Of a DNA stretch of 64,000 nucleotides, positions 1-64,000 are shown in pieces. A program made the position numbers and the translations under genes. Location: the NCBI GenBank assembly GCA_963665665.1, contig OY762428.1, positions 1,312,001 through 1,376,000 of the forward strand, in the 5' to 3' direction. This DNA is from Candidatus Kapaibacterium sp. Lineage in GTDB: Bacteria > Bacteroidota > Ignavibacteria > Kapaibacteriales > UBA2268. The notes beneath the pieces were generated by a model. It was not told the DNA's origin, ran no database searches, and worked only from the letters and a program-made list of their open reading frames with translations. The number at the start of each line of letters is the position of its first letter. The stretch's first letter is position 1.

Positions 1-985
1 CGGCTCCAAGAGCATTGTTTGCCAGTGCAGAACTAATGCAGGGTATTTCCATAGCCATGGCCTGAAGCAATTTATTTTGCAGGCCTATTCCAATCTGCAT
101 GGGTGCAAGAAATATTCCGGACTCGGCATAGCATTTCCTGATATCATCAACCCAACCCGTTACTTCAATATTTTCCGATTGAAGCTTTAGTACGGATTTA
201 GCAGGATTTGCTCCGGCAATCATAAACTTTATATTCGGAAACTCATTTTCAAGAAGAGGCATAATTTCCGAGGCAATATAATTTACAGCCGATACATTTG
301 GCTGGTAATTCATATTGCCGATAAACAGTAGTTCATATTTCTTTTCAGCTGCAATCGGCTTATAGAAATCCAGGTCCACTCCGTTTCGAACTATTTGTAT
401 TTTATTTTTTTCGGGATGGTCTATCAGGTCTCTGTCCTGCTCAGAAATAATTGTTTTGTTTTCGAACAGCTCAAACACATCCCTTTCATATCTTAAAAGT
501 CTTGAATATTCCAGCTTCAATAAGGGCAAATAGTAGACAGGGTCGGTTTTGAACCTTCTTTCCACACCTTTCGAGAAAGCATCCTGATAATCGATCGTTT
601 TTGGAATACCATCTATCTCCCTTGCATATTCCGCAGTCCGGACTAACTGGCAATAAATATGATCAGGCTTGGATTTACGGATAATATCCATTATTTCATT
701 TTTTATTTTTCCTGAATAAAAATACCCTGCCTGCAGGGGCTTACCACTGAAAAATGCTTTCAATACATTATATGCAATAGTCGCCTTTCCCATCTCGAAT
801 ACATGAACTTCAGAGCATAATTTATCTAATTTCTCTTTTTCTTCCGGCTTAACTTTTCTTGATGAAACTGCACACAATACGATATCGTTATTCTTTGATA
901 GATGTTTAATCTGATAATATGCCCTGAGTTTATCACCCTTTTCAAGAGGATATGGAAAACGCGGCAATATTACAAGAATTTTCAT
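1..985 (-). CDS. Glycosyltransferase family 4 protein (3' end truncated by window edge)
   Basis: Not in the ORF track; manual translation from ATG at 985: MKILVILPRFPYPLEKGDKLRAYYQIK...LLFIGNMNYQPN...IFLAPMQIGIGLQNKLLQAMAMEIPCIS, typical GT4/GT-B motifs. Confidence 0.85.
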   Translation of the reverse strand, partial: MKILVILPRFPYPLEKGDKLRAYYQIKHLSKNNDIVLCAVSSRKVKPEEKEKLDKLCSEVHVFEMGKATIAYNVLKAFFSGKPLQAGYFYSGKIKNEIMDIIRKSKPDHIYCQLVRTAEYAREIDGIPKTIDYQDAFSKGVERRFKTDPVYYLPLLKLEYSRLLRYERDVFELFENKTIISEQDRDLIDHPEKNKIQIVRNGVDLDFYKPIAAEKKYELLFIGNMNYQPNVSAVNYIASEIMPLLENEFPNIKFMIAGANPAKSVLKLQSENIEVTGWVDDIRKCYAESGIFLAPMQIGIGLQNKLLQAMAMEIPCISSALANNALGA

Positions 986-1202
986 AAAACAAACTGTATA
1001 TTAAATTTATTATATATATTTTATTCAAAAATAAAGAATTTGATGTTTTAATTTTAATTTTTTAGAATTATATTACTATGTAGGTAAGTATTCTGGAAAA
1101 TTATTTCATTGTACAAAATTTTGTAATCAACATCCTTTACTCTTGGAATTGGCAGAAAAAATATGACGAGTAGTTAAAAAAAGGATAAAAATATGAAAGT
1201 AA

Positions 1203-3389
1203 ATGAGAAGTAATTCAATATATTGGAGCATGACAGATAAATCAATTATACGCGTAATGCGTATAATAGGAATTGTGGTAATTTCAGCATCATTTATTTC
1301 AATGAACGAAGATATTTTCTATCTTAAAGAAACAAATTGGGTAAGCATTGTTTTAAGGCTGTTACCGATTTTATATAGTATTGGTTTTATTGGTTTTTCC
1401 TTCATAAATCCCGACAATTTTATTAAGTTGTTAAAAGTAATAATTATTACCGGAGTAATAATTATATCAATACCTGTTTCGATAATAAGTGCCATGATCG
1501 GAGGATTCAATAATCTCTATTTTCTCGGGATAATTCAACTGGAATTCGGCCTTATTAGTTTTATCCATTTGTCCCGAAGGGATTCATTCCTGATTATTCT
1601 TTTTCTCAATTCATTTTTTATTGTAAGCAATATTGTTATTCCTGATAATTTTGACATGGCAAATGCCTTAAGTGTTTGCACCGCCCTAATTATTTTTGCC
1701 CTTATCAGCATAGCGGCACATCATGTTTTTTCAATCAGCCGTGAATCTATTGCAATTAACAATCAGGAAAAAGATATTAACCTTGAGAGAATCAAACACG
1801 ACTTGATCATGAGTGAAAAAAAATTTTATGAATTATTTTACTCTTCTGACCTTCCTTTGCTAATAATTGAAAAGAACAGGATAGTTGATTGTAACAAAGC
1901 ATTTCTGAAGATGCTTGGATTTCAGGACAGGGAATTAGTATTAAATTTAATGCCGGCAGATTTATCACCGGATTATCAACCCGATGGCTATAGCTCGATA
2001 CAAATGCAGCAGGAATACTATACAAAATCCAGGGAAAGAGGTAGTATAAGCTTCTACTGGAAATATCAAAAATCCAATGGTAAAGAAATTGATACAAGAA
2101 TCAACCTCGTATCTATCCCGCTTAAAGGCAAAAGTGTGCTGTACGCTATTATTGATGATATTTCAGAACAAATTGTTGCCGAACAGAAGCTTAAGCAATC
2201 AGAAGAAACTGCAAATGCTTTTATTCACTCAATTAAAGATATTGCTATTCTGATAGATATTGATGGGGTAATTCTGAAGCACAATAAATTGCTCCCTCTG
2301 TCAGTAGGGAGCAAAATAATGGATATGACAGGATCAAATATCTATGATTATTTTGATTCGGAAACAGCGGAAAGAAGAAGGTCTTTTTCCAAAGTAATTA
2401 TAAATACAGGAAAATCTCATACTTTCGAGGATACAAGGGACAACAGAATTTTTATAATCTCTCAATCCCCGATATTTAATTCAAATAGTAAGATCGAAGC
2501 TATAGCAATCCATGTTCGTGATGTTACCAAAGAAAGAAAATCCGAACAGGACCTGAAGAAATATCAGAAAAAACTTGAGCAGATAGTTAATGAAAGAACC
2601 AAAGACCTCATTAAAGCAAATAATGACCTGACTTTGAGAAATACAGAAATTACTGAACAAAAGGAGGCTCTGCAGGTTTTAAATATTGAATTGAAAGAAG
2701 TTAACGCTGCTAAGGATAAATTCTTTTCGATTATAGCCCACGACCTGAGAAACCCGCTTATAAATCTCAGGGATGCCACGAATATACTTCTGGATTCAAT
2801 GGCAGATTTGGGCAAGGATGATATCACCGTTTATCTCAGAGATATAAATTCCTCTGCCTCGGGGGTGTACAGCCTGTTGGAAAATCTTTTGAACTGGTCG
2901 CGGGCACAAACTGGCAAAATTCAGTTTGTTCGCGAGGATTTTGACCTTAGAATATTGGTTGACGCTGTTCTTGCAATACACAAACTTCAGTCGGAAGCAA
3001 AGAATATTAAGCTGATAAATAATGTTCCCGAAGGCATTATTGTGCCTGCCGACCCGAATATTACATCAACAATCATCAGGAACATTGTATCCAATTCCCT
3101 GAAATTCACAGCTAACGGCGGCGAGATAAAAGTTGATATGAATGAAATGGACAATATTTTCCAGGTAGTGATTTCTGATAACGGTATTGGTATGTCCCGG
3201 GATACTTTGCTTGATATTTTCAGCATAGACAAACAAATATCCACTCCCGGAACAAATGATGAAAAGGGAACGGGCCTGGGGCTTATCATCTGCCGGGACC
3301 TTGCTAAAATCAATCATGGCGATTTAAAAATCGAATCGGAAGAAGGCAGGGGCACACATATTATTATTACTCTGCCTAAAAAGGCATAG
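1203..3389 (+). CDS. Membrane-bound PAS-domain sensor histidine kinase
   Basis: N-terminal TM segments, two PAS-like regions, H-box FSIIAHDLRNP, N-box NIVSNSLKFT, G boxes DNGIG and GTGLGL. Confidence 0.92.
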   Translation: MRSNSIYWSMTDKSIIRVMRIIGIVVISASFISMNEDIFYLKETNWVSIVLRLLPILYSIGFIGFSFINPDNFIKLLKVIIITGVIIISIPVSIISAMIGGFNNLYFLGIIQLEFGLISFIHLSRRDSFLIILFLNSFFIVSNIVIPDNFDMANALSVCTALIIFALISIAAHHVFSISRESIAINNQEKDINLERIKHDLIMSEKKFYELFYSSDLPLLIIEKNRIVDCNKAFLKMLGFQDRELVLNLMPADLSPDYQPDGYSSIQMQQEYYTKSRERGSISFYWKYQKSNGKEIDTRINLVSIPLKGKSVLYAIIDDISEQIVAEQKLKQSEETANAFIHSIKDIAILIDIDGVILKHNKLLPLSVGSKIMDMTGSNIYDYFDSETAERRRSFSKVIINTGKSHTFEDTRDNRIFIISQSPIFNSNSKIEAIAIHVRDVTKERKSEQDLKKYQKKLEQIVNERTKDLIKANNDLTLRNTEITEQKEALQVLNIELKEVNAAKDKFFSIIAHDLRNPLINLRDATNILLDSMADLGKDDITVYLRDINSSASGVYSLLENLLNWSRAQTGKIQFVREDFDLRILVDAVLAIHKLQSEAKNIKLINNVPEGIIVPADPNITSTIIRNIVSNSLKFTANGGEIKVDMNEMDNIFQVVISDNGIGMSRDTLLDIFSIDKQISTPGTNDEKGTGLGLIICRDLAKINHGDLKIESEEGRGTHIIITLPKKA

Positions 3390-3408
3390 GATACAATATA
3401 TTATATTC

Positions 3409-3446
3409 TTCAAAGGCCATGCGAATATTTCGTATGGCCTTTTGAA
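3409..3446. terminator. Probable bidirectional intrinsic terminator
   Basis: Long hairpin ttcaaaggccatgcgaa-tat-ttcgtatggccttttgaa between convergent ORFs. Confidence 0.7.
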
Positions 3447-3469
3447 ATAGATCAGTTCAGTTTCAATCT

Positions 3470-3709
3470 TCAGTTAAATGGATTTTCCTCTTCGTCTTCA
3501 TCATCAAAATATTCATCATCAAAATCTGACAAATCCTGTTCAATAGCGGCAAGGTTGCTCAATGTGTTTGAAAAATGTTCTAACGCCTGGCTCAGGTTTC
3601 TGATTACTTCGCTATATTTTACCTTGTCGTCAACGCTCTTTGCTTTTTTCAATTTTTCCAGATTTTCGCCAATCTGGTCAGAGATGGAATCAATAAAAAT
3701 TTCCTGCAT
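3470..3709 (-). CDS. Small hypothetical protein with acidic tail
   Basis: 79-aa ORF co-oriented and 24 bp downstream of the OmpA gene; AAGGAAA upstream of ATG. Confidence 0.65.
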   Translation of the reverse strand: MQEIFIDSISDQIGENLEKLKKAKSVDDKVKYSEVIRNLSQALEHFSNTLSNLAAIEQDLSDFDDEYFDDEDEEENPFN

Positions 3710-3733
3710 TTTCTTTTCCTTTATAATATAGAA

Positions 3734-5824
3734 TTACTTTCTTACATTTCTAATTTCTATGGTAACGGCCCTGCTCAGGAACCTGTCAATAGGAGTGGCG
3801 TAGCTATCAATACCCGGAGGGAATTCACTGCTGGCTACTCCCTCTACTGTTGTAACTTTGGCATCCGGGCGAATTTTAATAATTGCATTGGCGGCACTTC
3901 TTGCCCTGCTTTCGGACAGGGCTTTGTTTCGCTCCGGAATTCCAAGGGCATCGGTATAACCTTTTACGCTGATTGTTGCCCCCGGCCTCATGTCGTTAAG
4001 AAAAATCCTGATCGATTCGATACCTGCACGGGATATTCTGTCGCTTCCAACATCGAACAGTACAAGAGACATCCTTGATATCGACACTTCCGAAGTATCT
4101 GAATTAATTGCAACCTCGGCATGAGCCTCAGTTGCCTGGCCGTCGCCGTCCACCATATAAAGGTCGGCTTTCAGGCTTGAACCGGCAGCAAGGCTTGATT
4201 TCATTGTTTCATCCAGAGGGATTGTTACCCTTGTAGGCGGAGTTGAATATTCTTTTTCCCAGACCGTATTATCATTTACCCTGCATTTCATTTTAGCAAG
4301 CTGAATACCGGTTCTCGTACCACCGGAAGTATTAAATACCACATTCTCGGTAGAAATGCCGGTTGCCTCAAGAAATCGCTTCCGCACAACAGGCATAAAC
4401 ATCCTTGGATCCGCGGAAGTGAAATCAACCCTTCGGTTTTCCGACCATCCGCTGTCATTAGGTGTTAATGTAGGATTTTTGGGGCTGCAATTGCCTCTTG
4501 CCGGTGCAATTTTTAATCTTATAGGGTCAATATTCCAAACATTAACAAGATAATTAACCACAGATTCCGCTCTTTTTCTTGCCAGACCGCAATCCGATTT
4601 CTCGGTTGTTGAATCAGCAGCCCCCTGAAGAGTTACTGCCGCCCTGGGATACATCGTCAGGCGCTGGCCGAGTATATTAAGCGCATTATCGTGAAAAGCG
4701 TATGGATTAGGCTCGATAGCATCTATATCAAAATCTTTACCATTTTCAATTTTTATGTAGTTTTCAGCCAGTTCAGCTGAGTTTTCATCAAAAAACATAA
4801 CCGGCAGCGATGGAAATGATTCTGAAACAAACCTGGCGCTTATATCTATGAGTTTTGTTTCGGGCAGTAGAGATGCCTCGGGAGCAGGCCTTGAATACAG
4901 AGTGTCTGTCCTGTAGGTAATCTCCATTTCAAATATTGTATCACGAACAAATTCATCGCGATATTCTTTTCTTTCATTTCCTTTTACAACATGGCTTTTT
5001 GCAATATCATAGGAATCAATTTTTATTGTATCAATATGTTTCCTGTACAATTTCTCGCGTTTCGACGGTTCCTTGTCGGGAATATACCTGTATTTAACAG
5101 CCAGGCCGCCGCTAAGTGAACTTATAGTCCAGTCTTTCTGGTCGGCCATATTACTCAGCCCCTGGAAGTAGAAAACTTCCGGAACCAATTTTAGGGAACC
5201 ACTTCTGTTCAGTGGCAATTCATAGCTCAGCCCCATAAATATTGAACCATAGGCTGCATTGTATTCGGGAATATCTCCGGACTGTTCGTTTCTGGTTCTT
5301 TTGCCATTTTCAACGAACACTCCCTGATCCGAAGGATTTGTTATCTTTTCCTTATAGTCGAAGGTTGCAGTTGTAATATTGCCGATCCTGCCACCAAAAT
5401 GAATGCCGAAATTCTCTACCGGGCTGTAGATAAAGTATGGGTCAAAATTTATCAACATGAATTCAGAACTCAGAATATGGGCAAATTTCCCGTTAACAAC
5501 ACTATTACCAATCCTGACAGGAATGCTTTCATCTTTGCTTAATTCCCCGTTCAAAGTGGATATACCAGCCCTCAGCCCTATGCGAAGGTTCAATGGCAAA
5601 TCAAATTCCATTAATGCACCCAGGCTGAACCCACTACCATGGCCTGTTTCAAAAACCGGGCAACAGGTAGGAACATTCTTGAACTCCCTGAAATCGGCTT
5701 TATGCAGGTTTATGCCGTAATTGGCATATACCCCGAGTACGGGCCTTAGCGGAGCTCCGTCTTCCGCGTTCAACCAATCTGCTGATAAGGCCAGAAAAGT
5801 AATCAGTATTAATATTTTTTTCAA
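3734..5824 (-). CDS. OmpA-family outer membrane protein (N-terminal beta-barrel-like region, two OmpA-like domains)
   Basis: Signal peptide; LARKRAESVVNYL...ENRRVDF and LFDVGSD...GYTDALG...NKALSESRARSAA peptidoglycan-binding motifs. Confidence 0.85.
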   Translation of the reverse strand: MKKILILITFLALSADWLNAEDGAPLRPVLGVYANYGINLHKADFREFKNVPTCCPVFETGHGSGFSLGALMEFDLPLNLRIGLRAGISTLNGELSKDESIPVRIGNSVVNGKFAHILSSEFMLINFDPYFIYSPVENFGIHFGGRIGNITTATFDYKEKITNPSDQGVFVENGKRTRNEQSGDIPEYNAAYGSIFMGLSYELPLNRSGSLKLVPEVFYFQGLSNMADQKDWTISSLSGGLAVKYRYIPDKEPSKREKLYRKHIDTIKIDSYDIAKSHVVKGNERKEYRDEFVRDTIFEMEITYRTDTLYSRPAPEASLLPETKLIDISARFVSESFPSLPVMFFDENSAELAENYIKIENGKDFDIDAIEPNPYAFHDNALNILGQRLTMYPRAAVTLQGAADSTTEKSDCGLARKRAESVVNYLVNVWNIDPIRLKIAPARGNCSPKNPTLTPNDSGWSENRRVDFTSADPRMFMPVVRKRFLEATGISTENVVFNTSGGTRTGIQLAKMKCRVNDNTVWEKEYSTPPTRVTIPLDETMKSSLAAGSSLKADLYMVDGDGQATEAHAEVAINSDTSEVSISRMSLVLFDVGSDRISRAGIESIRIFLNDMRPGATISVKGYTDALGIPERNKALSESRARSAANAIIKIRPDAKVTTVEGVASSEFPPGIDSYATPIDRFLSRAVTIEIRNVRK

Positions 5825-5940
5825 TTTATTACCCGGTATTATTTTTTATTCATCTATTTATCAATATATGATTAAGCAAAAAAAATACCAAATCTTAATA
5901 TTTATATTTGAAATAATTTTATCTGGATTTTGGCTGCATT

Positions 5941-5976
5941 AAAAAAAAATCATCCGATAAAATTAATCATCGGATG
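5941..5976 (-). terminator. Intrinsic terminator after aminopeptidase
   Basis: catccgat/atcggatg stem followed on the minus strand by a U-run (A9 at 5941-5949). Confidence 0.6.
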
Positions 5977-6000
5977 AATTATATTTGCTTGTTTCAATTG

Positions 6001-6966
6001 TTATTCTTCAACAAATTTTCCGTCTTTGATTACTATCTTGTCGTCAACAAAGAGTGTGGATTCGCGAAGTACGGCAGTAACATTCTGGTCTACCTGCAAT
6101 TTTCCCCCGAGAGCGATATTGTTTCCGAAGCCAAGTGATATTGCCCCTAAAACTTTTTCTTCTTCAAGCATTGAACCGGAAAATTCAGCTTTTTCGTTAC
6201 AACCGATACCGATCTTGCCAATATATTTTCCCATATCGCCGCTTTTGTTTATAAGCCTTGAAAAACGTTTTGCATTTCCACCGCCTGCTACTTTGTTTAC
6301 CTTTCCTTTCCTGATGAATATTTCAACCGGAGATTCAAGATTGCCAAGAGTAGAAACAGTACCATTAAGAACAACAATACCATTTATCCTGTTTTCCCTT
6401 GGCGAGAAAAATACTTCGCCCGAAGGAAGGTTGCCACCTTCGCCAATATTCAATAATGCAATCGGGCTGGCAAAAATTTCCCTGTCTTTTTTCTCGAATT
6501 TAAGAGAAGTCCCATTTTCGTGATATACTCTGAATTTCTCTCCTTTAGAAATTTTCTCAAATACTTTGCGGGTAGTTTCTTCGGTCTGAGAAAAATTCTT
6601 TGTAAAGCATCGTTTTATAGTATCACCTGTTATTGCAGGCATCAAGGCTATCCTGACACCAAGGTCAGCAGCCTTTTTTCTTGCCTTTGTATATGCAATC
6701 GAGGTAGAAGCAGGACAAACAACAACATCAACTTCAGTCATCATTTTGTATGCCTGTGCAGGCGGTTCCCGACCGTCAATTTCCATTGTCGGCATTTCAA
6801 AGTAAAAAGCTTCATCTGTTATTTTTGATGCCGATTCAAAAAAAGTCAGCCCAATATCCCTGTTGGCTTCATCGCATAATACCATTATGCTCTCGTCCTC
6901 TTCCAAACCTATATAAGTTTTCAAAGCAAGAGTGGCAGCTTTCTTAACTTGTAAAGTAACAGCCAT
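6001..6966 (-). CDS. Aminopeptidase, M29 (thermophilic metalloprotease)-like
   Basis: GNLPSGEVF, IGIGCN, EEKVLGAISLGFGNN motifs. Confidence 0.8.
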   Translation of the reverse strand: MAVTLQVKKAATLALKTYIGLEEDESIMVLCDEANRDIGLTFFESASKITDEAFYFEMPTMEIDGREPPAQAYKMMTEVDVVVCPASTSIAYTKARKKAADLGVRIALMPAITGDTIKRCFTKNFSQTEETTRKVFEKISKGEKFRVYHENGTSLKFEKKDREIFASPIALLNIGEGGNLPSGEVFFSPRENRINGIVVLNGTVSTLGNLESPVEIFIRKGKVNKVAGGGNAKRFSRLINKSGDMGKYIGKIGIGCNEKAEFSGSMLEEEKVLGAISLGFGNNIALGGKLQVDQNVTAVLRESTLFVDDKIVIKDGKFVEE

Positions 6967-7123
6967 TATTATTACCCGCGTAATTTAAAAAAAATAATAA
7001 ATCTAATTTGTAACAGATATAAATCACCCAGTGGGGCAACAATCAATTCACCTGTTATCAAATAATATATGTCGATTAATATCTAATAAATTTAAAATAA
7101 GGTTTTTATATTTTAAATACAAA

Positions 7124-8512
7124 TTATTTTTTTATTCCTTCAAGCCCGAAGCCGGAATTTCTGCTGTCCTCACGCTTCAAAAAGAATGCGAAAGCAAGCC
7201 CTACCAGGCCCAGGCCGGCAAACATGATCATCGTATAAGTATAATCATAAGTTGCTGTTCCGGCTTTTATCATCTCCTTGGTTACGCCCGGGTTGGAAAT
7301 ATCCAGGATTCTCCCCGCCAGTATCGGGAAAGCAAACAGGCCAAGATTTTGCAGTGATGCCATCATCCCGTAAGCAGTCCCTATACGCCTTTCATCAACT
7401 ATCAAGGCAACCGAAGGCCACATTGCGGCAGGAACCAGCGAAAATGCAATACCGAGAACAACCATGGAAATTACCGGTGTAAGCCCCGTTAGCCCCAAAG
7501 CAAGATGAGACAGCAGCAAAAGGAAGGAACCCAGTATCATCAGAGTTGCACGCTTACCTACTTTATCCACAACAAAACCGAAAAGAGGCGTAAATACAAT
7601 AGTTCCCCAAATAATTGCACTTGTCCAGGTACCACTGGATTCAAGAGAAAAACCGAATTTATTGTGCAGCAGGTCCGGGCAATAAGCCTGAAATGGAAAA
7701 ACTGCCGAATAAAATGTAACACATAGTAATATTATAAATATAAATGATTTATTTGTAACCAATGCAACAATGTCGGAAAATTTAAATTCATCCTCCGGAT
7801 CTTTAAGTGCTTCCTTATCTTCTTTGGGTGAGACTTTTATGTCATAACTCATGTAAAGTACAAATACCAATAATCCAAGCCCCATTAGAATTGCAGCAAC
7901 CCATACAGCAGTTGTCCAGCCGGTGGAAGCTGTTATAAGTATAGGTGAGAAAATCAATGCCATGGCCGTACCTAATCGCGCAATTGCAACATTAACAGCA
8001 AAAGCAAAAGCAAGCTCCTTGCCTTTAAACCACTTAACTATAATTTTATTTATCACAACAATACTTGTTTCCGCTCCAAGGCCGTATAAAAGCCTTCCAA
8101 TCATAAGCATTTTAACTTCGGGAGAATAATCAGTAGGTAAGGCATCAATAAAACCATATCCAAAACCCCCAGCTGAAAAATAATCACTAATTCCGTATGC
8201 GGAAATAAATGTTCCGAGAACACAAAGAAGAACAAACAGGAAACCGGTTTTTCGAATACCCCATTTATCAAGTATTATGCCGCCAAAAATAGTCATCAAC
8301 AGGAATGTATTTGTAAATGAATACATTGCAACAATAATACCATAGTCTGTATTATCGATCCCGAGTTCGCCGGTTAAAACTGACTTAATTGAAGAAAATG
8401 CATCATAAACATAATAATTAGCTGCAATTACAAAACTGACGATTAATAAAATAATCCATCTGACCTTAGGGTTGGCAGCCGCCTGTCCCGAAAATATCTG
8501 TTCTTTTGTCAT
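7124..8512 (-). CDS. MFS transporter
   Basis: About 12 TM helices, GIILDKWGIRK and GFVVDKVGKR loop motifs. Confidence 0.9.
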   Translation of the reverse strand: MTKEQIFSGQAAANPKVRWIILLIVSFVIAANYYVYDAFSSIKSVLTGELGIDNTDYGIIVAMYSFTNTFLLMTIFGGIILDKWGIRKTGFLFVLLCVLGTFISAYGISDYFSAGGFGYGFIDALPTDYSPEVKMLMIGRLLYGLGAETSIVVINKIIVKWFKGKELAFAFAVNVAIARLGTAMALIFSPILITASTGWTTAVWVAAILMGLGLLVFVLYMSYDIKVSPKEDKEALKDPEDEFKFSDIVALVTNKSFIFIILLCVTFYSAVFPFQAYCPDLLHNKFGFSLESSGTWTSAIIWGTIVFTPLFGFVVDKVGKRATLMILGSFLLLLSHLALGLTGLTPVISMVVLGIAFSLVPAAMWPSVALIVDERRIGTAYGMMASLQNLGLFAFPILAGRILDISNPGVTKEMIKAGTATYDYTYTMIMFAGLGLVGLAFAFFLKREDSRNSGFGLEGIKK

Positions 8513-8857
8513 AACTATACTTCTGATTTATACAGGAAACCTGTTGTTTAATTAGTGATGCAAAGATATAATATTTTTTTACTTTTGAAAAGGATTTTCC
8601 AACAATAAAAAAAATGTAATATTTTGATAATATTTATTTATTTCCTTAATATTCAGTATTTTATTGATATATTCACAACTTTATGCTCCATGAATCAGCA
8701 TTTTGTAATTGTTTAAAATTCAATAAATTAGAAAATGTTAGCAAATTTGTTAATATTTTTCAAAAAAAATTTCCTCAATCATCTTTAAAATTAAATTTTA
8801 CTGTTTATCCAAAGAACAAAAAATTCCGCTGAATATTACGATAAATTACATTATCTG

Positions 8858-10750
8858 CTATCCCTGGTTAGCGGCAAACTGAATATCATAAAGCTTGCGA
8901 TATACACCATTTTTTTCAAGCAATTCAGAATGTGAGCCATGTTCAGTTATTCTTCCCTTGTCGAAAACAAATATCTCGTCGCAATCGATTATTGTGGCAA
9001 GCCTGTGGGCAACAATTATTGCAGTACGGTTTTCAAGAGAATGGTTGATAGCTTCCTGAACAATTTTTTCCGATTCTGAATCCAATGCCGAAGTGGCTTC
9101 ATCGAATATTAATATCTCAGGATCGCGAACAAGAGCACGTGCTATTGAAACACGTTGCCTTTCACCGCCTGAGAGCATAACACCCCGGTCTCCGATATAA
9201 GTATTGTATCTTTCCGGCAGTTTTGAAATGAAACCATGAGCATTAGAAACTTTTGCCGATTCTTCAATAGTATTATCATCAGCGTCAGGGCTTCCGAATT
9301 TAATATTGTTCGAAAGGCTGTCATTGAATAAAATACTTTCCTGGGCTACAATGCCAAACAAAGACCTGTATGATTTCAGAGTATATTCTTTGATATCACT
9401 TCCGTCAATTGTTATTCTGCCGCCTGCGGGATCGTAGAATCTGACAATTAGGTCCAGCATTGTGGATTTTCCGCTTCCGCTGGCACCTACAAAAGCAACC
9501 TTGGTACATTTTTTTATTTTAAGAGATACATCCTTAATAACAGCGCCTTCATCATAGGCAAAATCCAAACCACTTATTTCGATTGTATCATTGAAGTTAT
9601 CAATTACCTTCTTTCCGGTTTCCTTTTCCGGCTCTTCATCAAGAATAGTAAAAACTCTTCCTGCCGCAACATAACCAAGCTGGAATTTGGAAACAGCATT
9701 GATAACTAGTGATATCGGGTTCATGATTGCAAATAAAGCAAAAAGAAAAGTCATAAGTTCTTCTGGCGGCATTTCGTTATTTATTACCTGAACGCCACCG
9801 ACAAATAACACAACACAAAGCGCCAGTATTGCAAATATTTCATTTATGGACGGAATAAGTGCAATTATTTTCTTATGCTTAATGGCAGAACGCACATACC
9901 TGGCTGTATCGGAAAAGAACCTTCCATTAGCGCTTCCCTCTGCATTATATGCTTTTACTACTTTTATTCCGGATATAGATTCCTGAAGTGTGGAAGTATA
10001 ATCTGCCATTGCCGACTGCATCCTTTTGGCGTAACGTCGAATATATTTCATCGCCAGGTTTACAAGAACCAAACTGACAATACTGGTACTGAAAGCAATA
10101 AAGGACAGATTGGTTGATATTGAAAACAGTATTACAAGGAATAATAATATTTTTGTTGTCTCGCGAAGAACCGTTGTAAAAGAGGAAATCGTTGAATTGT
10201 TGAGCGCGGTTACGTCATTCGTAATTATCGACATAAGGTTGCCCGAACGGCTTTTAGTAAAAAATCCGATCGGCAGGGAGGTTAGCCTGTCGAAAACCTT
10301 ATCCCTTATTGATTTGATAACCCCCTCCTGCAATTTAAGGGAAACAACGCTGCTAAGATATTTAAAGAAATTTTTCAGAATGAATGCAATAATTATAAAT
10401 ATTCCAAGATTTATCAGTGTTGCAATTTTATCTCCCGGCTCTTCAATCAGGTCGTTCAGTACCTGGTAAAGGTAGTCTTTAATTCTTGTTAATGATTCAG
10501 GTGTTGGTATGATCTCCGTCATGCTATCATCATTTGCCGGAGTCTGCCTTACTTCAGTTCCCTCACTTGCCGGAAATATAAGTTGAAAAACCGGTTTTAT
10601 TGAGGCAATAGTAATAGCATCGAATGTAGAGAAAAGGATGTTTAAGAATATTGATAATACGAAAAGCCTGATAAAAGGCTTAATAAATACAGATATTCTC
10701 CTGAGCATCTGAAAGGAGCTGATCTTTTTTTCATCACTGTCTTTTTTCAT
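8858..10750 (-). CDS. ABC transporter ATP-binding/permease (MsbA-like)
   Basis: TMD plus Walker A GASGSGKST, LSGGERQR signature, ILIFDEATSALD; start placed at MKKDSD (10750). Confidence 0.92.
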   Translation of the reverse strand: MKKDSDEKKISSFQMLRRISVFIKPFIRLFVLSIFLNILFSTFDAITIASIKPVFQLIFPASEGTEVRQTPANDDSMTEIIPTPESLTRIKDYLYQVLNDLIEEPGDKIATLINLGIFIIIAFILKNFFKYLSSVVSLKLQEGVIKSIRDKVFDRLTSLPIGFFTKSRSGNLMSIITNDVTALNNSTISSFTTVLRETTKILLFLVILFSISTNLSFIAFSTSIVSLVLVNLAMKYIRRYAKRMQSAMADYTSTLQESISGIKVVKAYNAEGSANGRFFSDTARYVRSAIKHKKIIALIPSINEIFAILALCVVLFVGGVQVINNEMPPEELMTFLFALFAIMNPISLVINAVSKFQLGYVAAGRVFTILDEEPEKETGKKVIDNFNDTIEISGLDFAYDEGAVIKDVSLKIKKCTKVAFVGASGSGKSTMLDLIVRFYDPAGGRITIDGSDIKEYTLKSYRSLFGIVAQESILFNDSLSNNIKFGSPDADDNTIEESAKVSNAHGFISKLPERYNTYIGDRGVMLSGGERQRVSIARALVRDPEILIFDEATSALDSESEKIVQEAINHSLENRTAIIVAHRLATIIDCDEIFVFDKGRITEHGSHSELLEKNGVYRKLYDIQFAANQG

Positions 10751-10824
10751 CGTCAACCCGTATGTAAAAAAAAACTCCGGTAAAATTACGAATTTACCGG
10801 AGAATAATATCAAAATCAGTTAAA

Positions 10825-11337
10825 TCATTTTTTTGTGAGTTCAACAATTTTCTCGTAAAGCTCTTCTTCATCACCCGGAGCATATCCGTTATGTTCCCAA
10901 ACGATATTGCCTTTGCCATCACAGAGAATTGTGTGTGGCGGGTTGTTTATACCCAGGGCACGACGGAAGTCACTGTTTTCATCCAGGTAAACATCATAAG
11001 TCCATCCGCGGCCATTTACAAAAGGAGCTACTTTGCGACTGTTGCGCGAATCATCAATTGAAATCGCAAAAATTTTCACGCCTGTCTCATCCTGCCAGTC
11101 CTCATAAACATCACTAATAGTATTCAGCTCCATGATACAGGGTTTGCACCAAGTTGCCCAGAAATTAATAACAAACGGTTTACCATCATTTTCAAAAGAT
11201 GAAGTATTTACAACTTTTCCCCTTAAGTTCTTAACCTTCACTGAAGGAACCTTTTTGGTCGATTCTTTAGAAATTACCTGCTGAGCCATGAAGCCAACGA
11301 AAACGAGAAGAAATAAGCTTAGAATTGTCTTTTTCAT
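10825..11337 (-). CDS. TlpA-family thiol-disulfide oxidoreductase
   Basis: Signal peptide, INFWATWCKPC. Confidence 0.9.
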   Translation of the reverse strand: MKKTILSLFLLVFVGFMAQQVISKESTKKVPSVKVKNLRGKVVNTSSFENDGKPFVINFWATWCKPCIMELNTISDVYEDWQDETGVKIFAISIDDSRNSRKVAPFVNGRGWTYDVYLDENSDFRRALGINNPPHTILCDGKGNIVWEHNGYAPGDEEELYEKIVELTKK

Positions 11338-11579
11338 TTTGCACCTTTACTGAATTGTCCCTTTACCAAAAAATTTTAATTTTTTCATTTATTTGTTTAA
11401 ATTAAATTTCTTTCAAAAGAAAGATGTTATTATAGAATTAAAAGTTACAAAAAATTTGAAAAAATATGTAACGAAATTTAAATTAAAGTGTCTCTAATAT
11501 TACATACGGGTAAGATAATGGAATGTTTCCCGTAATAATATTGGCAAAGGGTAATATATAATAAATCCGGAGAGGTAAC

Positions 11580-12311
11580 ATGAACAAAAAATTCCGCAAT
11601 TTCTTTACTGCTTTAATGGCTTTTGTTGTTTGCGCATCATTTAGTTACGCACAGAGCCTTGAATTCACACATCTGGAAACTGAGAAAACGGTTAATCCGG
11701 ATTCTTCATCTGCTGTTTTCCACGCCACTGTAAAAAACATCAGTTCTTCTGACGTCAGCGTTAAAATCACAGTGACCGAAGTTTCGGGTGAAGATGATTA
11801 CGACGTTTCCTGGTGCGATCCGAACTCATGTTATTTCCTTATGAATAATCCTCAGACTTCACCAGCATTCACATTAACCCCCGACGGAACAACCGAAGAA
11901 CAGTTCCATCTTGAAATATCTCCTTACGGTATTGAGGGTACATCAGTTGTGAAAGTTCGTTTTTTCAATGTTAATGATGAGAATGATTACATTGAGTTTG
12001 AAGCAATCGCAACTTTCGACAAAACAACATCTGTTACAAAGTTTACTATTCTTGAGAATAATTTCTCATCATTTGCCCCCAACCCGGCAAATAATGCTAC
12101 TTCATTTGATTTTGACCTTACCGGAATAGCAGATAAATCAACACTTGAAATTCACAGTGCTACCGGTGCTTTGGTAAAAACAATTAATATTACAAACCAT
12201 AGTGGAAATGTAACTATAAATACTTCAGATTTACCTCAGGGTATTTACTATTGCACATTGTTTGTTAACAGCGAAACAAGAAAAACACGGATTCTATCCG
12301 TAACAAGATAA
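11580..12311 (+). CDS. Secreted protein with T9SS type A sorting domain
   Basis: Signal peptide; C-terminal PNPANN...DLPQGIYY...ILSVTR. Confidence 0.8.
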   Translation: MNKKFRNFFTALMAFVVCASFSYAQSLEFTHLETEKTVNPDSSSAVFHATVKNISSSDVSVKITVTEVSGEDDYDVSWCDPNSCYFLMNNPQTSPAFTLTPDGTTEEQFHLEISPYGIEGTSVVKVRFFNVNDENDYIEFEAIATFDKTTSVTKFTILENNFSSFAPNPANNATSFDFDLTGIADKSTLEIHSATGALVKTINITNHSGNVTINTSDLPQGIYYCTLFVNSETRKTRILSVTR

Positions 12312-12337
12312 AACCTGAAAACAGGAACTCCCCACAT

Positions 12338-12368
12338 AAAACCATCCCCGACCCGGGATGGTTTTTTA
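12338..12368 (+). terminator. Intrinsic terminator
   Basis: aaaaccatccc...gggatggttttttt. Confidence 0.75.
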
Positions 12369-12870
12369 TTGAATATTGGAAGAATATATATTAATTATAA
12401 TAAATAATTTTTGGTGCTTTATAAGTTGTCATTATTCACTATTCATTACAATCCTTTGTTAATTATTGATTCAAACCAGCAAATATATTAACACAAAACA
12501 TAAGAAATCATTACAATATTTTTGTATATTTTTTTGTAACAAAATGTTCTAATAATATTATTCCAACAGTATAATATATTTATTAAACAATATATTATAA
12601 GATTTATAATTTGGTATTTAATAAAATAATATCAAAAAATATGAATTTTTATGTAACATTTCCAAATTCCTGTTGTTATTATTATTGAAGTTCGAAATAA
12701 TCAAATTATCCCTGCAAACTACAAAGGAATTATTTGAAATGTGGCTTATTGTGTTCTTTGAATACTATGAATAATTCTGTGTTGATTCGATTTTAAAACG
12801 AAAAATTTTAGATTTGATTTTAATTCATATTCCAATAAAATCATTTTTTTTATTTATCAGGGGATTTTTA

Positions 12871-15800
12871 ATGGATACTACTAAACTAATCAGGCATTTA
12901 ATAGCAATTGCTTTTTTCGTTGCAATTGCCATTAGCGGTGCAAAAGCGCAGCTTTTAACGGAGTATACCGTCATGGAATACGATGGTGTTTATACTCCGA
13001 TTTCAGGCATTTACCTTGGGGGAGGCGACTTTGCCTCTTACAGGGTTGATCTACCCTTTACTTTCATCTACGACGAACAGGAAATCACCTGGGTACAATG
13101 TGGCACAAAGGGCTGGATGTCCCTAAATTGGAATTACGGTACCTGGTATCCATATTCGCCAACTGAGAGTGCGAATATTATAGCTTTCAATGCTTGCGAT
13201 TTGCTTGTTGACGGCGAAATTTCATACGAAGTACAGGGATCTGCTCCAAACAGAGTGGTTGTATTTCAATGGCGAAACACCAGATACTATAGTGGGAGTA
13301 GTGTCTGGGTAGATTGCCAGGTAAAACTTTACGAATCATCGAATAAAATCGAGATTGTCTGGGACGAACCTCATAACCTTGGTTATTACACAGGGGGATG
13401 CTTTGTTACCGGCTCTACAATAACCCGGTATATAAACGTTAAGCCGGGTGATCCTTCAACATTCTATTATAGTAATGTTAATCCAAATACAACAACCTGG
13501 ATTAATACTGCTGCGGCTCCATATCTATATGCAGGGAAGACTTTTGCATTTACAACCTACCCGAGCCTTGTGGGGGCTTATCCTCCACAGGATGCTATCC
13601 TTAGCAGGGGTAACATTATTAGTGGAGATAATAAACCTGGGGTAAGACTTGAAAATATGCAGATGGACGGCGTTTATGTAAAATACTCGATTGAAGGTCC
13701 GCTGCCTGCCAGCAACCCGCAATTCGGAACAGTTTATACTGCTACAGTTGAGGGAAATACCAGTGAGGATTTAATACAGGTATATAATGAAGGCATTACA
13801 AGATTTACTCACGCAACAGGCCTGATTGCAAAAACGTCACCTGACAATGACGGCGATATCGACCTGCTGACAAATGAACTCAGTATTCCCGGCGGTACAT
13901 ATAAAATTAAAGCAGAATTACAGTTGCCTTCTGCCGAATATGTGCAGGAACTACCTGATCAAACATTTATTATTGCTCTTGAAAACGACCTTGCAATAAA
14001 CAGGATAATTTCTCCAAAACCGAAAGAAGAAAAGAAATACCCGCTTTCAACAGGCCGCATCCGTGTGCAGTGCAGGGTTCAGAATTTTGGTATCAATGAT
14101 GTATATGAATTTGAAGCTAACGCTATAATATATAAAGACGGTGAAGAAGTTTATGATGAAGATGTCGAATGGTCATCGGCAAATCCACTTGTTACCGGAG
14201 ATTATGTTGATATAAGCTTCCCGGATTATCGCCCTTATGAAACAGGCGATTATGATATAGTATTCAGTGTTAGTACAGTTGGTGTTCAGGACAATGACCT
14301 GACAAATAACACATGGCCAAAGCCAGGCGAACACTTTTGGTTCGAAGTTGCTCATGAGATTGAAGCTGAGGCAGTTGAAATTATTAATCCTGTGGGCGAA
14401 GTATTTGTAGGCCGTCCGGTCAGGCCTTTGGCAAAATTCCAGAATAACGGTGTTTCTGATATTTCCGATATTGATGCTGTAATGGTTATCACAAATTCCA
14501 ATGGCGATGAAGTATACAGAAGTCCGATTATCATTCAGGATATTCCACAGGGAAGGTCAAATAAAGTTATTGCTGACTTCGACGATTTTATTCCTCCGGC
14601 AGCAGGGAATTACACTGCATGTATCACAATTACATCTAATGATGACCCCGTAACTGAGAATAACTCAGTTTGTGAAGATTTCTCTGTTGTTGAAGCTCTC
14701 AGCGGTACATATACAATAGGAACGCTTAACGAAGGAAATAATCGTAATTTCCCGACCTTTAAAGCAGCTCTTGATATTCTTTACCAAAGAGGGATGACTG
14801 GCCCGGTTACATTTGAACTTACAGATGCTGTATATAATATCAGTTCTCATGAAGATTCAAACCAGCCGGCTATAGATATGAGTTCAACAATTGTCGGACT
14901 TAGCGAAGATCAGCCGATATTATTCAAAGCATCAAGTCAGCGTGCTGTTTACCGTGCAGGTGTTAAAATCAACATGAATTCTGACAATGGTGTTGGTATC
15001 CTGATGGGGCAGAACCTGCTTCCTTCAAACTCAAATGCACCTGTACACATTGTCAGGTCCGGTAATAAGAAAAACTATTCTAACTTCCCCGGATATGTAA
15101 CATTTGACGGCGGTGCTAACAAAGCTTTACAATTTTCTATCGACAGTGATGAAGATTTCAGGACTGTATTCTATCTTTCCCAGGGTACATCAAACGTTAC
15201 TATTAAGAACTGTATCATCAAAGGTGATTACAACACTACACCTTCATTTGATGCAAAACTTCCGAAGATGGTTTTCAACTCTGCACAGAGCCAGTTTCTT
15301 TATGAAGAGAATATACGTTCTTACGAAACTTTCAGTGCCGGGATTCTTCTTAGGAGTGTTCCACCCACAACAAGGGAAACTGCTAATCTTTACGCCCTTG
15401 ATTCACTGTTCAACCAGAACAACGTAATCGAGAACAACGAGATCACAGGCTTTGGTTATGGTATAGCATCAATGGGTATGGGCGTACTGTTCAAACAGGA
15501 AGCCAACAACTTCGTAAAATACTACAACATGAATAACGAGTATAAAGACAATGTTATCCATAATGTAAGCCGCGCAGCTATATTCCTTGGTTCCGAGCAG
15601 AACTCAACGATCAAAAACAACAGGATATATGAAATCAACGGCGTAAGCGGCATGGACGCAGCCGGTATTATCCTTGGCGGCGACGCAGAACGCGACTGGT
15701 TCGGTTACAACGTAATCGACATCACAGTTGACGGCAACGAAATAAGCGAAATCGACGGCGACTACGAAATCCGCGGAATCAAAGTATCCCAGGATCCTAT

Positions 15801-18405
15801 CGTTATGCAGGCTCCGGGCGGCGGACTTTCCTTCTATCCTGACAGGGCAGAAACAGTTGTAATTAAAAACAACGTTATCCGCAACTTAAATCCTGAAAAT
15901 GCAGACGTGAAACGCTGCGGTATCCAGCTTTCAACACAGCGTGCAGGCATTGCAGACGAATACATGAATATACTTACACCTGCAAGGAAAGATTATCTTT
16001 CACGCAATGACATAATAGCAAACAATACTATCATCATCACAGATGACGCTGTTGAAAACGTAGGCGCAACAGCAGGTATCATGCTTCAGCAGGTAGACGG
16101 CGCAGTTCTCAAGAACAATGCAATCGCCTTTGAAGACGAAGAATTTGCAGACAATGCATACACAACAACAGCTATCCTGCTCCAGAGCGAATGGCCTGAA
16201 TGGGGTGCAGTAACATCCGACAGGAATGCCTTCGACATGGGCAATGCCAATGCAGACCTCATCCGCTTCATCCACATGGACGAAGACCAGAACGTAATAG
16301 AATACGGCCAGACAGATGAATTTGCAAACATAGCACAGTGGCAGGTATGGACAAAACAGGATGAGAACTCCGTAGTAGGCGAGTTCATAGGCGACCTTGA
16401 CTATACAGGCAACTATCCCTACCAGCTTCGCGTTGTATCGGATCCTTATCCTCTTGGATGTATCCTTAACAACCGCGGCGGCGAAGTAACAGAAGTAGAA
16501 TATGACATCGACGGCAACCTTCGCGGAGCAGCAGGCCAGCGTTACGACATCGGCGCCTTTGAATTCTCAGGCCGCATGTATGTAAGCGACGTAGAAATGC
16601 TTAACGTACCAACACCGGGCGCATACAGGGCCGGCATGGGTACATTCAGCGATGCAGAATACATAATGACAGAAGCCCCGACAAACATCGTGGCAAGCCT
16701 GAGGAACAACGGTACACTTCAGCAGTCAAACATCAATGTATATGCAAAGATCTATCGCGAACAGCCTGACGGATCATTCTCTGATACAGTAGAAATAGAA
16801 ACAACAGTAAAAACAAGCATTCCAACAACAGAATCAGTTAACGTTGACTTCCTTCTTGATGACCAGGACGGCGTAGACTTCTATCCTCAGACTTACGGCG
16901 AACTTGGCTTCTACAATGTACCTGATCATTTTGCAGGTATGGAATCCAATGTAACACCACGCTACAGGATAGTAATCTCGGTAGAATCAGACCAGTATAA
17001 CTCTAATAATGTTATCGACAAAGTTGTACGTTTCTATGTTAAACGTTCATCACTCGGCCTTCTGGCATCAGCCAGGGATATTGCCACAGAAATCTACTGG
17101 GGCGAACCGACAACAGACGAGATAGCCGGTAAGCTGAACCTTGACAGCCTTCGTGAAGGCCTCCGCAAAGTCGGCTGGGTATCAGACCTTGGCGAAGGAC
17201 AGTATGATATAGACCTGTTCAACAGGCTCGGCTGGGAACCCAGGTCAGTAAACTACACAATGTACAAAACACTTCTCTGGTCAGACGGTGATGAAAACAC
17301 AATGAGCAGATACGAGAAGATGGACATTGAAAGCTTCCTTGAAGGCGGCATGCAGAATGATAAGAAAAACCTTGTAATAGGTTCACAGGAACTTGTACGC
17401 CAGCTTGGCGGCAATGCATCCTCACTTGATTATGATCCTGACTTCCTTGATGAAGTATTCAGGGCCGAATACGTAACACCTGGCAACCCGATGGGCGCCG
17501 GGGTTAGCAACAGCGGAAATACTGCAATCGGTATCTCGGTAGGAACAAACCTTGAAAATGCAATCGTGGCTACAAACTATGAATTTGCAGAAGATGAAGA
17601 TCCTTACTGCTCACTGATGAAAGTAACACAAAACGGTGAAGGCCTTGCAAGGCCGGCATATTACTATACAACACATACAGCCACACCTTCGGACAGTACA
17701 CTTGGCGTGGCAGTAACATCCCTAAGCAAGAACATCGTGACACTTGGCGTTGACTGGCGTCACTGGGCAGACATGGAAGACGTTCTTCGCCAGGTACTTG
17801 ACTTCCTGGATCAGAACGGCGGATCGGTAGTACCGGTAGAACTTACAAGCTTCGATGCTATAGCAGCAGGCCAGAGGGTTGACCTTAGCTGGGAAACAGC
17901 AAGTGAATACAAATCCTCACACTTCGAGATAGAAAAAGCCGAAGTAAGCCAGGCAGGCATGGGTTCATTCATGCAGATCGGACGTATGAAAGCAGCCGGA
18001 ACAAGCAGCTATGCCAAACAGTACGGCCCTGTGGTTGACTATGATGTAAACTATGGCAATACTTACGCATACCGCCTGAAAATGGTTGACATTGACGGAA
18101 GCTACGACTACAGCGATGAAGAAGTAGTAACAATCGGTGGTAATGAAATGATCTCGCTCGGCGAGGCATATCCGAACCCGAGTAAAGAATCAGCTAAGTT
18201 CAAACTTACAACTGGCAACGATGTAAATGTAAGCATCGATCTTTATGACATGAGCGGCAAGCTTGTACGCAACGTACTCAGCGAAACAACAAGCGGAACA
18301 GTAACAGTTGAAGTGGATACCCGCGACCTTACAAGCGGCAGCTACACACTTGTTCTTCGCAGCGGCTCAACAATCATCAACAGGACAGTACGCGTTGTTA
18401 AGTAA
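12871..18405 (+). CDS. Large secreted protein (CARDB/Ig-like repeats, parallel beta-helix region, T9SS type A sorting domain)
   Basis: Signal peptide from ATG 12871; NN-rich beta-helix repeats; DIDGNLR...YDIGAFEF; PVELTSF and YPNPS...SGSYTL C-terminal sorting motifs. Confidence 0.85.
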   Translation: MDTTKLIRHLIAIAFFVAIAISGAKAQLLTEYTVMEYDGVYTPISGIYLGGGDFASYRVDLPFTFIYDEQEITWVQCGTKGWMSLNWNYGTWYPYSPTESANIIAFNACDLLVDGEISYEVQGSAPNRVVVFQWRNTRYYSGSSVWVDCQVKLYESSNKIEIVWDEPHNLGYYTGGCFVTGSTITRYINVKPGDPSTFYYSNVNPNTTTWINTAAAPYLYAGKTFAFTTYPSLVGAYPPQDAILSRGNIISGDNKPGVRLENMQMDGVYVKYSIEGPLPASNPQFGTVYTATVEGNTSEDLIQVYNEGITRFTHATGLIAKTSPDNDGDIDLLTNELSIPGGTYKIKAELQLPSAEYVQELPDQTFIIALENDLAINRIISPKPKEEKKYPLSTGRIRVQCRVQNFGINDVYEFEANAIIYKDGEEVYDEDVEWSSANPLVTGDYVDISFPDYRPYETGDYDIVFSVSTVGVQDNDLTNNTWPKPGEHFWFEVAHEIEAEAVEIINPVGEVFVGRPVRPLAKFQNNGVSDISDIDAVMVITNSNGDEVYRSPIIIQDIPQGRSNKVIADFDDFIPPAAGNYTACITITSNDDPVTENNSVCEDFSVVEALSGTYTIGTLNEGNNRNFPTFKAALDILYQRGMTGPVTFELTDAVYNISSHEDSNQPAIDMSSTIVGLSEDQPILFKASSQRAVYRAGVKINMNSDNGVGILMGQNLLPSNSNAPVHIVRSGNKKNYSNFPGYVTFDGGANKALQFSIDSDEDFRTVFYLSQGTSNVTIKNCIIKGDYNTTPSFDAKLPKMVFNSAQSQFLYEENIRSYETFSAGILLRSVPPTTRETANLYALDSLFNQNNVIENNEITGFGYGIASMGMGVLFKQEANNFVKYYNMNNEYKDNVIHNVSRAAIFLGSEQNSTIKNNRIYEINGVSGMDAAGIILGGDAERDWFGYNVIDITVDGNEISEIDGDYEIRGIKVSQDPIVMQAPGGGLSFYPDRAETVVIKNNVIRNLNPENADVKRCGIQLSTQRAGIADEYMNILTPARKDYLSRNDIIANNTIIITDDAVENVGATAGIMLQQVDGAVLKNNAIAFEDEEFADNAYTTTAILLQSEWPEWGAVTSDRNAFDMGNANADLIRFIHMDEDQNVIEYGQTDEFANIAQWQVWTKQDENSVVGEFIGDLDYTGNYPYQLRVVSDPYPLGCILNNRGGEVTEVEYDIDGNLRGAAGQRYDIGAFEFSGRMYVSDVEMLNVPTPGAYRAGMGTFSDAEYIMTEAPTNIVASLRNNGTLQQSNINVYAKIYREQPDGSFSDTVEIETTVKTSIPTTESVNVDFLLDDQDGVDFYPQTYGELGFYNVPDHFAGMESNVTPRYRIVISVESDQYNSNNVIDKVVRFYVKRSSLGLLASARDIATEIYWGEPTTDEIAGKLNLDSLREGLRKVGWVSDLGEGQYDIDLFNRLGWEPRSVNYTMYKTLLWSDGDENTMSRYEKMDIESFLEGGMQNDKKNLVIGSQELVRQLGGNASSLDYDPDFLDEVFRAEYVTPGNPMGAGVSNSGNTAIGISVGTNLENAIVATNYEFAEDEDPYCSLMKVTQNGEGLARPAYYYTTHTATPSDSTLGVAVTSLSKNIVTLGVDWRHWADMEDVLRQVLDFLDQNGGSVVPVELTSFDAIAAGQRVDLSWETASEYKSSHFEIEKAEVSQAGMGSFMQIGRMKAAGTSSYAKQYGPVVDYDVNYGNTYAYRLKMVDIDGSYDYSDEEVVTIGGNEMISLGEAYPNPSKESAKFKLTTGNDVNVSIDLYDMSGKLVRNVLSETTSGTVTVEVDTRDLTSGSYTLVLRSGSTIINRTVRVVK

Positions 18406-18447
18406 TCATCCTTAACAGCTGAAGAATAATTCTTATAATAAGAAAAG

Positions 18448-18475
18448 AACCCCGGGGCAAAGCCCCGGGGTTTTT
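18448..18475 (+). terminator. Intrinsic terminator
   Basis: aaccccggggc-aaa-gccccggggttttt. Confidence 0.8.
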
Positions 18476-18611
18476 AATTTTGTAATTGAGTTTTCTTTTC
18501 AAAATATGTTTTTAAATTTTTAATTATTTTCACTATATATGAAATGGAACAATAAGTTTCATTAAAACAGTAATCTTAAAATTATTTATTCACTTTGAAA
18601 TTTTAAAAATC

Positions 18612-19505
18612 ATGATTATACTTCCTCCGGACAACAATTTCCTTGCTGAAGATATTGGGCATTTTGAAGATTGCAAAATAGCAATACTTTCTGCACCTTA
18701 TGAACATACTGTTTCCTATGGTGGCGGAGCGGGTAAAGGGCCTGAAGCGATAATCAATGCCAGTGCATACGTAGAGTTTTATGATGATGAATTCGACAGA
18801 GAACTGTGCTTTGAGAAGGGCATTGCAACTATCGAACCAATAAAGTTTAATGGCAGGATCGATAAAGCAGCTTTGGATTTGATAGAAGAAAATGTGAGTT
18901 CCCTGCTGGAAAAAGACAAATTCGTTGTTACACTTGGCGGAGAGCATACTATTTCCACTGCTCCTATTGCAGCTCATTTTAAAAAATATCCCGATATGAG
19001 TATCCTGCATTTCGATGCGCATTCCGACCTTAGAGACAGTTACGAAGGCAATATTTATTCGCATGCTTCTTTCATGGCCAGAGTAGCGGAGTTTTTCCCT
19101 CCTGAAAGGATTACCCAGGTCGGTATAAGGGCTCAATGCAGGGAAGAACGGCAATTTATCAGGGATAATAGCATCAATACTTTTTTTGCTTCTGAAATCA
19201 GAAGGGGAATTTACAGCGAAAACTGGCAAAAAGAAATTGTTAAAACACTCGGCAAAAATATTTATATAACATTTGATCTGGATTACTTTGATCCGGCAAT
19301 AATGCCAGCAACAGGAACACCTGAACCTGACGGTTTTCTTTACAGTGAAACTTTGGATATTTTCAGAGACATAGCCACGCAGGGTAAAAATATTATTGGC
19401 TTTGATGTTGTTGAACTGGCCCCTGTGGATGGATTGAATCATCCTGATATGCTGGCAGCAAGACTGGTTTACAAATTGCTGAATTTTTCTTTCTGCAAAA
19501 AATAA
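18612..19505 (+). CDS. speB: Agmatinase
   Basis: GGEHTIS, HFDAHSDL, DLDYFDP, PATGTPEPDG ureohydrolase motifs. Confidence 0.9.
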   Translation: MIILPPDNNFLAEDIGHFEDCKIAILSAPYEHTVSYGGGAGKGPEAIINASAYVEFYDDEFDRELCFEKGIATIEPIKFNGRIDKAALDLIEENVSSLLEKDKFVVTLGGEHTISTAPIAAHFKKYPDMSILHFDAHSDLRDSYEGNIYSHASFMARVAEFFPPERITQVGIRAQCREERQFIRDNSINTFFASEIRRGIYSENWQKEIVKTLGKNIYITFDLDYFDPAIMPATGTPEPDGFLYSETLDIFRDIATQGKNIIGFDVVELAPVDGLNHPDMLAARLVYKLLNFSFCKK

Positions 19506-19577
19506 TCTATCTTATAAGAAAGATGATTTATTAATTTTATAACTCTTAAATAATTTTATAAATATTTTATCAGTATT

Positions 19578-20414
19578 ATGGAATCATTACAAAAAAGAAT
19601 CCACAACATCTATACTCAATCAGAAAAATACTCACCCGACTCGGTTAAAGTATTTTTTTCAGAGTTCGTAGATATGCTTAATAACGGAATGATCAGGGCG
19701 GCTGAACCAGACAAAGAATGCAGCTGGAAAGTAAATACATGGGTAAAGGAAGGAATTCTTCTGCTTTTTAAATACAGTGAAATTACAGATATGTCAATCG
19801 ATAAGAACTTCAGGTTTTTCGATAAAGATACGCTACCACTGCGGCCGGCAACCCTTAACGACGGACTTAGGATAGTGCCGGGCGGCTCTTCTATCAGAAC
19901 TGGCTGTTATGTTGCGAAGGGCGTAATTTGCATGCCTCCGATGTACATTAATATTGGTTCTTATGTTGATGAAGGAACAATGATCGATTCCCATGCACTT
20001 GTTGGAACCTGTGCCCAGGTGGGTAAAAATGTACACCTTAGCGCAGCCTCGCAAATCGGCGGTGTACTGGAACCTCCCGGGGCAAGCCCTGTAATAGTTG
20101 AAGACGGCGTTATGATTGGGGGCAATTGCGGGATTTATGAAGGTGTAAGGATAAAGAAAAGAGCCGTACTTGGTTCCGGTGTAATTCTTACTGCTTCAAC
20201 TAAGGTTTTTGACCTGGTTAACGAAACAATTTTGAAATCCGAACCGGGTAAACCTCTGGAAATACCTGAGTCGGCTGTTGTTATTCCTGGTACAAGGCAA
20301 ATAAACAATGAATTCGGGAAGGAGCACGGCCTGTCAGTTTCATCTCCGATTATAATTAAATATCGCGATGAGAAAACTGATGCCAGAACGGCATTGGAAG
20401 ATACTTTAAGATAA
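19578..20414 (+). CDS. dapD: 2,3,4,5-tetrahydropyridine-2,6-dicarboxylate N-succinyltransferase
   Basis: [41 protein letters not shown]. Confidence 0.93.
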
Positions 20415-20420
20415 TTCATA

Positions 20421-20442
20421 CGGCCGGGGTTAAAGCCGGCCG
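20421..20442. terminator. Hairpin between convergent dapD and kinase genes
   Basis: cggccgg...ccggccg stem; no strong U-run. Confidence 0.4.
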
Positions 20443-20446
20443 GGGA

Positions 20447-22477
20447 TTACTTGTTTTTGGGCAGTGTAATGATAAATTCACTGCCAATATGTAATTCGCT
20501 TGTAAAAGAAACTGTCCCGTTAATCCTTTCAATGTAATCTTTAACAATCGACAGTCCGAGGCCGGTACCTGTGATAGCCCCTACATTTCTGCCACGGTGG
20601 AATGTTTCCCATATCAGGTGTTTGTCCTCTTCAGGTATTCCAATGCCTTCGTCAGAAATTTTTATCAACGCATTGTTATCAACTTCCTGAATCAGAACGG
20701 AAACCTTCTTTCCGTTTGGAGAAAATTTAACTGCATTATTAATAATATTATTAACAACTACTTCAAGAATTCTGGTATCGGATTCAACAAACAAGTCATA
20801 AGGCGGGAATTCATAAACGATTCTGTGCTTATTGTTATCGATATCTTCCGTGCGGTTGATTGAAGATTTCACGAGACTGTTAATATTGATTTTCAGGAAT
20901 TGAACATCTTTCAGTTTTTCACTACGGTCAATTATCAGAATATTTTCCAGCAGATCTGTCATAAGGTCAATTGATTGTTTCACCCTTTCGATCTGCTTGT
21001 TAAATTTTTCGGTATTTCCTTCTTCAAAATATTTTTCAAGGATATAGGTTGAGGTCATCACCACAGTAAGAGGAGTTCTGTACTCATGTGATATCATAGA
21101 TATAAACCTGCTTTTCAGGTCATTTAATTGTTTTTCCTTCTCAAGAGAATCAGAAATCTTCTCTTTTGCAATAATAAGCTGTTCCTGAGTCTTCTTCCTT
21201 TCTTCATTTTCAATTTTCAGATTTTCCATAGCAACTTTAAGCTGTATGGTTCTTTCATCAACTATCTTTTCCAGGTCTTCGTTCAGTTTTCTGATCTGTT
21301 CTTCAGCAGCCTTTATTTCGCGAAGGTCCATAAATGTTTCCAGCAATACCGGCTCATCTTCCATACTGATTTCTATCACACTTTTAAGGATAGGTATATC
21401 AACATTATCTTTTGTCAGGAGGGTTCTTTCAGAGGAATCAACTTTTTGCCCAAAATCAATAATGGGGCATTTCCCAACTTCAGCCGGACAAACCGTTTTA
21501 TGGCATATTATGCAGTTTATTTCATCAAATGATTTATAACCCATTAAATTCAAAGCCGCATTGTTTGCCTGCCTGATCTTCTTGGTTTTATCAATTATCA
21601 TTATTCCGAAGGGCATGGAATCAATAACACGCTGAAGGAACGCCCCTGATTCTTTTAGCTTTTTGTTGGCTTTTTTTCTTTCCTTAATTTCATCAACAAG
21701 TTTAGCTGTTCTTTTTTCAACCTGAATTTCAAGTTTTTGATTCATATTTTTTAGTTCGTCATAGGCATTTGCAAGGTCACCAGTCATTTTATTGAATGAA
21801 TCAGCAAGTTTCTTTATTTCTCCCCCTCTTTTTGTTATAGCCCTTACTGAAAAATTTCCTTCGGCAACATCGCTCAGTTTTTTTGTGATCATTGATATGG
21901 GATTGAAATACATAGTCAGGATAAATACAGCCATCAGAAACCCGATTATCAGAATAATCGAGCTGAATATTGCAGTATAGTTTTTTAATTCGTTGATATT
22001 GGAGTTTATTTCTCGTAAAGAGTAGCAAATCACCAAAGTTCCCAGGCTTTGGTTCCTGTAATTAATCTCAGTACGTCCGAAAAATATATCTCTTTCATCA
22101 CAAAAGCCATTCTTTTTTTGCTTGATTTTCTCTTTTAAGAAATCAATATCGGAATTATCTTTGCTATAGAAATAAAACAACTCATCATCATTGGTATTTA
22201 TCTGTATTATTTCAATATTTCTGTTTAATTTCAGCCCCCTTACTGCATCTTCCACACTCTGAATATCATCAAAATATACACCGGGGCTTATTCCATAAGA
22301 AGTAATTGCTATTATATCATTTACTTTCTCTTTAATATTTTTTCTGGACAGATTATCAATACCCTGAACAAAGTATGAATATATAATCACGGTAAGGCCT
22401 GCTATCAGAAAAAAGAAAGAAAGCAGAAGCTTAGTTCTGATAGATATTCTGTTCAGGTATGATCTTAATTTGTTCAT
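20447..22477 (-). CDS. Sensor histidine kinase (periplasmic domain, HAMP, PAS)
   Basis: Two TMs, HAMP (EIKKLADSFNKM), PAS with CHKTVC, H-box ISHEYRTP, NAVKFS, GTGLGL. Confidence 0.92.
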   Translation of the reverse strand: MNKLRSYLNRISIRTKLLLSFFFLIAGLTVIIYSYFVQGIDNLSRKNIKEKVNDIIAITSYGISPGVYFDDIQSVEDAVRGLKLNRNIEIIQINTNDDELFYFYSKDNSDIDFLKEKIKQKKNGFCDERDIFFGRTEINYRNQSLGTLVICYSLREINSNINELKNYTAIFSSIILIIGFLMAVFILTMYFNPISMITKKLSDVAEGNFSVRAITKRGGEIKKLADSFNKMTGDLANAYDELKNMNQKLEIQVEKRTAKLVDEIKERKKANKKLKESGAFLQRVIDSMPFGIMIIDKTKKIRQANNAALNLMGYKSFDEINCIICHKTVCPAEVGKCPIIDFGQKVDSSERTLLTKDNVDIPILKSVIEISMEDEPVLLETFMDLREIKAAEEQIRKLNEDLEKIVDERTIQLKVAMENLKIENEERKKTQEQLIIAKEKISDSLEKEKQLNDLKSRFISMISHEYRTPLTVVMTSTYILEKYFEEGNTEKFNKQIERVKQSIDLMTDLLENILIIDRSEKLKDVQFLKININSLVKSSINRTEDIDNNKHRIVYEFPPYDLFVESDTRILEVVVNNIINNAVKFSPNGKKVSVLIQEVDNNALIKISDEGIGIPEEDKHLIWETFHRGRNVGAITGTGLGLSIVKDYIERINGTVSFTSELHIGSEFIITLPKNK

Positions 22478-22479
22478 AA

Positions 22480-23046
22480 TTAGTCGATAAGCCGTGATAT
22501 TCTCAAAATTTGTGAACTTAGTTTTGCCCCTTCAAGTTTTGATGCTTTCAGGTTGATCAATATCTTTGGTTTACTGTTGAAAAGGTCTATCCCAACGGAT
22601 ATGCCTTTCACAACATATTCAGGAACAGCTGTAAACGAAAGCATTTTGCTTTTCCTGCATTCTTCGGATATATCACTGATCTTAAAGGCCCTTAATGGCA
22701 AAACATATATAATATTGATTTTCTTTTTATCAATTGATTTTGCCCATTCGTTAGTTTTATCCAGATTGATACCATTTATTATAATTTTCCTGTTACTGAA
22801 AACATTTTTATAGTTATTGATTATCTCATCGCTAATTTTTTTATAAGCCGAAAATGATTCTTTGTAGTTTTCCTGATATAAAATATTTACAACCACATCA
22901 TCATCTTTATCAATCAGGTTCCGTTCGAATGTCAGGACTTTTAAAAATATTTTTGCCTGGATACTTTCAGGAACAGTAATACTTTGTGATTTCATACCAG
23001 AAATCACAAATAAAAGCAAAAATAATATTATCATTGTCCTGTTCAT
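22480..23046 (-). CDS. YfiR/HmsC-family periplasmic protein
   Basis: Signal peptide; C-terminal KILINLKASKLEGAKLSSQILRIS; position between TonB receptor and kinase. Confidence 0.8.
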   Translation of the reverse strand: MNRTMIILFLLLFVISGMKSQSITVPESIQAKIFLKVLTFERNLIDKDDDVVVNILYQENYKESFSAYKKISDEIINNYKNVFSNRKIIINGINLDKTNEWAKSIDKKKINIIYVLPLRAFKISDISEECRKSKMLSFTAVPEYVVKGISVGIDLFNSKPKILINLKASKLEGAKLSSQILRISRLID

Positions 23047-25004
23047 AAACGAATCCCGGCTGACAATCTAATTTCCCTGCCCCGCTGTGGCAGCATTTCC
23101 TGCAAATGTTCATTACCGGCAGGAAGCTTATATTTCAAATCTAATAAATTCCGAACTTTAAAAGAAATATGAAAGTCCTTAATAATTGAATTTTCAATGG
23201 GGATTTTATAAGCAGTATACAAATTAAGTAAATAGTAGTCGCCAGTCTCTTTCATCGCAAATGTTTCCCGGCTGGTCTCATAATATAAATTTGCAGAAAC
23301 TAATAAATTCTTAAATGGATTATGAGAAAATGCCAATTTGAAAATATGATCAGGCATGTTTAATACTAAATTTTGACCGTTTTTCTTCGAACTGATATTA
23401 TAAGTATAGTTTAAATCAACTGAAGTCATATCAGAAGCCTTGACTATAAATATCAATTCCAATCCCTGCATTTCGAAAGATTCCTTATTTACGAATTGCG
23501 CAAGGTTGTCTCTATGATCCATTGCCTGATTAATAAAATCATCTATCCAATTATGAAAAAATCCTAGATCAACAATAAAATTATTAAAAAATATCTTTTC
23601 AAATCTGAGTTCTGCTGATTTGATTTTCTCAGGTTTTAAATTTGGATTTGGTTTAGATTTTCCTTCTTCAAAATAAAATCTTTCATAGATGTTTGGAATT
23701 CTGTATGCCTGGCCGTATATTAATTTTATGGATGAATTTTCGAAAGGATTATACACTAAAGTAAACCTCGGTGAAAATGAATTTTCATCCTTTGAATAAA
23801 TATCATACCTGAGTCCGGACATTAATTTTAAGTTTTCATATAGCTGCCAGCTGTCTTCTGCAAAAAGTGAAACCAATTTGTAAGGATAATCAGCATAAAG
23901 GAATTCTTCACCTGTCATCCAAAGTCGATAATCATTTTTAAAAATATCAAGATATTCAACACCACCCACTAACCTGTTGGCTGAATTAATATCCCAGGTT
24001 AGATCGGTTGATGCACTGAAAACTCTTCCTGTTCCGGAATCATAATAATCAACATAATCATCTTCAAAATATGGATAGACCCCTTTGTAAAAATAGTCAT
24101 CAAAACCCGCTTCAACATCAAGGTTCAAGTTGGGAAATATCTGTTTTTTATATTTTAGCTCTGTAAAGTATTTTCTATCGCGATAAGAAAGATTTGGATT
24201 ATTAAAATCTGTGAACCATGCAGCAGTTGGTATTCCCTTGTTTCTGTTTCCCCAGAAAAAACTAAACTCAAAATCTTTCCACTCAATAGTTGAATACAGC
24301 CCCCAGTATTTTTCCCAATCAAGATTTTCGGCAATCCCATTATTATTTTCCGGTGAATCATATTCAGGAAAATAAGGATCGTCTCCATCAGAATCAGACA
24401 TTGCTCCGTTCACAGAGATTGCAACATCTCCGAATGCTGCATTATAATATCCCTGCAGGCGTTTCTTTTCCAGGCTGCCATAAGTAAAATCAAGCCCTCC
24501 ACCTGTATTTCTTACCGGATCTTTAGTAATGATATTTACTGCAGCAAGCATAGAACCGGTTCCGTACATAGCTGATACCGGGCCCTTAACAATTTCAATC
24601 CTTTCCACATTCTTTAGGTTCAAAAAGCGGTCCACACCATAAAAAGCAGCGTCGAACACAACCTCGTTAATTTTGTGCCCGTTAATTAGCAATGTAATAC
24701 TTCCACCGTAACTTGACAGCCTTTCTACACCCCGTACTCCTGCGTAATCATAGAACATATCTGTCCTGGAAAAAAATCCCGGGGCATCCTGTAGCACTTC
24801 GTTTATAGTTTCATAGCCAAAAAGGGCAATTTTTTCCTTCGTTATGGTAACTACCGACAAAGGAGCATTCAGGGCCTGTTCTTCAATTTGGGAAGCTGTT
24901 GATATTTTCGTATCCAGAAGTTCCATAAGGTCGAAATCATCCACCTTTTCCCTAGGATACAGAGGCAATGTAAGTAGTATCAAAAGCAGATAGTATTTTA
25001 TCAT
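23043..25004 (-). CDS. TonB-dependent receptor
   Basis: Plug motif VERIEIVKGPVSAMYG, NPNLKPEK, C-terminal GREIRLSAGIRL. Confidence 0.9.
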   Translation of the reverse strand: MIKYYLLLILLTLPLYPREKVDDFDLMELLDTKISTASQIEEQALNAPLSVVTITKEKIALFGYETINEVLQDAPGFFSRTDMFYDYAGVRGVERLSSYGGSITLLINGHKINEVVFDAAFYGVDRFLNLKNVERIEIVKGPVSAMYGTGSMLAAVNIITKDPVRNTGGGLDFTYGSLEKKRLQGYYNAAFGDVAISVNGAMSDSDGDDPYFPEYDSPENNNGIAENLDWEKYWGLYSTIEWKDFEFSFFWGNRNKGIPTAAWFTDFNNPNLSYRDRKYFTELKYKKQIFPNLNLDVEAGFDDYFYKGVYPYFEDDYVDYYDSGTGRVFSASTDLTWDINSANRLVGGVEYLDIFKNDYRLWMTGEEFLYADYPYKLVSLFAEDSWQLYENLKLMSGLRYDIYSKDENSFSPRFTLVYNPFENSSIKLIYGQAYRIPNIYERFYFEEGKSKPNPNLKPEKIKSAELRFEKIFFNNFIVDLGFFHNWIDDFINQAMDHRDNLAQFVNKESFEMQGLELIFIVKASDMTSVDLNYTYNISSKKNGQNLVLNMPDHIFKLAFSHNPFKNLLVSANLYYETSRETFAMKETGDYYLLNLYTAYKIPIENSIIKDFHISFKVRNLLDLKYKLPAGNEHLQEMLPQRGREIRLSAGIRL

Positions 25005-25061
25005 ATCAGGTTTCCGTCAAAATTGTAAGTAAATTTCCCAAAAATCTGTTCTTGATTTTAA

Positions 25062-27023
25062 CTACAAATCAAGGCCAATTTTGAACCTCAAAAACCTTCC
25101 CCATTGTGGAATAGCATCCTGTAAATGTTCATTTGATCCCGGAAGGGAATATTTTTTATCGAAAAGATTATGAACCTTCAAAGAAAAATTAATATTTTTT
25201 ATCAACCAGTTATCAGTTCTAAAAAGATACGATGCAAAAACATCAAATAATACAAGATTGTCAGTATAATTTCCATTTAATGTTTCTCTTTCTGATTCAA
25301 AATTGATATTAGCTGATAAAGTTAATCCTGCTAAAGGTTTTGAACAGACCGAAAATTTATATATATGCTCGGGCATATTTACAACCCTGCTTTCACCATC
25401 AAGTATCAAATGGTAAGTATAATAACTTTTTAAATCCAAAACTTCAGATACTTTAAATATCATATCAATATCAAGCCCTGAAATCGAAACAATATCTGAA
25501 TTTTGAAATTGGAACTGCCCGTCATCAGGATCTTCCACCTGTGAAATAAAGTTAATAATCCAGCTATGGAATAATCCGGCATCAACAAAAAACACTTCTG
25601 AAAACAATTTTTCGATACGGAATTCCCCCAGCCTGTTTCTTTCAGGTTTCAGTGCGGGATTTGCTTTTGCAATTCCGGGGTCCATATATTTTAGTTCATA
25701 TACATTAGGGACGCGATATGCTTCGCCGTAAATCAATTTTATTGCTGAATTATCCATTGGATTGAATACGATTGATATGCGGGGAGAGAAAGAATTATCA
25801 TTAATTGAATAATGATCATATCGAAGCCCCCCGAGAATACTCAGTTTCGAATTTACCTGCCACCGGTCTTCCAGAAAAACTGAAATAATATTATAGGGCA
25901 TATCAAGATTTATATATTCAGCTTCTTCATCCCAATAAATATAATCTGAAACCATAATATTCTGATATTGAAGCCCGCTGATCAGCCGGTTCGATGAATT
26001 AATATCCCAGGCCAATTCTACTTCACTATCAATCCAGCGGCCAAGGTCTGAATCATATTCATCATACACCGCATCTTCATATTCGTATGGATAAACTCCC
26101 TTGAAAAAATACTCATCAAAACTTATTCGTGATTTGATTCCCAAAGAGCTGCTTAACTGTTCGTTATATTTTAAATCGGCAAAGAATCTTCTGTCACGGC
26201 TTCGGGCAGCCATGTCGTTAAATTTCATTTCCCAGGCAGCTGTCGGAACGCCTTTGCTTCTGTTGCCCCAAAAGATACCCAGTTCAAGATTCTTATATCT
26301 GATATCGGAATAAATACCAATATTTTCCTCCCAATCAAGGCCTTCTGCCAAACCATTATTGTTTTCAGGAAAGTCATATTCCGAATAATAATGATCAGGC
26401 CCCTCGGAGCTTAAAGCTGCTCCGCTCAGACTGAATGAAAGGTCATCAAGGGTTCCGGAATATGCGGCCTGCAATCTGCTGCTGCCAAAACTACCATAAG
26501 AAAAATCAAGTTTACCACCGCTGTTTTTCTCCGGCGATTTTGTAATAACATTAATTACAGACAGCATCCCTCCGGTTCCGTATACAGAGGATGCAGGACC
26601 TTTAACAATTTCAATTCTTTCTACATTATCAAGATTAATAATATTTTCCACACCAAAAAAAGCTGCATCAAAAACCACATCATTTATTTTGTGCCCGTTT
26701 AATAGCAGTATCATTGTTCCGCCGTAACTTGAAGGCCTTTCCACACCCCGAACACCAACATAATCATAATTCATATCCGATCTAATAAAAAATCCTCCGA
26801 CATCCCTGAGTACTTCTGTTATCGTTTCGTAACCATGATCGGATATTGTTTCCGAGCTGATAATTTTTATTGATAAAGAAGCATTAATTGCGTCTTCTTC
26901 GGTTCTTGTTCCCGTAACAACTTTCGATTCAAGTAAAGATAGAAGATCAGCATCATTTACGGGGGCAGCCGAATACACTGAACCGAAAATCAATAAAAAT
27001 AAAATTACAATGCACTTACTCAT
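25062..27023 (-). CDS. TonB-dependent receptor (paralogue of neighbour)
   Basis: VERIEIVKGPASSVYG, NPALKPE; start placed at MSKCIVIL. Confidence 0.9.
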   Translation of the reverse strand: MSKCIVILFLLIFGSVYSAAPVNDADLLSLLESKVVTGTRTEEDAINASLSIKIISSETISDHGYETITEVLRDVGGFFIRSDMNYDYVGVRGVERPSSYGGTMILLLNGHKINDVVFDAAFFGVENIINLDNVERIEIVKGPASSVYGTGGMLSVINVITKSPEKNSGGKLDFSYGSFGSSRLQAAYSGTLDDLSFSLSGAALSSEGPDHYYSEYDFPENNNGLAEGLDWEENIGIYSDIRYKNLELGIFWGNRSKGVPTAAWEMKFNDMAARSRDRRFFADLKYNEQLSSSLGIKSRISFDEYFFKGVYPYEYEDAVYDEYDSDLGRWIDSEVELAWDINSSNRLISGLQYQNIMVSDYIYWDEEAEYINLDMPYNIISVFLEDRWQVNSKLSILGGLRYDHYSINDNSFSPRISIVFNPMDNSAIKLIYGEAYRVPNVYELKYMDPGIAKANPALKPERNRLGEFRIEKLFSEVFFVDAGLFHSWIINFISQVEDPDDGQFQFQNSDIVSISGLDIDMIFKVSEVLDLKSYYTYHLILDGESRVVNMPEHIYKFSVCSKPLAGLTLSANINFESERETLNGNYTDNLVLFDVFASYLFRTDNWLIKNINFSLKVHNLFDKKYSLPGSNEHLQDAIPQWGRFLRFKIGLDL

Positions 27024-27273
27024 AAATAATCCCGCAATATAGTCTAACACGAGCAGGGGCGGATGTATCAATAGTAAATATAGCAATTAATTTTATTAAT
27101 CCAATTATTAATTTTTACCACATCATTATTTCTGAACAATTGAAATATTATCATGTTTGACCCTGGAAAACGGAGAATTGTATCAACATTATTGATCAAT
27201 TTCCTGGAATTAATCGCCCTAAAAGTTCAGTATTCCGGAATTCACATTATCTGAGCAGATGCTTTTGATATTC

Positions 27274-28167
27274 TCAGTTGTAATACTCAAATCTTGTACG
27301 GGTTATCATTTTCTTGCCGGAATCGAATTCGGATTCCAGAAAATGCTCAATTTCCCTTCCAAGAGAGTCATATTTATATGAAAGCACAGTTTCAAGATTA
27401 CGAAATTCAGTTTCATTGGTTTTTGTGTAAACCAATTTGCCGGAATCATCGTATTCGGATATTTCCTTCCTTATTTGAATCCCGTTTTTATATATGATCT
27501 TTTCAACTAAATTATTATTATCATTATATGTATATTCTGTTCTGTCTGTCTCAGTATTATCAGGCAGGGTAGTTGTTTCCAAAATTTTATTGCCCCTGGA
27601 ATCCTTATTTACAGCTATCCTTTTTATTAATGTTTCGCCGAATCCAAGAATATCGATAAGTGTTTTACTGTCGTTATAGGAGTAAACAGACCGTTGAAAA
27701 ACCGATCCATCCCTGTTATACCACACCTGAAGACTCTTGTTTCCGTCATCATCGTAAAGATATTCGTATTTCAGATATTTTTCATCATCAGCATTAAAAG
27801 CATATTCCCTGATAATATTTCCTTCGTCGTTATACTCATACTCCGCCGATCTTAATTGGAATTCCTCTACTTTTTCTCCGTTTGAATACCTTGTTTCAGC
27901 AAAAGCAATTTTGTTGCCACGGCTGTCGTAGGAATAATTTCGTTCCTTTTGCAGGCTTCCGTCTGTACCAAAAAATTCTTCTTTGGCCAGGTTGCTTTTC
28001 TCGTCGTAAAACCTGACAAGGCGATGCCTGACTTCACCGTCCTTTATAGCCTCCTGGATTATTTTTTTCAGGCCATTATTATTAGTATTGGCATGCAATG
28101 CTGAAATAAATACTGCTGATATAAATACATAAAGCAATAATGCTGGCAGACTTTTGAATCCGGACAT
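27274..28167 (-). CDS. Secreted hypothetical protein with YD-like repeats
   Basis: Signal peptide, repeated Y-x-Y-D/N-x-x-G-N motifs, AAGGAGG upstream of ATG. Confidence 0.7.
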   Translation of the reverse strand: MSGFKSLPALLLYVFISAVFISALHANTNNNGLKKIIQEAIKDGEVRHRLVRFYDEKSNLAKEEFFGTDGSLQKERNYSYDSRGNKIAFAETRYSNGEKVEEFQLRSAEYEYNDEGNIIREYAFNADDEKYLKYEYLYDDDGNKSLQVWYNRDGSVFQRSVYSYNDSKTLIDILGFGETLIKRIAVNKDSRGNKILETTTLPDNTETDRTEYTYNDNNNLVEKIIYKNGIQIRKEISEYDDSGKLVYTKTNETEFRNLETVLSYKYDSLGREIEHFLESEFDSGKKMITRTRFEYYN

Positions 28168-28326
28168 TTTACCTCCTTATAAAAATTCAATACTACTTAG
28201 TCCTGACCCTGATATAATATACAATTTTTTAATTAATAACTGCAATATTTTTCTTTCTTGGCTTTAATTGCTAATTTTACGACTAAATACTTTTAGAATG
28301 AAAAATTAAATTTGATACGGATAAAA

Positions 28327-29250
28327 ATGAAAAAAGTAATTATCGGAACACGTGGATCGAAACTGGCATTGTGGCAGGCTGAATTTATAAAATCTGAAAT
28401 CGGGAAACTGAACAAAGAAATTGATGTTGAGCTTAAGCTGGTAAAAACAAAAGGAGACAAGATCCTGGATCAGGCGCTTTCGAAGATAGGCGATAAAGGC
28501 CTTTTCACGAAAGAACTTGAAAACGAACTGCTCGCTGGAAACATTGATCTGGCTGTACATTCCCTGAAGGACCTGCAGACAGAAATTGCCCCGGGCCTTA
28601 AAATTGCCGCTGTTACTAAAAGGCACAATGTAGAGGATGTTCTGATTGCAAGGGATAATGGAGCAGGAATTAGTGACATTCCCCGGGGGGCTACTATTGC
28701 CACGGGGTCTCTCCGCAGAAGAGCACAGCTGCTTCATATCCGTCCGGATATTCATACCGTTGACCTTCGGGGCAATGTGCCAACAAGGATAAATAAATTC
28801 AAAGAATCTGACTGGTATGGAATAATACTGGCCCGTGCCGGGGTGGAAAGGCTGAACCTTGAAAAACACATATCTTCGATAATACCGCTTCAGCAATTTC
28901 TTCCGGCCGTAGGGCAGGGAGCTCTCGGAATTGAAATCTCCGATAACAATGAGAATGCAAACATGATTGCAGGCCTGTTGAACTCATCAGATACATGGGA
29001 CTGCATTAGTGCTGAAAGAGCATTCCTAACCGAACTTGGCGGCGGATGCCAGACCCCCATAGCAGCTTATGCGTATCTGAATAATGATATGATTGTTCTT
29101 GATGGACTTGTGGCATCACTTGACGGCAGGATATACATGAAAGACAGAATATCAGGCAGCAGAAATAATTCCGTAGATATTGGTAAAAAGCTTGCCCAAA
29201 CATTACTGAAAGCCGGAGCTGAAGATATTATGGCAGAAATCAGGGGTTAG
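28327..29250 (+). CDS. hemC: Hydroxymethylbilane synthase (porphobilinogen deaminase)
   Basis: IGTRGSKLALWQA, AVHSLKD, GSLRRRAQL, LGGGCQTP. Confidence 0.96.
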   Translation: MKKVIIGTRGSKLALWQAEFIKSEIGKLNKEIDVELKLVKTKGDKILDQALSKIGDKGLFTKELENELLAGNIDLAVHSLKDLQTEIAPGLKIAAVTKRHNVEDVLIARDNGAGISDIPRGATIATGSLRRRAQLLHIRPDIHTVDLRGNVPTRINKFKESDWYGIILARAGVERLNLEKHISSIIPLQQFLPAVGQGALGIEISDNNENANMIAGLLNSSDTWDCISAERAFLTELGGGCQTPIAAYAYLNNDMIVLDGLVASLDGRIYMKDRISGSRNNSVDIGKKLAQTLLKAGAEDIMAEIRG

Positions 29251-29346
29251 TTCCCTGATATTCAGCATTTTATACTTTTATCATGGAGTTGGTGATACCA
29301 AAGTATCCCCGCCGGCGCCGACGTGTCGGGGAAGGGCGGGGGTGGA

Positions 29347-29429
29347 TTCTTTTTCCGATTGAAGTTATTATAGTTGCTGGGATGTCATTCTGAGCGAAGC
29401 GAAGAATCCATTCTTATTGCATTATCTGC
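29347..29429 (+). repeat. ~83-bp repeat containing a GTCATTCTGAGCGAAGCGAAGAATC element (copy 1)
   Basis: Near-identical to 40776-40858; partial third copy at 44791-44837. Confidence 0.85.
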
Positions 29430-29568
29430 GCATTCAGCGAGTTTATCAGGGCCTGCTTTATTTTGCTATCATCAAGTTTGAAATATGAATTTAATTTCTT
29501 ATTTTATGCCACCGACAAAACAAGCCGGAAAAACTTTAAAATGATGATTATACTACTCGGATTTTCAA

Positions 29569-31464
29569 ATGACAATCGAACAATATCTTGATAGTATTAA
29601 CAGCCGCTATAAACTTGGAAACGCTACCGAACACAGTTTCCGCGGAGACCTTCAGCAGCTTATCGAAACTATTGCGCCCGGCGTTCAGGCAACGAACGAA
29701 CCAAAAAGGCAGTCCTGCGGCGCTCCCGATTATATTATAACGAAAGGAAATATCCCGCTCGGATTTATCGAGGCGAAAGATATTGGCGCCGCCGACCTCG
29801 AGGGAAAGAAAAAAGCCGGCAATAAGGAACAGTTCGACAGGTACAGGGCTTCGCTTTCAAATCTTATATTTACCGATTACCTGCGCTTCCATCTTTACCA
29901 CGACGGCAAGATTGTCAGCAAGATAGAAATTGCCGAAATCGACGATAAAGGAATAACAGCCTTACCTGATAATTTCCCCGCTTTCGAAAGCCTTATAAGG
30001 GATTTCTGCACTCATATAGGCCAAACAATTAAAAGCCCCAAACAGCTTGCCAAAATGATGGCCGGAAAAGCCCGGCTGCTTTCCGATATTATCGAAAAGG
30101 CGCTGAACAGCGACGAAGAGAACGAGGAAAACAGCTCGCTTAATGACCAGATGGCGGCATTCAGGGAAATACTTATTCACGACATCACCCCGAAAGGCTT
30201 CGCGGATGTTTACGCCCAGACTATCGCCTACGGTATGTTTGCCGCGAGGCTTCACGACGAAACACTGAATGATTTCAGCAGGCAGGAAGCCGCCGAGCTG
30301 ATCCCGAAATCCAATCCCTTCCTGCGCAAGCTGTTCGGATATATTTCAGGTCCGGATATTGACGACCGCATTAAATGGGTGGTGGACAGCCTTGCCGAAA
30401 TTTTCCTTGCCACCAATGTTGAACAGATTCTGAAAAACTACGGCAGGCAAACAAAAACCGAAGACCCCGTTATCCATTTCTACGAAACTTTCCTGAGCGA
30501 GTACGACCCAAAACTGCGTAAATCGCGCGGCGTATGGTATACGCCCCAGCCCGTTGTAAATTTCATTGTCCGTGCGGTGGATGACATTCTGAAAACAGAG
30601 TTCGGGCTGCCGCAGGGACTGGCAGATACATCAAAAACAAAAATAAAAATTGATACCCAGGAACGGGACAAACGCTCTTCCACGGGCTTCAAACAAATGG
30701 AACAGGAAGTGCACAGGGTGCAGATTCTTGATCCCGCGACGGGTACGGGAACTTTCCTTGCCGAGGTGATCAGGCACATACACCGGAAGTTTAAAGGACA
30801 GCAGGGAATATGGAGCAGCTACGTGGAAAACCACCTGCTACCGCGCCTGAACGGATTTGAACTGCTGATGGCAAGCTATGCGATGGCACACCTGAAACTT
30901 GACCTGCTGCTGAAAGATACAGGATACGTCCCGACAAAGGAACAGCGTTTCCGTGTATTCCTGACCAACAGCCTGGAAGAACACCACCCCGACACCGGAA
31001 CGCTATGGGTAAACTGGCTGAGCGCCGAGGCAAACGAGGCCAACCACATAAAACGCGACACCCCGGTTATGGTTGTTATGGGTAACCCGCCCTATTCGGT
31101 CAGTAGTTCAAATAAATCCGAATGGATAGAAAAGTTAATGGCGGACTACAAGAAAGACCTGAACGAGAGGAATATCCAGCCGCTTTCGGATGATTATATT
31201 AAGTTTATCCGTTATGGGCAATATTATATCGAGAAGAACGGCAGCGGAATACTTGCCTATATATCCAATAATTCATTCATTGACGGGATAATTCACAGGA
31301 AAATGAGAGAACATCTGCTGAAAACATTCGACAAAATTTATATCCTTGACCTGCACGGCAACAGCAAGAAAAAGGAAACAACCCCCGAGGGCGGAAAGGA
31401 CGAGAATGTTTTCGATATTATGCAGGGGGTGAGTATTAATATTTTTGTGAAAAAGAGCAGTTAA
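29569..31464 (+). CDS. Type IIG/ISP-like restriction-modification enzyme, N-terminal part (nuclease + N6-adenine methyltransferase)
   Basis: APDY...GFIEAKD nuclease motif, RGVWYTP, ILDPATGTGTF (motif I), GNPPY (motif IV); ends at VSINIFVKKSS stop. Confidence 0.9.
   Translation: MTIEQYLDSINSRYKLGNATEHSFRGDLQQLIETIAPGVQATNEPKRQSCGAPDYIITKGNIPLGFIEAKDIGAADLEGKKKAGNKEQFDRYRASLSNLIFTDYLRFHLYHDGKIVSKIEIAEIDDKGITALPDNFPAFESLIRDFCTHIGQTIKSPKQLAKMMAGKARLLSDIIEKALNSDEENEENSSLNDQMAAFREILIHDITPKGFADVYAQTIAYGMFAARLHDETLNDFSRQEAAELIPKSNPFLRKLFGYISGPDIDDRIKWVVDSLAEIFLATNVEQILKNYGRQTKTEDPVIHFYETFLSEYDPKLRKSRGVWYTPQPVVNFIVRAVDDILKTEFGLPQGLADTSKTKIKIDTQERDKRSSTGFKQMEQEVHRVQILDPATGTGTFLAEVIRHIHRKFKGQQGIWSSYVENHLLPRLNGFELLMASYAMAHLKLDLLLKDTGYVPTKEQRFRVFLTNSLEEHHPDTGTLWVNWLSAEANEANHIKRDTPVMVVMGNPPYSVSSSNKSEWIEKLMADYKKDLNERNIQPLSDDYIKFIRYGQYYIEKNGSGILAYISNNSFIDGIIHRKMREHLLKTFDKIYILDLHGNSKKKETTPEGGKDENVFDIMQGVSINIFVKKSS
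31346..31464 (+). repeat. Direct repeat: end of RM N-half, duplicated at 32469-32584
   Basis: ttgacctgcacggcaacagcaagaaaaaggaaac...gtattaatatttttgtgaaaaa present twice. Confidence 0.9.
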
Positions 31465-31520
31465 TATCATTATATATCAAATAAGTTTCTATCATTTTTT
31501 CAATAATCAGGGAGAAGATT

Positions 31521-32363
31521 ATGAAAGCAATAGAAAAGCAAAAAAATATATTCGAAGCAATAAAGAAAACAAATGATGAAGGAATAGAATACTGGTCTGC
31601 CCGGGAATTAGGAAAAGTTCTGGATTACAATGACTATCGAAATTTTCAAAAAGTTATAGAAAAATCCAAAATTGCCTGTAGCAATAGTCATAATGATATC
31701 GAAGACCATTTCGTTGACGTCACCGAAATGGTTCAGATCGGTTCTGGCGCACAAAGAACGATCTCAACCGTTTGGCTTTCGAGATATGCTTGCTATCTGA
31801 TCGTCCAAAATGCCGATCCACAAAAAGAAATTGTAGCCCTTGGCCAAACCTATTTTGCTTATCAAACAAGAAAACAGGAAATTGAGGAATCAGAAGAATA
31901 TAATTCTCTTGAAACCGAAGATAAGAAACGACTTTATTTGAGAAATCAGTTGAAAAAACATAACATTCAGTTGATGAGCGCCGCAAAAAATGCTGGCGTT
32001 GAAACAAATCTTGACTATGGAATTTTTCAGAACCACGGCTATAAAGGGCTGTATGGAGGCCTTGATCAAAAAGCAATTCATAAACTTAAGGGACTAAAGA
32101 AGAGTCAGAAAATTCTTGATCACATGGGTAGTACCGAATTGGCGGCTAATTTATTCAGGGCAACCCAAACTGAAGAAAAGCTGAAAAAGGATAATATTAA
32201 AGATAAAAGGCTGGCAAATAAAACTCATTATAATGTTGGAAAAGAAGTAAGGAATACCATAAAAAAAATCGGGGGTGAAATGCCGGAAAACATGCCGACT
32301 GAAGACAGCATTAAAAAAATTGAAAGAAAAGAAGCAAAAGAACTGAAATCCAAAAAATCCTGA
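31521..32363 (+). CDS. dinD: DNA damage-inducible protein D (Bro-N-like N-terminus)
   Basis: EYWSAREL, LSRYACYLIVQNADP, QTYFAYQTRKQE, FQNHGYKGLYGG, ILDHMGSTELAANLFRATQ. Confidence 0.9.
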   Translation: MKAIEKQKNIFEAIKKTNDEGIEYWSARELGKVLDYNDYRNFQKVIEKSKIACSNSHNDIEDHFVDVTEMVQIGSGAQRTISTVWLSRYACYLIVQNADPQKEIVALGQTYFAYQTRKQEIEESEEYNSLETEDKKRLYLRNQLKKHNIQLMSAAKNAGVETNLDYGIFQNHGYKGLYGGLDQKAIHKLKGLKKSQKILDHMGSTELAANLFRATQTEEKLKKDNIKDKRLANKTHYNVGKEVRNTIKKIGGEMPENMPTEDSIKKIERKEAKELKSKKS

Positions 32364-32434
32364 TTTTCAACCTACCATATCGGTGACGTCAACGATATGG
32401 TCTAAATGTATAAATAAAAAGAGTTAAGAAAACA

Positions 32435-32584
32435 ATGAAAAAAATAGATAATGCCCGGGTTTATCACTTTGACCTGCACGGCAACAGCAAGAAAAAGGAA
32501 ACACCCCCTGAGGGCGGAAAGGACGAGAATGTTTTCGATATTATGCAGGGCGTTAGTATTAATATTTTTGTGAAAAAAGGCTAA
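32435..32584 (+). pseudogene. 49-aa chimeric RM fragment (start of C-half fused to end of N-half)
   Basis: Manual translation MKKIDNARVYHFDLHGNSKKKETPPEGGKDENVFDIMQGVSINIFVKKG*. Confidence 0.8.
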
Positions 32585-32684
32585 TGCAGATATGTCAATA
32601 ATTAACAATCCTGATTTTAAAGTGGCCTAATTTGACCACTTTAAAGTAAATTGTCAAATTATAAATTAATCTATTAGGTGTATA

Positions 32685-33494
32685 GTGAAAAATACAAAAA
32701 TTGTTGTTCTCGGCAGTGAAATAACTGTACATCAGATAAAAGAACAGGACTATATATCTTTAACAGATATGGTAAAAGATATTGAAAACGGATTGGCTCT
32801 TATTGAAAAGTGGCTTCGTAATAAAAATACAATTGAGTTTTTGGGTATCTGGGAAGAAGTCTATAATCCCGGCTTTAATTCCCCCGAATTCGAGGGAATT
32901 AAAAATCAAGCAGGTTTGAACAGATTTATTTTGTCAGTAAAACAATGGGTAGCAAAAACAAATTCTATCGGCATTATTGCTAAAGCAGGTAGATACGGTG
33001 GCACTTATGCACATAAGGACATTGCTTTCGAATTCGCTTCATGGGTATCACCACAATTTAAAATTTACCTTATCAAAGAATTTCAACGCCTGAAAGAAGA
33101 GGAGCAAAAGCATTTAGGCTGGTCTGCCAAACGCGAACTGGCAAAGATCAATTACCACATACACACGGACGCCATCAAAGAAAACCTGATACCTAAGGAA
33201 CTCACGCCGAAGCAAACTTCTGTCATTTATGCCAGCGAGGCCGACGTGCTGAATATGGCATTGTTCGGAATTACCGCTAAGCAGTGGCGGGATCAAAACC
33301 CCGGCATGAAAGGCAACATTCGTGACTATGCCTCGATAAACGAATTGATTTGCCTTTCCAACATGGAAAATATCAATGCCGTTTTCATTAATGAGAATAT
33401 ACCCCAAAAGGAACGCCTTATAAAACTGAATAAAATTGCTATACAGCAAATGAGCATTTTAGAAAACATTGAAAACAAAAAATTACTGAGATAA
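32685..33494 (+). CDS. KilA-N domain DNA-binding protein
   Basis: DYISLTDM, WLRNKNTIEFLGIWE, GRYGGTYAHKDIAFEFASW, KINYHIHTDAIKENLIP. Confidence 0.88.
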   Translation: MKNTKIVVLGSEITVHQIKEQDYISLTDMVKDIENGLALIEKWLRNKNTIEFLGIWEEVYNPGFNSPEFEGIKNQAGLNRFILSVKQWVAKTNSIGIIAKAGRYGGTYAHKDIAFEFASWVSPQFKIYLIKEFQRLKEEEQKHLGWSAKRELAKINYHIHTDAIKENLIPKELTPKQTSVIYASEADVLNMALFGITAKQWRDQNPGMKGNIRDYASINELICLSNMENINAVFINENIPQKERLIKLNKIAIQQMSILENIENKKLLR

Positions 33495-34667
33495 CAATGC
33501 CAAAACAAAATGAACACGCCCGGGTTTACCACTTTGACCTTTACGGGAAAAGAAATGAAAAATATGAATTCCTGAAGGAAAATACTCTTGATTCAATCCG
33601 GTGGAACGAGCTTGAAAACAGGAAACCGGAATATTTCTTTGTTAAAAAGGATTGGGAAGAGGAAATAGATTACTGTAAGGGATTTCGTCTAGATAAATTA
33701 TTTGAAAAATATGCTAGTGGTATTAAAACTCATGATGATAAAAATCTAATTTCAAATAAAAAATTCAATGAAAACAATAACAAGTATTTTTATAGACCAT
33801 TTGATGTTCAATTTATCAATTATGATTTGAATAAAGTTAAAAGACATAGATTTTCTTTGATGAAACATCTTATGGTAAATAATATAGCTATCCTTATTCC
33901 GAGACAAGCCATTACTTATCGATTTGGATTTTTTATCAGTAAAGGTTTAACAGATATTAATTATACAGGCACTGCCGGACAATTTGGGGCTGGTTTAACA
34001 TTCCCCCTCTATCTCTACCCCGAGGATAACGGGCAGCAGACTTTAGAGCAGGCAACCACCCCTGCTCCTCCGGCGGAGGGGAATAGGAAACCCAACCTGA
34101 ATATGGAAATTGTAAGCAAAATAGCCGGGAAGATAGGCGCAGGATTCGTTCCGGAAAAATTCCCCTCCGGTGGAGGGGTGGCGAGCGCAGCGAGACGGGG
34201 TGGTGTTTCCGACTCCTCCACCCGAGGGGTGGCCGAAGGCTCCCGACACGTCGGGACAGGCCGGGGTGGTGTTTCTTACTCCAACGGAGGAGATAATGGT
34301 GAGGTTCTGGCCCCGATAGACATTCTCGACTACATATACGCCGTACTGCATTCTCCCGCCTACAGGGAAAAATACAAGGAATTCCTGAAAATAGATTTCC
34401 CGAGGGTTCCCTATCCCAAAAACGCGGACACATTTTGGAAGCTTGTAAAGATCGGCGGCGAACTGCGGCAGATACACCTGCTGGAAAGCCCCGCCGTGGA
34501 AAACTACATAACCCAATACCCCGTTGACGGCGACAACACAGTAGAAAAACCCGTCTATGAACAAGGGGCTTCAGCCCCTTGCACCCCTCATACCGAAGGA
34601 GGGGATGAGGAACAAAACATTTCTTCTGATACAAATTCCCCTCCTCGTGGAGGAGGGGATAAAGGGG

Positions 34668-36023
34668 CATATGCGCTAACTTAGTGAAAATAAGTAATTC
34701 ATACTACTTTGCCTTTTTCGATGTCCTTCTTTTAGGCAATTAGAAACATCATCCCAGTTGTTAATACATTGATACAAAGTAATACCGGGACTGATGATTT
34801 TCAATAAAATATCTTTAACAAATACATTTTCACGCCATTGTGATGTACTCCTTTTATCATTCTCTTTTATTAAACCTGTAGCCCCAGGGGGAAAAACGCT
34901 CACCTTCATCGATAATAGCCTGAGTAAGGAGAGCTGTGATCATCTTAGCATAAAGCCACGCTCGTGCAGAGTTTTTATCTTTTTTTGGTAAATGCCCCAA
35001 GCCAAATTGACTTTTTAGTTTTTTAAATGAAATTTCAACCTGCCATCTCATTCTATATAATTCTAAGATATTATTAGAAGATATATCATTAATCAAAGAA
35101 GTCACCAAAACAATATAATCATTAAGTCCTAAAGCTGTAGAACTGATTGTCTGTTGTTTTCTAGCAAAATTCTTTTTTGCTTTCTTTCTGGATAACTCAG
35201 CTTGCTCCTTGCTTTTTTTGATAGCACATATACGTACAGGAATCTTTTTATTTTTTGAGGAGGAGGAGGAAATATAAAATATTTTGTCAAATATTTGATC
35301 TAACTTTAAACTTTTTAATTCTTTAATAATATCAACTTTATCATTTTTACTATTATATAGTGTAAAACCTTTATGCTTATATCTGACAACAAAATTTGCT
35401 TTCTTTCCGAGAATTTCTGAAATACCCTTATAACTGCAATATGCTCTGTCAATTAAAAAAAGATCAGAAGAGTTAATTTTGAAATTAGATATAGACTCAC
35501 CGACTTTTGGGCTGGTAATAATAAATTCGTCACACTTGAGGTTGAACAGATTATGGCTGTAATGAAGTCTCCAGTCAGTACCTGTTGACCCCGGCTCAGT
35601 AACAACAGACGCATCGATACATCTTACATTGAAATCCGACAGCCATTCTGGGGAATCTAATGATATCCCCCTATTATGAATCAATCCTAATGCAATCCAG
35701 CGAAGCCAATCAGCAGACGTCCTCATTTTTTTTAATAACGCAACATCTGATATATCTATATTTCTTTCATATTTAAGCTTAGTAGCAACCACCCTCATAG
35801 AATGCCCCGTTGCTACATGCATAAGTATTGCTCGAAGTTGCTCAGAAGGTGAATCAAATGCCCTGCGACGTTGGAAAGCCTGGAGTTCTTTAGCCTTTAA
35901 TTCCCATCCCAAAGGAAGTAAGGTTGTAACTACATCCCATTCTTCTATATGCTTGTTGTACTTTTCCATTTACAAATATAAAAAAATTATATATAAAAAT
36001 CAAACACTAAGTTAGCGCTTATG
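34668..36023 (-). mobile_element. IS4-family insertion sequence, 1356 bp
   Basis: 19-bp TIRs catatgcgctaacttagtg (34668-34686) and cactaagttagcgcttatg (36005-36023), 1 mismatch; 11-bp TSD ggataaagggg at 34657-34667 and 36024-36034. Confidence 0.93.
34857..35969 (-). CDS. IS4-family DDE transposase
   Basis: IDAS, LIDRAY, YRMRWQVEISFKKLK (YREK signature). Confidence 0.92.
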   Translation of the reverse strand: MEKYNKHIEEWDVVTTLLPLGWELKAKELQAFQRRRAFDSPSEQLRAILMHVATGHSMRVVATKLKYERNIDISDVALLKKMRTSADWLRWIALGLIHNRGISLDSPEWLSDFNVRCIDASVVTEPGSTGTDWRLHYSHNLFNLKCDEFIITSPKVGESISNFKINSSDLFLIDRAYCSYKGISEILGKKANFVVRYKHKGFTLYNSKNDKVDIIKELKSLKLDQIFDKIFYISSSSSKNKKIPVRICAIKKSKEQAELSRKKAKKNFARKQQTISSTALGLNDYIVLVTSLINDISSNNILELYRMRWQVEISFKKLKSQFGLGHLPKKDKNSARAWLYAKMITALLTQAIIDEGERFSPWGYRFNKRE

Positions 36024-36284
36024 GGATAAAGGGGAGGTCGGAAGAGTTTACATCAACGCCACCCAATACTTCTCGGGCGTACCCGAAGCAGCCTGGAACT
36101 TCTACATAGGCGGATACCAGCCCGCCCAAAAATGGCTTAAAGACCGCAAGGGCCGCCAACTCAGCTTCGAGGATATTTTCCACTACCAGAAAATAATTAT
36201 TGCCCTTACCGAAACAGACAGGCTTATGAAAGAAGTTGATGAGGTGGGGGTGGAGTGAGAATTGAAAAAATTTGAGAACAAAGA

Positions 36285-36899
36285 ATGAAAAATTATGAAG
36301 TAACTTTTGAAATAGCAAAAAAAATAAAAAATACGGATTATCTATCTTTGAAACTTACTGAAGATAGAAATGCTGGATGGGAAGAAGCAATTGATATGTT
36401 CGATAAAAGAATCAAGGAACGTTTTCTTGATCCAATTGATGTATTAATAAAAAACGAAGATTGTTTACCATCTGATCAAAAAAAATTTGGATTTGTGATA
36501 ATGGCTATAGATTTTATGCTAATTGAAACTTTACAATCATTCAGAGAAGGTGTTACAAATTCATCTGGTAAATCAAGAGATTTATTTGTAAGTTTTCTAA
36601 AAAAAGGAAATGCATTTAAGGAATATTTTGTAGATAAATTTAATCCTGAAGAAGTTTATAAAGATTTTCGATGTGGGATCATACATCAAACTCAAACTTT
36701 CAGAAACACAAAGGTGTGGACAATAGGTGATTTAATATTTAAATCTGATGAATTTACCATTATTAATAGAGAACTATTTCATGAGAAAGTTATTAATGAA
36801 TTTTATGAATACAAGGAAAATTTAATAAATTCTTCGAATATTGATCTTCGAAAAAAATTCATCGTAAAAATGGATTACATTAGTGGTAAGGATAATTGA
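36285..36899 (+). CDS. Hypothetical protein, putative HEPN (RX4H)
   Basis: IETLQSFREG...FRCGIIHQ; directly downstream of RM gene. Confidence 0.6.
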   Translation: MKNYEVTFEIAKKIKNTDYLSLKLTEDRNAGWEEAIDMFDKRIKERFLDPIDVLIKNEDCLPSDQKKFGFVIMAIDFMLIETLQSFREGVTNSSGKSRDLFVSFLKKGNAFKEYFVDKFNPEEVYKDFRCGIIHQTQTFRNTKVWTIGDLIFKSDEFTIINRELFHEKVINEFYEYKENLINSSNIDLRKKFIVKMDYISGKDN

Positions 36900-36942
36900 T
36901 AAATCTGAAATTAATTTTTAGAATAATTTGTAGGATTGAGAT

Positions 36943-38574
36943 ATGAGGATAGTATTTATTTCATTATTGTTGATTATAAATTTGAATGATATTGTTGCAA
37001 AAGAATTTTCCGCAAAAGAAATTTTCAATCTCTTTCACAATTCAGTAGCGACAGTTGTTTGCTATGAACAAGGTAAAGTTAGTTCTCAAGGAAGTTGCTT
37101 TTTCATTGATTCAAATATTATTGCAACCAATTATCATGTTGTTGAATGGAGTGATTCTGCATCCATTATTACAAGCTCAAAAGAATCAATTCCAATAAAT
37201 GAATTAGTAGCCTATGATATAAAAAATGATATTGCTCTGTTGAAAGTTGGAAGAAAGTTAGAACAAATGCAACTTCCAAAAATTAATTTTCATTATCCTG
37301 AAATTGGATCAGAATGTTTTGTAATTGGTACGCCAAAGGGGATGGAAAATACCTTTTCCCAGGGAATAATTTCATCCATAAGAACAGAAGACTCAAATAA
37401 TGTTTATATCCAAACAACAGCTCCAATATCTTCTGGTTCAAGTGGTAGTCCTTTATTTCTAAATAATGGAGAGATTTGTGGTATAATAACATCTCAATTA
37501 GTTGACGGTCAGAATATAAATTTTGCCAGACCTGCCAAATTAATTCATTCTTTACCTTTATCAGAATTTACATCACTTGAAAAACACTACAAATATTATG
37601 ATAATATCAGGCATATCAATATAACTACTATTGAGGCAGCCCTACATGCTTATGGTTGGAAATTAACTGATATATCGCCTGAAGATTTTAAAATTATAAT
37701 TACAGAAATTGCTTTATCAATACCTGATTTTAGTAAGGAAACAATTATCGATTTATCAACTGCAAAAAAAATTGTTTCAGATATATTAGGGAGAAAAAAA
37801 GTACCAGTTGAGAATAATGCAAGAAATAAATATATTGATGATTTTTATGATGATTTTTATGATGATTTTTATGATGATTATCATAATAATTATCATAATA
37901 ATTATTATTATGATAATTATTCAAATAACGATAACTATTCAGAGAACTCTTCATACCCTAACTTCATAATTATTAATGGTATAAAATTTTGTTTTGATTT
38001 CCACACTGATATAACTTCAGATTTAATCAATCCAGAAATAAAAAATGGTAAAATGAATATAGCAGTTAGCTTCGAATATGAATTTCTTTTCAGGCTTTAC
38101 AAATATTTTGATATTGGGCTTGGTATTCAAGCAATGCTGCCAAGGGATGTTTATTCTTTTGATGGTGATGGTATGTATAGTGAAGATTTTGTTAAGCAGG
38201 ATTTTTTACTCATACCAATTCATACAATATTTCATTTCAATTTTCTTAATTGGACAGATTTTCATTTCGAGAAATTTATTGCAAGATATACATCAGTCTA
38301 TCTATTAGGAAAATTTGGAATAATTCAATATGGTGAATTAATTGATATTAACGGAAAAAAAATTCTCTGCAAAAATTGGTTTAAAACTCAGGACATTAAA
38401 GATCATTCAGTATTTTCATTTGGTATTGGCTGGTCTGTAGAAAGTAAAAATGGAATTGGTTTCCTAGTAGAATTAACTTATCAGAATTTTACAAATTATT
38501 TTTCATTTGACCAAATGAAAAAGAAGACATTAAAATTAGATCAAATTCAATTCAATTTGGGTTTAAGATTTTAA
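36943..38574 (+). CDS. Trypsin-like (S1) serine protease with C-terminal beta-barrel-like region
   Basis: Signal peptide, ATNYHVV, NDIALL, ISSGSSGSP triad; ends QFNLGLRF. Confidence 0.8.
   Translation: MRIVFISLLLIINLNDIVAKEFSAKEIFNLFHNSVATVVCYEQGKVSSQGSCFFIDSNIIATNYHVVEWSDSASIITSSKESIPINELVAYDIKNDIALLKVGRKLEQMQLPKINFHYPEIGSECFVIGTPKGMENTFSQGIISSIRTEDSNNVYIQTTAPISSGSSGSPLFLNNGEICGIITSQLVDGQNINFARPAKLIHSLPLSEFTSLEKHYKYYDNIRHINITTIEAALHAYGWKLTDISPEDFKIIITEIALSIPDFSKETIIDLSTAKKIVSDILGRKKVPVENNARNKYIDDFYDDFYDDFYDDYHNNYHNNYYYDNYSNNDNYSENSSYPNFIIINGIKFCFDFHTDITSDLINPEIKNGKMNIAVSFEYEFLFRLYKYFDIGLGIQAMLPRDVYSFDGDGMYSEDFVKQDFLLIPIHTIFHFNFLNWTDFHFEKFIARYTSVYLLGKFGIIQYGELIDINGKKILCKNWFKTQDIKDHSVFSFGIGWSVESKNGIGFLVELTYQNFTNYFSFDQMKKKTLKLDQIQFNLGLRF
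37837..37905 (+). repeat. In-frame 12-bp tandem repeats
   Basis: gatgatttttat x3 then cataataattat x2 (DDFY/HNNY). Confidence 0.85.
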
Positions 38575-38622
38575 TAAATTCAAATTACTTTTTTTAACAA
38601 TTTTACTTATAAAGGGATAAGT

Positions 38623-39108
38623 ATAACTGAAGTAGATATTTTAATTAAAAAAACAGGAATTAATAAAGACCTATGCCTGAAATTCTTCTTTCTTTTCTCA
38701 AGATTCGAATACAGTTTGAAAAGGGCAGGTTATATGAAGAAGGGATATAGGGATATTTGTGAACCTGATTGGAATAAATTTCGTGATAAATACCAAGACA
38801 AAATTGAGGAAGATATTCTGAATGATAGTAGAATTATTTATTTAGTAAATAATCCCCCTAAGCAACAGATAATAAACTCTAAAAATAAAATTGGATGGAA
38901 AGATATTGAAAATAGGAACAAAGTAAAAAAATTGATTTTATCTCTAAAAACCATAAGAAACAATTTATTTCATGGAGGGAAATATCCATGTGGAGAAAAA
39001 GAAGAAGATGGTAGAAATAAAAAACTACTAGAACATGGTATTTATATATTATTATCATTAAAGGATATTGATACAAAAGTTAAAGAATACTTTGAATATG
39101 ATATTTAA
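38623..39108 (+). CDS. Hypothetical protein, putative HEPN (RX4H)
   Basis: IRNNLFHGGK; frame is open upstream of the TTG at 38716 through FFFLFSRFEYSLK, so start tentatively placed at ATA 38623. Confidence 0.6.
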   Translation: MTEVDILIKKTGINKDLCLKFFFLFSRFEYSLKRAGYMKKGYRDICEPDWNKFRDKYQDKIEEDILNDSRIIYLVNNPPKQQIINSKNKIGWKDIENRNKVKKLILSLKTIRNNLFHGGKYPCGEKEEDGRNKKLLEHGIYILLSLKDIDTKVKEYFEYDI

Positions 39109-39152
39109 TCCCCCCATCCTCAACTTAATGGCAGATGAGATGAAGCCGCCCT

Positions 39153-39434
39153 GTCCCCCGCTGGCAGTGGACAAATTCCCGATTAATCGGGACAAGCTGG
39201 GGCCGGCAGTAAGTGGAGTTCCGGAAAATTCCCCTCGTTGAGGGGTGGCGAGCGCAGCGAGTTCCCGACACGTCGGGACAGGCAGGGGTGGATTCTTTTT
39301 CTTAACCTCCCTTATCCACGAGCTAAAGCACGTGGCTATTGAACTTGATAAAAGGCGGGGGAGTTAATTCTATGATATTTAATTCTTATCCCCTCCTCGC
39401 GGAGGAGGGGATTATAGGGGAGGTCGGGGGAGGT
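39153..39434. repeat. Composite palindromic repeat cluster including one copy of the 132-bp array unit
   Basis: 39153-39296 resembles 40912-41031; 39285-39424 matches the unit of the 42-44.8 kb array. Confidence 0.85.
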
Positions 39435-40685
39435 TCACACCTGCAATATCTCGGCCATTGCCTGGACGCTCGGTTCGCTGCGCTGCTCCCCGGCGGTGGC
39501 AATTATGTAGTAGTAGTGGCGGGTCTGGGCGGCAACCTCGTAATCAAGGTAGCGTGTGGCGCTGGTTTCCACTATCTTGCTGAACGTTCCCGGAGGGTCG
39601 TTTATGGGGGTTATCGAGCGCCATATCTCATAAAGATCGGCACGTGCGGATTCCGCCCATGTCACTTCCACATTGTTCTGTTCCACCCTCGGGGCGGGGG
39701 CATCGCCCGGGGCTGCCGGCGCTCCGCTGTAGTGGGCATAAACCCAGGCCGGCGGCAGCAGCGTGTCATCAAGTTCGGCTGTGATCGGAGCGGTAAAATC
39801 GCCGTAGCCGTGCTGGTTGCGGGCACGAACGCAGAACTCCCAGTTTCCCGCACCGGGGAAAAAGTTGCTGCTTGTTTCGCTGCCATGATAGCCCTGCTCC
39901 CAGTTGTCCGAGCTCCCGGCAGCACGGTATGCCAGCTGGTAGCTCGTGGCTGTTTCCACTGCATCCCATGAGAAAATTCCCGTATCGAAATTGTAGGTGA
40001 AATCCGCAGGAACGCCGGGAAGCCTGCCGCCATGCCGCGGCCTGGGGTTCACCATGCCGATATAATCAATCCTCGCGTCCTCTTTGCCCATAACGGCAAA
40101 CCACCAGGACTTCAGGGAATTCAGCTTTTTGGTATCATATTCTATCAAATCTGTCAGCTCTGTGGTGGCGTGCTTTGCCTCTGCTCTTTCCACGTCCTGA
40201 GCTTCCAGCGCGGCCTTGAAATCCGTCATTGCCGTGGTCAGCCTTGTTATCAGAACGTCAGGGATAAGATGCACAATCCCTTCGGCCTGATGCCTTGCAT
40301 GAACGTTCAGCACATTTTCCACCCGCGCTATACACTGATACCTTTCCTGCGGGTAAGCCGTATCGAAATCAAAATCCTCCAGGTTCACCGGGTCGTCCAC
40401 GTAGGCGGCCATTCCCGTGCTGCGGCAGTTCTGGTATTCTTCCTCCATTTTTTCTTCTTTCAGCGTAACATCCAGGGTTGCGCCCTCGCTTTCTCCGTGC
40501 TCGGTTTCGGAACCGCTCCATTTCTGCATAAAAATATCATAGCATCCCGAAGCCCATCCGGTAATTTCCGGCGGGGCGTTTAATTCGGGCTGAATAACGG
40601 GCAGGTTTGCCTGTATGGTGTGCAGACGCTCGGCGCGAACGCCGTAAGAATCTCGAGAGAAAATGTTATCAAGGATAATAGCCAT
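39435..40685 (-). CDS. Hypothetical protein with C-terminal fibronectin type III-like domains
   Basis: AAAGGAG upstream; helical N-half; FSWDAV...SYQLAYR...FCVRARNQHGYG and VTWAES...YYYIIAT FN3-like strands. Confidence 0.75.
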   Translation of the reverse strand: MAIILDNIFSRDSYGVRAERLHTIQANLPVIQPELNAPPEITGWASGCYDIFMQKWSGSETEHGESEGATLDVTLKEEKMEEEYQNCRSTGMAAYVDDPVNLEDFDFDTAYPQERYQCIARVENVLNVHARHQAEGIVHLIPDVLITRLTTAMTDFKAALEAQDVERAEAKHATTELTDLIEYDTKKLNSLKSWWFAVMGKEDARIDYIGMVNPRPRHGGRLPGVPADFTYNFDTGIFSWDAVETATSYQLAYRAAGSSDNWEQGYHGSETSSNFFPGAGNWEFCVRARNQHGYGDFTAPITAELDDTLLPPAWVYAHYSGAPAAPGDAPAPRVEQNNVEVTWAESARADLYEIWRSITPINDPPGTFSKIVETSATRYLDYEVAAQTRHYYYIIATAGEQRSEPSVQAMAEILQV

Positions 40686-40775
40686 AATTATAGCTCCTTT
40701 ATTATTTTGAAAAATAACGGGATTGTATTATCCCGCGGATATTATTTTAAATTTGTTGCTTGATTGCCTCCGGAC

Positions 40776-41110
40776 TTCTTTTTCCGATTGAAGTTATTAT
40801 AGTTGCCGGGATGTCATTCTGAGCGAAGCGAAGGATCCATTCTTTATGCACTATCTGCAAACGAAAATGGATTCTTCTGTCGCTTCGCTCTGTCAGAATG
40901 ACGGATGGGAATGTCCCCCGCTGGCGGGGGTGTCCGAAGGACGGGGGTGGACTTCCGGAAAAATTCCCCTCGTTGAGGGGTGGCGAGCGCAGCGAGTTCC
41001 CGACACGTCGGGACAGGCTGGGGTGGATTCTTCACACACTATCTGCAAACAAAGATGGATTCTTCCGTCGCTTCGCTCCTGAAGCCTGCCCCGACGTGTC
41101 GGGGAATGAC
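40776..41110. repeat. Cluster of palindromic elements (GTCATTCTGAG...AGAATGAC pair, CCCC/GGGG hairpins, CCCGACACGTCGGG inserts)
   Basis: Direct reading; shares segments with 29347-29429, 34160-34270, 39153-39296 and 44791-44874. Confidence 0.85.
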
Positions 41111-41340
41111 AACATAACACCTCATTCTTTTGCTCAGTTTACCCATTCTTCCACCCCAATGAACAGGCCGCAGGACTTAATTCCCTATCCTGTGGTTTCA
41201 ATGAACCGGATAATTTCCTTACTTCAATGCTGTTTTGAACCAGAATTCAAATGTTTGGGCTAATTGCTTTGTTGGCAGGGCTTTAAACTGCCTTGGCCGG
41301 AGGTATTGAACTACTGTTTGGCCTTATTGTAGTGAAATTT

Positions 41341-41860
41341 GGCCTTATTGAGGACTTGTTTAGCCTTATTGAGGACTTGTTTGGCCTTATTGAGGACTTG
41401 TTTGGCCTTACTGAGGACTTGTTTGACCTTATTGAGGTCTTGTTTGACCTTACTGAGGACTTGTTTGACCTTATTGATGTCTTGTTTGACTTTACTGAGG
41501 TCTTGTTTGGCCTTACTGAGGACTTGTTTAGCCTTACTGAGGACTTGTTTAGCCTTATTGAGGTCTTGTTTGGCCTTACTGAGGACTTGTTTGACCTTAT
41601 TGAGGTTACTCATTATCTTCAAACAAGGCATCATTATCTTCAAACAAGGCAGCAATGACTCCGACCAAGGCGTCAATGCCTTCAAACAAGGCATCAATGA
41701 CTCCGACCAAGGCAGCAATAAAGCAAAACATTGCTGCAATAGCTTCAACCAAGAGTTCATTATCTTCAACCAAGAGTTCATTATCTTCAACCAAGGCAGC
41801 AATGACTTCGAACAAGGCAGCAATAAAGCAAAACATTGCTGCAATAGGTGCAAACAAGAC
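41341..41860. repeat. 21-bp-period tandem repeats (two consecutive families)
   Basis: ggccttattgaggacttgttt about 12-13x (41341-41606), then cattatcttcaaacaaggcag-type units. Confidence 0.9.
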
Positions 41861-42481
41861 CTCAATACCTCTGACCCCTCCCAAACCCTCCCCGAAGGAG
41901 ATGGCTTTGATGGAAAATAAGGAGGCAATGGGTTCGAACATCGGTGCATTACCATAGACCCTTCCTACCTCCCCCCGTCCCCCTCCTTCAAAAGGAGGGG
42001 GAGTTAATTCTATGTTATTTAACTTCTTATCCCCTCCTAAAGTAGGAGGGGAATAAAGGGGTGGATTCTTTTTCTTAGCTTCCCTTATCCACGAGATAGA
42101 GCACCTGGCTATTGAATTTGATGAAAGCAGGGGGAGTTAATTCTATGATATTTAATTTCTTATCCCCTCCTAAAGTAGGAGGGGAATACAGGGGTGGTTT
42201 TGTTTCTTAGCTTCCCTTATCCACGAGATAGAGCACCTGGCTATTGAATTTGATGAAAGCAGGAGGAGTTAATTCTATGATATTTAATTTCTTATCCCCT
42301 CCTAAAGTAGGAGGGGAATACAGGGGTGGTTTTGTTTCTTAGCTTCCCTTATCCACGAGATAGAGCACCTGGCTATTGAATTTGACGAAAGCAGGGGGAG
42401 TTAATTCTATGATATTTAACTTCTTATCCCCTCCTAAAGTAGGAGGGGAATACAGGGGAGGTCGGGACAGGAAGCAGGAAT

Positions 42482-42883
42482 TCATTTCTTTGTCCATCCG
42501 AATTCAGAACTAATGGCATTAAGAACTGTTTCCGGATTTTCAAGAACAAGTTCATTTTCAAATCTCAGTACTTTTATTCCATAGGCTTCAAGAAATAAAT
42601 TCTTTTCATTGTCATATTCTTTTTGATGAATTAAATGATGAATTTCACCATCAAGCTCAATACCGATTTTTTCCTCCGGACAATAAAAATCAAGAATATA
42701 ATCACCAATACTATGTTGACGCCTGAATTTATTCCCTCCAAGCTGTCTGTTTTTCAGAAACATCCATAAACGGCTTTCTGCCTTTGTCGGATTGTTTCGT
42801 AGATCTTTTCTGAAAGTTTTCAGATATCGCAAGTTATTTAGTCTACATTTCATGATATTCCTTTCAATTCCTGTCTTCTTCAT
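42482..42883 (-). CDS. DUF559 / Vsr-like endonuclease domain protein, copy 1
   Basis: LRNNPTKAESRLW, KFRRQHSIGDYILDFYC, IELDGEIH, GIKVLRFEN. Confidence 0.9.
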   Translation of the reverse strand: MKKTGIERNIMKCRLNNLRYLKTFRKDLRNNPTKAESRLWMFLKNRQLGGNKFRRQHSIGDYILDFYCPEEKIGIELDGEIHHLIHQKEYDNEKNLFLEAYGIKVLRFENELVLENPETVLNAISSEFGWTKK

Positions 42884-43329
42884 CCTTCATGAAGAAGTAT
42901 ATTGGATTGTTTCTTATTTAGTCCTTTTCTTTCTACCTCCCCCCGGCCCCCTCCTTCAAAAGGAGGGGGAGTTAATTCTATGATATTTAACTTCTTATCC
43001 CCTCCTAATGTAGGAGGGGATTATAGGGGTGGATTCTTTTTCTTAGCTTCCCTTATCCACGAGATAGAGCACCTGGCTATTGAATTTGATGAAAGCAGGA
43101 GGAGTTAATCTTATGATATTTAACTTCTTATCCCCTCCTAATGTAGGAGGGGAATACAGGGGTGGTTTTGTTTCTTTGCTTTGGAACCTTGCACCTTTAT
43201 CCACGAGATAGAGCACCTGGCTATTGAATTTGATGAAAGCAGGGGGAGTTAATTCTATGATATTTAACTTCTTATCCCCTCCTCGGGGAGGAGGGGATTA
43301 TAGGGGTGGTCGGGACAGGAAGCAGGAAT

Positions 43330-43731
43330 TCATTTCTTTGTCCATCCGAATTCAGAACTAATGGCATTAAGAACTGTTTCCGGATTTTCAAGAACAAGTT
43401 CATTTTCAAATCTTAGTACTTTTATTCCATAGGCTTCAAGAAATAAATTCTTTTCATTGTCATATTCTTTTTGATGAATTAAATGATGAATTTCACCATC
43501 AAGCTCAATACCGATTTTTTCCTCCGGACAATAAAAATCAAGAATATAATCACCAATACTATGTTGACGCCTGAATTTATTCCCTCCAAGCTGTCTGTTT
43601 TTCAGAAACATCCATAAACGGCTTTCTGCCTTTGTCGGATTGTTTCGTAGATCTTTTCTGAAAGTTTTCAGATATCGCAAGTTATTTAGTCTACATTTCA
43701 TGATATTCCTTTCAATTCCTGTCTTCTTCAT
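43330..43731 (-). CDS. DUF559 endonuclease domain protein, copy 2
   Basis: Protein identical to copy 1; one synonymous difference seen (tcttagtac vs tctcagtac). Confidence 0.9.
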   Translation of the reverse strand: MKKTGIERNIMKCRLNNLRYLKTFRKDLRNNPTKAESRLWMFLKNRQLGGNKFRRQHSIGDYILDFYCPEEKIGIELDGEIHHLIHQKEYDNEKNLFLEAYGIKVLRFENELVLENPETVLNAISSEFGWTKK

Positions 43732-44164
43732 CCTTCATGAAGAAGTATATTGGATTGTTTCTTATTTAGTCCTTTTCTTCCTACCTCCCCCCGCCCTCTC
43801 CTTCAAAAGGAGGGGGAGTTAATCTTATGATATTTAACTTCTTATCCCCTCCTAATGTAGGAGGGGATTATAGGGATGGATTCTTTTTCTTAGCTTCCCT
43901 TTTCCACGAGATAGAGCACCTGGCTATTGAATTTGATGAAAGCAGGAGGAGTTAATTCTATGATATTTAACTTCTTATCCCCTCCTCGGGGAGGAGGGGA
44001 TTATAGGGGTGGTTTTGTTTCTTAGCTTCCCTTATCCACGAGATAGAGCACCTGGCTATTGAATTTGACGAAAGCAGGGGGAGTTAATTCTATGATATTT
44101 AACTTCTTATCCCCTCCTAAAGTAGGAGGGGATTATAGGGGAGGTCGGGACAGGAAGCAGGAAT

Positions 44165-44566
44165 TCATTTCTTTGTCCATCCGAATTCAGAACTAATGGC
44201 ATTAAGAACTGTTTCCGGATTTTCAAGAACAAGTTCATTTTCAAATCTCAGTACTTTTATTCCATAGGCTTCAAGAAATAAATTCTTTTCATTGTCATAT
44301 TCTTTTTGATGAATTAAATGATGAATTTCACCATCAAGCTCAATACCGATTTTTTCCTCCGGACAATAAAAATCAAGAATATAATCACCAATACTATGTT
44401 GACGCCTGAATTTATTCCCTCCAAGCTGTCTGTTTTTCAGAAACATCCATAAACGGCTTTCTGCCTTTGTCGGATTGTTTCGTAGATCTTTTCTGAAAGT
44501 TTTCAGATATCGCAAGTTATTTAGTCTACATTTCATGATATTCCTTTCAATTCCTGTCTTCTTCAT
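44165..44566 (-). CDS. DUF559 endonuclease domain protein, copy 3
   Basis: Protein identical to copy 1. Confidence 0.9.
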   Translation of the reverse strand: MKKTGIERNIMKCRLNNLRYLKTFRKDLRNNPTKAESRLWMFLKNRQLGGNKFRRQHSIGDYILDFYCPEEKIGIELDGEIHHLIHQKEYDNEKNLFLEAYGIKVLRFENELVLENPETVLNAISSEFGWTKK

Positions 44567-44790
44567 CCTTCATGAAGAAGTATATTGGATTGTTTCTTAT
44601 TTAGTCCTTTTCTTCCTACCTCCCCCCGGCCCCCCCCTTCGAAAGGAGGGGGAGTTAATATTATGATATTTAACTTCTTATCCCCTCCTAATGTAGGAGG
44701 GGATTATAGGGGTGGATTCTTTTTCTTAGCTTCCCTTATCCACGAGATAGAGCACCTGGCTATTGAATTTGATGATGATAAGGCTGGAAG

Positions 44791-44874
44791 GTCATTCTGA
44801 GCGTCAGCGAAGAATCCATTCTTCATGCACTATCTGACTAAAGAAGATAGATTCTTCACTTCGTTCAGAATGAC
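44791..44874. repeat. Inverted-pair element GTCATTCTGA...TCAGAATGAC
   Basis: gtcattctgagcgtcagcgaagaatc ... gattcttcacttcgttcagaatgac. Confidence 0.8.
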
Positions 44875-45258
44875 CGCTTTTCTAACCTTTTAGAAAGCCC
44901 CATGAGGGAAATCCTCTTTGCTTTCGGATAGGACAGCTGACAGAGCATCGGAATATACTAAGGGTATATCAATTGTCAAAGAACTATTGATATGATGAAA
45001 TATGTTATAAATGCCCGAAAGATTGCCGATTGTAATTCACATTACTGCAAGAATTTATGAAATTATTTATAAAAATACAAATGGAATTATTGAAAAAATC
45101 CTGAAGAAAATGAAGACAAATAAAACCGGATTGAATATGATTAAGTAATTGATACAATTGTTCCACTGGAACAGGAAGAAAAAATAACAGCTCAAGATAT
45201 CGCCAGATTGAATAAAATGCTCGCAAAATTTGAAGGTGTAAATATCCCATAATATCGT

Positions 45259-45723
45259 TTACTTATTTTCCTTCGATATTTCCAACGCTTCAATTATTGA
45301 TGAAAAAAGTAGAGAATCGCTGCAATCCTTATTACTAATTTCGATTTTCTCATCGTTATATTCCTTCAAAGCCCATCCCGGCCTACTTTTATCATAGTAT
45401 ATATATGGAGTAATTGTAGTTTTTTCTCCATAATCCTTTATACAACAGGAACAAGAAGTCCTGTATAATTTTGAGAAGGATTTTTGCCCCATCTTATCCA
45501 GCAAAAATCTTTCTCTCTCTTTACACTTTTCGCGAGGCGGCCTTATAACATCAATTCTGCTGCTGTTTAAAGCTATTTTAACTTTCTGAAGAAATAAATC
45601 TGTTTCAATATCTATTGGCAAAACAAAAATTGGTTCATCAGAAATAGTAATTCCTTCAACAGATTCTGAATTTGTTACTATGATAAATTCTTTTTTAGTT
45701 TGATATATATAACACATTTTCAT
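45259..45723 (-). CDS. Putative immunity protein (CdiI-like)
   Basis: Third small ORF behind RHS toxin; ALNSSR...LLDKMGQKSFSKLYR pattern reminiscent of CdiI proteins. Confidence 0.5.
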   Translation of the reverse strand: MKMCYIYQTKKEFIIVTNSESVEGITISDEPIFVLPIDIETDLFLQKVKIALNSSRIDVIRPPREKCKERERFLLDKMGQKSFSKLYRTSCSCCIKDYGEKTTITPYIYYDKSRPGWALKEYNDEKIEISNKDCSDSLLFSSIIEALEISKENK

Positions 45724-45773
45724 GATTTAATCCACAACATTTATAGAGATATGCCACGCCTTTACACCTCCTA

Positions 45774-46352
45774 TCATATTTCCCCATCCCATCCGTTGTA
45801 GCAGCCTGCCAGTCCCTGCCAGAAAAGTAGATAATCCTCACCTCCGGCAGCAATTGAAGCTTTCAGAGCTATATCACATTTGTCGTCGTAACTAAATGTA
45901 TCTTCTTTACTTTTCAATTCATTACAGTATTGTACAAATACGATTGCCAGAGCATCAAGAAAAGAAAACTGATCTCGTGCACAACTGTAAAATGTCCTTG
46001 GCTCGATATCATCAGCTTCCATAAATTGTATTTTCCCATTCAGATGATTTATCACAATTGCATCATCAGAATATTCTGCAACAACCTGACAATGATCCGG
46101 GTAAACAACCGTTTCGGAAATATCAAAATTCAGCCCTGCAAATCCGAAATTTTCCAATTCATAATTCATAAGCAAATCTTCAACCGGTTTACCTGAGAAT
46201 TTCTGATTAGCTTTTTTCTCAAAATTCAATTCAATCACAAATTCTTGAGAAAGAGAATCCCCAAGCCCGGCAGCAATCATTTCATCATAGCCAGGTGCGT
46301 TTTCATTAACAATATTATAGAATTCTTGTGCTGTCATTATAACACATATCAA
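45774..46352 (-). CDS. Putative immunity protein (acidic, SUKH-like possible)
   Basis: Position behind RHS; IVINHLNGKIQFME...CARDQFSFLDAL. Confidence 0.5.
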   Translation of the reverse strand: MICVIMTAQEFYNIVNENAPGYDEMIAAGLGDSLSQEFVIELNFEKKANQKFSGKPVEDLLMNYELENFGFAGLNFDISETVVYPDHCQVVAEYSDDAIVINHLNGKIQFMEADDIEPRTFYSCARDQFSFLDALAIVFVQYCNELKSKEDTFSYDDKCDIALKASIAAGGEDYLLFWQGLAGCYNGWDGEI

Positions 46353-46365
46353 TTATTTATTGGAA

Positions 46366-47016
46366 TCACCCCTTAAATATCCTGGGTTCTTTGATACCAT
46401 TGTCCTTCATAAATTGTTTTAATTCTGCAATTTTTTCATCTGCATCTTCTTTTGACAGATAAGTATTTATGATTTCAATATACATATTTCTCCATGATTC
46501 CTTCTTTATATCAAAGTAATCATATATCGAACTTCCATTCCTAAGTAAATAAATAGCAGATGTCATATAAGGAATTGAATTAATGTGCTTATAAATTCTG
46601 GTTGGTAAATGTCTAATTTCTTCATATGAACATCTGATATATTCTGTGAATTCTTGATAACCTGGATTTTTATATCCAATTCCTGTTTTCGACCAATCTA
46701 ATTCAAATGGATAGCAATCTAGTTCTTTAAATAATGGAAATTCCCTATTATAATTTGAATTAGTTCCAACATATTTCCATATTGCATTGCCTTTATTATT
46801 TCTCGGCATACTAAAAACCTTTACTGCTTTGATAAGTAATTTTTGCCTAATTATACTTTCAATTTGAATTTTTTTACATATATCAATTTCAATATAGTCA
46901 TATACTTTTGCTATTAATGAAGATACATCTTTAAAGTCAACAATTTCACAAAATGAATATCCCAAGTCTGCTAATAATTTAAATCGATATATTCTTCCTG
47001 ATTTTTTATGTTTCAT
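46366..47016 (-). CDS. Putative cognate immunity protein of the RHS toxin (Imm26-like N-terminus)
   Basis: Starts 23 bp after the toxin stop with GAGG upstream; GRIYRFKLLADLGYSFC pattern. Confidence 0.6.
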   Translation of the reverse strand: MKHKKSGRIYRFKLLADLGYSFCEIVDFKDVSSLIAKVYDYIEIDICKKIQIESIIRQKLLIKAVKVFSMPRNNKGNAIWKYVGTNSNYNREFPLFKELDCYPFELDWSKTGIGYKNPGYQEFTEYIRCSYEEIRHLPTRIYKHINSIPYMTSAIYLLRNGSSIYDYFDIKKESWRNMYIEIINTYLSKEDADEKIAELKQFMKDNGIKEPRIFKG

Positions 47017-47039
47017 AACTTTTACCTCTTAAAATATGT

Positions 47040-50000
47040 CTACTGTTTTTTGAATATAGTCTCCCAATTTGGAATATTATGATTTAACCAATCTCTTGCT
47101 GCAGATTTATATATTTCGTTAACTGTAGCTCTAATTTTATTAGCAGTTCGGTTTATGGCTCCTGCCCTAACTTCAGCTTTAGTTTTAAAACCATTCAATT
47201 CAATAATAAGTTGTTCAATTCCTTTTGCTATTCCAATATTCGGAATATTCCCTTCAAGTTCTTCAAATGCTCTAATAGAATTTTCTAATACGAATTCTAA
47301 CGAATATCTGCCTCCTCCAATTGCATTCATTGTAATTCCAATATATAATTTTTTTTCAGACAATTCTTTTAGCGTTTTAAAATAATGATATACCGTATAC
47401 CCATTTTTAACTTTTTCGAGAGTACCAAAATTGGAACCTAATAAACTGGAAATCTTTCCAATATTTTTTAATGATTTCACAATTGTTTGATAACTTGTAA
47501 CACTGGCATATACCGTATTAAAACCAGTTAAGTATCCATCACTATCTACAATCCAACCATTCCATCTCCTCTCTCCAACAATAAACCGAGAAAGACCTGA
47601 TAATTTAGGTAGCACCTGCCCACCTTCCCAATCAAGATTCACTATTTCATAATATTCAGGCAAATACCATCCAGCTTTACCGTAATCATTGCCTTCATGA
47701 TAAATTCTCGTTTCCTTTTTTCTATATTGGGTAGTTCCATCATCAGCAAAATATGGATCCCACATTATTGTTTGCTCATCACCTTGCTTACCAACGCCCC
47801 AAACAGCTTCTTTCCCATTTTGAGTTATGATATTTTCATCCAAACCCATCGGATCCACGAAAACAATTGGATTATTACCAAAAGATATGTAGCCGGAGAC
47901 ATCGGGTTTCACTACCGGGTCCAGCTTTAGCCAGCGGGCAATATCCGGATCGTATAATCTGTGGAGAGTTGTATACCCCTTCCCCTCTCCCCTGAATTCC
48001 GGATCCTGTTCCATGCCGTTGAAGCCGAAGCGGTAAGCGGGGCTGTTGGCGCTTATCCATGTTTGCGCCAGGCCGAAGGGATAATAATTATTGATGGCCA
48101 GCGGCGTCAGGTTGAATGCGAAATTCTCGCGGTCGGCATTCAGGTTGACAGGCTGCTTTATATCTCCTATCAATGCACGCAGGTTGCCGAGGTGATCCTT
48201 GTACTCGTATTCCTTGAAGCCAAGCTGCCGCTCGTTGGTTGCCGGAGTGAAATTAAAATAAGGATGCGAAGCAATTGCTACAGCTTCGGGATAAATAATA
48301 TTGCCGTTATCGTCGGGGTATTCCGTGGAATTATCCGAATCCTTTTCAGGACGAACTGTTGCTATGCGCCCCATGGCGCCCGAACCATACACAAACCACT
48401 CGCGGACATCCAGCCAGAAGAAAGGCATGCAGGTAGTTTCTTCCAGTTTTCCCATTGTTTCATAAACGGCAAGTACGGTATTATTGGCATCAGGGATATA
48501 GTAAGTTCCCTTCATCTGCACCTGGCCGAAACATTCACTGCAATTGCTGATCTCATCCCTGGCCGCCATAAGCTCAGGCGAGTATGTCAGCTTTGCCACC
48601 CTGGTTCCGGAAGCGTCGTAAAGGAAACGCGTTTCCATTGTAAAATCGCTTGCCGGAGCGCAATCTATATTCGGCAGCAGATCGCTTTTTATATTCCTGA
48701 TGATCTTGCCGTTATGATCCCATACCATCGTGTTAGTATAAGTATCCTGCCCGATGCTGCTTTCAGTATCAAGGTTCCCGATATCGTCATAAGTATAATC
48801 AACAGTACCAGCGCCCTTAACCGCCGAGATCAGTTGATTATTCGTTCCCGATATATTCATCATCACATCATTGCTGTTTCCGCCATTATCACCCCGGAAA
48901 ATGGTTCTTATGTTCCCGTTGGCATCGTAGTGATATGCGCTTTTCAGCCTTTCCGACTCGGCATTCCAGGTATTAACATATTTATTCCTTTTCGATCGGG
49001 TCAGCCTGTTCAGGTAATCATACCGGTACTGGTAACCATTTCCGATTTCATTCAGTGTAGAAGGTGCTTTCAGCCCAAGATAAAATTTCAGAGAATCATC
49101 AAAAGCATACTCGGCGGAGGCAATATTCCCGTTATATAGATTCACAAGGCCCGGCAGACGATCAACTGAACCAAGCAACGCCGGATTTACCGGGTAGATA
49201 AAATCGTTTTCGTAATAATTCAGCACATAGCCAAAAGCATCGGGGGCTGTCTGAGTTCCGTAGTCCTGGTTAATTCCCGCCCTGTAACCCTGGACGCCGC
49301 CGTTCACAGCTTTAAGCTTGCCGTCGGCAGTATAGTAATAATCGTCGGCAGTTATCAGGTCCTCGCCCGTAACCGTGCGCTGCAAAGGCCCGTGAGGATA
49401 ATATTCATAGCGGTTGTCCCTGTCCCAAAGCTTCCCATTCCTTGAGCTGAGAGCAAGTGAAATTTTATTATCGGCGTCATACTCGAACATCTGGTGGAAC
49501 TGGTCGGCGCGGCCGGAACAATAATGCACCTGCCGGGTATTCCCGCTGATAAGGTCGTACTCGTAGTCAATTTTCATGCTGATAGTTTCCGGCAGGAAGG
49601 TTTCCTGGCCCTGGAACATAGCCCATTCCATAAGCGGTATTTCCTGCACCAGCCACTTAATATTTCCATGCAGATCGTAACTGTAGGAGGTAGCCACTGT
49701 AAAATGACTTCCGAGCGGCTCAGGCAGCCGTCCGCCCTCCCGGTTATTATAATGAACGGCATAGCTGAGCCTATTTCTTAAATTGTCCTGCTGTAGATTT
49801 TCGTAAGGAATTTTGAAAGCGCCAAAGGGTTTGGTATAGAAATATTCGGTATATGAAACCCTGTCAATAAGCGGATCAGGATAAAACCTGTCATTCGCGG
49901 GATTTCCGTTTGCAAAAACTGTCTCGTCGTAGGCAATCTCGCCTTTTTCAATCACACGGTTCTGCAAATCGTACTTAACATAGGAAATCAGCGGCGGGGC

Positions 50001-53000
50001 GTTAGCCTTCTGCACGGCGTCGCGCGAAAACCTGAGGCGGCCGAAATCATCGTAGAAATATTCCTTCGGCAGTATTTCATCCGGGGATTTTGCGCTTACA
50101 ACATTGCCAAGCGAATTATACTGGTACATACTTTTGTAGCCATGCTCCGGATGCTCCAGCCTGCCAGTCCTTGTTCCGTCAATATCCACCCCCTTTGGCG
50201 GCACTGTTTGAACAAGATTTCCGGCGCGGTCGTAATAAAACAGGGTGAAATGGTTATAATCCACATCATACTTTACCGTAAACTCCTCGTTTATCAGCGA
50301 AGGATCGTCCATAATAGCAGCTATTCTTTCTCCAATCTGTTCTTTACCCTGCTTAATCAGTTCCTTTCGGCAGCTATTCATCTGCGCATTAAGCGAGTTT
50401 ATCAGAGCCTGTTCAATTTCGTCGTTACAATCCCGGAGTGTCAATACCTTCTCAATATTATCCTCATCATATTCCCTGTCAATCCACCGGAAGCAGAGTT
50501 TGGGATTGCCTCCATTAAATTCAATCGCAGAACAAAGAAATGTATAATCCTGAGGAGTAGGAAAACCTTTACATATGTTAAGAGGCTTATCTAAATATTC
50601 AAAACTTCTGGAAAGAAGAAGATAATCTATTAATTCTCCGTTATTATAGTAGTTATTAATAACAAAACGATCATAATATTTAATCTTCCATATTGATGTT
50701 TCCAAATTGTAACAATTATTTCTGGTTTCAACATTTATCCATTTATCTTTTGGAAAGAATACCCATTCATTAAAGGCAAGTCCGTTTTCATCTTTATAGA
50801 ATGAGGAATAATGAGGATAAGGCATATTGGTATAATGATTATATTCAGGATTGTTTTCCGGTATTGCCCATGGATGTTGTTCAGTTCTTGGTACGACATT
50901 TACAAATTGATCAGTAGTTTCACAACTATAACATTCGTCAAAACTTAATGTTTGGTCAGTACAAATATCATTTAACATATCAAAAGCAGCTTTAATCAGT
51001 AGGCAATTGACCTGCCTCATTAAACTATCGCCACTTTCTGCTGCATATTCATCTGCAATGATATTAACATTATATGGTATATAATCTTCGAGGCCTTCTA
51101 TTAGATAATCCAGTCTCATATTCAAAAAATCAACAATAAATTTTTTATATGCAATATCCGTTGGAATATTTAGGGTTGTGTTATCATAAGAATATTGATT
51201 ATCATATAAAGTAGTCCAATAACTTGGACATGGCGGATCATCTCCTGCAAGTTTTAATTCATAATCAGCATACATTGAATTGTGGAAATTTTCTCTGGCA
51301 TTCAAATCACCGAGAGCAATTTCCCCAAAATTATCCCTTCTGATATTAAGCTTACAACCTCCCTTGCAGTGGGCTACCAGGATATCAACATAGTCATCTG
51401 CTGCATCTTCAGTCAGATAATGGTTTATATTTAAAATTTGATCACCATTTGCATCAACCGGATACGGATTCCAATCACTTATATAAATATAATCATCACA
51501 ACTATTGTTTTCCGGATTGGGATCAAAGTATTTGTCATCATAAATAGCATAGTCATTATCCCTGTGCAGTTTGATAATACTCGCCCTGAAGTTTCTTTCC
51601 TCGCAACCGTCCTCGCATTGATCAACCAAAAGAGCTACCATTTCCTCAACACATTCCATATCAATATCGCCGGTAGCAGGGTCAAGACAGTGAGAAAGAT
51701 CTACATAGTCAAACACCCCGGACAAAAACGGATCATTATCAACTTCATCCTTCTTTTCTTTTATCTTACTTTTTACCACATCATAGGGAAGAGTTGCAGC
51801 AACGCATTGGTAAAAATTATTCCACTCGTCCGAAGTAAAACTATCCGGATCAAGATCAATGCTTTGTGTTACAATTGGCGGTATCGTTGCAGAAAATGAA
51901 AAATTTGGAAATACAGCGCTAAAATTTTCCTCGCATAATTCCTGATAAAATTCCAGATTACTTATATTATTTGTAAATGCCGGGAAATAATAGAAATATT
52001 CAAATGCGTAGTCAATATAGCCCTTTCCATATTGCTGCGATGTTTGTGTATTATCCCACAGGCCATTAATATCGGTTTCACTTGCGTATCCTCCTAATCC
52101 ACCGTATGGATGATTGGAAATTCCCTTTATCTTCCTGCCTGTACAATCCAGAAAAGCGTTAAGCAGGTTAAAGTCTTCGGAAGGAACCCGTACTATTGAT
52201 CCGTCGCTCCTTACAACATTGTTCCCGGAAGCGTCAATATATTCCTCAGTACCCTGGGCAACAAACATTTCCACAGCATTTACCCAGCAATCACAGAATT
52301 CATCCTTTTCATAATCTTCATATTCAATGGTACTTTGCATGTTTCCTATTAAGGCATCAAAAGCGCCGTTACCCCCGGTACTGTATGGAGATATTTCTGG
52401 AATAATTTTTTCAATATCCCCGTCACGGTTCATGTCTCCCCAGAAATATGAAGAAATATTTTCACTATTCAGAACAGTTTCATTATCTATATCTCCAAAA
52501 TTTGTTGTATAAGGATCATAGCACAAACTGATTAGCTCAACAGCTTTATCTTTAAGGTATTCTTCATAACTTCCTACAATTTCGCAAGTCTGCTCGCATG
52601 TAACAATACTGATTTTCGCTTCAGAGCAGCACCCGATTTGTTTAGTAAATATATTTTCCTCCGAATTATAAACCCAGCCAATATCAAGGAGTTCATAAGT
52701 ATCAGAAGGATCGTCAGCAACATGGAAGAGCCTCGTTAAATCCGGCTCAGTACTGATCATTATCGAGTTTATCAACGAACTGACCTGAGTGATTTCTATG
52801 TTCCAGTCATTTTCAACGGCAGTTTTTACTTTATCTGTAAAGTCCTGCTCAATTTCAGAAACATCAAATCGGATGTATTTTTTTGCTTCATATTTACCAC
52901 TTCCGAGCAAATCTTTACCATTTGGATTACCATCAAAAGCCCATGATTTGGTATAAACAATCGGGGCATCAGCGTCCCGGTCATCGCAGGTCGGATACTC

Positions 53001-55274
53001 CTGAAAGGGTTGCGAAATAAAGGAATTGTCAAGTGCCGGCAGTTCTTCCGGCAACAAATCTCCCCCGTTACTATTTTTCTGATATAGCCCGAGATCAATC
53101 TCAAAAGGGATAAAATAACAAAAAAGCAATTCCGGACACAATTCAATATCCAGCTCAGGAACCGATATTGTATAATCAACATATACATTGTTCTGCTGGT
53201 TGATTAGTGCAAATATCCTGCTTGCAAGAAAATCATAATTCTCGCTGATCCTTTCATTATTCTTTATTCTAATAATATTTTGCTTATATAATCCCGGATC
53301 GCCCGTAAGCGGATCAAGCAAAGAATTCTCGTTATTCATCTTCAATGCCGTAGCAAGGGTCTTACCACTTAAATCAAAGAATTCATATGAATTAACCTGG
53401 TTGGGATCAGTAATTATTCTTTTAAGAACAAAATTCTCCGATGGTGCTTCGTCACCAAAAATTGCTATTAATTCATCATCGGATGCAGTAGATACATAAA
53501 TCCTTGTAGAAGTGGCTTGTTCTCCGGCTACGGGATTGAAAGATTCAAACCTGTTCAATGCCGCTCCGAATCCTCCCTGTTCATAAACCCTTCCGCTCCC
53601 GTCATTCATATATATGGTTCTGGCAATGGGATAGCCCTCGGCAGAAGGAATGCCATCATTAATTATACCAAGCGATGAAAGCAGATTATCCCCGTCATAA
53701 TAGTCTTCAAGCAATCCGTCAGTTATTCCGGTAAATCCCGTGGACGTAAAATCATTACTATTCAACGGAATACCTGATGAATTTGTTATCAGCCCGTCTT
53801 TGTAATAAAGTCCAGAAATCGTTTTTGGAAGCAAATCCTGGAAACTATCCCAATAATAATCTTCAAAAATTGACACGGGTAAAGTTGACAGCAGTTTCCT
53901 TCCGATATTGTCATAGTAAACTTCTGAAACCAATGCATTATCTCTCATCAAATTCAGGCTTTGACTCTGCCTGGGTTTTAAAAGATTATCATAAAAGGAA
54001 ATACTATTAAACATTTGTGTACCGGCAAATTTATCCTCAACAAATGACTTGGTATATATCCAGTTCAGATCGCTGTTATATTGCCAGATTGCAATAGCAA
54101 ATAGCTTCTCGTAATCCTTAATATTTGTATTACCCTGAGGGTTATATTCTTCGGTACAGGGAATTGTTACAACATTCTGATAGTTTAAAGCCCTTACCAT
54201 GTTCCACTTTCCATAGTTCAGGTCGTTTCCAATACCTCCCGGAAAGTATGATCCGACAGGCCTTACTCGCCAAAGATAAAAACCCATTCTCTGCGAAAGT
54301 AATACATCAATAAACTGATTAGAATTCCCCGTGTAAAGGTTCAGCGCCTTCGACCAGTCAATTTTGCTATCTAATTTTACAAAATCAGAAAAATAATTAA
54401 CACTTCTGTTTCGATTCTCTAATTTTAATATCTGTATATGGTAATTTGGAATTGAATCTCTTACACAATCATCAGCAAACTCCCATTCAAGTCGGATTGG
54501 TTGAATTTTATTCGAATATGATACTGCAAATGACTTATAGAAAACATATAATGTTTTCTCTGCTGCTTGAGCACCGAATATATAATTAATACAAATAATT
54601 GGTTCTTCATTTGGATCGGGAATAAGATCTTTCCTCGCATGTATTTTTCTGTCTTCAATAGTATAATAGTATTCAAGGAACAATTCATCCTGAAGTTTCT
54701 GAGCAATATTGGAATTCATTGAATCAAAATCATAATCAAACACTAAATTAGTTAAGGCAATATGCGGCGTTTCTTCCATTGTTGAATAATCATCTTCCGG
54801 AGAGGCAAACACAATGTCTGTTTCATACATATCCTCCGGCTTTACAAACCCATCCTTAGCATTAATCTTTAAAGTACACAGCCTAACATCTCCCGGACCG
54901 TTCAAAACAACGCCTGAATTATCAACCTTATGGAATTCAGCAATACAGCTGACAGTGAAATCCATATACACATTATCAAAATCACCGAACTCATAATTAT
55001 CCAGGCCGATCTTTAACCTTACAACCAACTTGCCGGAATGAATACTTGGCAGACAACTTACAGGACTGGGATCTCCAAATAAGTGAAGGTATTTTGTTTC
55101 AAGCTCACTACTAGTATGATCGCACAAAAATTCGTAGTCTAACGTCCTTTTTGTACACTGATCTAAAACGGTTAATTTTTCAGCTTTCTTTTTATTGATT
55201 ACCTGCCCAAAAGCTGTTTCCAAAGAAATGGAAATTATAATTATCACTATAATAAATCTGATTAGTTCCCTCAT
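47040..55274 (-). CDS. Large RHS repeat-associated core protein (polymorphic toxin) with signal peptide and putative nuclease tip
   Basis: YYYDRAGNLVQTVPPKG, YEYKDHLGNLR, NNYYPFG, YRFGFNGMEQD, YDPDIARWLKLDP, NNPIVFVDPMGL; start placed at MRELIRF. Confidence 0.92.
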   Translation of the reverse strand: MRELIRFIIVIIIISISLETAFGQVINKKKAEKLTVLDQCTKRTLDYEFLCDHTSSELETKYLHLFGDPSPVSCLPSIHSGKLVVRLKIGLDNYEFGDFDNVYMDFTVSCIAEFHKVDNSGVVLNGPGDVRLCTLKINAKDGFVKPEDMYETDIVFASPEDDYSTMEETPHIALTNLVFDYDFDSMNSNIAQKLQDELFLEYYYTIEDRKIHARKDLIPDPNEEPIICINYIFGAQAAEKTLYVFYKSFAVSYSNKIQPIRLEWEFADDCVRDSIPNYHIQILKLENRNRSVNYFSDFVKLDSKIDWSKALNLYTGNSNQFIDVLLSQRMGFYLWRVRPVGSYFPGGIGNDLNYGKWNMVRALNYQNVVTIPCTEEYNPQGNTNIKDYEKLFAIAIWQYNSDLNWIYTKSFVEDKFAGTQMFNSISFYDNLLKPRQSQSLNLMRDNALVSEVYYDNIGRKLLSTLPVSIFEDYYWDSFQDLLPKTISGLYYKDGLITNSSGIPLNSNDFTSTGFTGITDGLLEDYYDGDNLLSSLGIINDGIPSAEGYPIARTIYMNDGSGRVYEQGGFGAALNRFESFNPVAGEQATSTRIYVSTASDDELIAIFGDEAPSENFVLKRIITDPNQVNSYEFFDLSGKTLATALKMNNENSLLDPLTGDPGLYKQNIIRIKNNERISENYDFLASRIFALINQQNNVYVDYTISVPELDIELCPELLFCYFIPFEIDLGLYQKNSNGGDLLPEELPALDNSFISQPFQEYPTCDDRDADAPIVYTKSWAFDGNPNGKDLLGSGKYEAKKYIRFDVSEIEQDFTDKVKTAVENDWNIEITQVSSLINSIMISTEPDLTRLFHVADDPSDTYELLDIGWVYNSEENIFTKQIGCCSEAKISIVTCEQTCEIVGSYEEYLKDKAVELISLCYDPYTTNFGDIDNETVLNSENISSYFWGDMNRDGDIEKIIPEISPYSTGGNGAFDALIGNMQSTIEYEDYEKDEFCDCWVNAVEMFVAQGTEEYIDASGNNVVRSDGSIVRVPSEDFNLLNAFLDCTGRKIKGISNHPYGGLGGYASETDINGLWDNTQTSQQYGKGYIDYAFEYFYYFPAFTNNISNLEFYQELCEENFSAVFPNFSFSATIPPIVTQSIDLDPDSFTSDEWNNFYQCVAATLPYDVVKSKIKEKKDEVDNDPFLSGVFDYVDLSHCLDPATGDIDMECVEEMVALLVDQCEDGCEERNFRASIIKLHRDNDYAIYDDKYFDPNPENNSCDDYIYISDWNPYPVDANGDQILNINHYLTEDAADDYVDILVAHCKGGCKLNIRRDNFGEIALGDLNARENFHNSMYADYELKLAGDDPPCPSYWTTLYDNQYSYDNTTLNIPTDIAYKKFIVDFLNMRLDYLIEGLEDYIPYNVNIIADEYAAESGDSLMRQVNCLLIKAAFDMLNDICTDQTLSFDECYSCETTDQFVNVVPRTEQHPWAIPENNPEYNHYTNMPYPHYSSFYKDENGLAFNEWVFFPKDKWINVETRNNCYNLETSIWKIKYYDRFVINNYYNNGELIDYLLLSRSFEYLDKPLNICKGFPTPQDYTFLCSAIEFNGGNPKLCFRWIDREYDEDNIEKVLTLRDCNDEIEQALINSLNAQMNSCRKELIKQGKEQIGERIAAIMDDPSLINEEFTVKYDVDYNHFTLFYYDRAGNLVQTVPPKGVDIDGTRTGRLEHPEHGYKSMYQYNSLGNVVSAKSPDEILPKEYFYDDFGRLRFSRDAVQKANAPPLISYVKYDLQNRVIEKGEIAYDETVFANGNPANDRFYPDPLIDRVSYTEYFYTKPFGAFKIPYENLQQDNLRNRLSYAVHYNNREGGRLPEPLGSHFTVATSYSYDLHGNIKWLVQEIPLMEWAMFQGQETFLPETISMKIDYEYDLISGNTRQVHYCSGRADQFHQMFEYDADNKISLALSSRNGKLWDRDNRYEYYPHGPLQRTVTGEDLITADDYYYTADGKLKAVNGGVQGYRAGINQDYGTQTAPDAFGYVLNYYENDFIYPVNPALLGSVDRLPGLVNLYNGNIASAEYAFDDSLKFYLGLKAPSTLNEIGNGYQYRYDYLNRLTRSKRNKYVNTWNAESERLKSAYHYDANGNIRTIFRGDNGGNSNDVMMNISGTNNQLISAVKGAGTVDYTYDDIGNLDTESSIGQDTYTNTMVWDHNGKIIRNIKSDLLPNIDCAPASDFTMETRFLYDASGTRVAKLTYSPELMAARDEISNCSECFGQVQMKGTYYIPDANNTVLAVYETMGKLEETTCMPFFWLDVREWFVYGSGAMGRIATVRPEKDSDNSTEYPDDNGNIIYPEAVAIASHPYFNFTPATNERQLGFKEYEYKDHLGNLRALIGDIKQPVNLNADRENFAFNLTPLAINNYYPFGLAQTWISANSPAYRFGFNGMEQDPEFRGEGKGYTTLHRLYDPDIARWLKLDPVVKPDVSGYISFGNNPIVFVDPMGLDENIITQNGKEAVWGVGKQGDEQTIMWDPYFADDGTTQYRKKETRIYHEGNDYGKAGWYLPEYYEIVNLDWEGGQVLPKLSGLSRFIVGERRWNGWIVDSDGYLTGFNTVYASVTSYQTIVKSLKNIGKISSLLGSNFGTLEKVKNGYTVYHYFKTLKELSEKKLYIGITMNAIGGGRYSLEFVLENSIRAFEELEGNIPNIGIAKGIEQLIIELNGFKTKAEVRAGAINRTANKIRATVNEIYKSAARDWLNHNIPNWETIFKKQ

Positions 55275-55309
55275 TGTACCATCTTTCAATGTCTGCCAAC
55301 AAAAATTAA

Positions 55310-56779
55310 TTATTCAATCACAATAATTTCAAACGCCGGGGGTTGGCCCGGCATTTCAATACTAATTACATAAGTTCCGTGAGGATAATCACTGCCCGGG
55401 ATAAATTGAATGCTGTTACCGCCAAGGAAATATGCACCGAAGCTCTCAATCAGCTCACCGCGGATAGTATAAATCTTAATATCAGCCCTTACGCTGATGT
55501 TTCCGGTTGGTTCAATATTTATCACTTCACCTGTTTTTGCAGGGTTGGGAAAAACGTTGAATTGCTTCACATATCTTTCATCATATTGCAGGACACCGTT
55601 GCCATCTGGGAAGTATGAAGCTATCCAGTCGTTCAGCATACAGAAAACATTATCTGGCGAATAGCCTTTCAGGCAGTCCATACCTGTCCAGTAATCTATT
55701 GATGTGTAGTCTCCATTGCTGATATCTTTGTCGAAATGCTGAATAGTCCAGCTTTTACCTGCATCCGTCGTATGATAAAAATATTGATAGCTGATTCCGG
55801 TTAGTTCTGTCTTCTTGGAATAATGCGGATTTGTGATATAGTTCAGGCTGTCCAGATATACAAATTCATCCAGGCCTACACTATATGAACTATCCTTTTC
55901 GAACAGAAGGTTTTCCCAGCTCTCTCCTCCATCGGTGGTTCGGTACAGGACAGAAACAAGATAATTCGATTCTGGGTATTCAGGGTCTCTTTTTCCTCCC
56001 CACATAAACCCAAGATTCTCATCAATAAAATCTATCTGGCGACATAATACACTATCCGTATTAGGATATTCCTTCCAGGTTTTGCCACGATCAGTGGATT
56101 TCATTAATGAGAAGTTATCAGGCTGAAAATCTCCACCAGTGCCATCCCTGAAATAATCCAAGTTGTATTTTTGAAGTATGAATGTATTGTCAAACCAAGA
56201 ATAACTATTAAATATTACCGTATCTTTAGAGATTTGTACCTTTTCAAATGATTGAAACTCATCATTAGTTGTATAAAACCAACCTAAAGAATTATTAAAT
56301 CGAAACATTGCTTTAGCTGAATCGATTATTGTCATATTTATTAATCTTTCAGATTTGTAATTATCTTCACTACCAAGAGGTACTTCATGCGTCATTTCCT
56401 TTACTTTCCAGTTATCCCCGCCGTCTGTAGTTTTCAGAAAAAGGCGGGATTCTTTGAAAAAGAAATACATTACATTGTCATCTACAACATACATATCGAT
56501 AGGCCTGTTTAAATACTCGCATGGATAACCTTGGAGTGAATCTCCCATCTCATCCTTATACTTTAAAACAGATCGCCAGTTTTCGCCCTTATTCCATGTT
56601 TTAAAAATTTCAAAATAACTATGGCTTGACCAATATTCATCCCAGAAAAAGAGGTCTCCGTCAGGAGTTACATTTAGAGTTCTCATATATACAGCTTTTA
56701 AATAGCCTGTTATACGCCATTCACCCGCTTGTACCATAATTGGTAAAACTAATATTACAAGTAGTAGAATTCTTTTCAA
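55310..56779 (-). CDS. BNR/Ycf48-like beta-propeller protein with T9SS-type C-terminal domain (paralogue A1)
   Basis: Signal peptide, repeated KTTDGGxxW Asp-boxes, FPNP...GTYVI tail. Confidence 0.85.
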   Translation of the reverse strand: MKRILLLVILVLPIMVQAGEWRITGYLKAVYMRTLNVTPDGDLFFWDEYWSSHSYFEIFKTWNKGENWRSVLKYKDEMGDSLQGYPCEYLNRPIDMYVVDDNVMYFFFKESRLFLKTTDGGDNWKVKEMTHEVPLGSEDNYKSERLINMTIIDSAKAMFRFNNSLGWFYTTNDEFQSFEKVQISKDTVIFNSYSWFDNTFILQKYNLDYFRDGTGGDFQPDNFSLMKSTDRGKTWKEYPNTDSVLCRQIDFIDENLGFMWGGKRDPEYPESNYLVSVLYRTTDGGESWENLLFEKDSSYSVGLDEFVYLDSLNYITNPHYSKKTELTGISYQYFYHTTDAGKSWTIQHFDKDISNGDYTSIDYWTGMDCLKGYSPDNVFCMLNDWIASYFPDGNGVLQYDERYVKQFNVFPNPAKTGEVINIEPTGNISVRADIKIYTIRGELIESFGAYFLGGNSIQFIPGSDYPHGTYVISIEMPGQPPAFEIIVIE

Positions 56780-56847
56780 TTTTTTTCCCTTAGCAGTTGT
56801 TTTTTAAAATTGAGGCCAGCCCAATTTAAAAGCCAGCCCCATTATAT

Positions 56848-58032
56848 CTATGGAACTAATAAAAATTTGTCACTTTTTAAAATTGTTATGTCATTCTTCA
56901 AAACATAGTAATATGTCCCGCTGACAAAATCACTCATATCAATTTCAAATACATCAGGGGATTCAGTTAACCTATTATCTACTATTTTGATTCCTTCCGA
57001 ACTATAAACAGACAACTGATTAACATTACCGGCAACTCTGCATAAATTGAATTTTATTATACCGTCCGAAGGATTTGGATAGATTAACATTCCATCAAAT
57101 TTTAAATCATTCCTATTTTCTTTAATATCATTTATTTTACCTGATTCATCTTCAAAATTTAACAGGGCATAGCATTTGTCATAGCATTCGTGTAATTCAT
57201 CACATGGTTCAGCAGAACTACGTGAAACATCTCCGAATCTTCTATAAGTTGTATTCCCAGGAATATAATTTCGTTCAAAATCATACCCCCAGGTAATTTC
57301 CAAACTTATCTGGCAGCAGGCTGTACTCAGGCATTTTCTATAAACTGTACTGAATGAAACCAATTCATTATCTGCGGTTTTATCCTTGTTATTTTTCTTT
57401 ATTGTTCGTGTTTCGAATAATGGAAATGTTATCCCCTCGCCCCCGACAGATGCTAAAGTCCTGAAATATGATCTGTCAGTTGTCATTGAGATATTATCTC
57501 CGGTCCAGCAAGAAGCAATTGATGCGCCATAAAAGTTTCCGGACTTTGGTATTCCATTTGGATCGCTTGGCAGCAATCCCTTTGACCTTAACTCTTCAAA
57601 ACAGGCTTTAGTTGCAATTTCTACAAGATCTTCAAATTCTGGAATATCACACTCACATTCTTCTTCATCCGGAAGAAATATTTGGGTTATTTGCACTTCA
57701 GTGTAATTAGTAGTATTTGTTCTCCAATTAGCATCAAATGCAATTTCACATTGATAATTAATACCATTAACAGTACAATTAATTAAAATTGATGGATAAA
57801 TATACTCTCGAATATGTTGAACAACCAATCCTCCTTCAATCTCAACTATTCTGTAATATTCAGCAGTTATTTCGTAAAATGGCTGCCAGACACCAACATT
57901 TGATACACCTTCAGGTAATCCGGGATCACAAGGTGCATCAGGCTCAAATGGTATATGGACATCTGTATATTGTCCATTTGCAAATGAATTTAATAAAACA
58001 AAAAACAATATAAACAAGAATGATTTCTTCAT
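56848..58032 (-). CDS. Cys-rich secreted protein with T9SS type A domain (paralogue B1)
   Basis: Signal peptide, many Cys, IYPNPS...SGTYYY...KFLLVP. Confidence 0.8.
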   Translation of the reverse strand: MKKSFLFILFFVLLNSFANGQYTDVHIPFEPDAPCDPGLPEGVSNVGVWQPFYEITAEYYRIVEIEGGLVVQHIREYIYPSILINCTVNGINYQCEIAFDANWRTNTTNYTEVQITQIFLPDEEECECDIPEFEDLVEIATKACFEELRSKGLLPSDPNGIPKSGNFYGASIASCWTGDNISMTTDRSYFRTLASVGGEGITFPLFETRTIKKNNKDKTADNELVSFSTVYRKCLSTACCQISLEITWGYDFERNYIPGNTTYRRFGDVSRSSAEPCDELHECYDKCYALLNFEDESGKINDIKENRNDLKFDGMLIYPNPSDGIIKFNLCRVAGNVNQLSVYSSEGIKIVDNRLTESPDVFEIDMSDFVSGTYYYVLKNDITILKSDKFLLVP

Positions 58033-58088
58033 CTCATTTCTCCTTAATTTGGTTAGGGATAGTTTTTTTATTTCTCATAATTAAATAC

Positions 58089-59558
58089 CTATTCAATCAC
58101 AATAATTTCATACGCCGGGGGATGGTCCGGCATTTCAATATCAACTACATAAGTTCCGGGAGGATAATCACTGCCCGCGATAAATTGAATGCTGTTACCA
58201 CAAAAGAAATATGCACCGAAGCTCTCCATAAGCTCACCTCGTATTGTATATATTTTTATCTCAGCCCTTACGCTGATGTTTCCGGTTGGTTCAATATTTA
58301 TCACTTCACCTGTTTTGGCAGGGTTGGGATAAAGGTTGAACTTCTTCTCATATCTTTCATCATATTGCAGGACTCCGTTGCCGTCAGGAAAGTATGAGGC
58401 TATCCAGTCGTTCAGCATACAGAATACATTATCAGGTGAATAGCCTTTCAGGCAGTCCATACCTGTCCAGTAATCTATTGATGTGTATTCCCCATTGCTG
58501 ATATCTTTATCGAAATGCTGAATAGTCCAGGTTTTACCTGCATCCGTCGTATGATAAAAATATTGGTAACTGATTCCGGTTAGTTCTGTCTTCTTGGAAT
58601 AATGTGGATTTGTGATATAGTTCAGGCTGTCCAGATATACAAATTCATCCAGGCCCACACTGTAGGAACTATCTTTCTCGAACAGAAGGTTTTCCCAGCT
58701 TTCACCGCCATCGGTTGTGCGGTACAGGACAGAAACAAGATAATCCGATTCCGGGTATTCAGGGTCTCTTTTCCCTCCCCACATAAACCCGAGATTCTCA
58801 TCAATAAAATCAATCTGGCGGCATAATACACTATCCGTATTTGGATATTCCTCCCAGGTTTTGCCCCGGTCAGTGGATTTCATTAATGAGAAGTTATCAG
58901 GCTGAAAATCTCCACCAGTGCCATCCCTGAAATAATCCAAGTTGTATTTTTGAAGTATGAATGTATTGTCAAACCAAGAATAACTATTAAATATTACCGT
59001 ATCTTCAGAGATTTGTACCTTTTCAAATGATTGAAATTCATCATTAGTTGTATAAAACCAACCTAAAGAATTATTAAATCGAAACATAGCTTTAGCTGAA
59101 TCGATTATTGTCATATTTATTAATCTTTCAGATTTGTAATTATCTTCACTGCCAAGAGGCACATCAGGCGTCATTTCTTTTACATTCCAGTTATCACCGC
59201 CGTCTGTGGTTTTCAGGAACAGCCGGGATTCTTTAAAAAAGAAATACATTACATTGTCATCTACAACATACATATCAATTGGTTGATCAATATATTCCCC
59301 CGGATACCCCTGATAGCTTTTTCCAAAACCATTCTTTATTCTCAATGCATTCGTCCAACTTTTACCTTTGTCAGAAGTTTTCATTATCGTAAGATATTTC
59401 GAATCAGACATTCCTTCATCCCAGAAAAAAAGATCACCATCAGGAGTGACATTCAGTGTCCTCATATAAATAGCATTCAAAAAACCTGTTATTCGCCATT
59501 CACCGTAGCAAAGGGTTATGGGAATAAAAATCAATATCAGGGTTAGTATCTTTTTCAT
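58089..59558 (-). CDS. BNR/Ycf48-like T9SS protein (paralogue A2)
   Basis: As A1; start placed at MKKILTL. Confidence 0.85.
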   Translation of the reverse strand: MKKILTLILIFIPITLCYGEWRITGFLNAIYMRTLNVTPDGDLFFWDEGMSDSKYLTIMKTSDKGKSWTNALRIKNGFGKSYQGYPGEYIDQPIDMYVVDDNVMYFFFKESRLFLKTTDGGDNWNVKEMTPDVPLGSEDNYKSERLINMTIIDSAKAMFRFNNSLGWFYTTNDEFQSFEKVQISEDTVIFNSYSWFDNTFILQKYNLDYFRDGTGGDFQPDNFSLMKSTDRGKTWEEYPNTDSVLCRQIDFIDENLGFMWGGKRDPEYPESDYLVSVLYRTTDGGESWENLLFEKDSSYSVGLDEFVYLDSLNYITNPHYSKKTELTGISYQYFYHTTDAGKTWTIQHFDKDISNGEYTSIDYWTGMDCLKGYSPDNVFCMLNDWIASYFPDGNGVLQYDERYEKKFNLYPNPAKTGEVINIEPTGNISVRAEIKIYTIRGELMESFGAYFFCGNSIQFIAGSDYPPGTYVVDIEMPDHPPAYEIIVIE

Positions 59559-59568
59559 AAACAAACAC

Positions 59569-61035
59569 CTATTCAATCACAATAATTTCATACGCCGGGG
59601 GCTGGCCCTGCATTTCAATACCTATTACATAAGTTCCGGGAGGATAAAAGTTATCCAGGACAAACTGAATACTGTTACCGCCAAGGAGATATGCGCCGAA
59701 GCTCTCAATCAACTCACCTCGGATTGTATATATTTTTACATCAGCTCTTCCAGTGATGTTGCCGATTGGTTCAATATTTATCTCTTCACCTGTTTTGGCA
59801 GGATTGGGATAAACGCTGAATTGATTTTCATATCTTTCATCATATTGCAGGACTCCGTTGCCGTCAGGAAAGTATGAGGCTATCCAGTCGTTCAGCATAC
59901 AGAATACATTATCAGGTGAATAGCCTTTCAGGCAGTCCATACCTGTCCAGTAATCTATTGATGTGTATTCCCCATTGCTGATGTCTTTATCGAAATGCTG
60001 AATAGTCCAGGTTTTACCTGCATCCGTAGTGTGATAAAAATATTGATAGCTGATTCCGGTCAGTTCTGTCTTTTTGGAATAATGCGGATTTGTGATATAG
60101 TTCAGGCTGTCCAGATATACAAATTCATCCAGGCCCACACTATAGGAACTATCCTTCTCGAACAGGAGGTTTTCCCAGCTTTCGCCTCCATCGGTGGTTC
60201 TGTACAGAACAGAAACAAGATAATCAGATTCCGGGTATTCAGGATCTCTTTTTCCTCCCCACATAAACCCAAGATTCTCATCAATAAAATCAATTTGCCG
60301 ACATAATACACTATCTGAATTCGGATATTCCTTCCAGGTTTTTCCACGATCAGTAGATTTTAACAGGGAATAATTATCCGCCTTGTAATATTTGTCTGAC
60401 ATCTTTAAATATTCTAATTTATTTTTATGTAGGATAAAGGTATTGTCAAACCAATGTAAGCTGTTAAATATTGTTGTATCCTCACTTACTTTTATTTTTT
60501 CAATATTCTTAAAATCATCATAAGTAATATAGAACCAGCCAATAGAATTTTTAAAACGAACCAATCCCTTTATAAAATCAAACATGGATATTGTCAAGGC
60601 TCTTTCAGATTTGTAATTATCTTCACTGCCAAGAGGCACATCAGGGGTCATTTCCTTCACATTCCAGTTATCCCCGCCGTCTGTGGTTTTCAGGAACAGC
60701 CGGGATTCTTTAAAAAAGAAATACATTACATTGTCATCAACAACATACATGTCAATTGGTTGATCAATATATTCCCCCGGATACCCCTGATAGCTTTTTC
60801 CAAAACCATTCTTTATTCTCAATGCATTCGTCCAACTTTTACCTTTGTCAGAAGTTTTCATTATCGTAAGATATTTCGAATCAGACATTCCTTCATCCCA
60901 GAAAAACAGATCACCATCAGAAGTTACATTCAATGTCCTCATATAAATGGCATTCAAAAAACCTGTTATTCGCCATTCGCCGGAATATAGGGTGATAGGA
61001 ATCAGTATAATTATCAGAATTAGAATTTTTTTCAA
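59569..61035 (-). CDS. BNR/Ycf48-like T9SS protein (paralogue A3)
   Basis: As A1. Confidence 0.85.
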   Translation of the reverse strand: MKKILILIIILIPITLYSGEWRITGFLNAIYMRTLNVTSDGDLFFWDEGMSDSKYLTIMKTSDKGKSWTNALRIKNGFGKSYQGYPGEYIDQPIDMYVVDDNVMYFFFKESRLFLKTTDGGDNWNVKEMTPDVPLGSEDNYKSERALTISMFDFIKGLVRFKNSIGWFYITYDDFKNIEKIKVSEDTTIFNSLHWFDNTFILHKNKLEYLKMSDKYYKADNYSLLKSTDRGKTWKEYPNSDSVLCRQIDFIDENLGFMWGGKRDPEYPESDYLVSVLYRTTDGGESWENLLFEKDSSYSVGLDEFVYLDSLNYITNPHYSKKTELTGISYQYFYHTTDAGKTWTIQHFDKDISNGEYTSIDYWTGMDCLKGYSPDNVFCMLNDWIASYFPDGNGVLQYDERYENQFSVYPNPAKTGEEINIEPIGNITGRADVKIYTIRGELIESFGAYLLGGNSIQFVLDNFYPPGTYVIGIEMQGQPPAYEIIVIE

Positions 61036-61063
61036 TTTGATTACCTTAAAATAATTTAAAATA

Positions 61064-61090
61064 AGGCCGATCAGATCTTCTGACCGGCCT
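61064..61090 (-). terminator. Hairpin downstream of B2
   Basis: aggccgatcaga...tctgaccggcct, AT-run following on minus strand. Confidence 0.5.
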
Positions 61091-61098
61091 GAGAATAT

Positions 61099-62295
61099 CT
61101 ATTGTACTAATATAAATTTACCACTTTCAAGAATTGTAATATCATTTTTCAGAACATAAAAATATATCCCGCTGACACAATCACTCATATCAATTTCAAG
61201 AAGCCGTGAGTGAATATCAGTTAACATTCTACTTAAAACAATGATTCCTTCTGAACTGTAAATTGACAACTGATCAATATTATTTGGAATGCTGTTTAGA
61301 TTAAATTTTATAGTACCATTCGAAGGATTCGGATAGATCATTATTCCATTAAATTCAGAATCATTATTTATTTCTTCTTTATAGTTTATTTTACCTGATT
61401 CTTCTTCAAAATTTAATAGTGCATAGCACCTGTCATAGCATTCGAGTAATTCATCACATGGCTCAGAACTGCTTCTGGAAACATCACCGAATCTAGTATA
61501 TGAAGTATTTTCCTGATCATAATTCCCAAGAACATCATACCCCCAGTTTATTTCCAAACTTATCTGGCAGCAGGCTGTACTAAGGCATTTTCTATAAACT
61601 GTACTGAATGAAACCAAATCATTATCTGCGGTTTCATCCTTGTAATTTTTCTTTATTTTTCGGGTTTCGAATAATGGAAATGTTATACCGTCGCCCCCGA
61701 CAGATGCTAAAGTCCTGAAATAGGTTCTGTCAGTAGTCATTGAAATATTATCCCCGGTCCAGCAAGAAGCAATTGATGCTCCATAAAAGTTTCCTGACTT
61801 TGGTATTCCATTTAGATCGCTTGGTAATAATCCCCTTGACCTTAAATCTTCGAAGCAGGCTTTTGTTGCTATTAAAACCAAATCTTCAAAATCAGGTATA
61901 TCGCAGGGACAATCACTTGGATCGGGAAGATAGAATTGGGTAATTTGAACTTCGGTATATTCATCATTATCAGTCCGCCATCTTGCATCAAAAGCAATAT
62001 CACACTCATAATCAACATTATCAATTGTACAGTGAAGAACTATTACGGGGTATTGTAGTTTCTTTACAGTTTGTGGTATCAACTGCCCATTAATTTCAAT
62101 GAGTCTCTCGTAAGAACCCAAATATGTATAAAATGGATTCCAACCGCTGACAGAATCTTCGTCAACACCGTCAGGTACTCCCGGGTCACAAGGTTCTTCA
62201 GGGTCAAAAGGTTCATAAACAACACTTGGCGATTGCCCAAAAGTTAATGAACTAAAAAACATAAAAGCTGTTAATATCAAGAATGCTTTCTTCAT
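61099..62295 (-). CDS. Cys-rich secreted protein with T9SS type A domain (paralogue B2)
   Basis: Shares a nearly identical central block and tail with B1. Confidence 0.8.
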   Translation of the reverse strand: MKKAFLILTAFMFFSSLTFGQSPSVVYEPFDPEEPCDPGVPDGVDEDSVSGWNPFYTYLGSYERLIEINGQLIPQTVKKLQYPVIVLHCTIDNVDYECDIAFDARWRTDNDEYTEVQITQFYLPDPSDCPCDIPDFEDLVLIATKACFEDLRSRGLLPSDLNGIPKSGNFYGASIASCWTGDNISMTTDRTYFRTLASVGGDGITFPLFETRKIKKNYKDETADNDLVSFSTVYRKCLSTACCQISLEINWGYDVLGNYDQENTSYTRFGDVSRSSSEPCDELLECYDRCYALLNFEEESGKINYKEEINNDSEFNGIMIYPNPSNGTIKFNLNSIPNNIDQLSIYSSEGIIVLSRMLTDIHSRLLEIDMSDCVSGIYFYVLKNDITILESGKFILVQ

Positions 62296-62350
62296 CTTAT
62301 TTCTCCTTAATTTGTTTATGGTTAGTATTTTTATTTCTCATAATAAAAAC

Positions 62351-63820
62351 CTATTCAATCACAATCATTTCATACGCCGGGGGTTGGCCCGGCATTTCAA
62401 TACCAATTATATAAGTTCCGGGATGATACAAGTTATCCAGGACAAACTGAATACTGTTATCGCCAAGAAAATATGCGCCGAAGCTCTCAATCAGCTCACC
62501 ACGAATTGTATATATTCTTACCTCAGCTCTTCCGCTGAAGTTCCCAGTTGGTTCAATATTTATCTCATCCCCATTTTTGGCAGGGTTGGGAAAAACGCTG
62601 AATTGCTTCTTATATCTTTCATCATATTGCAGGACACCGTTGCCATCTGGGAAGTATGAAGCTATCCAGTCGTTCAGCATGCAGAAAACATTATCAGGTG
62701 AATAGCCTTTCAGGCAGTCCATACCTGTCCAGTAATCTATTGATGTATATTCCCCATTGCTGATGTCTTTATCGAAATGCTGAATAGTCCAGGTTTTACC
62801 GGCATCCGTAGTGTGATAAAAATATTGGTAACTGATTCCGGTTAGTTCTGTCTTCTTGGAATAATGTGGATTTGTGATATAGTTCAGGCTGTCCAGATAT
62901 ACAAATTCATCCAGGCCCACACTGTAGGAACTATCTTTCTCGAACAGAAGGTTTTCCCAGCTTTCACCGCCATCGGTTGTGCGGTACAGGACAGAAACAA
63001 GATAATCCGATTCCGGGTATTCAGGGTCTCTTTTCCCTCCCCACATAAACCCGAGATTCTCATCAATAAAATCAATCTGGCGGCATAATACACTATCCGT
63101 ATTTGGATATTCCTCCCAGGTTTTGCCCCGGTCAGTGGATTTCATTAATGAGAAGTTATCAGGCTGAAAATCTCCACCAGTGCCATCCCTGAAATAATCC
63201 AAGTTGTATTTTTGATAATAAAATATATTATTAAACCATTCAATACTATTATATACTAAACTGTCTTTACTAACTATTATGGTATCAATAGTAGCAAAAT
63301 CATCAGATGTTGTGTGAAAATACCCCCGCCATCCAACAAATCCAACAATTCCCTTACCGTCGCCAATCATATTAGCAATTCCGATCCTTTCAGATTTATA
63401 ATTTTCATCACTCCCAAGAGGTACATCAGGCGTCATCTCTTTAACATTCCAGTTATCTCCCCCGTCTGTAGTTTTCAGAAAAAGGCGGGATTCTTTAAAA
63501 AAGAAATACATTACATTGTCATCTACAACATACATATCAATTGGTTGATCAATATATTCCCCCGGATACCCCTGATAGCTTTTTCCAAAACCATTCTTTA
63601 TTCTCAATGCATTCGTCCAACTTTTACCTTTGTCAGAAGTTTTCATTATCGTAAGATATTTCGAATCAGACATTCCTTCATCCCAGAAAAAAAGATCACC
63701 ATCAGGAGTGACATTCAGTGTCCTCATATAAATAGCATTCAAAAAACCTGTTATTCGCCATTCACCGTAGCAAAGGGTTATGGGAATAAAAATCAATATC
63801 AGGGTTAGTATCTTTTTCAT
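62351..63820 (-). CDS. BNR/Ycf48-like T9SS protein (paralogue A4)
   Basis: As A1; start placed at MKKILTL. Confidence 0.85.
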   Translation of the reverse strand: MKKILTLILIFIPITLCYGEWRITGFLNAIYMRTLNVTPDGDLFFWDEGMSDSKYLTIMKTSDKGKSWTNALRIKNGFGKSYQGYPGEYIDQPIDMYVVDDNVMYFFFKESRLFLKTTDGGDNWNVKEMTPDVPLGSDENYKSERIGIANMIGDGKGIVGFVGWRGYFHTTSDDFATIDTIIVSKDSLVYNSIEWFNNIFYYQKYNLDYFRDGTGGDFQPDNFSLMKSTDRGKTWEEYPNTDSVLCRQIDFIDENLGFMWGGKRDPEYPESDYLVSVLYRTTDGGESWENLLFEKDSSYSVGLDEFVYLDSLNYITNPHYSKKTELTGISYQYFYHTTDAGKTWTIQHFDKDISNGEYTSIDYWTGMDCLKGYSPDNVFCMLNDWIASYFPDGNGVLQYDERYKKQFSVFPNPAKNGDEINIEPTGNFSGRAEVRIYTIRGELIESFGAYFLGDNSIQFVLDNLYHPGTYIIGIEMPGQPPAYEMIVIE

Positions 63821-63830
63821 AAACAAACAC

Positions 63831-64000
63831 CTATTCAATCACAATAATTTCATACGCCGGGGGCTGGCCCTGCATTTCAATACCTATTACATAAGTTCCG
63901 GGAGGATAAAAGTTATCCAGGACAAACTGAATACTGTTACCGCCAAGGAGATATGCGGCGAAGCTCTCAATTATTTCGCCACGGATTGTATATATTTTAA
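63831..64000 (-). CDS. 3' end of another A-type paralogue (A5, truncated by window edge)
   Basis: 63831-63970 nearly identical to the 3' end of A3 (59569 onward), encoding ...PPAYEIIVIE*. Confidence 0.8.
   Translation of the reverse strand, partial: KIYTIRGEIIESFAAYLLGGNSIQFVLDNFYPPGTYVIGIEMQGQPPAYEIIVIE

What the first reader, a model, noticed from the sequence alone, without database searches (positions are those of the whole stretch)
31705..32903. Two DNA-binding passenger genes each encode a 28-30 bp palindrome that is repeated, with compensatory changes, just outside the gene
Seen: dinD contains accatttcgttgacgtcaccgaaatggt (31705-31732, reading HFVDVTEMV), and 10 bp after its stop is accatatcggtgacgtcaacgatatggt (32374-32401), the inverted copy with only 2 changes that form a compensatory pair. 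KilA-N contains tttaa-ttccc-cc-g-aatt-c-ga-gggaa-ttaaa (32874-32903, FNSPEFEGIK), and 39 bp before its start is tttaa-agtgg-cc-t-aatt-t-ga-ccact-ttaaa (32616-32645): same scaffold, both 5-bp arms replaced yet still complementary, preceded by the same aatcc (reads NPDFKVA*FDHFK vs NPGFNSPEFEGIK). Two different protein families showing the same design side by side is unlikely by chance. Inference: either the protein binds or acts on a site written in its own coding sequence (changing the site also changes the residues), or these are hairpin recombination sites that swap or mobilise gene halves. I know of no named system for this.
Basis: partly seen in the sequence, partly recalled or inferred. 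Interest (0 to 1): 0.9.

Follow-up and report, generated by a model that had tools for sequence, protein, structure and literature searches.

The report
Hairpin palindromes written inside passenger genes
Two small DNA-binding genes lodged inside a restriction enzyme gene each carry a 28-30 base palindrome in their coding sequence; the same feature recurs across their whole gene families, including E. coli dinD, which points to an undescribed DNA signal that travels with these genes.

Summary
All four palindromes are at the stated coordinates and far exceed chance. The in-gene copies are not local oddities. About 97% of 109 dinD motif DNAs from many phyla, and E. coli K-12 dinD, carry a palindrome at D-H-F-x-D|V-x-K-M-V. 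About 96% of 93 KilA-N motif DNAs carry one at F-N-x-x-E|F-x-x-I-K. The arms differ between homologues but stay complementary. Some double changes alter otherwise conserved residues, and synonymous codons are bent towards pairing. A third passenger family, DUF1016/YhcG, behaves the same way. The flanking copies are "solo" palindromes of the same families. Such solos recur next to homologues in other genomes and sit at cassette junctions. One KilA-N clade lost the in-gene palindrome and carries a perfect copy right after its stop codon. P2' is a different allele class, not a compensated copy of P2. Best reading: a gene-linked, hairpin-forming DNA site selected for intrastrand pairing, probably acted on by the gene's own DNA-binding protein, with junctions forming beside it. 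Function is inferred, not shown. No inversion and no half-gene swapping was detected. I found no published description.

The parts
29569..31464 (+). N-terminal piece (631 aa) of a split type IIG restriction-methyltransferase, ending ..INIFVKKSS*
   Evidence: Pfam N6_Mtase, MmeI_Mtase and Eco57I. PADLOC REase_MTase_IIG PDLC03610, E 2e-235. Intact orthologues in L228 and L236 read through this point.
31521..32363 (+). dinD (Bro-N domain; DNA damage-inducible protein D family), first passenger gene
   Evidence: NCBIfam NF008573 equivalog, 409.8 bits against a cut-off of 242. Pfam Bro-N. PADLOC PDC-S13.
31705..31732 (.). P1, the in-gene dinD palindrome, centred on the D|V codon boundary (DHFVD|VTEMV)
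   Evidence: Family-wide covariation. In the dinD model it encodes the end of a helix and the first strand of a beta-hairpin.
32353..32370 (+). 18-nt block AAAAATCCTGATTTTCAA. It contains the commonest coding form of the KilA-N motif N-P-D-F, supplies the dinD stop codon, and is repeated at 32604-32621.
   Evidence: Direct repeat D9, pattern count, gap-free alignment of the two units. The same 12-mer links hairpin units in L144.
32374..32401 (.). P1', a solo dinD-type palindrome: an inverted copy of P1, 10 nt after the dinD stop and 33 nt before the next ATG
   Evidence: Comparable solos after or before dinD in L031, L036, L039, L059, L062, L078 and L100.
32409..32415 (+). TATAAAT box between P1' and the next start codon; a second one sits at 32660-32666, at the same offset after P2'
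   Evidence: Alignment A5. TATAAT or TATAAAT also lies between solo and ATG in L059 and L062. The promoter role is inferred only; the sigma-70 scan was uninformative.
32435..32584 (+). 49-aa chimeric ORF 'B': the start of a C-terminal piece (MKKIDNARVYHFDL) joined to the end of an N-terminal piece (HGNSKKKE..IFVKKG*)
   Evidence: Direct repeats D1 (118 nt, 94%) and D2; ORF list. Origin by unequal recombination at TTTGACCT between two passenger-bearing alleles is inferred.
32616..32645 (.). P2', a solo KilA-N-type palindrome of another allele class (reads FKVA*FDHFK), 39 nt before the KilA-N start
   Evidence: The allele class occurs in real genes. Comparable upstream solos in L144, L150, L184, L043 and K4.
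32685..33494 (+). KilA-N domain gene, second passenger
   Evidence: Pfam KilA-N, E 2.7e-23. PADLOC PDC-S22, E 1.9e-133. An orthologous MTase locus, L227, carries a KilA-N gene alone in the same slot.
32874..32903 (.). P2, the in-gene KilA-N palindrome, centred on the E|F codon boundary (FNSPE|FEGIK)
   Evidence: All 6 of 6 genomic KilA-N copies have one with different arms. Family-wide covariation.
33497..34684 (+). C-terminal piece (395 aa, specificity domain) of the split type IIG enzyme, starting MPKQNEHARVYHFDL
   Evidence: Pfam Type_ISP_C, E 6.6e-52. PADLOC PDLC03610 positions 788-999.

Best explanation
The four palindromes belong to two families of gene-linked hairpin elements.

Shown:
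1. Nearly every dinD and KilA-N gene, and most DUF1016/YhcG genes, carries a 22-32 nt palindrome at one fixed place in its coding sequence. Its arms drift but stay self-complementary.
2. The constraint acts on the nucleic acid, not the protein. It fixes synonymous codons and drives paired changes of otherwise conserved residues.
3. The element belongs to the gene locus, not to the codons. One KilA-N clade let the in-gene copy decay and carries a perfect copy directly after its stop codon.
4. Extra solo copies occur only beside these genes, just before a start codon or just after a stop codon. Truncated copies and relics repeatedly end at the edge of a hairpin.

Inferred:
1. Because all four base pairs are accepted at the variable positions, and G-T is no commoner than A-C, the selected property is intrastrand pairing of DNA (hairpin or cruciform), not a base-specific duplex site or a sense-RNA fold.
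2. Writing the site inside the ORF keeps it attached to a single-gene cassette whose homology ends at its start and stop codons.
3. The most likely actor is the cassette's own N-terminal DNA-binding domain, recognising the structure. Processing at the hairpin (cutting, stalling or template switching) would create the junctions and leave solo copies.
4. P1' and P2' are such junction copies. P1' marks the 3' end of the dinD cassette. P2' is a relic of an earlier KilA-N allele at the 5' end of the present one. The two passenger-bearing alleles were then joined by unequal recombination, which made ORF B.
For: Pairing and covariation:
- dinD: 106 of 109 distinct motif DNAs have at least 9 of 15 pairs. 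In alignment A3, 90.0% of cells pair against 75.4% in shuffles (0 of 500 reach it), with 224 double-change cells against 68.6, and 28-55% paired in slid controls.
- KilA-N: 89 of 93 motif DNAs pair. In A4, 93.1% pair against 76.7%, with 214 double-change cells against 61.3.
- Paired codon changes that alter conserved residues: cat/atg to cac/gtg in L058 and L083; cat/atg to gat/atc in L130, L131 and L133.
- Synonymous sites: the E codon before the centre is GAA in 88 of 88 against 65% background. The F codon after it is TTC in 81 of 88 against 31%.
- E. coli K-12 dinD has 13 of 15 pairs.
- DUF1016: hairpin score of 10 or more in 18 of 33, against 0 of 165 codon shuffles and 0 of 33 other windows of the same genes.

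DNA rather than sense RNA:
- Inner-stem mismatches are G-T 17 against A-C 24 in dinD, and about 32 against 28 in KilA-N.

Gene linkage:
- L141, L142, L143 and L146 lack the in-gene palindrome (3-7 of 15 pairs). Each has a perfect 30-38 nt copy 0-1 nt after the stop codon, in four different genomic contexts.
- Solos are local. In the L078 genome the palindrome occurs only at that locus, 4 places in 7.7 Mb.
- In this genome, P1-type palindromes occur only at P1 and P1'.
- In 7 of 8 dinD loci with solos, the solo arms match the resident gene.

Junctions beside hairpins:
- L043: a 73-aa KilA-N ORF stops 2 codons after its palindrome, and dinD starts 11 nt later.
- A Mannheimia phage has a 76-aa KilA-N ORF that stops 4 codons after its palindrome.
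- Fragments in L168 and L175 begin about 25 nt before the hairpin.
- L150 keeps a half hairpin, and L144 and L184 have tandem relics.
- 45-nt direct repeats containing the hairpin flank dinD in L078.

The likely actor:
- The dinD model (pLDDT 86) has a winged DNA-binding N-domain, and its top fold matches are the DNA-binding dimer DdrC.
Against: - No binding, cleavage or recombination has been shown for any of these proteins on any hairpin.
- No recombinase was identified.
- Among intact genes, recombination breakpoints do not peak at the palindrome, and homology between similar genes in different contexts ends at ORF ends, not at the hairpin.
- Upstream KilA-N solos carry arms of other allele classes than the resident gene in 0 of 7 matching cases. 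They could be plain deletion scars.
- In KilA-N the constraint runs through the centre (GAA 88 of 88), which a hairpin loop does not need.
- The G-T against A-C comparison is confounded by codon constraints and by relatedness of the sequences.
- E. coli dinD sits in a stable chromosomal context with no solo in the ~115 nt after its stop that I read by eye.
- A few family members lack any palindrome: L045, L048, L081, Riemerella phage RAP44 and Che8 gp49.
Confidence: 0.42

Rival explanations
1. RNA hairpin. The palindrome folds in the mRNA, in the coding region, 5' leader or 3' end. It serves promoter-independent autoregulation or stability, for example by binding the gene's own product or an RNase. 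That would suit promoterless cassettes inserted in foreign operons.
For: - The element works inside the ORF, just upstream of a start codon, or directly after a stop codon, all of which lie within the transcript.
- The sense strands fold at -12.7 to -15.6 kcal/mol, with z-scores of -2.2 to -4.6.
- G-U is somewhat commoner than A-C when the outermost pairs are included: KilA-N about 84 against 28.
Against: - In the inner stem, G-T and A-C mismatches are about equal.
- Solos occur in either orientation. P1' is an inverted copy, so its RNA would show a G-A mismatch where P1 shows U-C.
- Solos are often perfect palindromes through the loop.
- There is no Rfam match.
- There is no T-run after the stems, so they are not intrinsic terminators.
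Confidence: 0.2
2. Classical duplex operator. A symmetric dimer of the encoded protein reads both half-sites base-specifically, and each paralogue has co-evolved its own site. In the boldest form, the residues encoded by the site help read it.
For: - All three families are DNA-binding proteins, and the palindrome lies in the coding region of the DNA-binding domain or linker.
- Six paralogues in one genome have six different arm sets.
- The N-terminal domain is far more variable than the rest, for example 48% against 94% identity in one pair.
- dinD solos match the resident arms in 7 of 8 loci.
- Solos sit about 20-60 nt upstream of start codons, next to TATAAAT boxes.
- In KilA-N the centre GAATTC is fixed even at synonymous sites.
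Against: - More than a dozen arm variants occur among proteins 60-80% identical, and every Watson-Crick pair is accepted at the variable positions. That would demand an implausibly fast change of specificity.
- KilA-N upstream solos do not match the resident gene.
- A continuous 11-14 bp per half-site is long for one winged-helix monomer (general knowledge, recalled).
Confidence: 0.12
3. No function. Quasi-palindromes seeded by conserved residues (F-N..E-F..I-K; D-H-F.D-V.K-M-V) are kept perfect by templated (strand-switch) mutation. Solos are deletion scars that survive because hairpins stop resection.
For: - Part of each palindrome follows from conserved amino acids.
- Paired changes in one step are what templated mutagenesis produces (recalled knowledge of quasi-palindrome hotspots).
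- Relics and truncated copies end at hairpin edges.
Against: - Palindromes of this size are rare in the genome: 37 of 28 nt and 64 of 26 nt. They are concentrated in these families.
- The position is fixed across phyla, and three unrelated families share the trait.
- The clade that lost the in-gene copy gained a perfect external copy that moves with the gene into four contexts.
- Synonymous codon bias runs against genomic usage.
Confidence: 0.12
4. Invertible switch. P1 and P1' are inverted repeats that flip the 641-bp segment between them, truncating dinD after ..TEMV in the flipped state.
For: A 30-nt inverted repeat, 93% complementary, flanks the C-terminal two thirds of dinD (I1). In the flipped state the frame would read ..DMVG* (read).
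Against: - A 1101-nt contig spans both repeats in the reference orientation in all three runs of the source sample, and no inversion joint was listed. Contigs cannot show rare variants.
- Most dinD genes have no second copy; 8 loci do (108 scanned, plus L039 and the window).
- Solos elsewhere are direct as often as inverted.
Confidence: 0.03

Closest known systems
Rickettsia palindromic elements (RPE): protein-coding palindromes
   Same: Palindromic DNA sits in frame inside protein-coding genes without destroying them. I saw only passages and reference-list entries naming Ogata 2000 and 2002 in PMC4316617; the rest is recalled.
   Different: RPEs are 100-150 nt dispersed repeats of one sequence, inserted into many unrelated genes of one genus. 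Here the palindromes are 22-32 nt, sit at one homologous codon position of a family across phyla, each has its own arms, and they occur nowhere else in the genome.
Cis sites embedded in the gene of the protein that uses them: lambda ori iterons inside gene O, parS inside B. subtilis spo0J, pac inside terS, attP inside the SSV1 integrase gene
   Same: A DNA-binding protein and its site are held together by writing the site into the coding sequence. DUF1016 genes even carry 2-3 tandem copies in a linker region, like iterons.
   Different: In those systems the site sequence is read base-specifically and the function is known. Here the arms are free as long as they pair. Three unrelated families share the design, and no binding is shown.
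Integron attC sites and other structure-recognised DNA hairpins (IS200/IS605 ends, REP/RAYT) (recalled)
   Same: - Imperfect palindromes whose sequence varies while the fold is kept.
- In the L141 clade the hairpin starts at the stop codon and the cassette ends with it.
- Hairpin-bearing direct repeats flank dinD in L078.
   Different: - There are no attC core sites. The ends read ACCAT..ATGGT or TTTAA..TTAAA.
- No integrase or HUH transposase was identified.
- The copies are not dispersed.
- Most copies lie inside the ORF, where recombination would split the gene.
Genes embedded in restriction-modification loci, and genes-in-pieces made by a free-standing selfish gene (PADLOC candidates PDC-S13 and PDC-S22; the split nrdA of phage Aeh1 is recalled)
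   Same: dinD, KilA-N and DUF1016 occupy one linker of a type IIG enzyme gene. They split it into two translationally close ORFs in several genomes.
   Different: The coding palindromes have not, to my searches, been noted for these embedded genes.
Intragenic invertons (recalled)
   Same: P1 and P1' are an inverted repeat with one arm inside the gene.
   Different: Each arm is itself a palindrome. No recombinase and no flipped reads were seen. The in-gene palindrome exists family-wide without a partner.

Membership tests
DinD (DNA damage-inducible protein D, NCBIfam NF008573) | Full-length match above the equivalog cut-off | tested here: met
   409.8 bits against a cut-off of 242, residues 3-277; Pfam Bro-N.
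KilA-N domain proteins (Pfam PF04383) | Match above the gathering score | tested here: met
   82.3 bits against 23.8, residues 11-138; PADLOC PDC-S22.
Integron attC site | Conserved 7-bp core sites (RYYYAAC / GTTRRRY, recalled) at the outer ends of the imperfect palindrome | tested here: not met
   The ends read ACCAT..ATGGT and TTTAA..TTAAA.
Integron attC site | Integron integrase and attI nearby | not tested
   I ran no search for IntI. The only Pfam hits obtained around the locus are MTase, Bro-N, KilA-N, Type_ISP_C and a DDE transposase.
REP / RAYT repeats | Many dispersed copies of one palindrome class in the genome | tested here: not met
   P1-type and P2-type palindromes occur only in or beside their genes. 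The L078 palindrome occurs at 4 places, all at one locus.
Rickettsia-type protein-coding palindromic elements | One repeated element inserted in many unrelated genes | tested here: not met
   The arms differ between copies, and all copies lie at the homologous codons of one family.
Intrinsic terminator | GC-rich stem followed by a T-run | tested here: not met
   None of the 3 terminator-like sites coincides with P1, P1', P2 or P2'. The stems are followed by A-rich sequence.
Inverton (invertible segment) | Both orientations present in sequencing reads | tested here: inconclusive
   Only Logan contigs were available. They show the reference orientation, and contigs cannot show minor forms.
Self-encoded binding site (lambda O/ori type) | The encoded protein binds the site in its own gene | not testable with these tools
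   No protein-DNA assay or prediction was available. I only have the dinD model with a winged DNA-binding domain and a DdrC-like fold.
Known RNA family (Rfam 15) | Covariance-model match | tested here: not met
   There is no match at any of the four palindromes at E up to 1. The only hit is a spurious miRNA model at 34577-34665.

The most novel reading that the evidence does not exclude
Single-gene defence-island passengers (DinD, KilA-N, YhcG/DUF1016) may form a new class of minimal selfish modules. Each gene would carry, written into its own coding sequence, the DNA hairpin that its own product recognises by shape. The protein-hairpin pair would mediate the gene's own insertion, replacement or control wherever it lands, leaving solo hairpins as footprints. 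E. coli dinD, a gene studied since the first screens for damage-inducible loci, would then contain an unrecognised cis-acting site.
Probability: 0.25. Interest if true: 0.92.

Novelty: new variant of a known kind. Interest (0 to 1): 0.8.

Why it matters
- DinD, KilA-N and DUF1016 are among the commonest genes of unknown role in restriction-modification loci, defence islands, prophages and satellites.
- A conserved nucleic-acid signal inside all three, strong enough to override conserved amino acids and codon usage, is a concrete handle on what they do and how they move.
- It is directly testable in E. coli K-12, whose dinD carries the element.
- It is a caution for gene-family analysis. Part of the "conserved protein motif" in these families is dictated by DNA pairing.
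- It gives a simple sequence signature (solo hairpins) for tracing past cassette turnover in defence loci.

Tried and rejected
Tried without a useful result, or rejected:
- Inversion between P1 and P1'. Four runs were laid, all Logan contigs from one study. A 1101-nt contig spans both repeats in the reference orientation. Contigs break at P2, as expected of a 30-nt palindrome in a de Bruijn assembly. One skip joint, 31583 to 33549, has depth 2 and a 21-nt side and is too weak to use. No RNA holder was listed.
- Half-gene swapping at the hairpin. Max-chi-square breakpoints cluster at about residue 100 (KilA-N) and 85/120 (dinD), with only 4 of 561 and 25 of 800 significant pairs in the two 10-residue bins that span the palindrome. 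That test is confounded by unequal rates along the genes. Homology blocks between similar genes end at the start and stop codons.
- Intrinsic terminators and sigma-70 promoters. The counts are no higher than in shuffles, and none lies at the palindromes.
- Rfam: nothing.
- KilA-N structure. The model is too poor to use (pLDDT 54.6), so I cannot place the peptide encoded by P2.
- Homology between the two passenger proteins: none.
- Sequence search of solved structures with the dinD profile: nothing below E 0.1.
- Literature. No paper holds both "KilA-N" and "palindrome". The dinD + "palindrom" search found 185 papers. The top one uses the word only for REP, and its dinD antisense site is at the 3' end of the gene. 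Searches on PDC-S13/S22, DUF1016/YhcG, Bro-N/KilA-N with hairpin terms, and a genome-wide E. coli inverted-repeat paper gave nothing; that paper has no occurrence of dinD in its main text. Supplements were closed, and the inverted-repeat map of PMC6060812 may list the dinD repeat there.
- Chance as an explanation for the 12-mer AATCCTGATTTT beside both solos. I reject it: it is the commonest coding form of N-P-D-F, and the same 12-mer links hairpin units in L144.
Full report
**What is at the locus.**
Window 29569-34684 is one type IIG restriction-methyltransferase gene in pieces. The parts, in order, are:
- an N-terminal ORF (29569-31464; N6_Mtase, MmeI_Mtase and Eco57I domains);
- dinD (31521-32363; Bro-N domain, NCBIfam DinD equivalog, PADLOC PDC-S13);
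- a 49-aa chimeric ORF "B" (32435-32584);
- a KilA-N gene (32685-33494; PADLOC PDC-S22);
- the C-terminal specificity ORF (33497-34684; Type_ISP_C).

ORF B joins the start of a C-piece (..ARVYHFDL) to the end of an N-piece (HGNSKKKE..IFVKKG), shown by direct repeats D1 and D2.

Orthologous loci show what this means.
- The enzyme is intact in L228 and L236, with linker ..INIFVKTG.KK.NELGKVYH.DL...
- In other genomes the same linker holds one passenger: KilA-N in L227, DUF1016/YhcG in L231, L232 and L237, and small ORFs in L226 and L229.
- N-pieces are 76-82% identical. C-pieces are only about 40% identical.

I infer that two alleles, one with dinD and one with KilA-N, were joined by unequal recombination at the shared TTTGACCT. 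That event made B.

**The observation.**
- P1 is 31705-31732.
- P1' is 32374-32401, 10 nt after the dinD stop. It is an inverted copy of P1 with one compensatory pair of changes.
- P2 is 32874-32903.
- P2' is 32616-32645, 39 nt before the KilA-N GTG.

The genome of 5,458,198 bp holds only 37 palindromes of 28 nt with at most one mismatch. Three lie here and four in other KilA-N copies. At 26 nt there are 64. The dinD copy and the KilA-N copies among them are all centred on a codon boundary.

**The in-gene palindromes are family traits.**
- All 6 of 6 KilA-N copies in this genome have a 26-30 nt palindrome centred on the same E|F codon boundary. Each has different, complementary arms.
- In 40 relatives' genomes, 14 of 16 matched rows have at least 13 of 15 pairs.
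- In 80 metagenome loci plus these, 89 of 93 distinct motif DNAs have at least 9 of 15 pairs.
- For dinD, 28 of 30 rows from the order-level search pair in at least 9 of 14 positions.
- 106 of 109 distinct motif DNAs pair, drawn from the 80 genome contigs with the order-level loci added. The set spans Proteobacteria, Firmicutes, Chloroflexi, Chlamydiae, archaeal MAGs and others.
- E. coli K-12 dinD has 13 of 15 pairs at the same codons.

Formal counts:

| Family (alignment, call) | Cells paired | Shuffled (0 of 500 reach observed) | Double-change cells | Shuffled | Covariation | Shuffled | Slid controls |
|---|---|---|---|---|---|---|---|
| dinD (A3) | 90.0% | 75.4% | 224 | 68.6 | 0.405 | 0.153 | 28-55% paired |
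| KilA-N (A4) | 93.1% | 76.7% | 214 | 61.3 | 0.469 | 0.177 | 36-56% paired |

The sequences are related, so these are not probabilities. The size of the effect and the slid controls are what count.

**The constraint is on nucleic acid.**
- Paired changes alter residues that are otherwise nearly invariant. H/M becomes H/V through cac/gtg in L058 and L083. H/M becomes D/I through gat/atc in L130, L131 and L133. D/V becomes D/I through gat/atc in many genes.
- The synonymous choice ttt/ttc of Phe goes with Lys (aaa) or Glu (gaa) nine bases on, in 94 of 106 genes.
- In KilA-N the Glu codon before the centre is GAA in 88 of 88, against 65% elsewhere in the same genes. The Phe codon after it is TTC in 81 of 88, against 31%.
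- At the variable stem positions all four Watson-Crick pairs occur. What is kept is pairing, not a base sequence.
- Inner-stem mismatches show no excess of G-T over A-C: 17 against 24 in dinD, and about 32 against 28 in KilA-N. That argues weakly against a constraint on the sense RNA alone.
- Pairing stops sharply at 14-15 bp in dinD, falling to 22% at the next position.

**A third family.**
The DUF1016/YhcG passengers found in the same MTase slot carry stems of 7-18 bp with 1-5 nt loops in the coding DNA just upstream of their P-W-G-H-N motif. These are often present as 2-3 tandem copies in frame. The hairpin score is 10 or more in 18 of 33 genes. It reaches that in 0 of 165 codon shuffles and in 0 of 33 other windows of the same genes. 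Here the centre is not on a codon boundary, so the in-frame symmetry seen in dinD and KilA-N is not the general rule.

**The element belongs to the locus, not to the codons.**
Four KilA-N genes, L141, L142, L143 and L146, are 76-80% identical to the window's protein. At these codons they read N-S-A-A-Y-E-E-I-M, with only 3-7 of 15 pairs. Each has a perfect 30-38 nt palindrome with the window-type arms starting 0-1 nt after its stop codon. The sequence beyond it, and upstream of about 25 nt before the ATG, differs between all four loci. So one copy per gene seems to be needed, and it can be inside or directly outside the ORF. When an outside copy exists, the inside one decays.

**What the flanking copies are.**
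Solo palindromes of the family type occur beside homologues elsewhere.
- dinD solos after the stop: L031 (two; the first is a 40-nt palindrome), L039 and L100.
- dinD solos before the ATG: L059 and L062 (about 45 nt before), and L036 (two tandem 54-nt units upstream).
- L078 has both: 45-nt direct repeats containing the hairpin on each side of the gene, plus a third copy.
- Counting: 10 real solos in 6 of the 108 loci scanned, after dropping 3 low-complexity false positives (L090, L127, L130). Adding L039, which was dropped there as a duplicate motif of L038, and the window gives 8 loci.
- In 7 of these 8 loci the solo arms match the resident gene. L062 carries another allele.
- In the L078 genome the palindrome occurs only at that locus.
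- KilA-N solos lie 12-80 nt before the start codon in L144, L150, L184 (two), L043 and the window, and about 120 nt before it in K4. In L175 and the L141 clade they lie after the stop.
- The arms of the upstream KilA-N solos are those of other allele classes. P2' is the K-V-V-E|F-D-H-F-K class with the central GAA changed to TAA. It is not a compensated copy of P2.
- Some solos are in tandem with relics, linked by aacAATCCTGATTTT (L144). This is the commonest coding form of N-P-D-F and the same 12-mer that precedes both solos in the window.
- The two solo-bearing units of the window, 32336-32437 and 32587-32687, align without gaps. Each has the 18-mer, a 28 or 30 nt hairpin, then TATAAAT about 20 nt before the next start codon.

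**Junctions sit beside hairpins.**
- In L043 a 73-aa KilA-N ORF stops two codons after its palindrome, and dinD starts 11 nt later.
- A Mannheimia phage has a 76-aa KilA-N ORF that stops four codons after its palindrome.
- Extra KilA-N fragments in L168 and L175 begin about 25 nt before the hairpin.
- L150 keeps only a right arm.
- The KilA-N-like 12-mer at 32356-32367 ends exactly where the hairpin would start.

Against this, other truncated copies end later: K4 at residue 128, K5 at 118 and K6 at 93. Intact genes show no breakpoint peak at the hairpin.

**Protein context.**
- The dinD model (pLDDT 86.2) places D-H-F-V-D-V-T-E-M-V at the end of a short helix and along the first strand of a long beta-hairpin, residues 64-73 and 77-86, in the N-terminal domain.
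- The best fold matches are Deinococcus DdrC chains, a DNA-binding dimer: E 3.6e-4, TM 0.37-0.47.
- The KilA-N model is not usable.

**Phage relatives.**
- Staphylococcus phage EW ORF014 (13 of 15 pairs) and a Streptococcus satellite (13 consecutive pairs from the centre) keep the KilA-N palindrome.
- A Gordonia phage antirepressor keeps a GC-rich version of the Bro-N palindrome.
- Che8 gp49 and the Riemerella RAP44 dinD-like gene do not.

**Reading.**
I regard four points as shown:
1. The palindromes are real, selected and family-wide.
2. The constraint is on the nucleic acid.
3. The element is gene-linked and can move out of the ORF.
4. Solos are copies or relics of such elements at cassette junctions.

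I infer, with moderate confidence, that the selected property is intrastrand pairing of DNA. I also infer that the site is recognised by shape, most likely by the cassette's own DNA-binding domain. Events at the hairpin would then generate the junctions and solos.

The rivals remain open: an mRNA hairpin, a base-specific operator, a mutationally maintained palindrome with deletion scars, and an inversion switch. They are scored in their own sections. Templated strand-switch mutation is, in any case, the likely route by which both arms change together (recalled knowledge).

**Novelty.**
I found no description of these palindromes in print. Supplements were closed and subscription journals are not covered. 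The nearest known things differ in defining features, set out in the membership table:
- the protein-coding palindromes of Rickettsia;
- sites embedded in the genes of their binding proteins;
- structure-recognised recombination hairpins.

Noticed in passing
window 29569-34684; L226-L237: The type IIG enzyme gene has a recurrent passenger slot in the linker between the methylase and specificity domains. It is intact in two genomes. In seven fetched loci of other genomes (L226, L227, L229, L231, L232, L237; L230 is cut by its contig end) and in this genome it is split, and the slot is seen to hold KilA-N, DUF1016 or a small ORF in six of them, and dinD plus KilA-N here. N-pieces are about 78% identical and C-pieces about 40%, so the passenger may travel with the specificity domain.
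   Followed up: partly
window 34067-34233 and 34574-34668: GC-rich small hairpin repeats (CCCCTCC-N3-GGAGGGG) lie in frame inside the C-terminal ORF of the enzyme. The motif occurs 38 times in the genome against 0 for the reversed control. It looks like a dispersed mini-repeat that can sit inside coding sequence.
   Followed up: partly
genome C1: 1839076, 1909826, 3239739, 3929502, 4590873, 4592302, 4593756: There is another palindrome family, AACC-N4-GG-TTAA-CC-N4-GGTT, with covarying arms. Three identical copies are spaced about 1.4 kb apart near 4.59 Mb. I did not identify it.
   Followed up: no
dinD model from window 31521-32360: The predicted DinD fold matches Deinococcus DdrC (8u0g_B, E 3.6e-4; the sequence profile gives only E 0.11). 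This may link two DNA-damage-induced DNA-binding proteins.
   Followed up: partly
window 34857-35969 (-): A DDE (IS4-like) transposase ORF sits directly downstream of the split enzyme gene.
   Followed up: no
L043 970-1045; L018: dinD and KilA-N copies or fragments are neighbours in at least three unrelated loci: the window, L043 and L018. In L043 the pair follows a tRNA-like sequence.
   Followed up: partly
L030 1079-1143 and 2470-2534: In this locus dinD is flanked on both sides by pairs of a different palindrome (AACTCCTAAAT..). This looks like a cassette bounded by another hairpin type.
   Followed up: no
L273 (phage record MG065691.1, marked UNVERIFIED): At the 20 codons printed around the palindrome, this Campylobacter phage record reads the same as E. 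coli K-12 dinD. This may be contamination of the record.
   Followed up: no
L003 7386-7667 (+), genome C1 about 4459385-4459666: An XRE-type HTH gene is divergent from the truncated KilA-N copy K4, and the K4 upstream solo palindrome lies between them. This solo could equally be that regulator's operator.
   Followed up: no

Follow-up and report, generated by a model that had tools for sequence, protein, structure and literature searches.

The DNA analyzed here is a stretch of 64,000 nucleotides from Candidatus Kapaibacterium sp. (GCA_963665665.1 OY762428.1:1312001-1376000), called the window below, and positions in it are counted from its first letter. Three ORFs of 133 aa each, with gene-to-gene spacings of 848 and 835 bp, encode identical proteins and alternate with blocks of tandem repeats (Table 1); in the alignment of the copies, the DNA of the three genes shows a single synonymous difference, at 43414. 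Tandem Repeats Finder gives a period of 132 bp both for 41991-42462 (3.6 copies, 96% matches) and for 43806-44145 (2.6 copies, 90% matches), and the four blocks contain 4, 3, 3, and 1 main hairpins (H2), respectively, each block being headed by one H1 hairpin with the loop TCAAA or TCGAA. The hairpins that bracket the genes have the form CCCCTCCT-N5-AGGAGGGG with a mirror element, GGGGWGGT or ACCTCCCC, on the gene-facing side: the left flank of each gene is hairpin-N6-GGGGWGGT (ending at 42462, 43310, and 44145), and the right flank is ACCTCCCC-N-hairpin (starting at 42935, 43783, and 44618). The initial annotation of this DNA had claimed three identical DUF559 ORFs at this spacing, units of about 132 bp with these numbers of main hairpins, and inward-facing hairpin brackets at each gene, and all three claims were borne out. 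To the array as it was described there, we add that the hairpin is a member of a genome-wide family and that the repeated stretch is longer, extending from about 40790 to 44870, plus a separate module at 39200-39430.

Table 1. Features of the repeated stretch and their positions in the window.
Feature	Position	Strand	Description
Isolated module of the same families	39200-39430	+	Hairpin 39390-39410, then GGGGAGGT; a GC-rich 416-aa ORF separates the module from the array
Composite repeat, left part	40790-41966		Precedes hairpin doublets at about 50 loci; GTCATTCTGAGCG palindrome; further modules of hairpin plus mirror at about 40915-41030
Two 21-bp tandem arrays in the composite left part	41315-41605, 41610-41826		Tandem Repeats Finder
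Repeat block 1	41967-42462	+	ACCTCCCC 41967-41974; H1 41980-42000, loop TCAAA; H2 at 42031, 42164, 42296, and 42428, loops AAAGT, each followed by N6 and GGGGTGG or GGGGAGG
Last mirror element of block 1	42455-42462	+	GGGGAGGT, abuts cassette 1
DUF559 cassette 1	42463-42934	-	472 bp, this locus only; gene 42482-42883, 133 aa
Repeat block 2	42935-43310	+	ACCTCCCC; H1 42948-42968; H2 at 42999 and 43132 (loops AATGT) and 43276 (loop CGGGG); 12-nt insertion in one unit
End of block 2	43303-43310	+	GGGGTGGT
DUF559 cassette 2	43311-43782	-	Gene 43330-43731, with the synonymous difference
Repeat block 3	43783-44145	+	ACCTCCCC; degenerate H1 43795-43815; H2 at 43846, 43979, and 44111; ends with GGGGAGGT 44138-44145
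DUF559 cassette 3	44146-44617	-	Gene 44165-44566
Repeat block 4	44618-44775	+	ACCTCCCC; degenerate H1 44631-44651, loop TCGAA; H2 44682-44702; GGGGTGGA; portion of the linker, which takes up 62 nt in the 132-bp unit
Right end of the repeated stretch	44776-44880		Long GTCATTCTGAGCG...CAGAATGAC palindrome, another dispersed family

The cassette is sharply bounded, with 2 variable sites in 472 bp versus about 5-10% in the flanking units, and this identity boundary could also be explained by ectopic gene conversion of the flanks from the approximately 100 other copies. No target-site duplication was seen at the cassette boundaries in the alignment of the copies or in the comparison of a Pedobacter site described below, Pfam found no transposase fold in the cassette, and Rfam gave no match at E<=0.1 between 38500 and 46000.

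The 133-aa protein was matched by Pfam DUF559 (PF04480) over residues 21-126 with E=2.5e-32 and 111.4 bits, the cut-off being 20.6; MTES_1575 was the family found besides DUF559 at E<=0.01, and the Vsr family PF03852 was absent at this threshold. PDB 3HRL matches residues 31-123 (E=1.5e-16), and D65, E76, D78, H82, R107, and E109, which we take to be the putative catalytic residues, are invariant among 28 aligned relatives. Judged from these matches, the protein is a member of DUF559 with a predicted Vsr-like PD-(D/E)xK fold and a putative nuclease. The YcjD equivalog model of NCBIfam (NF007294) gave 83.8 bits, below its curated cut-off of 218, and by this score the protein is a relative of YcjD and not an orthologue. 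The window has 39 ORFs of at least 130 aa, of which 37 were scanned with Pfam (an end-cut ORF at 1-985 was excluded, and copies 2 and 3 share the protein of copy 1). Among the ORFs scanned, no C5 methyltransferase family was found, and the sole PF00145 (C5 methyltransferase) match in the genome is at 3835668-3836903, 2.48 Mb from the array. HUH and tyrosine recombinase families were likewise absent from these ORFs, in agreement with the initial annotation; an IS4-like DDE transposase is encoded at 34857-35969.

A genome-wide count of the hairpin family, and a comparison with the occurrence of DUF559 genes across genomes, had been proposed along with the initial annotation. In the 5.46 Mb of this genome, exact CCCCTCCT-N3-8-AGGAGGGG sites number 116, or 142 when one mismatch per arm is allowed; since the same pattern read backwards gave 0 sites genome-wide, the family cannot be attributed to chance. 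The hairpins are mainly arranged as doublets with partners 51 nt apart and are distributed over about 60 repeat loci, only one of which has the DUF559 cassette, and the mirror element is present at 116 of the 142 hairpins. As a single DNA strand, the doublet has a folding energy of -26.8 kcal/mol (z = -5.0, equalled by 0 of 200 shuffles), and its predicted fold, from a folding model with Watson-Crick pairs only, is two hairpins closed by outer elements. Two other kinds of repeat unit lie beside DUF559 loci: a paralogous gene (genome positions 2708320-2708715) has a different doublet family on both sides, with the mirror element fitted to its own arm, and a DUF559 pseudogene has flanking modules of a third kind. 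Four of the five DUF559 loci in the genome are located within 57 bp of a strict hairpin, whereas among 2000 random windows, 1.85% had one within 150 bp. Between family hairpins there are 11 gaps of 300-3500 bp, three of which hold the DUF559 cassettes, and the others include 21-bp arrays, phage-like genes (Mu Gp36, CHAP), and one 416-aa ORF; a second recurrent cargo was not found in these 11 gaps.

For the survey across genomes, we used the best 80 of 590 confirmed DUF559 relatives, which come by record title from Bacteroidota, Acidobacteriota, Verrucomicrobiota, Planctomycetota, Calditrichota, Spirochaetota, and Proteobacteria, and counted G+C-rich hairpins with a stem of at least 7 bp within 300 bp of the gene. 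Of the 80 loci, 72 had at least one such hairpin: 60 had one upstream of the gene, 60 had one downstream, and 48 had both, whereas equal-size control windows 600-900 bp away had them in 1 of 75 and 6 of 77 cases; an association of these genes with hairpins is thus supported across genomes. The arms at the surveyed loci are nearly all CCCCTCC(T) or close variants. In the genomes G097 and G177, the sole two exact hairpins of the whole genome flank the DUF559 gene; in G265 and G165, the sole exact hairpin adjoins it, and in G301, one of two does. On viral contigs, flanking hairpins were found at 9 of 14 loci, 8 of them both-sided. One Pedobacter genome has, as an independent case, two tandem cassettes; in its congeners the element is absent from this site and other intergenic DNA is in place, and a clean empty or excision allele was not found in the congener comparison.

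The mirror element tracks the arm of its hairpin, CCTCCCCTT being found with GGAGGGGTT and TCTCCCCT with AGAGGGGT, and this matching persists in doublets made of two unlike hairpins (the paralogue of this genome and locus L005), which, as far as can be read from the sequences, exceeds what a simple closing stem would require. Because the mirror element occurs at only 59 of 159 flanking hairpins of the surveyed loci, and because the repeats on the two sides of the gene have the same orientation at some loci and opposite orientations at others, the former as often as the latter, there is no single fixed architecture. The class of arm did not cluster on the protein tree, with 22 changes compared with 21-23 in the 10 listed of 200 shuffles (a quick tree of about 115 residues, with 10 hairpin-less loci uncounted and an internal stop in L073 read as X).

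Within the phylum, hairpins were found in 50 of 301 genomes, and DUF559 was present in 42 of these 50 versus 100 of the 251 others. Although the expected co-occurrence is therefore seen at the level of genomes, Y1_Tnp is likewise enriched (45 of 50 versus 175 of 251), and for this reason we rejected it as a specific test. Eight of the 50 hairpin-bearing genomes have no DUF559 match at E<=1e-10, one of them (G125) with 17 hairpins, and in three genomes with close homologues (G193, G111, and G091) the gene is not next to any exact hairpin among the matches listed, for which exact arms only were counted. A search of 6 genomes of the same family and 11 of the same order found no hairpins; in the same family, just two genomes had a DUF559 match at all, scoring only E 1e-15 to 1e-20. 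Since there are 116 copies here and none in these 17 genomes, and the closest protein relative has only 62-66% identity, the expansion of the family appears recent and lineage-specific.

REP or REPIN sequences with a RAYT gene (REP-associated tyrosine transposase), together with BIME arrays, are known systems consisting of repeats plus a gene. As in these systems, the repeats here are short G+C-rich palindromes, present in tens to hundreds of copies and frequently arranged as inverted doublets and arrays, one dedicated small gene lies among the repeats with repeats on both sides, and gene-less units far outnumber genes. Differences are that the enzyme here is a predicted PD-(D/E)xK nuclease of Vsr fold whereas RAYT is an HUH Y1 transposase, that the gene is present in three tandem copies in the assembly and is not single-copy and vertically inherited, that the search of close relatives did not reveal it, and that the units have strand-asymmetric pyrimidine and purine arms with a mirror element. 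The genome's only Y1_Tnp (RAYT-like) gene, at 1821817-1822161, has its own unrelated REPs and is 44 kb from the nearest family hairpin. The initial annotation called the locus an analogue of RAYT-REP, and this is supported for the layout, a gene among dispersed palindromes; since PD-(D/E)xK nucleases are not known to have strand-transfer chemistry, the likeness does not extend to the mechanism. IS elements with MITEs likewise combine a gene-bearing unit with many gene-less derivatives, and the locus shares with them a gene-bearing unit with repeat ends and short gene-less derivatives in large number; it differs in having neither a transposase fold nor a visible target-site duplication, in ends which are self-folding hairpins, and in the mixed orientation of the flanks. 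An integron-like cassette array was also considered and rejected, the repeats being dispersed over about 60 loci and the scanned window ORFs matching no integrase family.

In the N6-GGGGWGGT element, the purine arm recurs in mirror orientation, which the initial annotation had overlooked, and the units therefore join a known but unexplained class of potential intrastrand triplexes. This class reportedly includes the BoxC and PIT elements of Hoyne and Maher, and it is in the succession of pyrimidine arm, loop, purine arm, short loop, and mirror purine-rich arm on one strand that these, TMECO, and the present units are alike. TMECO repeats are potential intrastrand-triplex repeats of E. coli (Holder et al., 2015; PMC4666352), and the consulted part of that paper describes motifs of this type as forming stable triplexes in vitro and marking unstable loci in E. 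coli, and reports no mobility gene and no associated enzyme or activity. Many conserved copies, often in convergent pairs, are a further point in common, but the sequence is different (matches to the TMECO pattern number 0 in this genome and 23 in E. coli K-12), the second loop is 6 nt here versus 3 nt in TMECO, and a DUF559 gene is inside the array here. Judged on its sequence, the family is thus a member of the potential intrastrand-triplex class which is distinct from TMECO.

That the gene and the hairpins belong together, in a layout like that of a RAYT gene among REPs, is supported by these comparisons of sequences. On our reading, which we believe about as much as we doubt it, the DUF559 gene may form, together with the pyrimidine/purine hairpin modules, one selfish, horizontally moving unit. 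Its anatomy, the linkage across genomes, and the recent expansion are observations, and for the enzymatic steps we infer the following. A module, made of a C/T-rich arm, a loop, a matching purine arm, and usually a mirror purine arm, could on paper adopt a hairpin or an intrastrand-triplex fold, and the small Vsr-fold nuclease would most likely recognize it and cut or nick it. The break would be mended by homologous recombination of the host from another copy, and this repair would copy the gene from module to module, as with a homing endonuclease gene, and would make arrays gain or lose units. Modules without the gene, of which there are 116 here and which are mostly in doublets, would be the non-autonomous majority, standing to the gene-bearing unit as MITEs to IS elements and REPINs to RAYT. 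The three tandem genes may have arisen by recombination between flanking 132-bp units, through unequal crossing-over or gene conversion and possibly with stimulation by the nuclease; unequal crossing-over between these units can also explain the three copies without any nuclease. For a nuclease alone, spread through host recombination is more likely than the self-amplification which had been proposed. Because the gene occupies only one repeat locus out of about 60, and tandem doublets elsewhere stand empty, homing is, if it takes place at all, rare or extinct in this genome.

I-Bth0305I is a free-standing Vsr-like (EDxHD) homing endonuclease, and Vsr of E. coli is the very-short-patch repair nuclease. 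Homing genes of the I-Bth0305I type, listed together with VSR/DUF559 in Table 1 of PMC3424549, are from the same nuclease superfamily group as the present gene, and like them it is a small and presumably selfish gene which could spread by break repair and has a patchy distribution including phage contigs. Unlike them, it is associated with no intron, intein, or conserved host gene, its presumed target is a dispersed repeat and not a unique gene, and a clean empty allele was not found. VsrA of Caulobacter, a DUF559-domain protein, is functionally linked to a cytosine methyltransferase encoded far off on the chromosome, according to the part of PMC12907096 that we draw on. With Vsr and VsrA, the present protein would share the DUF559/Vsr fold, and it is possibly a nicking enzyme able to damage the DNA of its own host; in contrast to them, it has no adjacent C5 methyltransferase, gave no PF03852 match, and is encoded in three tandem copies inside repeats.

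Among the 23 TMECO motifs on the E. coli K-12 chromosome is one that lies 168 bp from the gene ycjD. Its assignment to DUF559 is that of the RefSeq annotation, used with NF007294 (named PRK09767), and in a PF04480 profile search of 14 named genomes, E. coli had no match. It is conceivable, though we are rather doubtful, that small DUF559 nucleases are the missing enzyme partners of the BoxC, PIT, and TMECO repeats in general, with a Vsr-fold enzyme reading and cutting the folded pyrimidine-purine-purine module and host repair copying the gene and the modules. If this is true, a nuclease-only mobile element would exist across many phyla, and ycjD would be an immediate test case. The very large DUF559 family has no assigned function, and triplex-type repeats, including TMECO, have been tied to genome instability and left without an enzyme in the consulted part of PMC4666352; a consistent link between the two gives both of them a hypothesis open to simple experiments. 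The link would also add a second enzyme class to the systems of repeats plus a dedicated gene, so far represented by REP/RAYT, and a nuclease which reads a folded DNA module would have practical interest, too. In the listed titles and abstract openings of literature outside subscription journals and supplements, we found no link between DUF559 and repeats, and the gene-repeat unit is probably an undescribed, selfish one.

A different explanation is that the modules have been spread by another transposase or by plain recombination and that the DUF559 cassette is cargo, triplicated by unequal crossing-over, whose nuclease serves mismatch (very-short-patch) repair or defence. This leaves unexplained why the same hairpins accompany the gene at 72 of 80 loci of relatives across phyla, why some genomes have their only hairpins beside the gene, and why the paralogue has its own matched hairpin family. 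No mobilizing enzyme is linked to the modules, the RAYT-like gene being associated with other REPs and the only transposase in the window being the IS4-like one 6.5 kb away. The functional link of Caulobacter VsrA to a distant cytosine methyltransferase (PMC12907096, in the part cited above) speaks for a repair function, this genome also having one C5 methyltransferase, but that gene is 2.48 Mb away and PF03852 was not among the Pfam matches at E<=0.01. We thus regard the explanation as unlikely, while noting that at least 113 of the 116 hairpins have no adjoining gene, that the cassette is at one locus only, that eight hairpin-bearing genomes are without a DUF559 match, and that the 132-bp units offer ample homology for unequal crossing-over. 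Quite improbable is a role of the enzyme as a structure-specific nuclease which moves nothing and removes hairpins, cruciforms, or triplexes formed by the modules and stalling replication, the linkage being kept by this benefit: the doublet strand folds well, the gene is inside the densest array of the family, and TMECO-type motifs form stable triplexes in vitro and mark unstable loci in E. coli (PMC4666352), but a trans-acting factor needs no linkage at one locus, genomes with only one or two gene-adjacent hairpins leave nothing else to guard, and the patchy distribution across phyla and on viral contigs is more in keeping with a mobile unit than with a maintenance gene.

The selfish unit which we prefer does not depend on the number of cassettes here, because gene and hairpins are linked whether there is one cassette or three. 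For the count of three we rely on the assembly, which is a single contig of 5.46 Mb. The short-read contigs from four runs do not confirm this count: there is one cassette contig each among the 32 pieces listed, and the word depths of cassette and single-copy neighbour are similar in all four (50.1/46, 22.9/22.5, 29.8/34.3, and 9.2/5.1), contig depth being no measure of copy number. None of these contigs spans the array, nor does any cross a cassette boundary with 31 letters on each side, and the T at 43414, the marker of copy 2, was not seen in them, run X2 reading C. Two joints (41812>44611 and 43181>44852) were rejected as deletions and taken as other composite copies, since their sides are 21-23 letters of repeat sequence. 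These data would suit an array over-expanded by the assembler, with one cassette or a variable number of them, to which we nevertheless give little credence: the blocks differ in an orderly way in loops, linker, and the 12-nt insertion, and Pedobacter independently has its cassettes in tandem. Moreover, the right end of the cassette has two versions in runs of one sample, TTTCT in X1 and TTCCT in X2 and X3, which points to at least two copies or a mixed population.

The main finding is a positional tie of the DUF559 gene to hairpins. For the linkage analysis, we used the best 80 of 590 confirmed DUF559 relatives on contigs from one genome per species (46-66% identity; at least seven phyla, by record title), and counted hairpins with a stem of at least 7 bp and a G+C content of at least 60% that lie within 300 bp of the gene. 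The association of DUF559 with hairpins, for which the initial annotation had asked for a check across genomes, was found: hairpins flank 72 of the 80 relatives on either side (upstream 60, downstream 60, both sides 48), while of the equally large control windows placed 600-900 bp from the gene, only 1/75 and 6/77 contain one. With few exceptions, the arm sequence at these loci is CCCCTCC(T) or closely similar, and the pyrimidine arm precedes the purine arm. Flank-to-flank similarity of at least 30 bits was detected in direct and inverted orientation at 31 and 24 of 73 loci, respectively, and in none of 73 control pairs. In viral contigs, flanking hairpins are present at 9 of 14 DUF559 loci, and a more distant clade there (37-42% identity) has CCTCCCCC arms. 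No link between DUF559 and repeats was found in the literature searched.

The exact hairpin is present in 50 of 301 sampled genomes of the phylum: 13 of the 15 with a close homologue (E<=1e-41) versus 37 of the 286 others. The only two exact hairpins of a genome flank its DUF559 gene in G097 and G177, the single one adjoins it in G265 and G165, and two or one among the hairpins listed adjoin it in G155, G259 and G181; in G193, G111 and G091 none of the exact hairpins listed, a count of exact arms only, is adjacent to such a gene. Of the hairpin-bearing genomes, eight lack any DUF559 match at E<=1e-10. Since Y1_Tnp (45/50 hairpin genomes versus 175/251 others) is enriched as well as DUF559 (42/50 versus 100/251), co-occurrence at the genome level is non-specific, and the weight of the linkage case therefore lies on position. 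Within the present genome, a strict hairpin lies at most 57 bp from 4 of 5 DUF559 loci; of the random windows, 1.85% have one within 150 bp.

The three DUF559 genes of the window are separated by 132-bp units, each composed of a hairpin CCCCTCCT-N5-AGGAGGGG, 6 nt, and GGGGTGG or GGGGAGG; each repeat block starts with ACCTCCCC-N4-CCCCCTCCT-TCNAA-AGGAGGGGG. The hairpin numbers per block (4, 3, 3 and 1), loops and coordinates first annotated were all correct on re-inspection. The element after the hairpin is a mirror repeat, i.e., the purine arm in backward reading, and the succession of pyrimidine arm, loop, purine arm, loop and mirror arm is, judging from its sequence, a potential intrastrand triplex. 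The account of TMECO, a triplex motif of E. coli, in Holder et al. (2015; PMC4666352) describes the same class with a different sequence. We call the pyrimidine arm, loop and purine arm, usually with the mirror, a module, and two hairpins a doublet. The mirror is on the outer side of 116 of 142 hairpins in this genome and covaries with the arm in other loci (CCTCCCCTT with GGAGGGGTT; TCTCCCCT with AGAGGGGT). In doublets of unlike hairpins (the paralogue's family and locus L005), each mirror corresponds to the hairpin it accompanies rather than to the opposite doublet end, which argues for a mirror relation over a mere closing stem. Even so, single-strand folding of the doublet DNA also predicts a pair of hairpins that the outer elements close (-26.8 kcal/mol, z = -5.0). 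At the 80 foreign loci, only 59 of 159 flanking hairpins have the mirror; thus, the hairpin is the constant part. In E. coli K-12, one of 23 TMECO motifs is 168 bp past the end of the DUF559 gene ycjD, for which about 0.004 is expected by chance by our own arithmetic. Several TMECO sites there are convergent pairs 50-90 bp apart. The passages on TMECO in Holder et al. (PMC4666352) report that no mobility activity was found near it.

Exact hairpin copies number 116 in 5.46 Mb, mostly in doublets 51 nt apart, and the backward-read pattern 0. The repeated stretch of the window (about 40790 to 44870) belongs to a composite with two 21-bp tandem arrays, found at about 50 loci in the genome; the composite (about 40790-42060, ~1.2 kb) precedes the hairpin doublets at these loci. 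Several frames stay open in the arrays owing to the period of 21, and the only Pfam matches are sub-threshold, coiled-coil-like ones. Long palindromes GTCATTCTGAGCG...CAGAATGAC at about 40815-40900 and 44790-44880 border the repeated stretch and are another dispersed family with ~90-120 other copies (BLAST). The genome is 5.46 Mb in size, and six same-family genomes of the sample are 2.7-3.5 Mb.

Coordinates of genes, cassettes and repeats (cassette: segment with the DUF559 gene between repeat blocks)
Feature	Coordinates	Strand	Remarks
DUF559 ORF 1 (window)	42482-42883	minus	133 aa; protein identical in all three
DUF559 ORF 2 (window)	43330-43731	minus	133 aa; protein identical in all three
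DUF559 ORF 3 (window)	44165-44566	minus	133 aa; protein identical in all three
Cassette 1 (window)	42463-42934		472 bp
Cassette 2 (window)	43311-43782		472 bp
Cassette 3 (window)	44146-44617		472 bp
21-bp array (window)	41315-41605		13.9 copies
21-bp array (window)	41610-41826		10.3 copies
DUF559 paralogue (genome)	2708320-2708715		131 aa, 41% identical; locus L092, 2707977-2709043
DUF559 pseudogene (genome)	631490-631708		between modules of a third kind
RAYT-like Y1_Tnp gene (genome, L095)	1821817-1822161		only one in genome; flanked by its own REPs, of the GCTCCGTAGGAGC and GCCCCTACGGGGC kinds
TMECO and ycjD (E. coli K-12, L094)	11206-11240 and 11408-11761

The ORFs, spaced by 848 and 835 bp, encode a protein matching Pfam DUF559 (E=2.5e-32) and the structural-genomics entry 3HRL (E=1.5e-16), and D65, E76, D78, H82, R107 and E109, invariant among 28 aligned relatives, are kept. 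No further copy of the cassette exists elsewhere in the genome. The three cassettes vary at 2 sites and the flanking units at about 5-10% of sites, with a sharp boundary that falls directly after GGWGGT on one side and directly before ACCTCCCC on the opposite side. It is compatible with two histories: the cassette may have been copied recently between units that are older, or the flanks may have been converted ectopically, with their many other copies as donors. The paralogue lies between direct copies of its own, different two-hairpin doublet, in which each mirror matches its own hairpin. The window contributes a complete genome in which the hairpin expansion is the largest of the sample, a tandem DUF559 array, and three DUF559 lineages that each have a module kind of their own.

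The hairpin was absent from all 17 same-family and same-order genomes searched and the nearest homologue of the protein (62-66% identical) is from other lineages; the family has therefore undergone a recent expansion within the lineage of the present genome. One Pedobacter species has doublet-gene-doublet at a site where a second has two tandem cassettes (L084, genome G352), an independent case of tandem DUF559 cassettes; two other species lack the gene, one keeping a decayed hairpin, and the DNA between the conserved flanks of these gene-less sites is substituted, not cleanly empty. We give an about even chance to the nuclease and module being a selfish unit, and infer every enzymatic step: the DUF559 nuclease would cut at modules and the unit would spread through host recombination after cutting, doublets without a gene would be non-autonomous copies, and the tandem triplication would be a by-product of recombination between units.

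A guardian nuclease is conceivable but hard to reconcile with genomes in which the only hairpins are those beside the gene. The three-copy array may be an assembly artefact. In short-read contigs, the cassette has about single-copy word depth, a depth that gives no copy number, and two versions of its right end occur within one sample. Against a repair enzyme, the Pfam Vsr model does not match the 133-aa protein, and the sole C5 methyltransferase of the genome is 2.48 Mb from the array; unlinked pairs do occur, however, as Caulobacter VsrA illustrates (PMC12907096). Movement of the hairpins by a RAYT is disfavored, because the one RAYT-like gene of the genome is flanked by unrelated REPs, 44 kb from any hairpin of the DUF559 kind.

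Among neighboring genes, a GC-rich 416-aa ORF (39435-40685, minus), with weak fn3 as the only Pfam match, lies between repeat modules, and its one other copy (near genome 5.3068-5.3080 Mb) is likewise between hairpins. A Type ISP/IIG restriction-modification gene (29569-34684) is apparently split into a methylase part (29569-31464) and a Type_ISP_C part (33497-34684) with Bro-N and KilA-N genes between, and is followed by an IS4-like DDE transposase (34857-35969). Adjoining the array, a 2744-aa ORF (45259-55274, minus) with YD/RHS-like repeats by eye and no Pfam match at 1e-5, followed by three small ORFs, one weakly CdiI-like, resembles a polymorphic toxin-immunity locus.
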